A DNA stretch of 59,818 nucleotides, filler included, from Diploschistes diacapsis (Eukaryota): assembly GCA_023645945.1 (NCBI GenBank). It is 6 parts of 6 records of this genome, joined end to end, with 100 filler letters (N's around TTAATTAATTAA, not from the genome) between each part and the next. Parts side by side here need not be neighbours in the genome. Positions count along the whole stretch, not along the records: positions 1 to 28,699 come from JALAIB010000143.1; 5 more parts are not named here. One strand, 5' to 3'. The position numbers were made by a program, and so were the translations under genes. The notes below the pieces were generated by a model, which ran no database searches, was not told the origin of the DNA, and saw only the letters and a list, made by a program, of their open reading frames with translations. Below are positions 1 through 59,818 of the stretch, piece after piece (within the stretch, counting starts at the first letter, position 1; each line of letters opens with the position of its first letter).

Positions 1-50
1 ATTAAGAAGACTTATTTTTAATATATTATTAATATAAAATAGTTCGAATA

Positions 51-311
51 GATTAACCCGAGCTTATAATTTATATAATAATATAATAAATATATTAAAA
101 TCTAAAAATTTTATTTTATAAAGATATTCTATTACGTAAACTTTTATATCTTACGAAATCCGTTAAATCTTATTATTAATATTAATACCGATCGATTTAA
201 TTAGAGTTTTAGAAGATTCAGCTGAACTGAACCTCGGAATTTAGCTAAACTGAACCCCCGACTGGAACTCAGTCGAACTCCCAGCCATGCCTTCTGCCTG
301 TCTGCTCAACA
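51..311 (+). repeat. Direct repeat copy 1 (LTR-like, ends ...ctgctcaaca)
   Basis: Aligns by eye with 893-1130. Differences are mostly C>T and G>A, plus an extra ~23 bp internal duplication of the cagctgaactgaacc unit. Confidence 0.8.
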
Positions 312-892
312 ATATCCATTACGATATTCAACAGATAGCTTAATTTAGGTGCCTGTCAAGCCACGGTAGGGTCATATAACGGTAGGGTTATATAACGGCG
401 CGTAGACGGGTAATAACCGAAATCCTATAGGACTGGTACTCACACTATTTATTTATGCCACCCTCCTACTTAAATAGTTTCTTCTTTAGCTTTTCGAATC
501 GAGACCTTTTACCTGCAGATACCCAGTTACACGTAATCCTTCCGGATCAGGCTCAGCCCCCGGTAGTGTAGCATCCTTTCCTGCGCTGGCGTTTCACGTT
601 TTTTAAATAAGATGTCATTTATATCGTTGCTGTTTTTAAAGATAAATAAATAACTTATAATTAATACTTTAATAATAATATAAAAAATAATCCTCTACGA
701 TAAAAATAAAAATAATCGAATAAATTTAACAACGATTCAATTAAACTTCGATAATTATCGAGAAATCGATTAAATTCAACGGTGTTTCGGCTGAGCTTCG
801 ACGATTAATAAAAGATCGAATAGGTCCAATAACGAGGATAGCGGTTCAACTGGATTTCGAAGGTTGACAAGAGGTCGATGGGGTTCAGCGTC

Positions 893-1130
893 GGTTAATC
901 CGGGTTCATAACCTGTTTAGCAACGTAATGGATATATTAAAGTCTAAAGATCTTAATCTATAAAGATATCCTATTACGTAAACTTTTATACCCTACGAGA
1001 TCCGTTAAACTTTATTATCCACATTATTCCCGATCGGTCTAATCAGAGTTCTAAAAAATTCAGCTGAACTGAACCTCTGACTGGAACTCAGTCGAACTCC
1101 CTGCCACGCCTTCTGCCTGTCTGCTCAACA
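893..1130 (+). repeat. Direct repeat copy 2 (LTR-like, ends ...ctgctcaaca)
   Basis: Shares tattacgtaaacttttata, actggaactcagtcgaactccc and gccttctgcctgtctgctcaaca with 51-311. Confidence 0.8.
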
Positions 1131-1464
1131 GTCACGTAATATTTAAATTAATTAAACTTTCGTTTATTTAATTTAAACGACGTCGGATATATAACGTTGT
1201 TTATTACAATTTTTATAAATTTTACTATATTTATTTTTATAAGTATCTTTAGTTATTGCTCGAGATTAATTTATATTCGTTATTTCTATTATCTAGAACC
1301 TTCTTTCAGAAAATAGTACAGACCTGTAACTGTTCTATTTCTTCTTCCTGCCTACACTCCTCTTCTATACGAGACCAAACCCACCTTGATCAATACCTCG
1401 TGTCTACCTTGTTGAGATAGAGATCATAACAATACACCGTCTCGTTAACGTATTTCCGCATTCT

Positions 1465-3580
1465 TCACCGATATTCTACCTCTACCACCGGCCCTACATA
1501 TGACTTCCGCGCCCAAACCGCATAGTAAACCACGCTCAACAACACGGCCGCGCCGAGCAGCAAGGAGCTGTAATTCATTGTGGCGGCCGTTACCGGTGTA
1601 GTGGCAGGCCAGCAACAAAAGAACAAGATGACGGCCAGATACGCGCACGCGAACACGTTATTCGCGATCCCCCAGATTCCCGGGATCCGCCAAGGTCCCC
1701 AGACGAGCTGGGCACCCGGCGTGTTGGCGAGGGAGGTAGCATTCACCTCTGTAGGAAGTACTATGGCGCCAGTACACCGGCGCCAGAGGAACAGGACGGT
1801 GGCTATGAGGTAAGAGCTGAAGAGGGCGACGACGGACAGTGAGACGATATCGTTGAAGGCGGTGGACGAGCCGATGTTGATCAGAGCTAAGAGGCAGGAG
1901 ATGATGGTCGTAAGGGCGATGGCAGGGATAGGGATCAAGGTGCGGGGATCCAGCTGTGCCATTTCAGTAAGCAGATCATCCTCTTGAACCGAGAAGGGGG
2001 GTGGGGGGGGCCGTCTGGAGGAATCCGAGGCTGCGTGAACTCACCTTTTGGAAAAGGAACCAGCCAGGTATGGCACGATCTCGGGCAAAGGACCATAGCA
2101 TGCGGGAGGCTGAGGCGAGGGCGCCGACTGTAGCGCAAATTGCGAGGATGATGATGATTGCTGTCATGAGGGCGGCGCCGGTCGTGGACTGGACTGCTTG
2201 TTGGAAGATCTCGATGAAGGGGTAGCCGGTTGGGGTTGTGAGCGCAGATTCAATGTCGCCCAGACAGAACAAAAGTGCAACCAGCATGGCAAAGCCTAGG
2301 ATTCCGTTGATTAAAATTGCGGTGAGGATAGAGCGGGGGACGACTATTGGTGCGTTGCGGATTTCTTCAGACATCTGTTGGTGAGGTAAGTATTCGAACA
2401 CCGCAGCTCGATTTGGAAATCATACGTGAATTGCACCGTCAGCACCTGGCGCTCGGTCAGCCACACTAAACTGTAAAAGAGATTTCTCGAACTACTGACC
2501 AAAGAAAGCAAAAACGTTGCCTAGAAGGCCCACAAAGAAAGACACCCCTTGCGTAGGCCATCCTCCGCCGTTAATAAAGGTAGTAAACACATCTGATGCA
2601 GTATCGTGAGGGCCAAGAACAACCAAGGGAACCATAATAGCAAAAAAACCAGTAATATGTAATATCAGGATTAGGCCTTCGAACTTTGGAAGTAGGCTGC
2701 TGACTACCGAGTTGATCAACACGGCGAAAATAACTACCGCCCAGAAGAGCAGCGTGCCGTGCCACGATGCAAAACTGTACGATGGGTCTACCATGACAAT
2801 TAAGCCTTGAATCATGGTACCGCCGAGAAAGCCGCCCGAGGCTACGACAGCTTGCCAGCCGCTGACGGTAAGCCAACCTAAAAGCACTCGATTAGATGCC
2901 AGCGCGAGAAGTATTTGAGACTGTCGAGAAACTCGTACCAGTGATATAACTGAGAAACCTTTGGCAGGAAGAGGGAGCGAGCATTGCAACCCAGTGGTAT
3001 TGCCCGCCTGATATAGGTGCCCTACGCGTCGTGAACACTTCAATCCTCGAAATATAAGCTTGGAGCGACCGAACGTACATGGAAGTGAGCTCGGACAGTG
3101 TAGCGAAGACGGAGAATGTGCCAATCCAAACCAGAAGGAATCCGTATATTACTCCTGCAGGCCCTCCGCTAGAAGCGCGTAAGCAAAGCGGACTGGATTG
3201 GCATCCTCTTACGTACTTGTTGAAACCGCTTGCGAAAAGGCTTATTCCGTGATTAGCAATTCAAACACAGAACAAGGACATAGCAAGGCATACAATAATG
3301 CGCCCTCCCAGGTAATCAAAATGGTACATGAAAAGCCTAGGATGGACATGAAGCCAAAGTTGCGCTTTCGCACAGATCAGAACGCTGTATACATTTGGGG
3401 ATTGGAAGAGGCACGAGCCTTGAGCACAGTCTTCTTCCCCATTCGAGATAAGGCTCCGTGGTCGCTGAGAGAGGCACCATGCTCTGTCTCAATCGTCATG
3501 GAAGCAATGTGCTTCCCAGTTTGATCATCATCCTGAGTGTATGCCCCTCGCTCGGAGCCTGTTTCTGACGTTTTCGACAT
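1465..3580 (-). CDS. Amino acid/choline/GABA permease (APC superfamily, Hnm1/Uga4-like), multi-exon
   Basis: Spliced exons give LKRNFGFMSILGFSCTILITWEG, GGPAGVIYGF, ELTSMAPISGGQYHWV, MSEEIRNA, SRMLWSFARD and MNYSS. Stop at 1465-1467. Confidence 0.9.
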
Positions 3581-4574
3581 TTTTGCGAAGGCACAGGTTT
3601 TGAAGACACGCAAGGGAGGGATACAAGCATGAAAACTGACTGTTTTTATATTTTGCAGGGCCGTAGAAAGGGAGAGAACTAGAGGACGAAAGAAAACAAA
3701 ACGCAGGATAGATGGCGAGGGATGAACTTCCTCTGCGGGAAAAAGAAAATTAGTTTTAACAGCCTCATTCGCCTAGGAACGAATACGGAAGCCAGATTTT
3801 TGATATGAAGGCATCCAGGCACTTATCATGAAACGTGCTAAAGAAAACGCAAACGACTTCTGCTTAGCCCTGCTAATGCTGCCGATAACGATGAGGGGAA
3901 GCCCGCAGTGGCATGAACTTAGCTAATAATAATGGTAGGAAGGAAACTTCCATGCATTTCAGTGGATATTCAGCTTAGTAAGCACCATAGATTGTGGAAC
4001 ATCAAATTCATGAGTATTTGTTTAATAACTAGCCGCTTGGGGCTAGGTTAGGATGGAAGAATACTCTAACTAACACTTGCTGGATTTTGAGCCGAATGGA
4101 ATGTTTCTCCAAAAATTCCCCTCTCAATTGGCGAGATTTTTACCCCAACGTTGTTGTGGCTTTGGATCAGCACACCACCGCGCATGAAAGAAGACGGAGT
4201 GTAGTGGCAAGAGGAAGCGGCCTATGGTACTGGAAGCAGCAAGTAATATTATCAGCTCAGCTCTATGCCCGGTTGATCCCCTTCCAAGTCTCCCATCTCG
4301 CCGAACCGTGCGTTTTACTTGCAAACTCCTCTCCCCTCCTCTCCCATGCCTGTTTGCTGCCATGCCAGTGGGCGCGGTGCTGCATTTTTCCTTCTTGGCA
4401 TTACATTAAAGTGGGGGTTTCTGTGCATCATAACCCACTTAATATACATTGTTCTACAGCCGTAACAATCATCGCAATGTGTGAGGACACACAATCTATC
4501 GTAGAAACATGGTTAACCGTTATCCATCGCTTGAATCAAACCCCCAGCCTCAACGGTCCATGATCGGGTCTGCC

Positions 4575-5856
4575 TTATATCTCCCTCACAGTCACTGATT
4601 GCGATGCGTTCATGTCTGCTTTCCCAAACGCTGTGCTAGCAACAGTGCTTGTGCCATGATCAAGCTCAATGTTTGTGCCGGTCCTTGACGTGCCACCGAA
4701 ATTCCAGCTCAGAAACTTGTTTCTTCGGGAGCCGGACGGGCCATTGGCGTGCTGCTTGGACGAATTCCCAGTGCGAGATCCGTAGTTTGCGGCTGTCTCA
4801 CCTCTCCGTCGAACATCATCCACGCGCATGAATCCAGACTCCAGGCTGTCGAGGAATGGTCCCAGATACACCATGCACGTGCTCACAACGATCAAGCAAA
4901 CAATACACTGCTCGCAAAGAACAACGGGCCAGTAGTCGAAGGAAGGATCGTCTGGAGTGGTAATCTGGTTCGAGTACACTAATTGGCAGATGATGGCAAT
5001 TATGGCCCTGCAACGGGTCAGTATTTGGCGCTTGTCCGAGATGGTTTCCGAATGCCTACGGTACACGGCCAAAGAATGTCGAAATGACCTTGATCTTTCT
5101 TTTATTCGACAGTTGCAAGCCAGCAACAATCCAACACGGAAGTGCTATCAGACATACTTCGGTCAGAAGATTGATGACGGAGAAATAATTATCCGCCACA
5201 TTCTTTGAATATATTCTAGGTCAGTTTTAACCCCAAGGAATCAAGAACTTTGCAGCACGTACCCAATCAAGGCAAATGTTACCAGACCGCCTCCATGGAT
5301 CCGGCAAACGACATGGGATAGCATAGAGAAAGATCGAGACCACGGCCCACAATCCTATCAAAACACCAACCCCTCTGGTTGTCCACTTATGCCATTTCAC
5401 TGGTGACAGGGAGTGCAGAATGAGAAGCAGGGCTAGTTTGGCGAAAGAAAGAGCGACAATCAGAAGCAATTTTGCTGCGTATTGAGCCTGCCACACGTGA
5501 GGAAAGGTTCAACGCCATCTCCGCAATAGCGTACCTTCTGTTGCGTGTCAACCTGCTCCGCGCTTAGAGTATTCTGATGCTGACCTAAGCCATTGGCCAC
5601 CTCAACCAACACGGTCACCGACTGTGCGATCGAAAAAAGCTAGATCCATGAGTCTCCAATTTCTGGTTAGGGACTCTGATGGCGAACAGACCATGCTGAT
5701 GAGAATGAAAACATCATCAAATGTTATCTTCCGAATGACCCATACTTTGATGGCCTCCCGACCACATACCGAGACTACCGTGAGTGCAAGCAGAAGCCAA
5801 TCCAAAACTTCGATCAAAGGGCCTCGATTCGAGTCCGTGATGACCAAACGAGACAT
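4575..5856 (-). CDS. PTH11-like / fungal rhodopsin-family integral membrane protein, multi-exon
   Basis: Motifs DDVFILIS, NGLGQH, YAAKLLLIVALSFAKL, CRLPDPW, LIALP and YLGPFLDSLESG. Several hydrophobic segments; the introns splice in frame. Confidence 0.75.
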
Positions 5857-6528
5857 GACACCGGTGTAAGAGGCGGCCAACAGCTTCAACGGAGTAGATA
5901 ATCAAGTAATCAAAAATGGAGTAACTTGTCTTGCTAAGAGCGAAAGAGCTGAGTAAAGAAAAGGCTGGAGAAAGAAAAGAAGTAGGGGCCCACACACCTC
6001 GCATTAACGCCAGCCTGCCTGACTTTACTTTGTAAAAAAACGCAGCGTTTATAGTGTCCGAGGGGTTGCATTTTTCGATTCAAGCTTTCGCAATCCCGCA
6101 ATCCCGCAATAACTCGTGACCATCAATATCCACCTCGCAGCCCTGTCGATGCTGCGGCCCTTCTATGCCTACCTAAGGAAGCAATGCTACATATGGGCTC
6201 TCACTACGTTCGTTTGTGGAGTAGCCAATCAACAGTCTCTCCATCTTAGTCCTGTCGCTAATCAATAACGTATGTCCGAGGCCCTTGCCTGAATCCGTAA
6301 TCACATTTTGTATTAGAGCGCTTCGAAATCTCACATGATCGCGTAAAGGGCGGCAGCTGCCGGACAGATCCATGCCTATCGCTGCGAAACAGCCCTAGAC
6401 ACCGCTGATGGTGTGGTTAAGATAGGCAGCAGATGCTCACTATAGATATGAATCGAAGGCAGGTGGCTCTCCAAATGAATAGAGCGGCTGTATTCGTAGA
6501 CCGGGGTTGGTGCCAAAGCTAATAGAAG

Positions 6529-8130
6529 ATGTCTGACGAAAAGCAACACGATGTAGAACTTGCTGTCTGCGAGGAGACAAAAGAGAATCAAGATCCAAAA
6601 TTGGTATGCTGAACCTTCTTGTCTCTCTTCATACTCCTCTCCTCTTGCTAACCATGAATAGGTAACGTGGGATGGCCTCAATGATTCAGACAATCCCAAA
6701 AACTGGCCCAAAAAGAAAAAATGGACCATGACCCTTATTGTATCCAGCTTCTCGATCTTGTCGCCATTCTCGTGCACGACCATAGCCCCCGCACAAAATG
6801 TTATATCGCAAGAGCTTGGCATAACGGATCCCATCATCGCAGAAATCGCACTGAGTATCTTTATCCTGGGCATGGGCTTCGGGCCCATCATCCTCGGTCC
6901 TCTGTCCGAAGTGTACGGCAGGTACCCCATTCTCATAGCTGGCAATCTGTTCTTCCTCGCCTGGAATATGGGCTGCGGGTTCGCCGCGACCGAGGTGCAG
7001 TTGATCGTCTGCCGCCTGTTTACCGGACTAGGATCGAGCGCGGCGATAGCAATCTCATCGGGCCTAAGCAGCGACATATGGCGACCAGAAGAAAGGGCCA
7101 CGGTTATGGCGATTGCGAATTTGGGGCCTCTGATAGGACCAGCTCTGGGCCCGGTCGCAGGAGGCTATATAACGCAAAACTTCTCGTGGCGCTGGATCCT
7201 GTGGGGCGTGACCGTCTTGAACGTTCCAATTTTAATTATAGGAGTCTTGTGTCTCAAGGAGACCTATGCGCCCAAGCTATTGCTTGCTAAAGCAGAGAGA
7301 TTGAGAAAGGCGACCGGTGACCATAGTCTCTATACGGAGCACGATGAACTCAGACAAGGCCTTGCGAAGCGCCTGTCGACGAATCTCATCCGCCCTGTCC
7401 GCATGATCCTGACCCAGTCCATTATCCAGATCCTCTGCCTGTATTATACCGTTCTCTATGGGACTATGTTTATTATGATTTTTATGTATCCAAACCTCTG
7501 GACAGATGTCTACCTCCAATCCGTCAGTACCGGTGGTTTGAATTATATTTCAATGGCCGTTGGCTTCACCTTCGGTGCTCAGAGTAAGACCAGCACCTTC
7601 CCTCCCCCGCCGCGCGGTCTCTACCGAAACCGAAAAAGCACGGCTAATAGTTTCCAGTCGCTGGCCCCTTGAGCGACCGCATCTATGCGCGCCTCAAAGC
7701 GCGCTCCGGAGGCGAGCACATGGCCGAGTACCGCACGCCGCTGATGATACCGGGCTCCCTCTTCGCTACGGTCGGGCTGCTGATCTACGGCTGGACGGGC
7801 CAGTATGCGGTACACTGGATCGTGCCCAACATCGGCGACGTGCTCTTCATCGCGGGCTGCATTGTCTGTTCACAGAGCATTCTGACCTACACCATCGACG
7901 CGTACATGCGTTACGCCGCCAGCGCCATCTCGACGCTCAACCTGGTCCGCAGCATCGCGGGCTTCATCTTCCCGCTGTTTGCGCCCTACATGTACGACAG
8001 GCTGGGGTGGGGGTGGAGCAGCACGATACTGGCGCTGCTCATTGGTGTCGTCGGCCTGTCGACGCCCTGTTTGCTGTGGAATCATGGGAAGCAGCTGCGG
8101 GCGCGGAGCACGTATGCAGCAGGAGCCTGA
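6529..8130 (+). CDS. MFS multidrug transporter (DHA1-type)
   Basis: VTWDGLNDSDNPKNWP, GPLSEVYGRYP, GPALGPVAGG, WRW, ETYAP and YAASA motifs. Introns at ~6604-6661 and ~7584-7657 join the ORFs in frame. Confidence 0.92.
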
Positions 8131-8775
8131 CGTGGGTTCTTGGCGCTGTCTTGGCGCACAGAACAGATATTTGACCCGCAGAACCACCGCAGGAGCATGT
8201 AAGCGAAGTTCTCCCCCCACCGGGAATTCCCGCATCGGATGCAATGCTGGGCTTCCCTAGCGCAAATTGCACGGCAGTAACATCGCAGGGCGACATCAAA
8301 GCATAAATACCAATAGTACAGGGTAAATGCATTGCAACACAAGGGGTAGTATTGCCGTAGTGGATCAGGGTAGTATGGCCCGTAGTGGATCGGGAAAGTC
8401 CGTTGCAAGTACGTCGTATCCCTGCGCTACTACATTATTGTGCTAAGCGTGGGCGTACATGGTAGTTTCTCGATTCGAAATCACAAAAAGTAGGCAACCG
8501 ACAATCTTTCGTTAACAGCCAGGAAGATGGGGCAGTTAGCAGGATGCGAGTTCAACTGCACGGGCTGTTGGCGTCGATCTCGTTCCAAATGTTTTTCCAG
8601 GGGGGTGATTTGTTTAGGAAGCGATCGCCGCGAGAACGTTCGGTCTGTTCCCAGGACGTGTAACGGTGTAACTTAACGGCAGTTTCGTTATATAAGCAGA
8701 ACCGTGCAGTGACTGTAAGCTGAACAGTTGCGCAAATTGGTAACCCTTCTTTAAAAACATTCGTCAAAAGAAAAA

Positions 8776-9581
8776 ATGCCATTCGAACTCCACCCGGTCG
8801 ACGAAACTGACTTCCCGGAGGTCATCCGCTGTATGTGGGAGACGTACGAGAATCCTGTGCAGGACTTGTATCGACTCTTTTGCCCTCTGAACGAAGTCGG
8901 CGCAACGGACCACGAATCGGCTATTAAGCAGTCCACGTCGAGATTTTGGCAGTGGCACGTTTCCGACCCAACAAGTTACTGGCAGAAGGTAGTCGATACC
9001 GATGCAGGTAGCAAAATAGTCGGCGCCGCTCTCTGGAAAATCAACACCAAGAATCCGTACGAGAAAATCGTGCACCATCCGGCGTACTGGCACCCCGAGG
9101 GGGGACAGAGAGAGTTCGCGAGCCAGGCGCTGTGGCAGCACGATGCGGTCAGGGAGCGGTGGGCTCAGAGACCGCATATCTGTCGGTTTTTCTTATTCAT
9201 TACACCTGGCTGCAGCAGCACCGAAAGCCAAATGCTGGATGCTAACTCAAACACACACCAGACCTCGGCATCATTTACATGCATCCATCGCGCCAGCGGC
9301 AGGGGGGGGGCAAGAAGATCCTGGAGTGGGGAATTGCGAAGGCGACGGAGATGGGGGTAGAGATGTGGCTTGACGGCTGGCAGTACGGGCGTCCTGTGTA
9401 TGAGAGGTTTGGGTTTACCACCGTCGACCACCATAGGCTGAAGCCCGAGACCGAGAATCCCGATGAGGCGTGGAAGGCTTGCGAGAGAGAATGGACGGAC
9501 TTGGATGAGTGGGTTATGTGGCGTCCTAAAGACGGCCCTTATGTTGAAGGCAAATCCGTGCGTCCGTGGCAGGAGACTTGA
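8776..9581 (+). CDS. GNAT-family N-acetyltransferase
   Basis: KVVDTDAGSKIVGAALW; after one intron, HPSRQRQGGG (acetyl-CoA binding motif A) and GRPVYERFGF. Confidence 0.85.
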
Positions 9582-11901
9582 GCGTGCGCGGGAGCTCGCA
9601 GGTGCATTGACGTTACCTTACATGGGAGCTGGCTAAGGACTGTTTAGACCAATCATACGATGTACCCCCTAAAATAAATATTAACGATGATTAGTGCGCG
9701 TAGAGGGCCATTTTATGTGGAGCCTTTTTTCGTATGGCACCATACTAATCAGCGCTAACCTTTATCCCCGGGGATACTTTGTACTGAAAGGTGGGGTAGT
9801 ATATGGTTGCAATAAACCAATAGAGCAACCTGAAGCTCCTTTGTCTTACTTTGTGTAACAGCGACAGCTAGATCCAGAAGGTGTCATTCGTTACTTAGAT
9901 GCAGACCGTTTCTTGGCCCAATCTTGGGGTTGTGCCTTTGCCAGTGCTTTGATCTGTACTCATGGACACCGAGTAACTAACAAACAGATCATCACTGAGA
10001 AGCCCCCGTTTCAAAGCGGAACATACCAAGGAAAATTTTATTAAACGACCAACTAGTCGAGCAGAGGAATGATAGATATGTCTGGCTAGAGTATATAGTG
10101 CAAGATCTCTCGCTTGCGTAGAGTCAGCGTTATCAAACAGCACGGATGTTGATGACTAAAACGCTCGTTTAATCCAGGGCCATCACCTTCTCCGCATAAA
10201 TGCTAAGCTCTATTCGGCGACAACGCTAGTGTCAAACATTTGGGATTTTAGAACGATTGGACTCAGGGACAATGCTGCCGAGCCGATTGACTTGCATATC
10301 TAGGCCGACTTTGCTGCGCAAACATGCCATGGAGCGGAAGCCCACCTGGGGTTGCTTTTTTATTCGGTGCCAGGTGCCAGGTGCCAGTGCCACGAGCCTT
10401 CACCCCAACCCCGGTTGACTTTTCGGTTCTTTTCTTGCAGTCAAGTCAAGTCAAGTCTTGGCTTTCGTGGGAGTGAGTACATGGTTGGCTGCAAGATTAA
10501 CCGAGTCTACGAGAACTATGAGCGGGGCTCGCCAGACAGCCTTCCCAGGCCAAACTCATTTGAGCTTTCGAAGCTTTGAACATCCCATCATGGCCCCAAC
10601 CAAAGCGCCCATTGATAGAAGGTTCCGCTATATTCGATACAAATATTGTTGGGGCGAAAAATAAAAATTGCTCTGAACTATGTATGCCCAGACACCATTT
10701 AGCTCGATACAATGGCGTTATCGACAATCGATCTGAACCCCAAAAATACTTTACACTGGCATGTCCACGAAGGGACCCTCCCGGGCAGGGTGTGTGCAAG
10801 CTATTCGATGACCTGCTTGCTGCACCGAGAGAAACTGGGTTCAATTGTGACCTGCCTTTGGTGCTACAAGACTATCTCTTTGCGCAGTGTTCTTCTGAGA
10901 CATGGAATTGGTAAGTGATAGAAGCATTGGATTCGAGTACATGCAAGTATCTATGTGCAGATAATTGCTGCCTCCTGCATAACCCCTACTATTCACCTCG
11001 GTCTCGCCCCCGCCCCCCAGGTCCCCACTATGTGCTCCTCACACCACCACCGGATGACTTTTTGGATCAGGCCAGCTAGCCTGCATGAATTTATTAGCTA
11101 ACATGGCGAGCCTGCAGCACAAAAAAGACACTGCAATACGTACCGTCGAACATCATGCTCTGGACATTGCACTGCTGGTGAGTGGGAACAATCTCGGCCT
11201 CGGTCGTCTTCATGGGCTGATAGACTATCGTGAGGGCTTTCCAGGGCTGCTCGCGCTTGTCCTCTTGCATGGCCTTCATGACCGAGTCGATGTACATGGG
11301 ACTGGAGCCAGGCATGTTGCTGAATTGATTTGTTTGAATGGGTGCTTTATAAGAAGATTGTTTGGGCTTGGAGACTATTGTGCTGTAGATGGACGGGAAA
11401 GACAGTTTGTCTGAGATGGGATACGAGCAGGTATTTATAGACAATAGACGTATGGCCCTGTCTTGTCCACGCCCAATCTGCGTAGGGACGGAGAACTATT
11501 TAGACATATTTGACGACGGGATATCTGACAAGTGCAGTAGGGTTGGAAATGCTTGCACAATAGCAGTACTCTGCAAACTACTATTCAATACTTACCCGCG
11601 GCAACGTCCGTCAAGACGGTCCAATCAATCACCTCTGCTCCAAGACCCTACTGAGAAAATCCCAAAAGTCAGATATCGCTTTTCACTCCAAAGGAGCATT
11701 CGTATGGTATGAAAGTAGCTAGCATATCATGTCGGAGATTCTGCAGAGTCGCTTAAGCTACGCCAGGTTGGCCCAGCATCGTTCACGAGACCAGCTGTGA
11801 TGCACCCATTTTGAGGATAGCCATTTCACACATACATATGCAGGAAGTTAAAAGGTGTCAGGGTTATCCTTATCTCCATCTTTTACAAACCACAAGGCAT
11901 T

Positions 11902-13248
11902 ATGAGTTCTCAAAACGAGTTTGCCTCGATCGACTTCCTCAAATGGCAGGACATCTTCGAGCAAGAGAAGCCATTCATGCTCTTTCTCGACATCCCGAAA
12001 GACAGTCCTGACCAGCGCGTGACCAATGTGGACTTTGTCGACCACGAAGTCGCCATACAAGATGTTCGTGGACAAGAATCATCCCTCGATCTGGACACCA
12101 ATGGGTTCAAGGTGGCTTACATTGACCGGACTTCGATTAGCGACGATCCGGACAGAGTCGAGACGCATTATCTGCCTGTTCTCGAGAAGATGCTTCAAGC
12201 AGAAATCCGAGGCGCTGACCGAATCATCTTCTTCGATTGGAGAGTAAGTACCCCCATGTCATTCCCTCCAGCTGCTACCCCATTATGGAGCTTGCAGGGA
12301 CTAACGTCCCGCTTGTAGCGTCGTTTGGCCTCAGAAAGTAACCATTCTAGCCAGCAGCACGACCTCAACGACCATAAAGCACATATGAAGCCCGCCCGCG
12401 CTGCACATGTTGGTATTGACTTCCCCTGTAGAGCGATGCATTAGCCAGGGCAAGTTAAGCTAATAGGCATTTGCAGATCAGTCTCCAGCCGGCGCCTTAA
12501 ATCGTTTGAAGGACTATTTTGATACCGAAGCAGCTAAACGAGCGCTGCGTAACCGGTTCCGTATTATCAAGTAAGTTTCTTCACGCTGCACGCTTAACAT
12601 TATTCGTCCACCTTGATTCTTCAGGCTTTTTTGTCTTTCAAACTTTTTATTGCTTTTCGTTCATTACCAACGCACTCATCTCGAAGGATGTTGAGAGCCA
12701 GCGCCCCTCCCCAAGCCCCCTCCTCTGCATCTTTTTTTTTTCATTAGTTCTTCTCAAGTTTCATGTGAGATACATGCTAATATCCGTAGCATATGGCGCC
12801 CCGTGGGCCATATTGTATATGACTGGCCACTAGCTATCTGTGACGCACGCTCCGTGCCGCCAGAAGGCTTGGTAGAGGTAGATCAGGTACGGCCGGGTCG
12901 TGTCGGCCATTCCATGTTCCTGCAATACAGCCAGGGACTCCGCTGGTCTTATCTGCATCACCAAGAACCCCACGAGGTCTGGCTCTTTAAGCAATTCGAC
13001 TCGGCGGAGAGTATTGAGGCAAGATGTGAGTCGCTGCGTTCCTCATCCCTTTGGTTTTTACTTAGAGCGGGCCATCCACTCTATGAAATTGAGAAAATAG
13101 CTCGTTCTATGAAGCTAATGCCTCACCTGGTACAACTTTAGACTGTCCTCACTCCTCGTTTCGCCACAGCTTCATTCCACCAGGTTCGCCGGAGAGAGCG
13201 AGCATTGAAGTGCGCGCGATGATAATCACGGATCCAGATGCTATGTAG
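11902..13248 (+). CDS. AsaB/CmcJ/NvfI-like (GA4-desaturase family) oxygenase, 5 exons
   Basis: Spliced product contains IQDVRG, LDTNGF, IFFDWR, PARAAHVDQS, IINIWRP, DWPLAICDARS, WLFKQFDS, CPHSSF and RASIEVRA. All introns are GT-AG and keep the frame. Confidence 0.85.
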
Positions 13249-13684
13249 ACAGCGTATGGCTTAGCTGTGTGGCAGTGTTTGAAGTGTCATTTAGGATTAA
13301 TGCTTTATGTGTGGCTGGTTTTCTTCTACGGCAAAATACTGGTGTACATAGGATATTAGGGTAACCCAGCTTCTGCTGGCAAAATGCAATGCAATTCTTC
13401 ATTAGTATTATATTAACTTTGATATTTTTTGAACATTTTTTGAATATTTTTTATTACGTAGTTATTGCTTACGTAAAACAGGTTGACTTCGTCATCTTCA
13501 CCGGTTTCACCAGTTTTTGTGCACTTCCGCAGGTTTTCGCGGTGTTTTGCCACCAAAATCCCTTTCACGAATTTTATATCAGCACACGGGCTTTTATAAT
13601 TTATTAAAAATAAGTAATACGCGCCAGTGGCCTTACACTAGTTACGTTATACCACTAAATCCTTATCTACAACAAGCATAGTGT

Positions 13685-16600
13685 TCAAATCTTGACTACA
13701 TCGACCCGCCTGCTAGAGTCTGCAAGAAAGAGATCCAGCAAGGTTAAATACTGCGCTCCCAGCCGCTGTAAGATTGATGTTCCATAGAGATATTCTTGGG
13801 CCGCAAACGTTATCCTGGCTCCTCCGCTTGGGTTCTCCAAGATACTCACACAGAGATCGTAGCTGATGTTGACACCAGTCGCATTGCGCTCTCTTAGTGT
13901 CAGATCTCCGACTTGCACTTCGGCAAGGTGGTGCTGCAAATAGTTGATCTGAACCTGGTAAAGCGGATGGTGAGTTGCAGGCAATGCCTCAAGGCCAAGT
14001 TCTGAGAGGATCACGTCAAAAGGCACTTGCGCATGGCCAGCTGCAGTGTAGCAGACACTTCTAGTATCGCGACAGAGTTCCGAGAAGGCTAGATTGGATA
14101 GGTTGAGGAAGCGCAACGGTAGGTAGTTGAACATTGGGCCAAATACATCTGCAAACTCAGGATGCGAGGCTCTTCCTGCATCTACAGCTCCAATACAGAA
14201 ATCTCTAAGAGGTAATACCTTAGCTAAGAGAATCCGGAACATTGTCAGATGGTAATGGTAGGGGGATACCTTAATGGCGTCTGCAGCGCGCTTGATGGCT
14301 GTCGTTGTCTCACGTGACAAATCCTTGCGGATACCCTGTAATCTGAAGTCCTCCAGCCTCTGTCGCTCATTCACAGATGAACCTGGAATTAATGGCAAAG
14401 GTTTCATGCTGTGCTGATGTTGGTTTCTCCAGAATCTGATACTCTCAGACCAGGTACTGTCATGGAGTGCTTTGTGCTCATAATGCGCAAAGTCCACAGG
14501 TTGCCGCGCAGCTGGTTTGAGGTTTTCGCCACGATATGCACGATCGAGATCTTGCAGAAAGAGTTCGATGCTGGTCACATCGACGACGATATGGTGGAAG
14601 CTGCACATGAAAGCCGACTCCATAATTACTGCGACCATGGTCTGCCCTGTACCAAGGTCGAACTTGGTGTTGTTGACTCGATCGAACTCTGCTTTGATAT
14701 TGCCAGAGCTGACCTCGAGTTGGACCGTAGGAACAGCCATGACCTCTTGCATCCGACCAACAAACCTCGTACGCAGGATCTCATACTTCTGCACCACCAT
14801 TGCGAATGCTTTCTTGACCGGTCAATGTGAACCTGACCTTCAATATTGTAGACCCAAGCCAGATTGTTTACTCGGGGTGCTTTCGTGAACTGATGTATGC
14901 GGTACATCCGGGCCTGCGTATACGACATGGGAGCCTTCCGACCTTCACCTTCGCTCGATGCTGGCATTAACAGTTACGGGGATTCTATAAAAGCACCTTC
15001 TGGGAGATCCCAAGATTTATGAACAAGGCTTGCTATGTCAGACACGGTAGCTCCACTCAAAATTTTCAAGACCGGCATGTCAATCTTGAGCTCGGCCATG
15101 AAGAATGACCTTATCTCTACCGCTAATAGAGAATCCACACCAAGATCAATAAGTGGCGAGGACTCAAGTACTCGGTCCAGCATCAACATTCGCCCAAGTT
15201 TAGCGCAGAACGCCCTTAGTATCAAATATCGAGAGTCTATTCTGTTGGCTTCGAGCTGCTGTCGAAGCGGCACCACTTCCCCTTTAGTAGCCAGTTGCTG
15301 TGTCTCCGTGACTTTATCTTTCTTATCCACAATGAGCTGCGAGACACGAGGATCCGAAAGCCACGATATGTCGGGTACTGAGCCATCGATAACACCGTCA
15401 AGACCAGCAATGACCTCCGTGTCATTTGTGTGACCTGCGATTATGGCTTCGGCGAAAATAGTTCTGAGCTCTCGCTCCGAAATAGTCATAACATTCCTGC
15501 TCCTGGCGTGCTCATGTTCATGACCGCCTTTCATCCGTGCAAGGTACCCAACTCCAGAGACAACGCCGATACTCATTGTGGATGCAGCAAGCCCTCTCTT
15601 GCGGCGCGCTTTAGCAATACCGTCCATGAATCCATTAGCAGCCGAGTAATTCGATTGACCGGGATTGCCTACTACCCAAGCAATCGAAGAAAACATGATG
15701 AAAAAATCTAGAGGGGTATCAAAAATTTCATCAAGGTTACGGGTGCCCAATACCTTCGGAGCGAGACTTGTTCCATAGCATCAATGGGCATTTCTTGGAG
15801 TGAGCCATCTAGCAGCACCATTGCTCCGTTAACGACCCCTTTGATTGGTGGCAGCTGTGCCTCGATCTCCTGCACAAGTTCTCGAAGTGCACGGATATCG
15901 CATATATCAAGTGAGCGGACCCAGATTCTAGCTCTTTGCTCGTCCAGCCAGGTTTGATCGATAGTGGGATTTCGACTCGTGAGCACGATATTGCTAGCTC
16001 CTTGACCAATCATCCATTCGCAGAGCGAGCGTCCCATGGTACCTGTTAAGCCTACTAGGAGATAGGTCTTGTTCGTTTTGAATAAGTTGAATGTCTTAGA
16101 AACGTCGCTCACATCGATCAGCATACTGCATGCTTGCGTCCAGTCGACTATTGCGGTTCGAGAATATCCCCCAACATCGGCCAGGTCCGCTACACGTACC
16201 GTATCGTAGCCCTTGCCCTTTTGAAGATCAGGTTTCGAAATCATGGAACCTATCAGCTGTCGCACATTTTCGAAGGAGCTTGAGGATAGCATGGTGTAGG
16301 TTAGGCACACAATGTCTGGCGAAGCTCTCTTGATGATATCATTCCACTCGTTGTCACGGCAATAGATGAAGACCTGAACACCGGCAAGAATTCTCCGGAT
16401 TTGGGTCAAGCTCATAAGTGGATTCAAGTGCACTACGTCTGAAGCTCCGTTCGTAGACGTCCAAAGTAACGGCTGACGATTGTGGCTAGGATCGGACTTC
16501 CAAGTGGATAGCAAGGCATCAGGAGCATCATGTATCATGATTTTGCGCGCAGCGAGCTCAGAGATAGAGTTGGCAATGATGCTCCAATACAGACAGTCTA

Positions 16601-19600
16601 TTAGCTCCGGCCTTACGGTCCCACCAATCTTGAACACGTGCTGCAAGAATTTTGGCTTTACAAGCGAACATGGCTCGTGTGTAAATGCTAGGACTCGGTC
16701 GTCAGTAGGAAGTGTTCCAATGCAGAAAAACAGCCTGTTGCCATCGATCATGACCGGTTGGAGAGTCGAGTAGCATATGATTGCATGCTCGCTTTCTTTT
16801 AAAAAGTCCTGCGGTGAATGCATTACAACATGGAAGCCCTTCACGTTTCGGGTTATCTTCATCGGCACCATACTCGGATTGACCTTGTGCGTGATTCGTC
16901 GTCTATTACTGTTGAGTCGGTCATTCCTCGCGTGGTCGAGCACGATCCGTGGAATGGAGAAAACACCTTCACATACTTCCAACTCCGGCTCCAAACTTCA
17001 CGTTACATCAGCGTCCGGCGTAGGAAAGTGCACGAGCTTGAGGAATGATTCTGCGATAAGGTCGGCATTCAAAATTTGGTCGCGAACGATCAACACTTGA
17101 ATACGGAGATGAGGAATTTCCAGTCTTAGTGATCGCAAAAGGCCAATGAAGATACTTGTGTATGGGTTATCCGCTCTGGTTACGAAGAATATCCGTTGCG
17201 CTGTAGAAACCATACGCTGGAAGCCGCCCAACTGAGCTGCATTGAGACGCTCAAATACTGGCTGGTCATAATCGAAAAGGCAGAGCAAGGGAGCACCAGT
17301 TGACAGTAGGGTTGATTGAACATCCTCTATGTGGTCCACAACAGTCTGCTTCTTGAAATACGGACGCATGGAGGCTGATATGCTGTCCCTAACGGATTCA
17401 ACAGAACAACCCCCTACAACTATAAATTGTTCGATTGGTTCTAAATTCTGGCTCAGAGGCCGTCGCATTGCTTTGACGGAAGGGTCGATCGCCCGACTCA
17501 AGAAGACATAGCCAAGGTTGACATTTGGGAGGGCGCTATCTTTGTTGAGCATCTCGATACCGGTAAAGCCACTTTGCAGCAAGAGCGCCTGCCACTGGTC
17601 GGGACTGAGCATTGGCCCCCATTTCCTATCGTTATCGCCAAGCCACCACCCAGGAAGACCGCCCATCATAAAACCGCTACGCGGAGTATCGACGGAACCT
17701 TCCACGAGGACCAAGAATCCGCCGGGCTTCAGCAGAGAACGCATATAAGCAAGGGTTTGGGCAACACGCCGAGTGGTGTGTATGACAAGTGATCCGATGA
17801 TCAAATCGTAGGAACGCTCCTGGTAGCTCTGCGTGAGCGGGTCCCGCTCGAGATCAAAGGTTTTGAATATCATCTTCTGTGCAAAACTCGAGAACTTCTC
17901 CTGGGCCTTCTCGAAAAAGCCTGATGAGACGTCTGTGAATGTATATGATATGAACCGATGATTCAGTGAATCCAGCACATGCTGTGTGGCACCACCAGTT
18001 CCAGCACCGACTTCAAGGATCATCATCCGGGGATACCGGTGAGCTATGCGAGATATCAAGCTATGTAGAATTTGATAACATCTGTCATAGCCCAAACCTT
18101 CCTGGTAATATCGACTCAGTTTCCCATCAGCCATCATGAATTCAAGCATGGGCCGTCGCTCTACCAAGGCAACTGGCAGATTCATACCCACGGCTCGGAT
18201 GAGCTGCATGTCAGCAGAATCAGCATGGGCTTCAATCAAGGCTGCAATCTGTTCGTGCGAATCGTGTAACCACTCTGGATTGACGGTAGGGAACTCTTCT
18301 TCTTTCAGTTTGGCGAGAACATGATCGATGAAATTCCACAGTTTCTTGAAGTGCCACTCAGCCTCTTCGACCTGTTCCATAGTAAGGGAGGATCTGAATT
18401 GGCGGTAGTAGTACCAGAGCACGCGGTCGCATGCAGACACCAAGTCCTGCTCCGCGCGTCCGTACTCCGTGACTTTTATTGGAGCACCATCGCAAACGTC
18501 CGACTCCCAGACAGTCTTCGCAAAAAGCGTGCGATCATCTACAGGTTCGAGAGCTTTGAGGGGTACCCACACCACGTCCTGAAGCTGGACTGTTAGATTT
18601 GCTGATGCATAAATGTCAACGTCCCCCTTCATTCCCGAATAGCCTTGCTCGGTAACAACAGACCTGAAAGTGACAGCTGAATTGGCTTCCGCCGGAGCTA
18701 CAGGAGCGATGAACAGTATGCGGTCGATACTCTGCGGTATCAATAGCGGCGAGGTACATTCATCACCAAGCCGGACAGACGCAGCGAGCAGAGCCTGTAG
18801 CGCAAGATCAAGTATTGCCGGGTGTAGAATGCTGTCCGATTGCTCCAGAAAGGCACGTGTCTCTGAACGTTTGGTTGCTTGCTGCACAGAGGCGTACCTT
18901 CGAAATGCTCCCGAGTATTCGAGACCAATACCTTTGAAGTGGTCATAGAAATCATCGACGTCAAGCGCTTCAAGAGACGTCTTACTTTCATCGTCAAAAC
19001 ATGGAACAAGTTTAGCCTTTGGCGAACCATAGCTGATGATCAATTCCGCGCTGAATGTGGAATCCAGTTTTGATGTATTGTATAATGAGCCAGCTGCGCA
19101 AGTTACACGACTAGTGATTCGTGTTGCTGAGGCCTCTCGTACGCTCATTCCGAAGACTACCTCTGTTGGTACGTTCTCGTCGAGGATGACGGCTTTTGCA
19201 ATCTTGAAGTCGAGTATTTCAACCGCCATGTCCTCTGTCCCCAGTCTTATGCTCCTAGCAGCCTCCAGAGTTGCCGCTGCGTACCACATTGCTGGAAGGA
19301 TGAACTGCCCCTGAATTTGGTGGCCGCGGAGCCAGTGGAACGACCTCAAACCGATCACGTTGCGGAAAATTAGGTTGCCATCAGTAGATTCTGGCTCTTG
19401 TGTTCCTAGGAACTCATATGCTCCCACAGGCTCGGTCAAGAATCGTTTGGACAGACGAGGCTCTCGTAGCAACACATGCTGGTGATCCCACTGGTATGTG
19501 GGTAGGTCGGGCACAGACTGAGGCTGAGAATACGATGAGCCGTACCAAGCTAACCTGTATGCATCGAAGTCCAGTGTGCTACAAAGTCCATTCTCCCACA

Positions 19601-22360
19601 AGAAGCCAAGAGCGGTGGAAACTGCTACCACACTGTCTTGTCTACGGCTCAGAGTGCCGTGGTATGATGGTTGTTTAGATGGCTTGTCTTTAGAACACGA
19701 AAATAGGGTCTCAGTTGCTGGTGACTTAAGCGCCGGGTGAGGACCTACCTCTAACACGCTGCTGAAGGGACCATACTTGAAAATACCAAGATCGAGCGCG
19801 GGAGCGAACAGGACCGGCTGCGTCATGTTGTCTACCCAGTATTGGTTGGGCAAAGTGTTAGATGTAAAGGGGCTCCCACTTCCGTAAACGCTCGATACCC
19901 ATGTACAGTCGGCATTACCTGTGCTTCCGGTGACGCCACAGGCATTGAGGGACTTGAGATAGCTATCAGCACAAGGCGCCATATGACTCGAGTGGTATGC
20001 AGTATCGACAATCAGTTTTCTGGCGAATATGTCTCGACTATGGAGCAGTCACTTTACCTCATCAATTGCGTCGACATCCCCGGAAAGCGTCGAACTCGAA
20101 GGTGAATTACTAGCCGCTACAGACATTCGGCCAGTCCATTCAGCTTGGCTGCAAAGATCACCTGCGTCCGCGTAAGATAAGCCAACGGCCATCATAGCCC
20201 CGGAACTACCTTCACTGCCCTGAGCCAGTGAGGCATAGAGGCCTCGATAGTAAGCAATGCGAATGGCATCAGTGGCAGAGACATGACCTGCTGCATATGC
20301 GGCGGCAATTTCGCCGGAGCTGTGACCCACGACTACGTCAAAATCCACACCTATTGCCCTTAGGTGGTTGACCAAAACGATTTGAATTGCGGTGCATAGC
20401 GGCTGCGAAAGCAACGCCTCCCCAACACGAGAGATGTCTGATTCCTTCAACAACTCATCCATGATGGACCAAGACGGGCCATCTGAAAGTGTTGACAATG
20501 AATTTTGAAGAGACTTGATGGTTTGATGCGCTATCGAAGACTGCTCTATAAGGCTCTTGCCCATTTGCGCGTACTGTGCACCTTGGCCCGTAAAGACACC
20601 CAACAATTTCAAGCCATGACTGTTTGAAACGTCATATCCAGGACACTTCACTCTGTCGAGCGCGTCATCAATCGCTCTAACAACATCCTCTCTGGAGGTC
20701 CCCGATATCGTGAGACGGTACTGAAAAGCAGTTCTTCTCTGCAGGGTCCTTGCGAAACCTTCCAGAGAGACGTTGGGAATGTCATGCAGGTAATTGCGCA
20801 TCGATCGCAAATTTGAGAACAGAGACGTCAAGGTCTTTGCGGAAAAGGTAAGGGGCGTCACAGTAGAGCCTAACATACTCTTATCGTACTGTGGGTGATG
20901 GCTTTCAACAATCGCATGAGCATTAGTGCCACCAAAGCCAAAGCTATTGACGCTGACGCGCCTGGGAATGCTTGGTATTTGATTTGGTAACTGCTCGTAC
21001 ACTGTCTGGATTCGCAGCTGACCATAGTATTGCTCAATCTCGGGATTCAGCTTGCGGAAGTGAAGGTTTGGAAGAGCCTTGCCATATTGGACGGCCAGAC
21101 ATGCTTTGATAAGCCCCGCTATGCCAGCAGCGCCCTCCAGGTGTCCCAAAACCGTTTTGATAGATCCAACCAAGAGGGGACTGACGCTCTGCGCGTTCGA
21201 GTCAAAAAAGGCTTTGAAAATAGCTTCCGCTTCAATAGGATCTCCCGCAGATGTACCAGTCCCATGTGCCTATCGATGATGAATTAGATTTCAGGCATTT
21301 AAGCACTAAAGTAGGGTGGTAAAGAACATGTCAGCACTCGACTAACCTCAAAATACTGCGGTCGATCTGTGTCTTTGCTCGGATCGAGGCCAGCCCGTCG
21401 GTAAGTCCGTCGTATAAGTTCTGACTGCGCGTCTGCGCTCGGCATAGTTATACCCCTAGTCTTCCCGTCTTGATTGACGCCAGTCTCCCGAATAATGCAT
21501 CGAATGTCATCTCCATCCCGAAGTGCTTGGTCCAAAGTCTTCAGTATGACCGCTCCGAAGCCCTCGCCTCGCGCATACCCGTCAGCTTCCTCGTCCCACA
21601 TGCTTATTCGACCCGTAGGCGATAACATTCCTAGATTCGAAAGAGCGATATACTGCTCAGGCTCCAGGATAAGATTACTTCCTGCGGCAACTGCAGCAGT
21701 TGCTTCTCCGTTTCTGAGGGTCTGAATGGCCTGATGCACCGCGACCAAGCTGGAAGAGCACGCGGTGTCGATACTCATGCAAGGCCCTTTCAAGTCAAAG
21801 AAGTAAGATATTCGAGCGGCAAGTATACTTGCATGAGCGCCGGTAGCCGCATATTCTGGGACGGCCTTGGGATCACGTATGTAAAGCGAGTCGCGGAAAT
21901 CATAGCTCATTCCACCAACAAAAACAGAAGTGTTAGAGCCCTTTATCCCCTCCAGTGTCAATCCGGCGGACTCCAACGCTTCATACACCGTCTCCAGCAA
22001 GATTCTTTGCTGAGGGTCCATGGTTTCTGCCTCTCGCGGATGGATGTTGAAGAAGGCGGCATCGAAGAAGCGATGGTCCTCCTCGAGGAAGTACGATCTT
22101 CGGGTGTTAAAGGTTCCATGATGATGTGGATCTGAATGGTAGAAGTTGTCGATGTTGAATCGTTCTTTGGGTATCTCTTTCGAGATGTCGTGCGGATTAG
22201 TCAGTAAGTCCCAGAGTTTCTCGGGGTTTGTTGCTGGACCAGGAAACCGACAAGCAAGCCCAATCACTGCGACTGGCTCGCCTGCATGCAGCCCGCCTCT
22301 CTCCGGGTCTGCTGCCATTTCGTCGATATCTATAGATGAAGTCTCCGGGTCTGCTGCCAT
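13685..22360 (-). pseudogene. Truncated PKS-NRPS hybrid (HR-PKS KS-AT-DH-cMT-ER0-KR-ACP plus terminal condensation domain), disrupted
   Basis: KS DTACSSS/EAHGTGT/GHLEGAAG; AT GHSSGE and AYHS; DH GHQIQGQFILP and HPAILD; MT ILEVGAGTGG; KR VGLTGTMG and YSAAN; ACP LGVDSL; C domain HHIVVD. In-frame stops at 20049-20051, 16998-17000 and 14974-14976; frameshifts at ~15765 and ~14817. Confidence 0.9.
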
Positions 22361-22384
22361 TTCGTCTATATCTATAGATGAAGT
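22301..22384. repeat. 42 bp tandem duplication spanning the PKS start codon
   Basis: Two copies of ctccgggtctgctgccatttcgtc(g/t)atatctatagatgaagt with one mismatch; encodes [14 protein letters not shown] twice. Confidence 0.95.
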
Positions 22385-22639
22385 CGAACGTGGAAGCTGG
22401 ATACACACCTTTCAAAGAGGGTTAGCCCGCTACGCCTTATAAAGTAAATGGTGCGAGCCACAGTATTCGGTCGACGTTGGTGTAAGCTCGGAATTAGTAG
22501 GTAGGACCAAGCAGGAAGAATATTATCTTTGGGACTGCCAAGTCAGCTCTTTGTGAGCTTCACATGTCAAGCGGCATCCGTTTTCAAGTTCACAGCATGA
22601 GTGTGCCTTACTGAGCACTGCCGACAGATTACTCATGAT

Positions 22640-24043
22640 TCACCTGATCTTCACTTCATGTCTGAGCATTTTGACAACACTGTATGGCATCATAGCCCCT
22701 TCTTCACCCCTTCGCAGTGACGGGTAAACCCACGGCGGAACACACCACAAGGACCACGTTAGCAGCCACATATGGCCTACAATTCGCTCGAGCAAGCTTT
22801 GCCATTTGCTTGTCCTGTTTCCGACCAATCTCATCCACAGCCGACCAATTATATCCTCAAACAGCATCCCAAGGACTTGCATGGGGAAGAACCAGCAGCT
22901 TGACCAGAATTGCGCCGCTCCTCCTGTGACTCCCAAAGGCTGTACCATATGTGCCAGCATGCTCAGCTCAAATACAAAGAATGTTGTAAGATAACGCGCA
23001 AACGGCCCTCTGCTGTTCCTCAGTGAAGAATCTTTAGGCAGGTAGGATAGGAGCGTTTCGGTAAAAGCGCCGCTCACGGCCACATAAGGAACTTGAAAGA
23101 TCTGGTGCCAGAATTTGCCCCAGTGGTTCCGGATGCTGTATTCTTCCGCAAAGTTGCCTACCAATGGAGGCCAGTCTTGAGGCTCATATAGCCCAAAGGC
23201 TACGCCAATAAAGGCAATAATGGAATGAATGTAGGTGATCATCAGTCCCGTGCTAACCCATAGGTTGAAATTTATCACGAGCCGGCACCACAGCTCCATG
23301 GCATCAACTTCGTCAAACCTTCTCAAGAGAGAGTCGTACCGTGGAGCGAAATATCGAGAGGGCAGTGGGGGCTGGTTGGTCAGTAGGTCGAGAAGGAGAT
23401 AAGAGCTTCCGGCAGAGAGAAGACAAGAAGTCAGAAACGAGAATCTCGATGATGGCGGAAGATATGCCGGCGTATTCTTCGCTTTTTGAAAGTATTGAGA
23501 CGATACATTACGGTGGTTGATCAGGAGATAGTCAACGGACTGAAAGGGGGTCATATTGGAGAACGGCTTCGATGTCTTCATATCGACTGGACTGCTCTGC
23601 TCGTTTTTGGCCAGAGCTCCGGTTGCTGGCTTACGTTGCAAAGCGCTAGAAGCACCTCCTGTGGGCTCTATACCACTTGCCATAGCCGTTGCTTCAACTG
23701 AATTTTCGAGTGGGCCTTCAATCTTGTTTTTGCTTCCTCTTTTGGGATCGTAGACGAAGAAGAGGTGGATCATCCGGATCCAGGAAGCAAAGATGAAGTT
23801 TGCTATGAGCCCGTCAAAGTGTCCGGGAATGTGGCCCATGATATTAGGCTTGGTAAGCAATAGATAGACATTCCCCCCAAAGAGAGCCGTCACTACAAAG
23901 CGTAATAAGAATGGTTGCGATGTGTGGCATACCACCAGTACGAAAGCAGCTACAGTGCTGGCAAAGTATACGCGACCGGCCGTATCGGATATCGGAGGCC
24001 CAAGGGATGACAAGTCGTCGAGAGAAGCTTGATGGAAGGCCAT
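22640..24043 (-). CDS. Membrane-bound O-acyltransferase (wax synthase / Tri7-like MBOAT)
   Basis: Uninterrupted ORF with DWPPLVG, SIRNHWGKFWHQ, FELSMLAH, FFPMQVLG and VGHMW, plus multiple hydrophobic helices. Start assumed at MAFHQ. Confidence 0.85.
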   Translation of the reverse strand: MAFHQASLDDLSSLGPPISDTAGRVYFASTVAAFVLVVCHTSQPFLLRFVVTALFGGNVYLLLTKPNIMGHIPGHFDGLIANFIFASWIRMIHLFFVYDPKRGSKNKIEGPLENSVEATAMASGIEPTGGASSALQRKPATGALAKNEQSSPVDMKTSKPFSNMTPFQSVDYLLINHRNVSSQYFQKAKNTPAYLPPSSRFSFLTSCLLSAGSSYLLLDLLTNQPPLPSRYFAPRYDSLLRRFDEVDAMELWCRLVINFNLWVSTGLMITYIHSIIAFIGVAFGLYEPQDWPPLVGNFAEEYSIRNHWGKFWHQIFQVPYVAVSGAFTETLLSYLPKDSSLRNSRGPFARYLTTFFVFELSMLAHMVQPLGVTGGAAQFWSSCWFFPMQVLGMLFEDIIGRLWMRLVGNRTSKWQSLLERIVGHMWLLTWSLWCVPPWVYPSLRRGEEGAMMPYSVVKMLRHEVKIR

Positions 24044-24433
24044 GGCATGTAATAGTATACGCTTCGCTGCTTTATAGTACCTGTAAGTATGTGACAGTCG
24101 TAAAGGTAGAGAAATGGCGAAAGTAACCCACTGAAGTTGAAGCTCGGAACTTAATAACGCCGCTAGTCTACCGTTTGGCGCAACTTTCAACAACGTTGTT
24201 GGTATTCTACACTGGCTCCTGCTGCCCTGGTAACCACCACTTTATGCTTGACATTGAGTTACACCTGAAATAGTCAGCATACAGCGTGGCAGGATGAAGT
24301 GTATGTAAGGAGTAGAAATGACATCTACAGCATTGTACAACTTGTCATCTTGTAGCTTGGGATTATGAGTCGTCAATAGAGGCTCTAAAACTTAAGTACA
24401 TTCCACCCTTTGTCAGCCTACCCTTCCTTTACC

Positions 24434-26297
24434 ATGTTCCTACCGTCTGAATATCGCGATATTTCTTCAAGAGACCTCCTCAGTCACATTTTCAATAACC
24501 ACACTGAAACAGATACATCTAACCCCATATACATAGACGCAGCCAATCCCTCGAACAGCCTTTCGCGAGCCCAGTGCCGGCTGCTTGTGCGGCAGCTCAT
24601 TGCGGGCCTACGACATCTTGGAGTCAAGCCTGGCCATAGCGTGGCCGTCCATGCTTACAACAGCATCTACTATGGCCCACTCTTCCTCGCAATCGTTGGA
24701 GCCGGCGGAGTCTATGTTGGTAGCAATCCTGCATATACAGAAGCCGAGCTTGCGCACCTATTCGCCATCTCAGACGTAAAGTTCATCTTCACAGGGCCCG
24801 AGCTTGTAGAACGTATCCTACCTCCCTCGCGCAGACACGGCATCCCAGAGCAGCATATCCTCGTGTTCGATGCTGACTCCCCAACGCTCACGACACCTTC
24901 TGACGTGCATGGGCCCATTCAACAGTCCTCTCCCATCCGAGAGCACCTCGAAAGGAACACCAGCAGCCTTACTTCAGACCTCCGGGACCACAGGCCTACC
25001 CAAGGCAGCTTCGTTAAGCCACTACAGCTTTGTTGCACAATCCATCATGATTCAAGACCGCAAGCCAAAGCCATACTGCGTGCGCCGCCTTCTGTACCTT
25101 CCCTTCTTCCACGCCTTTGCGGGCCCTTTAGCGAACATCGCCCCGTTATATGAGGGCATAGCTACCTACGTGATGAGGCGGTACGACCAACAGATGTTCC
25201 TTGATAGCGTACACAAGTATGCAATCACGGAATCGCACATGGTAAATCCTATCGCGCTCGCAGTACTTGCTCTGCCGCCGCAGCAGCAAGCAAAGCTGGA
25301 TTCGTTGCGCCTGGTGTGGACAGCAGGTGCGCCGCTAGGTTCAGGTCTGCAGTCGCGATTGGCACAAGCTCTCCACGGGGAGGCACGTGTGGTGGAGGTA
25401 CTTGGCATGACGGAGTGTGGATGGATTGCAACGTTTCAATACCCAGAAAAGGATCTTAGCGGCAGCTGTGGCCGACTGATGCCCAACGTGGAGGCCAAGC
25501 TCAAGGACTTTGGCGGCCAGGATATTACCGCCGAGAATGAAAACGGAGAGGTCTGGTTTCGAAGTGTGAGTCGAATGTCAGGCTATAAAGGCAACGAGAC
25601 TGCCACACAAGAGATGCTGGCTGAGGGAGGCTGGTTAAGATCCGGAGACGTAGGGTTCATCAAGGAAGGCAAATGGTTCATTGTTGACAGGGCGAAGGTA
25701 AGTTGGCGGATCTAAACCAGAATGAAACTGTCCTCGTGCGTACAAACTAATTTAGGTATACAGGATATCATCAAAGTCCGCGGCTGGCAAGTCTCACCAG
25801 CTGAACTAGAAGCTGTTCTTTTGTCACATCCCATGATTCGTGATGCTGCCGTATTGGGTGTCGACCTCGACGACGAACGAGGCGAACTACCTCGGGCATA
25901 TATTACAGTTGAACAGGACAGGTCTCAGTCGTTGGAACAGCCTACCGATGAAGATATCCTTGCGTTCATGGGTGACAGGCTAGCAAAATACAAAGCTTTG
26001 GCTGGCGGCATTGAAAGAGTAGACACGATACCTCGGGGACCAGGTGGCAAGATACTCAAGGCATGGATGAAGGAAGAACCTCTAGACAAGATCAAAGTCC
26101 TCCCAAGTAAGGGATCAGCAAAGCGGAATCAACGGGACAAGTCCGAGAAGCGAGGTACCAAAGGTGAAGACGTCCTTCAAGAGACTGCGTATTCCATTAC
26201 TAAACGAGTCATGACTTTAAACGGCAAAAGCAATTCAGGACCTTCTATAGAGCAAGACCATGCTAGAGAACTTAAAGTGCCACATGAACTGAACTAA
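24434..26297 (+). pseudogene. Acyl-CoA/4-coumarate-CoA ligase-like adenylate-forming enzyme, apparently frameshifted
   Basis: NPAYT, TSGTTGLPKAA, GMTE, GWLRSGDVG, IVDRAK|DIIKVRGWQVSPAELE and GKILK motifs. The frame changes near 24870-24900 with no frame-correcting intron visible. Confidence 0.75.
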
Positions 26298-26385
26298 AAC
26301 TGTGTGACGACACTTGGCGTGGGTGGGTTTTGGTTTGATACCATCGTCACCTACTCGCAATTTGAAGAACTTGCAGGTACCATAC

Positions 26386-27996
26386 TCAAACTCTCTTCTT
26401 CAACCACACCTGGCCCTGGGGATTTGGGACCATTCCTCCCTCTGTGAAGATATTCTTTGGCCTGCTCTCGCCTTCATTAAGTTTGATATCATAATTTAGA
26501 ATTAGGTGCACCAGGATGATCTTGATCTCATTTGCTGCGAAGAATCTGCCAGGACATGCATGGACACCATGCCCCCAGTACAGGTACTCTTTATTCGTCG
26601 TAACATACTGATACCTGCCATCGTTGGCCTTGCTCTTGCTCTCGGTTCTCAATTTGTAGAAGCGTAATCCATCAAACGTGTCAGGGTCTGGATAAATAGC
26701 AGGGTCCGTAGCTATGCAGCCAACCGGCACAGTAACAGTAGAGTGTTTCGGAAATACTGTCTCATCGTTCATCGTGACATCTGTCTTCATCTTGCGACTG
26801 AAGCCTGTGCTGCTGAAAGGATTCAAACGCTGCGATTCTTTCATGAAGCTGTCCATCTTCCGCAGACGTGCCATGCTAGCTTTGCTGAGGATACCGAGTG
26901 GCTCCGTTCGCTGCACCTCGATGATCTCTTCTCATAAGGGTTCGAGATACTCTGGATGCGCCGCAAGATCAAAGAAGATGTGCGTCATAGTGTTTGAAGT
27001 GGTATGCATGGCCGCTGTGGCGATTTGAAGCTGATACATTGCTTGCCAGGTCAGGTCCGTAGCCCGCCCGGGAGGTGAATTGGCGAGGATCCAAGTCAGC
27101 ATGTCAGACCGTCTGGGGTCAGAAGCGAGACGAGCGGCAAGTACAGGAGCCAGGAGACGCTTCATGGTCTCTATGGAAGCTTCCGGTCTTCGACATTCCG
27201 CAACCCACAAAGAAGCTAAGGGACGAAGCCAGGGTGGGTACTTGCGCATGACTGGAATGACGCTGAACCCCTGCACTGCAAAGTTGAGAGCACAGTCGAG
27301 ATACTCTTCGTTGCGGTTCAGCTCAGGGCCGATGAAGATGCGACCGGAAACCAGAGCAATAATTCGCATGAGGCCTGCCATGGGATAGGAGGGCGTCCAG
27401 TCTGTTATATTAGGCCCGCACTCGAGGAGTAGAAGTCGTCAATGCATACCTTTGCACTCCCCTATCACCTGAGCAAAGGCATAATCAATCTCCTCCTGCA
27501 AATCGTTCATAATGATCCCAAGATTAGGTGTTAGATTGTTCTTGATAGTATGGGTGAGCGTCTCGTCGTGAATACCGCCTGGGGCAAGCATCTTGGTATA
27601 TTGCCCTAGAAACCGCTACTCTTGTTTAACTGAGCTGTCTTCATCTTACTTATGAAGGACACTTGCATCGTCTATATCTTCAAGGAAGTTGACCTTCTCG
27701 TCCGGCCACTGCATCAACTCATCGACATACTTGGCGGGGATGATATGCACGTCTTTGTGCGGATGCTCAACAAGGTATATATGATTCTTGTCTTTGGCGT
27801 AGTTTTCCTGCATTATATCCTCAAGCGTATCAAACTTACTCTCGTGGTTTCTGCTCTGCTTCGTTACGTATTTTGGCACGTCTGTTTTCTTTCTTCCCTG
27901 GTACACTCGAACCGAATAGTAAAGTACAAGAGGAAGAAGCAGGCTCAAAGCCATTGGCAACATAGAGCCATCGGTTGAGAGAAGATGTTGCAACAT
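26386..27996 (-). pseudogene. Cytochrome P450 (ent-kaurene-oxidase-like secondary-metabolism P450) with a premature stop
   Basis: AAMHTTS, KMDSFMKESQR, FDGLRF and the heme motif WGHGVHACPGRFFA. YLEPL*EEI has TGA at 26932-26934 where EPLREE is expected. Confidence 0.85.
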
Positions 27997-28544
27997 CGTA
28001 ACAGCCAAAGCGGATCTTGCAGTGACAAGTGTGTTGAAGATCTGACAATACTAGACTATAGCAATCTTGAAGTTCAATGTTGCTAGCGATAGGGCGCTAT
28101 CAGACCTTGTACATACATCTTCAGAAACTTTCTTGGTTACTCCAATCTGGTTCTCACCGCATCTGTGCCGCTTCAGTCAGCACGTTGGTGAGTCCGCCGC
28201 GCCGAACAGCACGGTATCGTGGAGAGCTACATACGAGTTCGCGATATAAATTTATCAGCATCTCCTGTTCCCTCACACTATACAGCACAGTACCGCATCT
28301 GAAGAAATGTCAAACTGCAACTCGTCGGTCAAGTTGACCGTTCAAGAATTGCCCTATCTCCATCATGGGTCTACCCTGCCCCCACTGCTAACTTACCGTT
28401 AGAATTGTATCCGACCTCCGCGAAGGACCTTGCTTTACTCTTTGCAGCTCAGATCGTAAGGTATGTGCTATTCTGCCTATTATAAAATTGTGTAACATAT
28501 TTGGTGGCGCCCTAGTGATGCATTCTGCCTAGCTCGCTATGGCT

Positions 28545-28699
28545 CTGCTAGATATTTAGATCTCTATATAATTTATATATAAATGCATGTCACTTATAGA
28601 AATACGTAGAACTATATAGAATTAAATATAAAAGAAATATAATTTATTATTATCGTGCCTATAATAATTTATAAAGTAAGCTATATAGCTATAAAGACT
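28545..28699. mobile_element. AT-rich RIP-like repeat remnant at the segment end
   Basis: Abrupt shift to AT/TpA-rich sequence running into the gap. Confidence 0.55.
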
Positions 28700-28799
28700 N
28701 NNNNNNNNNNNNNNNNNNNNNNNNNNNNNNNNNNNNNNNNNNNTTAATTAATTAANNNNNNNNNNNNNNNNNNNNNNNNNNNNNNNNNNNNNNNNNNNN
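28700..28799. other. Artificial scaffold linker (N44-TTAATTAATTAA-N44)
   Basis: Identical 100 bp spacer with a six-frame stop also occurs at 34936-35035, 41163-41262, 47390-47489 and 53607-53706. Confidence 0.97.
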
Positions 28800-29735
28800 T
28801 CCCTCCTCCGCGCCAACCTCCTCGGGTTCCTGTGGTACTACCTCCTCCTCGACATGCTCAAAACCTACACACTCCACGACGCGTACTTCCTCGGCCACGG
28901 CTCCCTCCTCACGAGTCCCTATTCCCTCTCTTCCGTCCTCCCAACCTCTCCTCCAGCCCCACCGCTCCCCCCATTCCTACCACTCTTCCTGGCCCGCTCT
29001 CCCTCCCTCTCCAAATGGCTCCGCCTCCTCCTTGCCCTCCTGACCACGCGCCTCGCCCTCGGCCTGATCTTCACGCTCTCCCCCCTCTTCTTCGTCGGCG
29101 TCCTCGGCACGCGCGCCCTCGGCCTGCGCGCCGAACCCTGGCTGTACGCCGACTTCGGCGGGTATTTCTCGCACCTCTACGAGGCCGGGCTCGCCGGCTG
29201 GTGGAGCAGGTGGTGGCACCAGATCTTTCGCGTCGGGTTCGAGACGCCGGGGCTTTGGGCGTGCGGGAAGTTGGGGCTGAATACGAAGGGAAAGCGGGGC
29301 AGGTTGCTGTGCGTTGGCATCGCGTTCGGGATAAGCGGGGTGCTGCATGCGGCGGGGAGCCGGACCATGTTGCCGGAAACGGATCCCCTCGGGGGACCGT
29401 TGCTGTTTTTCGCGCTGCAGGCGGTCGGCGTGGTGGGCGAGGGCGTGGTGAGGGGTTGGCTGCGGGGGAAGGAGCGGTGGAGGCATGGGGTGCCGCGGTC
29501 GGTGAAGGAAGCGTTCACCTTCGTGTGGGTGGCGGGGTGGATGTATTATACTGCGCCGTTGGTTGTGGATGATTTCAGTAAGGGGGGAATATGGCTGTTT
29601 GAACCCGTGCCTTTTAGTTTGTTGAGGGCTTTGGGGTATGGAGAGGAGGGGGACAGCAGGCTGTGGAGGTGGAGGGGAAGAAATGTGTTTTGGTATACGG
29701 GGGATCGCTGGTGGAAGTCTGGGATAGCAGTATAA
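28800..29735 (+). CDS. Second wax-synthase-type MBOAT, 5' truncated by the gap
   Basis: GLAGWWSRWWHQIFR, AFGISGVLHAAGS, FFALQAVG and DDFSKGGIWLFEPVPFS. The frame is open from the gap edge. Confidence 0.85.
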   Translation, partial: SLLRANLLGFLWYYLLLDMLKTYTLHDAYFLGHGSLLTSPYSLSSVLPTSPPAPPLPPFLPLFLARSPSLSKWLRLLLALLTTRLALGLIFTLSPLFFVGVLGTRALGLRAEPWLYADFGGYFSHLYEAGLAGWWSRWWHQIFRVGFETPGLWACGKLGLNTKGKRGRLLCVGIAFGISGVLHAAGSRTMLPETDPLGGPLLFFALQAVGVVGEGVVRGWLRGKERWRHGVPRSVKEAFTFVWVAGWMYYTAPLVVDDFSKGGIWLFEPVPFSLLRALGYGEEGDSRLWRWRGRNVFWYTGDRWWKSGIAV

Positions 29736-30006
29736 AAATGGTTTCTGAATCTTTCGGCATGAATCAATTCCCAAAGCGAGAAGGAATACTAGCTGATGTT
29801 CTTCCTATCGGGTTCGTACATTGCTCTGCTTTAGCTTTTTTGAAGCCCCGGTGCTGTGCTCATCGTAGGCCATTGCAGCGTCAACTGCCACTATGCTGCT
29901 AGCTCTCGTGCTATGCTTAATGGATTAGTGGTACCAAAAAATCCGGCACAAACATCAAACAACAGAAGGCAATACAGCCTTGTCTGGACTTCTTTCTGTC
30001 CAACAG

Positions 30007-32416
30007 TCATGCCCTTCTCGGAGGCCCCTTTCTAGCCTTGGGAAATGTCAGAGGAATCTTGAGTATTGCCATACGATGCGAGCTCGAGGCCGCAGCGCGC
30101 GTGAGACGCAACTTCTCCCGCAAGGATTCTTTGACCGGCTCGAACTTGCAGCCCAGCTCCTTGCAATACTTGCCCATTCTGCGGAAGAGGGCGTTAGTAC
30201 ATCCGGAATGTTTTCCAGTGGCGGACTGGAAGAAGGGAAGTGGAGGGATGGAATCGACTTACTGGTTCACTTCCAAACCCAGGTCCCCGCACAGATCGTG
30301 AATGTCGCTTTCAAAACTGTCGATGACAACGGCGATGGCGCAGATGTGGGTAATCAGGTAGTCAACATGCCATTGATCGAGGGAGCTGGAAACTTTAGAA
30401 AGCGATGCGGAACGAACGGAGACGAGAGACCTCACCCTTCGGGAGCAAATTTACTTGTAATGCTTTCCAGCACCAGCGACTCTACGTCTCTCAACAGCTT
30501 CGCGTCCGCCGGCTTGGGTAGCCTGAGATCTGCGCTCCTGTATGGCTTTATCAAACTCTGTTTGACTTGGATCAACGCCAACAAGTACTTCAGCATTCTA
30601 GTCTTGCTACGGTCGTTAGCATCGATGGTCGTAGTAAGCCTATTGGACACAAAGCGACTTGTGGTCTGCACATCGACTTTGCCACGGACTGCTTCTTCCC
30701 AATGCTGTATATTCACATGTTTGAGAGTGCTCTCCCCAATGAGGGTCTCAATGGTGTATACTTCTGCGGGTGTCTTAGCCTCGAGATTGGGTTTGGGTAC
30801 TGGCTTGGCGGCATCGGTCGCTGCTTGTAGTTCTGCAGAGGTAGGCATTGCAACTTGGCCCATTGAAGCGAACACTGCAGCCGCTGCTGCATCGATGATG
30901 GGCTTTCCGCTTGCATCCCTTTTCTTTCCGAGTGGTGAAGTAATAGCATTTTTCTGGAGGGCTTGAAGGTTCCTTTGCGCCTTCTTGCTACCGAATGATT
31001 CTATGAGGTCTTGTTTCGACTGCAGTTTCTGAGGATCGTTAGCAAACTAGCGAACTATCACCTAGGTAACGTACAGTCTTTGGGGTCGTATTGTCGGAAT
31101 CTTCGCCCCGTGCTTCGCGAGCCGACTTCAAAGTGCTTCGCACAGTAAGTTGTCGAGCGGGCACAACCTGCACTTCTCTAGTTTCTGGATCATAGATTCC
31201 GATATAGTGTCGTAAGTAGGCATCTGTTCCGCCCGAAGTTTCTACTTTGGCAGTGTAGTCTAGCGTCGGATGAGCCTCGTTATGTAGAAGAAGCTCCTGT
31301 GACCATGGTGTCCGCTCTACCCTCTTTTCGGGCTGTTTTTGAGGTCTAGAATATGCTTTAAGGGGAGTGTCGAACTTTATAGAGAGACCAGGCATATGAG
31401 CTATCAAATAAATTAGATATGTCTACAGATAGTGTCCTGAAAACTAATCGCTCACCAACAACGGGACCCCATTCTCCAACGTCTTCCACCATCTTGAATA
31501 TAATTGGCTTGATAGCCGTTTGCTTCTCCTTGGTTCTGGGGATATCGTTTGCTACGGCAGCTCCCTTCGTGACCAAGGTCTCGTTTGCTTCAAACAAAGT
31601 CTTTCCAACAACATCTCCTTCTATAGTAGCTTCATCTGCGTCGGAAGAGTCACTTGAGTCTGAGCTATCCCCGGTCTTAGGGTGTATCTTTTGACTGGGA
31701 GCTCCGTTTGATCCCAGGACTAGCCGGCTCTTTGTAGCTTCGGGAACCTTAACTACGTGAGACGTGCCCGAGTTAGAGCTGCCTTTTCGACCTGCGCTGA
31801 TGACAGCTCCTGCACTGGAGAACTCTTCTGGGTCGTGAGGCTGCTCGGCGTTAAGCTTCTGGTCTGGACTAGATCTGTTTGTGCTGGAAAAATCCTTTGC
31901 GGCGGGGCCCTTGACACTAGCAGCAGCGTCTGGATCGAGAGGACCATTCCCTGTAGGGACATCTTCTATACTAGGAAAATCTTGTGCTGACACATTGTCC
32001 TCTGTCTTGCCAGCAAGTTGAGTAGCTTGAACCTTGAGATTGTCCGCTCCGGCATCAGTAAGCTGCTTCTTGCTTGACCACTCATGTTCATCAGACTCGC
32101 GCTTGCGCTTCTTGTTTCCCTTCTTTTTGTTCTCACCGTCACGCTCGAACCCATTCACCGCTCTCATTGCCCTCCTCTCCCGTTTCTCCTCCTTCCTCGC
32201 ATACTTTTCCTGCTTGGTTTCCTTGCCTTCGGTCTTTGCTTTTTCTTCTTTATTTTCTAGCTTTGTTTGGGCCTTTTTGGCCCCTCTCTCCTCGCTCTTG
32301 TCCTTCAGCGGTAGATATTTTGGGTTTGTACTTTTCTCGCTCTTTCTCTCTTTTTTGGGGAGCTTTTCAGCCCCTACTTCTGGCTTCTGAGGCTTAGCCT
32401 CTGGTGTCGATTTCAT
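30007..32416 (-). CDS. RPA49: RNA polymerase I subunit A49 (Rpa49/PAF53) with a long charged N-terminal extension
   Basis: ELLLH...LDYT, HYIGIYDPET, IESFGSKKA, PKPNLEAKTPAEVY, CKELGCK and AILKIPLTFP across 4 exons. Confidence 0.85.
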
Positions 32417-32752
32417 CAAGATTTTGGCCCAAGTGTAGTCAAGCCAGGCAGGCAGCTGTGGCCGCTGTGCCCTTACTAATGGTGTAGTGCTGTTCCGACA
32501 ATTTCAACTCGTTAAGCGAGAACTTCTTTGGAGCTTGGACCATCAAAACACGTGCATTTAAATTTCGTAGTAGCTTAGTAAAGGTCTTGAGCACGCGAGG
32601 GAGAGAGTACTCAATCTTATGTCGCATTTAATTCTTCCGAGATATTCATGATCTTCTCCATTGTCGTCTATTAGGATCTTATTACTAACCTTCTCTACCA
32701 AACCCTTATTTGTCCGTTACTCATTTCCCTCCGCAAGCCTACTGCCGTCGCC

Positions 32753-33426
32753 ATGTTTTCCGCCACACGCTCAACTCTCCCACGCGCTCTAGCACGCTCT
32801 TTCAGCACCACTCCGCGCCCACAGGTTGCAAAAATGACCATTGTAGGCCGTCTAGGTGCCGAACCTGAGGCAGTCACTACATCGTCCGGCCGGGAACTCG
32901 TACGCTATTCCATCGGAACAAGACACGGCCCGAAAGACAAGGAAACTACAACTTGGTGGAAAGTTGCGAGCTTCACGGAAGAGGGAAGTCGCCTTAGTGA
33001 ACTGTTGAAAGGGCTACCCAAGGGGTGAGTGTCTGTTTTTGTATTCCGAGGCATGCTCGTGGGGATAGTGAAGGAGATGTGATATTGGGAAGAAAAGGCG
33101 AGGGTCTGCCCAATCTGGATTAGGGGCTTGAGGCGAGCGGTCGCTGTCTAGAACGAAGCATGAAAACAGACTATAGGTTACCATGATGAAATAGGCTAAC
33201 AAACTGGTGGTACTAGGACTCTCGTCTACGTCGAGGGCGAAGCTAGCATGCGCAAGTACGAAAGAGATGGTCGAGAAGAGACCTCTCTGCGTCTCATTCA
33301 AAGTAAAAGATACAATCCCCGGCACGCACCTCCCCCCTCTTATGGTGTAATCTAGATAAGCTCGAAATTCTTCGGCGACCTGATTCCGCGCGAAGCGAGG
33401 ACGAGTCGCAACAAGCAGAATCTTGA
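32753..33426 (+). CDS. RIM1: Mitochondrial single-stranded DNA-binding protein
   Basis: Presequence-like N-terminus (ARSFSTT), AKMTIVGRLGAEPE, TTWWKVASF and LPKG|TLVYVEG. 3 exons, stop at 33424-33426. Confidence 0.88.
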
Positions 33427-34382
33427 GCAGACGGGCAGGACAACTGGACATATAAAGGTGCCTTGCTCTGTTCCTGCTCTGTTAAGATTCACAACGGCAG
33501 TAAAAGCTCAGAGTTCGATGCTTGTATAATACTGGCGCATATGGAAGCGGGATGGGAAACTCTTCTTCAGGATCGGGGTTGTCTGTGGCTCATATACCCA
33601 GTGAATGCACATAACACGTTGGTCGCAGAAGGAATGTTGCTGCTAATGGTTTGGGTCGGCATCGTTTGACAATGCAGAAATTCGTTCCCAGGGACACATC
33701 GTTCCAATCGTTTGGGTGCATGCATGTATTTTCCTGTTCTGTTTTGGATTGCTATTGTGCTTTGTCTGATTCTGGACTGTATCAACCTTAATCCCTGGTC
33801 TATCTCATAAACACATCTTCAACTTCCCCAGCCAGAAACTTTTCGTTCCCAATCTTGTCATCTATCGTGTACTGTTATTCTCAGACTATCAAGTCGTCTA
33901 AAGCTATTGTTATCATTGCAATATATGATACACAGCTATTTTCGTCTTGTGTTTGTCAAGATGAGCCCAATCGAGCATGCCCAATGTGCCATACTATGTA
34001 CACATTGCGGACCCCTGCCCATTCCGCATGCAGCAACAACATGTCAATAGTCCTCACAATGTTCAAGTTTGCAGGTAATAGAAAGAACACTAGTGCAGAG
34101 AGATGATTGCCATTCCACTTCCGATTGCCCTAACCATTACCATTACCGTTGCCAGCAGCGGACATTCTCCATTCTCTTTTCTCTCCATCAACTCCCAAAA
34201 CCTCTTTGCCTCTTTGCCCAACAAAATATCCAAGGTCCCAGCTCATCGGGAAATACGATCCGATCGAGCGATGCAGAACCCCCATCTCCTCATCGCCAAA
34301 CCAACCATCCCCTTCGCAACTCCAAGGCTCAAAGCCCTCCCATCTCAATCCTTACAACTTCATCTCCCATCAACCCTGTTCT

Positions 34383-35567
34383 ATGGCGCCTCACGTAAAA
34401 GCCCACCGCGTTTCCCTCTCCTCCCACCAGGCAACACGAAACTGCCCACTCAACCGAGATCATGCCCATAACTGCACCATCCACGAGGCGGGCACATGGC
34501 AGCCGACTCCGTGCGCCAACGCCGCCGCACAAGCCAAAGCTGCAACGCCAGCTCCAACGCAAAACGCAAAACGCAAAACGCGAAATCGCCTCCGTATGGA
34601 CCTGCGCCACCACCCAACAAGCACTCCCCACGCTCCAGTCCCGACCGCGCCTCTCCGGCCCGGGGCTCGCAGGCCCAGCAGGAATCTAAGCCCGAGTCCC
34701 GAACCAGATCCAGAACCAGATCCAGGTCCGAGACATCTGCTTCCCCTCCAGCAGCAGCAGCCGCCGTCGCCGCCACCACCTCTCGACAACGACGACAAAC
34801 GACGAACGACGACGGAGACGACGCAGACGCCACCGCCCGAACCCCCCAGGGCTTTCGCGGCGCAGAGCGAGCGCGAGAGGAACGCCGGGTTGAGGGTCTT
34901 CGAGGGGACAGAACGAGGGGGGGGACATGACGCAGNNNNNNNNNNNNNNNNNNNNNNNNNNNNNNNNNNNNNNNNNNNNTTAATTAATTAANNNNNNNNN
35001 NNNNNNNNNNNNNNNNNNNNNNNNNNNNNNNNNNNCCTCTGGACCTCAAACCCGCGCTAACCTCGGCATGCCGAGCATCCATCTTCCGTCCTCCCCCGGT
35101 TTCGGGCCTTTGCAAACACCCAGCCGCATGCATCCTGACGACTTTTGCCTGCAGCATACTACCCCGCGGCATCCTACTTCCCGCATACCACACGCTACGC
35201 TACGGGCGGGTACTACTACGGAAAGGCAAAAGACGCAGCAGCACCGGCTGGTGCGACCTGCCCTGTGTGCAACGGGCAGCCGCAAGTGTGGAGCATGGAT
35301 AGGACGGGGATGGGGCCGCCAGGCAGTTGGAGCTGCGGCGGCGGGGACCTTCGAGAGGAGAGGAGAGGGGCTCGGGGTAGGCTCGGGCTGGGGATTTGGA
35401 GACTAGATGGATGGTATGGAAATACTCCGTGGGCATGTGAGTTTGGGGGGTTTGCTGTGGTTATAGTGTGTGTTGTTGCTTTTGGCTTGAAGGAAGGGGG
35501 GGAGAACGAACGGTGCTATTGTGCTGGCGGATGGGATTGCAGGTTGTGTGCCTTGGTACATGCATAG
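34383..35567 (+). CDS. Possible hypothetical Pro/Ala-rich protein interrupted by a linker
   Basis: ORF from ATG 34383 runs into the gap. After the gap a GC-rich ORF with a CPVC pair is open. No family recognised and the join is unverified. Confidence 0.3.
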
Positions 35568-36052
35568 TTGGAAGGTCGATTGTTTGTTGACGTGATGCTT
35601 TATGGGCGTTCGTTTCTGGACTTTGCTTCGAAGGGCTATGGCGGACGGAATGGGATGACTATGGGATCATGTCCGCGGGAGGTGGGGGGTTTCCCCCTCT
35701 TCTTCTCCGCACTGTAATTCTTAATGCTTTTGTGATTTGTTCTACACGTCTAGTACCAGATCCGTCCTCTCCTCCATCTTGTCCAATCCCGCAGTTCTCC
35801 TTTATCATCCCCCATCTGACATGCCGCCCAAGGGGTATCCATTTCCTTCCGATGCACGCTCAAATCATAGCCGAGGGTCAAAAATAGCCGTTCAATCGTT
35901 CGTTCCTGGCATGCTGCATGGACTGAAAACGCCCAAACGACGCAACGCCGCCCCCATGCTCGCTCGCTCAAAAAGCCGTCAAGAAAGCACAAGAAGCCAC
36001 AAAACTGTATGGACGTAGTATTACATTAAAAAAAGACTGAATCCACCTTCTC

Positions 36053-37111
36053 CTAGTAGCTCGCCGTGATGGGCTCTTGGTGGGTCCGAGAGCTGGCGAG
36101 GAGGCTGGGAGGAAGCGGCGGTAGAGCTAGTTGGGATGGTCTGCTCATCCCCTCGAAGCTGCGGCTGATGCTCGGAAGGGTCTGGGCCACATTGTACCCG
36201 GCCGTGCCGGTGGGCGAAAAGGTCGCGTTCCCGAAACCGCTCGAGCCCAAGTAGGTGGATGGAGAGGGCGCCGTACTGCTACTGTAGAGAGGTGATTGCG
36301 AGTGGCTCGAACCGTAAGAGAAGCGCTGTGGTGGCGGGGGTTGGCGATGGGCGAGTGTCGGCTGAGGAATAGGCGCACTGGAGGAGACAGAAGAGATGGA
36401 TCCTGTTCGCTGCTGCTGGTTTGGTAGTGGAGCGAGGCCGTGGGGGAACAGCGACGAGGCCTGGGAGTGCTGTAGGCTGGGCAGTGGTGGATGGGTCGAT
36501 GAAGCCACGGACGGTGAATGAGGAAATCCGAGGCCAGAGTCGTCGAACTCGGAAGCCGAATGCTGAGAGTGCTCTGGGCTGCTGTGTCGCACAGTGTGTC
36601 GGCGAGCGGCTCGGCCGGCAGTCTGCAAAGTCTTCAAGCCTTTCTCCATACACTTTCCGCTTGGTTAGCCACAGTGACGTTGCAGCGGTCGGAAGACTCC
36701 TACCTTCATCTCGACGGTCTGCCATTTTTCGCCAACCGCGTCGGCCAGGATCTTCCACATCATTTCGCGACAGTTGAGATAGGCTCGGGCCAGATCCTCG
36801 ACCTTGATTCCGTCCCAGCTCTCGGCGCTTTTCTTTTCCATCAGTCGCTCGTGCCTCTTCCTGCATGCATTTGCCGTCTTGGAAGGGAAGTTTGTGGCAA
36901 TGGGACCCCAGAGCATTCCTTGCGCACGAAACTGCATTAAACGTGCGTCGTCTTCGTGGGACCACGCGGTGGACGAGCGCTCGCTGGTTGAAGAAGCAAA
37001 GTCCTGTGAAAAGGTCCTGGGGGCTGAGGCGCGAGCTGGCTCGAGTGGAATTATGGTGGGATAGGGTTCCGTCCGCGCGTGATGCGACATTAATCTTTGC
37101 TCCTTCGGCAT
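36053..37111 (-). CDS. Myb/SANT-like DNA-binding protein
   Basis: WSHEDDARLMQFRAQGMLWGPIATNFPSKTANACRKRHERL, then MWKILADAVGEKWQTVEMK|CMEKGLK, then a Ser/Pro-rich tail. One intron. Confidence 0.85.
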
Positions 37112-37844
37112 AATGCGTGTGGCTGAGTGTTGCGCGGAGAGAAAGCTTCCACCGGGGAAGTGCAAGATCCAGGCGGATGATTGCCCAAGTAAAGAGCGGC
37201 AAAGACGCTGTTTAGATAATCCCAGAAAACTCCCGAAGACGTCCAAGCTGGGCCACGCTTGGGCAGTATAAAACGTAGTGTAAGCTACCTGAGCCTACTG
37301 AGACGGCAACGGAACAGCAGAGACGAGAGGTGGAAAGAAAGCAGCAGAGGCAAAGGATGTGTAGCCGATTAGGCCAGGCCAGCTGGAACGGTGAAGGGGA
37401 CAAGGAAGGAGGATCTAGAAGGAAGAAGAACTACAAGGAGGACTGTAGTATGAGAACCGATAGGCGCATCCAAGCAAAGAAGATCAACAACAGTGTAGGA
37501 AAGGAATGCAAGAGGAAGCGAGTTGATGTTATACCATTACCGTCAAGGAAGAAGACCTTTTAAGTCGTTAGTGATGGATAGGGATCAACAGTTCGACAAG
37601 AAGCTAGGGGAGTGGAAATAATGATGTATGATTTATGTTAGAGTGGAGGCATGGAATTTTCTAATCGGTATCGCCGTTGAAGGGAAGGCATGTAAGTAGG
37701 CAGAGTGGCACGGGCGTGGATGGGGCTTCTTCCTGCATGTAGGTAGGTAGGGGGGGGGGGACGAGGGAGGTTAACGAAACAAAACGAGGTTGAGTTGACG
37801 CCAGACAGAACAGACAGAATGGGATGGGGTTTTCTGTACCCACC

Positions 37845-37949
37845 TTAGCTTTAGCTTTAGCTTTAGCTTTAGCTTTAGCCTTAGCCTTAGCCTTGGCGTC
37901 AAGTCGGTCGACAACTTTAGATTTAGAATTTAGAATTTAGAATTTAGAA
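37845..37949. repeat. Microsatellites (TTAGCT/TTAGCC)n and (TTTAGAA)n
   Basis: About 8 hexamer units followed by about 4-5 heptamer units. Confidence 0.9.
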
Positions 37950-38330
37950 AAAAGGTCAAAAAGGCTGAAACACGTCCTTAAAGGCTTTCCTCACGGTTGC
38001 CATCAGGCCACGAGAGAAGGGATAGAGCTCTAACGGGCGGGCATGAGACAGGGCAGACCTCAGCCTGGAGCTACTTACCTATTACATACATAGTGTGTAC
38101 AGAGTTGGGAGAGTCGTATAATTGCCGAGACAAAACAGCTCGGATTCGACCTGACCCGGATCCCGTTCGTCAGCCGTCAACCGGCTTCCTTCTTTTTGTC
38201 CCCCAACCTAGGGGGCTCATGGTCAAGCATGCTAGCTGATGCTCAAAGCTTGTTGCAAGATCTTATCGCCTATAAACAATCAATGCAGCAAGATAGCGGT
38301 GCAAGTATAGACTGCATGAGCCACAACGTC

Positions 38331-38400
38331 TGCATAAATGTGCATACATGTGCATAAATGTGCATAAATGTGCATAAATGTGTATAAATGTGCATACATC
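38331..38400. repeat. 10 bp minisatellite (TGCATAAATG)x7
   Basis: Seven near-identical units read directly. Confidence 0.92.
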
Positions 38401-41400
38401 ATTTGAGTGTACTGTACTGTACATATGGAGGGAGAAGATGGCAGCCGCAACGGTGTAAATTTCCTGGTGGGATGAAACAAACGTTCATTCGGTCCAAAAA
38501 TGGGTCCTTCCACGAGGGGGGGGGCTTTACTACCGAATTTACTACCGGTTTACTAGTAGTAGCCCATTCGTAGCTTCGAGCATTCAGGTCGGGCGGCGGT
38601 ACAAAGGGGCCATCCGGCGCTTGCTTCAAGCAGGGGATTGGAGGGAACATGACGGAATCAATCTCTGTCATCTCGAAATACATGCACCCGAAAAACGAGA
38701 CGGCGTGCAACAAATCGCGACCCACAGAGTTGAATCGATATTAACTGCTGAACTCGTAATCGGCACGCAAGATCGAGCAGCAGCAGCAAGGGGATGTAGG
38801 GTAGTCTAAGAAAAGGTATAGATAGATAGGCGCAGTCGATCATTTTGCATTTTGCTAAGAGGTAGTAGGTCTGTGCCAGCGATTGAGATGCCAATAATAC
38901 ATTCCAGTAATACCGCTAGTAATACCGCTAGTAATTAGTCACTCTCCCATTTTTAGAAACTCGGGCACGGCTCAACCCCTCTCCGTCTGCACGACGACTC
39001 TGCAGCCTGGCCCAATCACTCTATGGGCCTTACCTGGAACATTAAGAGCTGGTACAACTTTAGAGGGTACTTGACGATAGTTAGAGTATGTATTACGAAG
39101 GAACAATACAATAATATAGCGTACCTCCTCCGACTCTGACTCCCGTGCAAAATGCTAATAATTATTTTGCGTTCCGACCTCCTCACCCGTTAGCTCTCGG
39201 GAGCAAAACTCGGCTATCCCTCTAGCCGATGGTCCGGCCTCGGCACGAATCCCACGCGGTCAATCCGGTCTGAGTGGCTGAGTCGACATTAACATATCGA
39301 CAGAACCCAAAAGTGGTACTACTACCCTCATCCATCATCCATCATCCATCATCCATCTCTTAATCACAATCCATCAGTTCGTCAACTGCGATAGCCGGAT
39401 GGAGGACTCACACGATCCGGCAGCAGCCAAGCGTTTCACCTTTATAATCCTGCGACGAGTATGGAGAATCTAGAAACTCTTAGGAGCAGTGGGACGGAAC
39501 CTCGAAGCCGTGGATACCCTACATTCGGCAAGCAAGTGTTGCTTCCAGAAGTTCCAGAACGTGTACACATCTCGGCTTGGAGATGAAGACATTGCTTCAC
39601 ACCTGCAACCCCAGCTAGAAAAATTACTGCATATAGGGCAAGTCAATGGATTTCTCTTGGGATGCTATGCGAATCCTATTGGTCGCCAAGACGACTAGAA
39701 GGATCTCGAAAATCCTCTGAGCAGCCCCATCGTATTCTTCGAGTACGAGTTAACGACGTTTGTGTTACAGGTTCTTCCGAACTCGTTGGCCTACGCGGTT
39801 AGCGCTGGCTGTGCACAAGAAGACACCTTAGGCATGAGTGAGCAGCACGTAGGCATTGCGCAAGACAGGGAGTTGTTCTGAAGTGGCAGAATAGCTCAAG
39901 TGGCTAAGATGGTATTGCGCCTCGCTTGATTTAAAGTTGGTGGTCTGTCGCCGATCTTGCACGTCAGATTTCAGCGACTTGTTGTCGCTTGTGGGCTAAA
40001 ATCTTAATACCCTACGACTAAAGTAAAGGCTGATGTTGCACAAAAATCTCAGCTGGGAGGCTTGTTGTGGGAGGGCGTTTGGTCAAGATGCTCGTGTGTG
40101 CGGATAATGGCATCTGCTGTGGTAGAAGACGAGGCAGCCAGGCTGGGGTTCGCATATCGCTGATGCATCTTTCCCCAAGCAGCCTTGGTTTCCTTTTTTG
40201 GAAGCATACTCCCACGCATGCGGACATGATACCCCGCCCTGCAGAACGACGGTACATCTTTAAGCATTGATATCGATTGCCCACATTGCACACGCTGTTC
40301 TTTTCTTAGTATCCATTCTATGCTGTCAGCTCGCTGCTACGTTATCTCTCTCGCAACCCAAGAGCGGATAGTAATTAATCGTGGCTACATGCCATCAATC
40401 AACCCCGGGCAAATTTACAAACAAACAAAACAACCCTAACACCTGCAGTTTTCAGCAAAGCATAACGCAGACCTGACCTTTGAGTCCAGCCAGCAGGCCA
40501 GAAGGGGGAGCATACCCAGCCGAGCCTCAACTCCAGGCGACGGGGACTCACTTTACGTCTTAAGAAGCCAAGACCAATCGCCCAGCCCAGCGACTACGCA
40601 CCCCTGAAGAGCCAACCACGACATGCCCCATCGATATTCAAGAGCTCTGAATACACCCAGGCTAGCTTTCGACCTTGAACATGCCGACCAAAAAACATGA
40701 GCGCAGCAGAGCAGAGCATTTGGCGCAACATCTTTGCCACGTGTACACACACTACGTAGTTCGATCCCGAAAGCTAGATACCGAAATCTCGTGGCCAAGC
40801 TCGCTCAATACAACTATGCGCTTGATATTATATTATGGATTAATACCGGTCCCCGCTTGGACAGCGAAACGTGGCGTGTGGATGCAGATGCAGCGCGAGT
40901 TTGCGATTTCGTGTGTGTGATACGGGGCGGAGCAGGGGTAGGAAGAGATGCAGAGATATAATTTTTACCCAAGAGCTGAAAATAAAACCTCCGGCGCCCC
41001 GGGTATCCACATATCAGCGGAATTTGACCTGGAACTACTGAGAGGCGGGAAAGGGTGGTGGAAAAGAGCGCGCCTGGGGCACTTCTCCCGCTCGTTCCTC
41101 GCCACTCCCACGATTCCTATTCCTTGCTCATCCTGCCCGTCTCGCTCCAATAACCCTCCCTCNNNNNNNNNNNNNNNNNNNNNNNNNNNNNNNNNNNNNN
41201 NNNNNNTTAATTAATTAANNNNNNNNNNNNNNNNNNNNNNNNNNNNNNNNNNNNNNNNNNNNAGGGAGCTTTGAAAACCGGGGGGGAGGGGGTGACTTTG
41301 TAAACTTGCGGCCCATGAGTTCCGAAAAGTTTGATCCGGGGATCTATTCGGCATTTTCTCAAATGTACAAGTTAAAGTAATATATGCCTGGCCCCTTTCT

Positions 41401-43343
41401 CTACCTTGGCTTCCTTTTTTTTTCTTTTCTATTCTCTTCTTCCCTCTTTTCCGTCTCTATATAGCGTATACAGTAGATATCGTAGCCAAGAGTAGAGCAC
41501 GCTGCGAACACTATTCCACCAACCCCCCCCCCCCCCTCTCATTTCCTTTCTTTTCTGTCAGTTGCAATTGGCCTACCTCGAGCTGTCATCTGACCGTAGG
41601 TATTTGTCTCCGCCAAGTCACACCTTGGCACTCGCTCCCACCTCTTGTCCTTCGTTCCGACTAGGCGGAAGCTGTCCCGCGGAAGTTCACACCCCCAACT
41701 TCACTGTTCGTCGCTACCACCCGTGACCTATCCCACAACTAATTCCTTCACCTGTACCTGCTCGCCAGTGTAGCGAAGCTCATCCACGGTGGACGGTCAC
41801 GGGATACGTGCATCTCCAGACAACAGGTTGCCGAGGGATGATATCAAACGTCACGAACTAGCGCTTCAATTGCCGGGACGGGGGGGAGATCCCGAATCCG
41901 GTACACGAGGCGGTCCCGGAAAAAATTTGGTAATGGGGTTCCCCGTATGGGATAATCCAACGCTTTTGCTTAACTGATGCCGAAAGGGCCTCCACTGTTG
42001 TAGCTGCGCCGATGGGAGGTTGCGTGGGCCTGACAATAGACCCAAGATAGCGTTATTGTGAGACGAGCCTTGGACGACAGAGGAAAGTGAAAGGCGTAAG
42101 ATTCGGGACCTCGCATGATCTATGCTGCGCAGCACCTGGCTCAGCCAATCTCTGCTTCGAGGCTCCGCGGTGGAGGAGGGAACCCAACGGGCTTTGACCA
42201 TGGGTGCAACGAGCTCGTCGGTCTTGACTCGGAATTCGCAATAAAACTGGGCAAAGACCAGCTTGCGCTTGAGACAAGAGTAAGACCCGCAAGACGGTTT
42301 CTGTTGGGCCAGTCTAATCAGCACATGTCGCTCCGGCCTGCAACGAGATCGCTGCAACCTTTTTCCTTTGTCAACCTCTCCTAATCGTAGGCAAGGCATG
42401 ATGGTGCGGCTATCGCCACCTCGCCCGAAATGGCCTTCAGTCTGTGCCAAGCTTTCCTCACTTGATCCGTTCCAACACATGAATGATATATATCGTCTGT
42501 CTACCGTGGGACAGTTTTTGTATCAACATCTGATTTCCTGCACGTGTATGAAAGATACCGCGCCGGCCATCTTGCCGTTTTGGCGACCTGCGACAAGAAC
42601 CCCCAACCGTCAAACGATAAGAGTAGAATTTGACCGGTTCCGCCATGCATGAAACGTCGGCTCTGCTGTTCAAGCTAGGTTGTTGCAAACGCATCAATCC
42701 CTTACGCTAACCGATCCGAACTCCCCTCCCTGTGCAAAGCTCGGATCATATCTTGTCAGGGCCTCGACTTCCCGGCGAGTTGGCAAAACCTATGCCGATT
42801 GCCCAAACTCACACGCAAATAATGCCGGCTCGGATTATTGGATCTTCCACAGCGGAGATACGAGGCAATCCAAGTTGAGCGGGCAGCCTGTCGTACCTCC
42901 TCACCTCTTGGCTTATTCCTGCGTTGATGGAGTCGGTTGTAATGACCAAATACTGGATCCACAACGACGCTGCGATCATCTCAATCACCAGTATCCTCGA
43001 GTGCCCCTTCAAGCGTCGTGCGAGGGAACCCCAAGCGGCGCTCTGGAGTGGCTTGTCGAAGATTCATACGAGTAAGGTGAATGCCGCCGAATTCGAGCAT
43101 GATGTACACTCGAACTAACAACTCTTATCTCGCGCCGACTTTTTGAGCCAGTGGTTAGAGCGGACAGGGCCGCAAACCAACTGTATCCGATATCGTGATC
43201 AATTCGGAGAAAGCCTCCAGGTGTCTGTTCTGCCTGTGTTGTTATCCGAGTGCGAGAACTCACAGAGTGAGGCGATGCAGTGCCAAATCCCCTTCCCGAA
43301 GAGACCAGAGTGTAACGCATTTACAATCGGTAGCATAAATTCG

Positions 43344-44549
43344 TCACTGCCGGCGATTCGCGCGTCTGTTGCGCGTTAGCATCCATTATTGCCCAAAAAT
43401 TGAGTTCTCAGATAAGTGAAGATCTTGTACACCCCCCATCCGATCGATCAACCATTCTGCCCATGGTGGTCTCGAACCTCAAGCGCCAGTGTGGCGAGAC
43501 GGTTCAGACCGGGAGAGTCTCGTGTTCATGGGCCGATCCCAAGGGGGAAAGGTTCGTAGGCCACTTCGCGCTGGACACAATGGACGAAAGCAAAGAAGAA
43601 AAAAGGAAACGACTCACGCGCTTGCAAATCGACACTCTCTGCCAGACTTTTCACATTGCACACACTTGGGCTCGGCGGGGTCACACTTGATCTTCTTCTC
43701 CCGGCAGGTCAGGCATGCTATAGCGAGTCTCTTTCTTGGCTTTCCGGCTTTTGTGACACCCCATTGACCATTGACCAGCTCGCCATCGATAACTTTTCTC
43801 ACATGTGTCCCGTCGTCATAAACGAAGCAAGGGCCTTCTCCGGGAAATAGCTGTTCCCCAAGCAGCTTTGGCACCGGCTTCGTCGGACTGGTCGGGTCCG
43901 GACTTGATGGGTGGTCCATCGGGTCTCTCAGTGGTCCCGGAAATTGAGGTTTGTATTGTTGGTGCCGGTAGCCAGCTGGATCGTGCGGGGGAGGAAAGGG
44001 TGGCAACCCACCAGGCGCTGCTGCGTAGGCTCCAGGTCCCATCTCCGTGGAGCCCATTCCTGGACCTGGATACTGAGCGCCGGTGGGATACTGTGCGGCG
44101 GGAAACTGGGAGGGTGGATGGGGCAGTACGGCCTGAGGCGGGAGATAGCCTGAACGAGGATGGAGCCCCTCCAAGCCGCCCTTGGACCATCCATAGAGAT
44201 GCCTTGCTGCTGCTTCGGTCGGCGGAAGCGGTTCAGGCTTTTGAGCGCGGTTGAGCTCAGAGGGCCGGGGCGGCGAGGCCGGCGTCAAGAGTTGGTTCAC
44301 ACTTGGAAGCTTCTCATGCCTCGAGGAGCTCGAGCCTGGGGAGCCGGACGTCCTCGACCGTGAGGAGTCATACCGTCGAGGATCGGTGAAGCCTGGCCGC
44401 GGATCACTGCCGAAATTCAATTTCGTGGGCAACGGTAATCTGACCTGATTTGCAAGCATTCTGGGATCTGTCCTGGTTGGGGGTGGAGTCTCGGGCTTCT
44501 TAGGAGCAGGCAAAATTCGTCCAAAAGGTCCAATGTAGGAATCTCCCAT
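43344..44549 (-). CDS. Zn(II)2Cys6 transcription factor with a C-terminal zinc cluster
   Basis: WGVTKAGKPRKRLAIACLTCREKKIKCDPAEPKCVQCEKSGREC. GT donor at ~43617; a likely acceptor (gctaac...cag) at ~43366 gives ARANRRQ*. The 3' end is uncertain. Confidence 0.85.
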
Positions 44550-45634
44550 GTGACGAAAAGGAAGCCGCTAAGAGAGCGAGATATACTTGTTTAAGTAGAT
44601 AGATCATGAACGGAGCAAGCATCGGATTCAGCCTTCTCCCGGCAATGCCGGAAGCTATATGTATGAAAAAATAAGTCACCGTGCGTGGGCTTGCCTTTCA
44701 AGAGAGGAAGGACCGACGGACGGACGACTGCGTTCTTCGTAGGGCTAATGGAGAAAGAAAAAGCGAGAGGCCAAAGCTAATACTGTAGACAATACGTCCC
44801 AATCACAACGGACCCGAAGGGGAAAGACTGAGTGAACTCTGGCGCAACCGCAACTCGAACTGTTGTTCAGAAGCAGGCATCAGTAGGTAGGCACTTTCAT
44901 TAGTTCTCAGTAAAAAGCGGGGAACCAACTGGTAGCCCGCTTCCAGTGATGGGGGCTTCCAGAAGGCGAGCTTAAAGAGGGAAGTGGGCTATTGTGGAAA
45001 GAAAGTCTAAACACACGACGACAAGGCAAGGACGAACAGTAGCATGTTCCAGGACCTATATGATGCAGGTAATTACCATGGGCTCAAAAGGGACGCTCGT
45101 CCAGTGTGAAGCTGTATAAAACGAGCACAGGTTTTTCTATCTTTGGTACTTTGCACAGCGGGAGGCTGGGCATAGTAGATGGATAGATAGATAGACAGCC
45201 TAGACTTGAAGTGCAAAGTAGGCTTGACGAGGCGGCTTCAGTATGTGGCTGACTGGTGTTCAGTTACAAGCTGCTGCTGCGGACGGTGCGAGTATGTGAA
45301 ACGACTGAATCCCGAATCCCTTTTGCGGTGAATGAATGCAGAACCTTGAGAAGCGTGCGTGCGTGCGTGCGTACCTCTCCGGGATTCAAAGATCAGATTG
45401 TGGTGCTCAGCCAGCAGGGGGTTGACGAGGAAATTGATAAAAGCACAACCCTTTGAAAAAAGGTAACAGAGAAACTAGTAAAAAGGGAGCTGCTACCAGC
45501 TTCTTCCTTAACAAGCCAACACCAGCCTTGGAACCCTTGTACCCCTGCAATAACCCGCACGCTACTGACGCTGCCTGCCTTCAGGTTCATATGAAGTTGT
45601 TAGTCTGTACATTAAAGGTCAGTTGTGCAATTAA

Positions 45635-45746
45635 TGAAGAGAGAAAGAAAGGGAAAAGAGAGAGAGAAAGAGTGAAAGAGTGAAAGAAGAAAAGAAAAGA
45701 AAAGAAAAGAAAAGAAAAGGAGAAGAGAAAAATAATAATAAAGAGA

Positions 45747-45786
<40 letters not shown>

Positions 45787-45805
45787 CAGAGAGACAGAGA
45801 AAAAC
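45635..45805. repeat. Polypurine GA/GAAAA microsatellite tract
   Basis: (aaaga)n and (ga)n runs. Confidence 0.9.
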
Positions 45806-45909
45806 GCAGTAAATCGGGCTTGAAGCCCAGCAGATAATGGGCGTCAACGGTTGCTTGGCAACGCTGCAACATTGGATGTAGGAGGAACATGGGACTAACT
45901 ACTTGTAGC

Positions 45910-46110
45910 ATATTTGAAAGGATTAATATATAATATATAATATTTATGTAATTTATATAGATGAACTATTCGGGCCCGATTAATAGTGGGTTAATAAGTA
46001 ATCAATTAACCGTTAATTTCGTGGAAATATTAACCTAATAGGTTAGTTTGATTAATTATGTCCTAGAATATGGAATATCTTAGTAATCATTACTAATTAC
46101 TATTGGTGTG
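45910..46110. mobile_element. Short AT-rich RIP-like remnant
   Basis: Local AT/TpA enrichment with no ORF. Confidence 0.4.
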
Positions 46111-48200
46111 AAATGTGCCTATAAATCGCCTCTCACCCTCCATTGTTTATAATAAGCATTGCTGAACCAGCCGTCAGCTAAGCAGGCTAGACAGGCTAGG
46201 AATAACTTCTTTAGTTAGGATTAGCTTGGAATATATCTTACCCAATACCATTCGGAACCTGCTCACACATTTCACCTACTTTTACTTTTATGGAATATGG
46301 GAACCGATGACGATGAAATGCGGTGGTGGTGGAGCAACATTGGCATCGACAAACCAGCCTTCCCGCCTGGCCTCCAGCCAGCACCCATCCGCTGCTGCGA
46401 TATGAAATCTCAAGGGTGAAAGCAAATAGCTCGATAATTATGGGTTACCAGTAGCTACCGTGGACAGCTCTAGATAGCAAGAGCTGTCAAGCCTAGAATA
46501 ACTTCGTACTGGGTCTTAAGTCCGGTACAACGGTTCCACCGCGTACATACAGCCTGAGCGAATAATGAGTGCGTATATATAGTAATCTGCATGACCGCTG
46601 CATGTTCAGACGATTCGCTGTAACGTCCCCAGATGGGGGAAAGTGGGCGTTTTGCAGGCTCTCTCATGGATCCCTTGGAGCTTTTCTCGTACTCTTGACA
46701 TCTACACCAAGTACCTAGGTGCATGTACAGATTGTAGAGTTCGTAAATGATACGAGGACCAGAGGGGACAGTGCCGATATGGAAGTAGCAACCTGTTCGC
46801 AACTTAGAACAGGGGAAAGCAACCGGATGCGATGTCACGGTAGGTACTGCGCTTCCTGGCTCCTGGCTCCTGTCTCCGAACTCGCCGCTTGCATTTTGCA
46901 GGGTCCAAGTGGCTGGTTTACTGGGTGCAATGCACGATCAGAGACGTTGTAACGTTCCGGAAGACTCCCTGTGGCCCTCTTAACCTTCTTGCATCCTCTC
47001 GCTCAAGTTTGCGCTTCACAGTCTCTCTAAATTTACAAAATTTAGCATGTGAGGTGCATCGGCATTCTTTGGATCATGTCGACCTCCGTTGTCCATCGAC
47101 CGCTCGTCGTAATCGTGGAGGAGCGGAGGGAGCGCCGACGACACAGTTGGTGAGCGAGCTGTTCACCAGAGACAAAACTTCCTGCTACTTGCACTGGTGG
47201 GAAAGCATTTCGTGAACCGAGTATTGGCAAAGCAGTGTGTTTCGTACCGAAGTCCGCCCCCTGTAAAGACCAGTATCCGTGTTGAAGTCAGGCAAATTAT
47301 GGCCAAAGAGAATTAGTTTAGAGGTCGGGGGTGGATTCACTTTGGAGGAATTTTATGAGATCAGCGTTGGGGCTGGGCTGGGCTGGGTTNNNNNNNNNNN
47401 NNNNNNNNNNNNNNNNNNNNNNNNNNNNNNNNNTTAATTAATTAANNNNNNNNNNNNNNNNNNNNNNNNNNNNNNNNNNNNNNNNNNNNTGGTGGTGGTG
47501 GTGGTGATTCTTGGTAACGTTGGATTGAAATATGGGGAAGTAAACGGAAAGAGATCCAGACGGAACGGAACGGAACAGAATAAAACAGAATAGAATAAAA
47601 TAAAATAAAATAGAACATTAAACTCGAAAACGGTAGCTCATATCTAGTTTATTCTTCTCTTTCGAAACTGGTCTATTTCGTCGCGCTTGATCCGATAGCT
47701 CTTGCACATGACTCGGTCGGTTAGCTTGGCTGAAAACATGCAGTACTCGATAGACTGCATGCAACAAGTGAATGAGCAGCTGGGGCTTGGAAAGAAAAGC
47801 GGGTGTCATATAGATAGATGGATTGAATGATCGAAATAAGTATATGTATACGCAACTGACCATGGCATGCATGCGTCTATTCTGCTCATCCAGAAACAAA
47901 TGTACCAGGTGGGTAAAGTGCTGCTGTCCCGTCCCTGCTCTACTATACCTGTTCGCTTTAATCCCACTTTTCGCTTTCCGCTTTGCCACCCAGTTGGTCG
48001 TCACAGGGGGTCGGAGAAGTCTTTGTATCACCTTCCATGCCTGCTGGCCCATCCGAACCAAGTCCAATGCAAAAGGGGAAAAAAAAAAGAAGAAACGCAT
48101 GCTCGCCTCGCCCATCGCACCTCGAATTCCAATATGCAATCAACCACCCCACCCCTAACTGCCTCCGCCATCCACCAACCACGCTGTTCCATCCTTCTGA

Positions 48201-51200
48201 TTATTCCCCCTTGTACTTCTTTTGCCTCACGCTAAACGCCACCTCCAGCAGCTCCTGCTCCTCCTTGACATGACTCCCCTTCAACCCTGTCGCCACGCTC
48301 GCACTCGGATTCCTGCCCGCATAAAGGACATGCTTGTGGCTATGATGCCTCGTCTCGTTCAGCAGCGTCTCGATGCGCGGCTGCGTGAAGCTCCACCCGC
48401 CCGCATTCAGCGGCTCCTCCTGCGCCCACACGATGTTCTTCGCGTTCGGATACATGTCCAGGTTCTCTCGCAGCTGTTTCCAGGGGAACGGGTTGAGCTG
48501 CTCGATTCGCGTGATGGCCGCGTCCTTGATGCCCTTGTCGGCCCGGTGCTTGTGCAGCGCGACGTAGGCCTGGCCCGTGCAGATGATGACGCGGGAGATT
48601 TCGTCGGGGGGGTTGATGTCGTTGGAGGCGTGCGCGGGGTCCGGGATGATCCACTGGAAGTGGGAGTCGCCGGTGAAGTCGGAGAGGGAGGAGCGGGCGA
48701 GGGGGTGGCGGAGGAGGGATTTGGAGAAGAAAATCGCAAGGGCTTGGGGAAAGTGTCAGTGAGACGGAGATCAAGGGGAACAAGGGCGTGTGCTTACGCT
48801 TTCGGAACTGACGGTTCATTTGGCGACGTAGAACGTGGAAGAGGTTGGCGGGAGTGGTCATGTAGGCGATCTGCATGTTGCAGTCTTGGTGCTGTCGGTC
48901 TAGTCTCTCTTCCGATGGGAAGATACGTGGGTCTTCGTTGCAGAGTTGCAGGTAGCGCTCCATCCTGCCCGAAGAGTGCTCAGGTCCTTGGCCGTCGTAA
49001 CCGTGAGGCAAAGAAAGGACGAGACCCGTTCGCTGGAACCACTTGACTTCGCCGGAGGCAATGAACTGATCGATGATGCATTGAGCGTTGTTGGCAAAGT
49101 CCCCAAATTGTGCTTCCCACATGACAAGGGCATTTGGCGATGATAGCGAGTAGCCATACTCGAAGCCGAGTCTATCACAAGATTAGCGCGTGATTGAGGA
49201 CCATTAGAGACGAACCTACACTCCGAACTCGCTCAAGGAAGAATTAGCGATCCTGAACGTGCCTTGCTTAGGATCGAGGTCCATCAGAGGGGTGTATGTG
49301 GACTCATTCTCTTGATCGTGAAGGACGGCGTGGCGTTGAGAGAAAGTCCCTCGCTCTACGTCTTGGCCGGAAACGCGTATATGATGACCATCCAAACAGA
49401 GCGTGCCGAACGCCAAAGCCTCGGCAGTCGCCCAGTCGATATTCTTGCCTTCCTCAACGGTCTTTTGCCTTCCAGCCAAGATACGCTTGAGGTTACGGTG
49501 CACGTTGAAGCCCTCTGGACCGCCCATCTTCTTAGCAATGCGTCTCAGGCTATCGGCATCAACTGCCGTGGGATGATGGGGCAGAACTTCGGTAGCAAGC
49601 TCCTTCGGGGATTTGAAATTATGCCAGGCTGAAGTCAACCATTCTTTTGCCGAAGGCTGGTAGTCCTTGCTTCGATCGAAGCTATCAGTGAGCATGCCCC
49701 AAACCCACTTCTTGTGCTCCTCGATGTCGTCCTTGGTGAAGGTCTTCTCTTGGAGGAGCTTTGTTTCGTACTTCTTTAGCTGCGATTCCATCTCGCTGAT
49801 GCGCTTGTACATGCGAGGCTGCGTGAAGGATGGCTGATCCGTCTCGTTATGTCCATATTTACGATAGCAGACAATGTCAATAACAATGTCCTTCTTGAAT
49901 TCAGCGCGCCAATCTGCAGCGATCTGACAAATATGGTTGAGTGTCTCGACGTCGTCTCCGTTGACGTGGAACACCGGAGCCTCTATCGCCTTGGCGATAT
50001 CGGAGCAGTATGGGGTCGATCGAGCGAATCTAGGGTCCGTAGTGAAGCCAATCTGGTTGTTCACCACGAGATGGATCGTACCGCCGGTGGAGTAGGCAGG
50101 CAGCGAGTGGAAGCCCATCGACTCGTACACGATACCCTGAGCAGCAAATGCAGCGTCACCGTGCAGAAGGACACTCATTGCGGTCGTGAAATCCTTCTCG
50201 TCATTGTTGTAGTGCTGAATTGCCCGAGTCTTGCCCAGCACGACCGGATCTTCAGCTTCCAGATGCGAGGGGTTTGCAACCAAGGAAAGCTGGACACGCT
50301 TGCCGGACGGCGTTGGACGCTCAAAGTTCATGCCCAGGTGGTACTTGACGTCTCCTGAGCCTTCGTCAGAGGGTTCCGCAAGACCACCAAATTCGCTGAA
50401 GATGGATTCGTTGGGTTTCCGAACAACGTTGCTAAGAACGTTCAAACGGCCACGGTGGGGCATGCCGATAACGATGTCTTTGACGCCATAGTCAACGCTC
50501 CTGTCAATCAAAGCTTTCATTCCTGGTACAAGGGTCTCGCATCCTTCCAATCCGAATCGCTTGTCGTTGGGGAATTTTGTTGCGAGGAAAGACTCGAAGC
50601 TCGAACTCCAGATGAGGCGGTCGAGAATGCGTCGCTTGTCGTCCACAGAGTATTTGAATGGTTGAGGAGTCTCGATGCGCTCCCGAAGCCAATCACACTG
50701 ACCACGGTCGGAGATATGGATATATTCTACTCCATAAGACCCGCAGTAGATCTTTTCGCATGCAGCAATAATTTCACGGAGTGTCATCTTGTCTCTACTC
50801 TCAGTCTTGAACCGCGGTAATATGCCGGGTCCCAAATTGAACTTTTGATCCAGGTCCTTCTCCGTGAATTGGTAATGACTGAGTTCCAGCTCTTTCGGCC
50901 TCTGATAACCAAACGCTTCTGCTTCGCCCCGAATGCCTAACGGGTCCGTACGAGCTTTGTGGTGGCCTCTTGCTTGATATGCGCGTACGAGAAGCTGTAC
51001 TTTCAGATGGTTGGTGACTTCAGGAGAAGCAGGAGACATTCCCACTCCAGGCATGATTTGCGCAACCCCTCCTGTGGGAACCGGAACGATTGTCGGAGGA
51101 GGCTGAAAGGCCTGCGATATTGGCATCTCGCCATCCTCCATGTTCTTGAAGTAGACCTGCCATGAGATGTGCACGCTCGATGGGTCCTTCTTCCAGGAGA

Positions 51201-51458
51201 GGTACATCTCATCAACATAGTTGGCGGTGTTGCCATGGAGAAATGAGTCGTTCGGATCCTTGCACGATCAACAATTAAACGGTAATTGGGAAGAGTCTGC
51301 CTTACTACGCCCTTGTTTGTTTGATCAGCGGCCACGGCATACCTTCGTCTTTGCACAGGAGCTCCTGACTGCAGACTCGCAGCGAGGCCTGAGCATCGTG
51401 GAGCTCTCAAGGACGCACGAACCGTGCAAACCCCACGTAGCGCAGCGTTACGAAACAT
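48201..51458 (-). CDS. KGD1: 2-oxoglutarate dehydrogenase E1 component, mitochondrial
   Basis: [58 protein letters not shown] and [10 protein letters not shown]. Multi-exon. Confidence 0.97.
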
Positions 51459-52059
51459 GGCACAAGAGCACGAACACTGGTGAGAAAAGAAAAGTCCTTA
51501 AGGACAAAGCTTTGTTTTGTGAGAATGAGAAAATACCTCATGCAGAGTTGGGTAAACGGACCTTCCCCAGACGATTGGCTGCAAGACCAGAACTACTTTA
51601 CCATGCGATGATGCACATCAGCCACACTTGTACTAGGCTTCATCTGGGCACGATTGCCGCCACACCACAGCAACGTCGGTGGCTGAGAATCCTGGTTTCG
51701 ACCAATCATTAATCATCTGTCTAACGGTATTGACTCATTATGTGGACGGCATGCAAGTGCTATAGTAGGAATGGTTGAGATGTTTCGCCGCAATAGTGAG
51801 TATCGAACCTTTGAGACTGTTATCGAGAAGCTTGGGTAGAAGTCTTCAATAAGCCTAGAAGTTGGCCAAAGCCCTGAGAGGATGACCTCTTGTTCATCCC
51901 AACGGATATATTTTCTACGAAGCCACGGTGATATCGCCAGCAACTGCTGATTCAAGATATGAGTAGGTGATTGAGGAGGCATGGTGGTCGGAAGTGATAT
52001 CGAGTGTCGGTACTTACTTTTCATGATAAATCATTCATCCCCACACACTGGCCTGCAAA

Positions 52060-53606
52060 ATGGCACAAACTCTATATAAAAAGCGCGAGGGCATACTAGG
52101 CCTTTCCAAGAACAAACAACAACTATCATGGACGCCATCAGTTCCTCCTGGCGCGCCGCCAGAGCTGACCGTGCTCGTGCCGAACATTACCAACCTACAG
52201 CAAACACCACCAGACAAGCCAAAGATCATGTTAAAGCTGACGGCTCAGTCCCAAAACAACATCGAGCCGGTTGTACACACGTTTACTTTCAGCTCGGCCG
52301 AAGATGCGCGCAGACAAGCAGATTCCTTGAGAGACTCCCTTCGAGAAGCCATACAGGTGGCGCAACGAGTAAAGGAGTCCGAGATAATGGAGGTAGATGG
52401 CGATGGGGCTCCAGCTGCCCTAGCAATCGCAAGTGCCGTAAAGAAATCCGAGAAAGGCTCTAACTCGTGGTACAGCGATGAGCAGCTCAAGGCTGACTCC
52501 GAGCTGCAGAAAGCATTGCTCAGAGCAGATACCACCTTGCATAATACATTCATGGAATCAATGCGTACCAAGCCAGAATCGATTTCAAACTCAAAATTTG
52601 GAGAACAATTCTGGACCTCCAGGCTGAATCTGCTAAGGGCCTATGCTATTGAACAAAATCAGAACAAAGGGGCGTACAACGTTCTTGCAACGGTCAAGAC
52701 ATATAGTGAAGGCAATACCACGAAGATGAACATTACGCAAGAACAAATACATCTAATCTTTACACAGTATCCGCTTGTGCAGAGGATATACGACGAAATC
52801 GTCGAAAAGGCTGCCGATGTCGACGGTAAGACGAAACTATCCGATAGAAGGTTCTGGACTCGCTTCTTCCAGTGTAGGCTTCTCAAGCAATTCAAAGGCG
52901 AGCGCATAACAGATGCCGACCCCAAGGACAATCTGTTCGACAAATACATGAACCGAGAAGAACAAGCAAAGCTCAGAGAACGTACCCTAGCAGCTCACAT
53001 CCCGCACATCATTGACTTAGAAGGCAACGAACAGAACCATAGTCAACGTAAAGGGAATGCTCCTGATCTGCTGATGCGTCCGACATCCCTCGACAAAGTG
53101 CCCATTATTCGGAAGCTAAATTGGATGAGTGAAGAGATCATGGCTCAAGTAGCCCCCAACGACGTGGATCCTTCGGAGCCGATCGGCATGGACGAGGAGA
53201 CTTTCAACGCTCTCGCTCTGAAGGATCTACAGGGCGATGCAGCCGACAGCCGCCTTATCCTCAACGTAAAGGACCAGAGCCGGTTCTTCAGCGGCAAAAA
53301 TACCTCCGCCGATCTCGACCTCCTAGCCTCCACCAAAACCATACCCGCGCAACTACTCTCAAACCTCAAAGCCTCCCTCTCCATTCCAGACGCCTCCACC
53401 CAGCCCCCGAAAAAGCGCCAAAAAATCTCGTCCCTCGCAACCTCCCTCGGCCTCAACCCCGACTCCTCCTCTTCCTCCTCCGAAGACGACTCTCCCACAG
53501 CCATAACCAAGAAACCGCCACCCAGAGTTTCCAAACACCCCCCGCACTTCTCCTCCCGCCGCTCCCTAACCGCTGCCTCCACCCAACTCTTCACCCTCGT
53601 CTCCCT
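52060..53606 (+). CDS. TFB1: TFIIH subunit Tfb1/p62, 3' truncated by the gap
   Basis: N-terminal PH domain (YKKREG...ITNLQQTP), BSD regions (FWTSRLNLLRA, GAYNVL, FWTRFFQ) and IIDLEGNE. Confidence 0.9.
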
Positions 53607-53942
53607 NNNNNNNNNNNNNNNNNNNNNNNNNNNNNNNNNNNNNNNNNNNNTTAATTAATTAANNNNNNNNNNNNNNNNNNNNNNNNNNNNNNNNNNNNNN
53701 NNNNNNGAAATAACCAAGGGCCAATAACCCCTTCAGGTTCCCCCATATCGCCGTCTTTGTAACCCCCAAGCGCCTCGCTTATCCGAAAGTGAATCAGCTG
53801 GAAACATAAAGGGTATCAGCGAGAAAAGAGCCGCAGCGTAGCGCATAGAATTACAGATCGCATCCGGGAGTCGAAGAAACACCCCTTCCGGCAGATCGTC
53901 ATGAATTAAAGATTCGGAAAGTGATGTGAGAAGCGAAAGGGC

Positions 53943-55268
53943 TCAGTTGCTTCGCATCGGGCTGTCCTCGCCGGAACTAACGTCCCTTGCCTCTGGCGAA
54001 CTCGACTTGGCGTCCGAGGTTGTTTTGCCGCAGCCTTTAACGAGGATGTGTCTCTGTTGAAGGTGTCAGGTGCAGTTCGTCGATGAGATGGAAGAAGGGA
54101 TGCTTACCTTGAGCGCATCCTTGCGGCTGAAGCTCTTGTCGCAATGTCCGCATGGGAATGGCTTCACTGCCAGGTGGATCCTCTTATGCCTCTTCAGATC
54201 GTGGTTACGGTTGAAACTCTGAGGGCATTGGTCGCACTTGAATGGCCGATCGGCTGGCTGCTGGCCCGGCTGGGCTCCGTACATGTGCTGCATCTGAGCG
54301 GCGTGGCCCGAGTTGAAGATCGGCATCATTCCACTGTGCGTCATTGTCATTTGCTGAGTCGGGCCGTGCATGCCCGACATCACCGAAGGGATGCCGTGGG
54401 CAGCGTACGACGGCTGAGCGAATTGCTGCATCGGCTGACTGACCGAAGAAATGCGACTGCCCGGAGCGGACATGGAGACAGGAGACTGCAAGGGAGGCGA
54501 TTGGGAGGGGAACTGAGGGTACTGGGAATGTTGGAGGTTTAAAGAGGGCCGGCTGCTAGGGTAGTAGCCCGGGGTTGGCGGAAGCGCCTGTTGATAGCGA
54601 TCCGGTGCATGGACCGGAGAGGCTTGCGAAGGTAACGAGACCGGCAGCGTATGAAAGTGCATCCCTTGCTGGTGCTGGCTTGCAGTCCCGGGAGAGATGG
54701 CCCCTGGCTGGTTCAGAGAGTGAGGGAAGGGAGGAAGAGCACCGAGGTCGTATGATGGCGGAGCTAGTTGTTCGGAAGGCGAGCCGGACGTTCCACTCTT
54801 CATGAGCGATGCAAGGGAGGGAGAAAATCGGCCGCGGGTGGAATCGAAAGCGGTGGCGTTTGAATTCCACGCTTGGGCAAGTGTCGTCGGTAATTGATTC
54901 GGCGTTGAGCCAGTACCTCCGCCATGCTGACCCCAGTAGCCGGTTGGCGTGTACGGGGGAAGTCCGATCGCGGCTGGGTTGGAAGCGCTGGTGGAGCCGG
55001 ACGACATGGGGCTGAGGCTCTCGCCCGGGATATTCGATGGCGGGGTAAGGAGGGCGTTGATGCTGCTTTGGGACACTTGGCCGTTTGCAACGGTCGGCAA
55101 CGCTGATGACGACAATGGACCGCCAAACTTTGCTGTCAGTGCGTTCACCGGAAGCTCCAGGGGCCCAGGCAGATTGTTCGTTGCCGTCCTTCTGGAGGTC
55201 AAGCTCGATGTTCCAAGCATGGAGTTGGACATTATGGCTCCTTGTGGCGGGAGGAGCACTGCAGCCAT
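53943..55268 (-). CDS. C2H2 zinc-finger transcription factor (two C-terminal fingers)
   Basis: PFKCDQCPQSFNRNHDLKRHKRIHLAVKPFPCGHCDKSFSRKDALK|RHILVKGCG. Intron ~54055-54107; first in-frame ATG at 55268. Confidence 0.9.
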
Positions 55269-56297
55269 ACCGTCCGAGCCGTCTCGCTTTTCGGGCTTGT
55301 GGCGATCGCCCTCGACGCTAGGAGGAGTTGGAAGAGTTGTGGTTGGAGGGATAGAGGTTATCTGCGAAGCGCTCACGCCCGGCCACTGCTGACCGGCCTG
55401 TCTGTGTGAGAAATCCAGGGAGGGCAATGCTATCCTCGCTGCGGAAAGAGGAATAGGTTGAGCGAGCGGTACGGCCTGGAGAGGTCTTGCCGTGCAGATG
55501 TACGGGCAGCCTGGATACGTCCGCTGTTGGCGCAGTGGAACTGGGTAGCCGTCGTGAATACTCGTTGATTGGGGATCGATTATCAGATGCCGGCGGAAAG
55601 AGGACACTAGGCCTTCGGTCCCAAGTCAGTTCCTTTGTACAGAGATGCTCGCAAGCGGACTGCTGGGTCTTTGTCTGAAGCGCGAGTGGTATTCGTTGTT
55701 GATCCGAATGAAAAGCTGTGTTCGAGATACCTTTGTTGCTATGCGCGCCGACGATCCTTCGATTTGTACGTGAGATTGAAGATCCGGAATGTGTGAAGGG
55801 GGGGATCGAGGTAGCAACAGCTCAGGTCCTGGTTCTGTCGATCAAAGCTTTGAACCACGTGGGGTGTTTATGTGGCAGTTGAGTGATGATCTCGTGGAGT
55901 GACTTGTCGGACTTCGGTCAAAGAGGCATTCACGATGACTGCTCGATTCACGCAGCAGCGAGGCGTTGTTTGAGGAGAGTCAAGGAGGTATATTTATGGG
56001 AAGGATGGCTTTTTTGATATGGCAGGAATGTGGTGATAGTGGTTGTTCTTTTTGCTTGGAGTCAAGCCCAAAGCCCTCGGGGTGGAAGTCGAATGGGAAA
56101 GGGGAAAAGCGGGATGCAGATCCCTTTGTTTAAGTGAAGCTTGGGTCAGGGCTGGGCTGGGCTGGGCCTGGACGCAATAATTATAATAATAGAGACACAC
56201 AGGATTTACACAGGAAGAGGTAGTAGTAAACCAGAATTTCTCTCGTAGTACTACCACTACTACTAGAGCCTGGAGGCCAAGAAGAGATCAGGGCCAG

Positions 56298-56374
56298 AGG
56301 AAGAGAGAAAGAGAGGGAGAGGGAGAGAGAGGGAGAGAGAGAGAGACCACACACACACACACACACACACACAC
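56298..56374. repeat. Compound (GA)n(CA)n microsatellite
   Basis: Read directly, upstream of the C2H2 gene. Confidence 0.9.
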
Positions 56375-59300
56375 GGGAAGGCTGACGGATGGCGGTCCCC
56401 ACGGCCTGGAACTTTCTCGACTAACTTTCACGCCTGTTTCTGCCCACTGGCCACCACCACACACTACTACAAGAAGGACGACGATTACGGACGAACTAGG
56501 TACATGTACAGTATCTTATTATGCCTACAGATATATACATACTATTTATGAAACCACTGTCTACCTTGTGCTTGTAAGGAGCATAGTTCCTTAGATCTTG
56601 TATCCCTTGTATCATTCCCAGTCTGCTTGTCCTCTTCACCTCTGTACCTTTTACAGGCTCCTCCTAACTCTCCCCTTCCTACTTCTTCCTCTTTCCTATT
56701 CATCTTCCAAATCGATGGGCACATGTTCCGGGCAGGGTTCAGGGGTCGTTGGGTCCGTAACAAACAACGGGCACTCAACCTGGCCATGGTTGTGAAAAAA
56801 AGAACCCCCCTGTACGATCTTAATGGGTAATGGGTGCGCGTGCCCGAATCTGTTACCGCCATTGATAGTGGTAGCAGTAGTAATTAGTGTACCTTTGTAG
56901 TAAGTGGGTGTCGTGTCGTGTCGTGTCGTGTTATGTCTGAGTTGTCTGTGACCCTCCCCCCCTCCCCCCCCCAAAAGATGAGGAGCTTCCTCGCTTGGAT
57001 TTTTAGCTCACCTATCAACTCCTCGGCCCCTCCTAGTAATAATCAAACAACAACCTCTCAATTCTGCCCCATTCAAACTGTAAACTCCGTGACACTGCCC
57101 TCGCTTCCTTGGCTTTGATTGAGGAAGTCGCAATACTAATCAGACATTTCCCATGTTCTCTGTCTCGCTTTACTCCGTATATGATGCAGGCCTATACTTG
57201 GACACCGCTGCATCTGAGACACAGGTTTGGCCGGCCATTCAGGGACCTCGATCGCTGCACCAATTTCCATTTTGCCGCTTGCATGGAGAACAAAAACAAA
57301 CTAGTTCGTGATAAAAAACCAGATGCAGTTATACTGACCGAAATAATCACGATTGCATAAAGTAAATTACCGGGAGTTTTGCAATCTCCGTCTCCCCCAC
57401 CACCACTTCTGTATATGTGCATCAGATTCCTGAAGTAGATAGCATCGAAGATAATGGCTAAAAAAGCGTTAGATGTGGAATGAGTTATTATGGATATCAT
57501 CCAAAGTGCCTGCAAAAGGGGCGTAGAGGTTAATGGTAAAATATCAATTCATTTATGTAGAAACCTCGCACACATACGGACGTTCTCGACGTTCTCCTCG
57601 CAGCGTTTGCTCGTTGAACTTCTCCTAGCGTCCTGGTTGCCGTTGTCCAAAAAGTCCAGGCCACCCGCGCCAAGATCCCCCAGGCAACTCCCAGAGTGGG
57701 CAGCAGCAGCAGCAGCAGCAGGGAACACACTTTCCTTTTGCTTTTCTATACGTCTGCTGTACATTAGTAGTAAAGTCACTTCATGAATGCTTTTGGGTGC
57801 ATGTGTCTTTTGTTTTAATCTCTTATTCCGCTTGGCATCACATCCAGCCTTCCTCCCCTGAGATGGGGGGTTCTACCACACGTGCGTTGTTGCACAGACG
57901 ACGTGTGTTCCCCATCATGCCTTCGGTATTTCCCACAAGTGCAGGCAGCCAGCCCCCCTTCGAAAAGATTCTCTGGTCGGTTACGTTCAGACTAAACTAC
58001 AAATGGAAGAGGAAAAAAGGCTTCGATCTGATCTGGGAAGTTGCGGAAGCAGATGGATGATGACGCGCTAGTAATAGTGCGTCACTGCAGCTTATTGTCT
58101 GTTGGTTTCGAAATATTTACATCCCGTTTGGGGATAGAATAATAAATAATACTGTAAGCTTTCGCTCAAGGGGCTCATCGCTTGTTGCTGCAGCTGTCGC
58201 GCCAAGCCAAGCACGATATGATGCCTCTCCAACCCTTCACGCGCCGACCGAGAACCAGGAAAAGCATCGTCCATTGAAAGCCAGAAATCTAAATTTGGGA
58301 GGCTCATACGCGTCTCCACCGCAAGAATGATTATTTGTTTGTTTTGCCAAAAAAAAGGATTGCGGGAGGGGAGAGAAAAGGCTCCAGAAACAAGGGTGCC
58401 CCACCAGGCACCGGGGTTTCCAGAGCAGCAAAACGCATGGCAAACCAAAGTACGCCGGCAACCAAGGGGTTAAATAAACCCTTCCACTTGCAGGTCCCCA
58501 CTCAAAGGCCAAAACTGCTTTTACTCGAAAGACAACCGTCTCCATCGAGCCAAGAGTCTAACGTAAGCTATGCATAAGAGCCATGACCATCTGGGGTCAT
58601 ACAGGCCCACGATTCAAGCTGTAGTGACGCGCTCTCAATGCCGATCGGTATAACTGTGTCCTGCCGACACCTACCAAGACGTCTTGTGCACGTCTTCAAG
58701 TATCGCAGGTGTAGCCTGCCGTGGTGCTTGTGGTCCTCGTCCCGAATTTTCAAACCACCCGATCGGGGCGAGTGGCGTGGCCCGCCTCTCTGATAAGGTT
58801 ACGTGCATGTCCGGCGCCGGAGGAAAGGGACCTTTCGCGTGGTTACAGGACCTCGACAATCCTCGGCCACTGCTAATCGTTGTCACGAGCGGTCCTTTAG
58901 AACTGGAATTCGTGATATGGCATTTCCCGATAACAACTGCCAGGCTTTACTGATGGAAATTAGTCGGATAACCTTGTTACATAGCACAAAGAGGATTCGG
59001 CGCTCGGTGAAAATGTGGTATTTTCAGAGCTTGTATTCACCAATCCGGGCATTGCCTAAGATCGTGGAATCGGATGCATAACGTTGTACCTGTGAGATTC
59101 GAGGTTCAAGTTGCTGTAGCGTATTGACCTAGTTGTAGTCGGGGTTCATTAAGCTCAGAGAGGCAGCTGAGAGCTTTTTCTCCTTTGAGTTTCGTCAAGC
59201 CCCGGCAGCGGTTGCCCTGTAGAGAAGAGAGGCGTTCTCTAAGCAGTGGTACGGGTATCAATCGACACATTGGATGGGAACAGAAGGGGGCCAGTGAAGA

Positions 59301-59818
59301 TTTTGGCGCCTTGGAGGCAGCCAGTAGGTAGCTCTCCGTAAAGCCAATCCCCCCATTAACAGGCTTCGGCTGGCTAGCTCACACCATGGCAACCCAGTTT
59401 TCGAGTTGCGCCTAAGCCTGCAGGCTGCTGGCCACGCGCTTGGAAGCTTCCTTGGGCTGCAGTGCCTGCCAAGGTCATGCAACCCATTCAGAACAGGCAA
59501 ACGGAAAACGCATCAAGGGCTACGGTACGGTATTCGACGTAACCTCTCGCAGAAGAAACACTGCTCTGGTCTGCATTGCATCGGTCAAGACAGAAACACG
59601 GACTGAGATTCGTCGGTCTGCAGGGGCCGTCAAGAATGGCATCCCACGCGAGGGGTTACTTGATAGGAGAGCCCGATGCAGCGGAGCACTAAAATAGACG
59701 GATGGAATAAGGAATGGGCACGCAGAGCACGACGGGGGGTCGGTAGTCGCCGCGTGCTCTCGATGGCAGAAGCCCTGCTTGAGTCCCTGCCCCAGGGGGT
59801 CTGGGGGTCTGGGGGTTC

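Follow-up and report, generated by a model that had tools for sequence, protein, structure and literature searches.

A broken copy of a probable uncharacterised PKS-C/MBOAT pathway in a lichen-fungus genome

The window analysed here, a stretch of 59,818 nucleotides including filler, carries in its first part what is very probably a pseudogenised copy of an old, uncharacterised fungal pathway, the conserved core of which is a polyketide synthase ending in a condensation domain (PKS-C) together with an MBOAT acyltransferase. Judged from its reading frames, the cluster is dead in this genome and this copy cannot make the product. The best overall explanation, which we favour on balance but hold with some reserve, is a decayed member of a PKS-C/MBOAT family that combines release of the chain by the C domain with acylation by the MBOAT. 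All of positions 1-28699 belong to one contig (C480) of a fungal assembly of 29.1 Mb, while the remainder of the window lies off this contig, and the closest named relatives of the cluster proteins are those of the lichen fungus Thelotrema lepadinum. The features of the locus are as follows.

6529..8130, plus strand: intact MFS transporter, candidate cluster member
8776..9581, plus strand: intact GNAT acetyltransferase, candidate cluster member
11902..13248, plus strand: CmcJ/NvfI/AsaB-type Fe/2-oxoglutarate oxygenase, an intact gene of 5 exons coding for 290 aa, HVD and the distal His included
13250..13600, no strand assigned: decayed dispersed repeat between oxygenase and PKS, with 11 other matches in the genome at 68-88% identity
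13685..22360, minus strand: HR-PKS-C pseudogene (KS-AT-DH-cMT-KR-ACP-C), one intron at 21345-21270, C motif HHIVVDV
22640..24043, minus strand: MBOAT_2 acyltransferase (TRI7/wax-synthase-like) of 467 aa in one uninterrupted frame, apparently intact
24434..26297, plus strand: 4-coumarate-CoA-ligase-like adenylate-forming enzyme with one intron (25698-25763), broken at 24933/24934, where a deletion shifts the frame
26386..27996, minus strand: cytochrome P450 with two introns and an in-frame TGA (26934-26932) that precedes the heme cysteine

An earlier note on this DNA had described a five-gene cluster, and its coordinates are correct: the oxygenase starts at an ATG at 11902, the PKS runs from an ATG at 22360 to a stop at 13685, and the MBOAT, the ligase and the P450 occupy 24043-22640, 24434-26297 and 27996-26386. 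The tight spacing is also borne out, with 279 bp from the MBOAT stop to the PKS start, 390 bp between the MBOAT and ligase ATGs, and 88 bp between the ligase and P450 stops. All five genes are present, with Pfam matches to KS, AT, DH, MT, KR, ACP, Condensation, MBOAT_2, AMP-binding and p450; what the title of the note understated is that three of the five (PKS, ligase and P450) are broken.

The same contig holds an amino-acid permease (AA_permease_2; 1468-3590, minus strand), 10 kb from the PKS, which could bear on an amine acceptor, and a fungal rhodopsin-domain (PTH11-like) membrane protein (4470-5850, minus strand) with a weak Pfam match, the stops of which may be introns or decay. A short ORF and gene-like fragments at 10420-11315 (minus strand), possibly a decayed gene, have no Pfam or Atlas match, and an Atlas search with the ORF at 11145-11315 gave nothing useful. 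Both contig ends (1-1300 and 28450-28699) are AT-rich with raised TpA, as is typical for RIP-mutated repeats, and a repeat of about 100 bp is present twice within 150-1140. At 28701-28800 and in similar later gaps, N runs around the linker TTAATTAATTAA join contigs, and genes past 28699 are unlinked to the cluster. A second MBOAT_2 gene (28800-29735, plus strand), GC-rich and with its 5' end lost at the contig edge, was rejected as a cluster member because it lies on a different contig. Other contigs (30400-32500 and 48300-51500) bear housekeeping genes, including that for the RNA polymerase I A49 subunit; another such gene is presumably that for 2-oxoglutarate dehydrogenase E1, as which it reads.

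The PKS has the architecture of fungal PKS-C enzymes, KS-AT-DH-MT-KR-ACP followed by C. Probes made from NRPSs and from PKS tails found no A, T or R remnant downstream of the C domain, which confirms the lone terminal C domain without A-T-R that had been reported. The idea that A-T-R was lost recently by way of the adjacent repeat was considered and rejected, since the orthologues end at the same place; on this comparison of protein ends, the PKS-C is not a fresh truncation. The NCBI models that end after C measure 2952 aa in Bisporella, 2956 aa in Amylocarpus and 2904 aa in Cytospora mali; some relatives are intron-blind or partial predictions, and introns may have truncated the ENA, Logan and JGI models.

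The family was delimited by a search with a 1853-aa PKS query, from which the 120 best of 8000 scored matches were taken; it covered only proteins of up to 3243 aa, so full PKS-NRPSs could not appear. Among these 120, the top 11 (40-56% identity) all have a Condensation domain, and the next match is at 36%. Thirteen of the 122 proteins tested carry a C domain that is 37-63% identical to that of the window and end 0-34 aa after it; they include one cluster member and one fragment, and P0127 and P0247 belong to the same 90% cluster, so that 12 are distinct. In a C-domain tree of 29 rows, the window and the 13 relatives lie on one side of a branch with 100/100 support, and in a KS-AT tree (119 rows, three having been dropped for short coverage) the window groups with the 11 relatives that have the region, with a support of 0.966. 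Both trees place the PKS in a supported clade, within a search set of proteins of up to 3243 aa. A C-domain search among proteins of up to 2000 aa returned one fungal fragment (P0001) and bacterial NRPSs; a single-sequence fold of P0001 was discarded at pLDDT 35. In P0154, P0163, P0166, P0167, P0175 and P0179, which form a separate clade of the C tree, the PKS tail consists of C, a short linker and a carrier-like domain, without an A domain.

The PKS had been likened to TwmB and LovB. It is a genuine PKS-C, but the second His of the C motif, replaced in both of those enzymes, is unsubstituted here: the motif reads HHIVVDV in the window and HHxxxD in 13/13 relatives, followed across the clade by V, T or M in place of Gly. 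Both His are also found in the remaining 15 C domains compared, so that they do not set the clade apart. In all 12 relatives examined there is agreement at the MT, KR-Tyr, ACP and C motifs, which are intact wherever the domain is present. Pfam called no ER domain in the PKS. On the contig, one ER probe gave no match under E 1 and no ER family appeared among the 30 ORFs scanned; the contig stops 700 bp beyond the P450, and a trans-ER partner may lie further out.

The MBOAT matches PF13813 (MBOAT_2/TRI7-like) at 56.6 bits, against a cut-off of 25, and a search with it gave 13 matches, one of which was the window's own. In Thelotrema, the PKS-C and MBOAT orthologues are at adjacent loci (MCJ1334307.1/MCJ1334308.1); in Amylocarpus, they are three accessions apart (KAG9237502.1/KAG9237505.1) on a 182321-bp contig, with two genes of unknown kind between them. 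Two ENA assemblies have both on equal-sized contigs (39724 and 48753 bp), the size match being a proxy and not a map. The Bisporella orthologues are on separate scaffolds, and for P0132-P0135, P0137 and Cytospora none of the 13 MBOAT matches is on an equal-sized contig. PKS and MBOAT identities correlate over 15 non-independent pairs (Spearman 0.76). A scan of JGI metagenomes yielded one locus (L001) out of 48 pattern matches, which has the MBOAT orthologue only (1035-2376), beside a transposase-like relic (2900-3700), and no cluster gene on its 10-kb contig, where 1 kb upstream is covered. Co-occurrence in other genomes, on which the proposal of a cluster depended, is thus found for PKS-C and MBOAT in four other lineages. 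As for the full gene combination, its core recurs in other fungi, and the ligase, P450 and oxygenase are seen with it in near-identical relatives; in the comparisons made, which took in the PKS, the MBOAT and the ten best ligase matches, the five-gene set is shown only here, with coverage in sequencing runs X2 (30/30 bins) and X3 (27/30). By these comparisons, the conserved unit shown is PKS-C plus MBOAT.

The AMP-binding domains of the ligase are nearest to 4CL/luciferase rather than to NRPS A domains, which makes it a 4CL-like acyl-CoA ligase. Its matches reach only about 50-55% among the 150 listed, and none of the ten best of these is on any cluster-bearing contig, in a library that holds one protein per 50% cluster and may therefore hide orthologues. 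Once its four GT-AG introns are spliced, the oxygenase measures 290 aa and shows HVD as well as the distal His (PHSSF). Two of its exon pieces match the CmcJ_NvfI_EfuI HMM, but their scores of 44 and 79 bits both fall short of the cut-off of 80; the protein matches NvfI (E 3e-9), and an Atlas search with a piece of it led to ascomycete clusters. The exon and NvfI matches, together with the HxD...H iron triad of the spliced model, uphold the assignment to the AsaB type, while membership of the oxygenase in the cluster is uncertain. It may be that PKS-C and MBOAT alone were inherited, and that the ligase, P450 and oxygenase either were added in particular lineages or are bystanders. This would agree with the distant ligase matches, with the lack of a ligase orthologue on a cluster contig among the ten best looked up, and with an oxygenase that seems better conserved than the PKS, a repeat lying between the two. 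We nevertheless consider it rather unlikely, as the genes are tightly packed, the ligase and P450 are broken like the PKS whereas the MFS and GNAT genes are intact, Amylocarpus has its two intervening genes, and contigs of X2, though from nearly the same organism, bridge PKS-MBOAT and ligase-P450.

For the intact relatives, the following mechanism may be put forward tentatively, at somewhat less than even confidence. The PKS would build a C-methylated chain from malonyl-CoA and SAM. By the logic of HR-PKSs, this chain should be methylated and unsaturated or hydroxylated; because there is no cis-ER match and no trans-ER nearby, the chain would stay unsaturated or hydroxylated, unless a reductase lies elsewhere. 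The C domain, with its catalytic His, would then take the chain from the ACP and release it by coupling to a free amine or alcohol, replacing the lost A-T-R. A release catalyst is the simplest view of this domain because it is conserved to its last residues, retains both His and is followed by no release domain, and because release of this kind is reported for TwmB (PMC11153888); an N-acyl amide would be a conceivable product. MBOAT_2 enzymes use acyl-CoA, and the 4CL-like ligase beside the MBOAT would be its natural supplier: the ligase would make the acyl-CoA and the MBOAT transfer from it a second acyl group to a hydroxyl, with the P450 and the Fe/2OG enzyme hydroxylating or desaturating.

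The main rival to C-mediated release is re-activation of the polyketide acid for the MBOAT. The C domain would then be structural or hydrolytic, the ligase would re-activate the polyketide acid (or supply a starter) as a CoA ester, and the MBOAT would move the polyketide onto an alcohol. The same logic is described, in the available parts of the reports, for squalestatin Mfm9/Mfm4 (PMC8902786) and for Lpg6/Lpg3 (PMC13213483), and it would suit both a ligase that resembles 4CL/acyl-CoA ligases and not an NRPS A domain, and the clade-wide absence of the Gly that would follow the motif Asp, where V, T or M stands instead. We judge it unlikely, since both His and the Asp are retained in 13/13 relatives at 37-63% identity and the contig has no visible hydrolase, terpene cyclase or second core enzyme to supply the acceptor. 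Keeping to C-mediated release, one could go further and regard the clade as a distinct fungal kind of PKS-C, in which a C domain with its catalytic His works in trans with the stand-alone ligase: the ligase would activate the acceptor in place of the lost A-T, C would couple the polyketide to it, and a second acyl chain would come from the co-inherited MBOAT, so that lichen and leotiomycete fungi would share a lipid-like metabolite acylated twice; this larger proposal is speculative and, in our estimate, improbable.

There is only a slight chance that the PKS-C/MBOAT family already has a characterised member outside the data compared. No characterised name occurs among the 120 best PKS matches at an identity of at least 40%, the six accessions have no publication in the literature searched, and no publication on the gene combination was found there, most chemistry journals being outside its range. 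Six of the seven supplementary files of the Amylocarpus genome paper (PMC8351168) contain no cluster table. The available parts of the reports on Boydine (PMC12881047), PKS4 (PMC6657885), Botrytis (PMC11173184), Glarea (PMC3672099), a cranberry endophyte (PMC10869595) and Bacidia (PMC9146135) hold no match to the window cluster. The nearest PDB entries are LovB and PsoA; the combination, which the earlier note did not recognise as a characterised pathway, thus has no characterised match in the PDB or the literature searched.

As to the state of the copy itself, the PKS frame is interrupted by three stops (20051-20049, 17000-16998 and 14976-14974) and shifted by 1 nt near 15767 and again near 14816; a 42-bp tandem duplication lies across the PKS start (22325-22368), with a second ATG at 22318. 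Introns were ruled out as an explanation, because the stops and frame changes sit in ungapped alignments to three orthologues, with no intron-sized gaps at the stops. The ligase, where its frame changes at about 24933, is shorter than two homologues, and contigs of run X4 have extra letters there. Run X1, which is labelled lichen metagenome and contains every sampled word of the PKS, shows 0 differences from the window over two pieces (5003 and 11328 letters) that cover the region, at a depth of about 92-105. Run X2 has an extra base at 14816 and at 15767, being free of both PKS frameshifts, and lacks the 42-bp duplication; run X3 lacks the 14816 frameshift and the duplication. The listed variants between runs and window comprise 40 of 450 substitutions and 12 of 41 indels, a set that ends ahead of the three PKS stops. 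Of the 14 C-domain differences listed between X2 and the window, 12 are non-synonymous, as neutral drift would lead one to expect (expected share 0.71) but purifying selection would not (P = 0.001 at dN/dS 0.3). Polarised by the three nearest orthologues, about five differences look derived in the window and four in X2, and since derived changes lie on both sides, decay of the PKS may predate the split of the two. On these grounds, and given where the listed set ends, X2 was not accepted as a proven intact allele. The oxygenase differs from X2 in 4 non-synonymous and 6 synonymous codons and is more conserved than expected for a dead gene. At a lesion density of 0.49 per kb, the chance of an unbroken MBOAT is 0.50, and that of an unbroken oxygenase 0.65. 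No second copy of the PKS-C or the MBOAT was found in this genome. Faulty assembly, or splicing that removes the lesions and leaves the cluster functional, is a barely credible explanation: X1 may be the source of the window and hence not independent, but the seven coding breaks are of three kinds, the PKS stops lack intron-sized gaps, not one difference appears at that depth, and no second copy was found in the genome.

The PKS-C and MBOAT core pair is whole in several other fungi, where it has no known product, and it is these intact relatives that are worth testing, not the window copy, which illustrates how a pathway decays in a lichen fungus and is of no use for obtaining the compound. 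PKS-C enzymes of known function are few, and both reference cases, LovB and TwmB, have altered C motifs. Thelotrema lepadinum and Amylocarpus encephaloides provide intact named targets for finding out what is made by a PKS-C that has the canonical His pair and is linked to an MBOAT. The surprise is limited, since uncharacterised fungal PKS clusters are common.

Several known systems resemble the locus in part. The squalestatin cluster has a second PKS and a citrate synthase, which were not seen at the window locus. In the available parts of the reports, the squalestatin (Mfm9/Mfm4; PMC8902786) and aculealide (Lpg6/Lpg3; PMC13213483) clusters nevertheless unite, like the window, an HR-PKS, a CoA ligase, an acyltransferase and oxygenases; the aculealide PKS Lpg9 (PMC13213483), unlike that of the window, is described there without a C domain and with a terpene cyclase as its partner. 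The clonorosein cluster of Clonostachys rosea shares with the window an HR-PKS and a stand-alone adenylate-forming enzyme, amide formation being proposed; in the available part of its description, the PKS is without a C domain, the gene table is without an MBOAT or P450, and the mechanism is a proposal only.

TwmB (wortmanamide, Talaromyces wortmannii) is, as far as its available descriptions extend, an HR-PKS with a lone terminal C domain, like the window PKS. TwmB works with a trans-ER partner, and the trans-acting enoyl reductase of a TwmB/LovB-type pathway was not found on the window contig. According to the available part of one report, the C domain of TwmB releases the chain onto a free amine, forming an amide (PMC11153888), and in that of another its C motif has Pro at the second His (PMC11731387). 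By this description, rather than by alignment, HP in TwmB stands against both His in the window PKS. LovB and MokA, the lovastatin/monacolin nonaketide synthases, have the same domain order as the window PKS and give the best PDB match for its AT-DH-MT region (469 bits), but their C motifs (HRLVGDG and HRFVGDG) differ from HHIVVDV and their C domains match at just 95 and 86 bits; the contig showed no partner resembling LovC, LovD or LovF. A-T-R, present in PKS-NRPS hybrids of the PsoA type, is absent from the window PKS and from its NCBI-annotated orthologues (2904-2956 aa). It is nonetheless these hybrids that provide the best PDB match for the window C domain (147 bits; PsoA motif HHIIMDG), which is in line with a descent of the PKS-C from such a hybrid.
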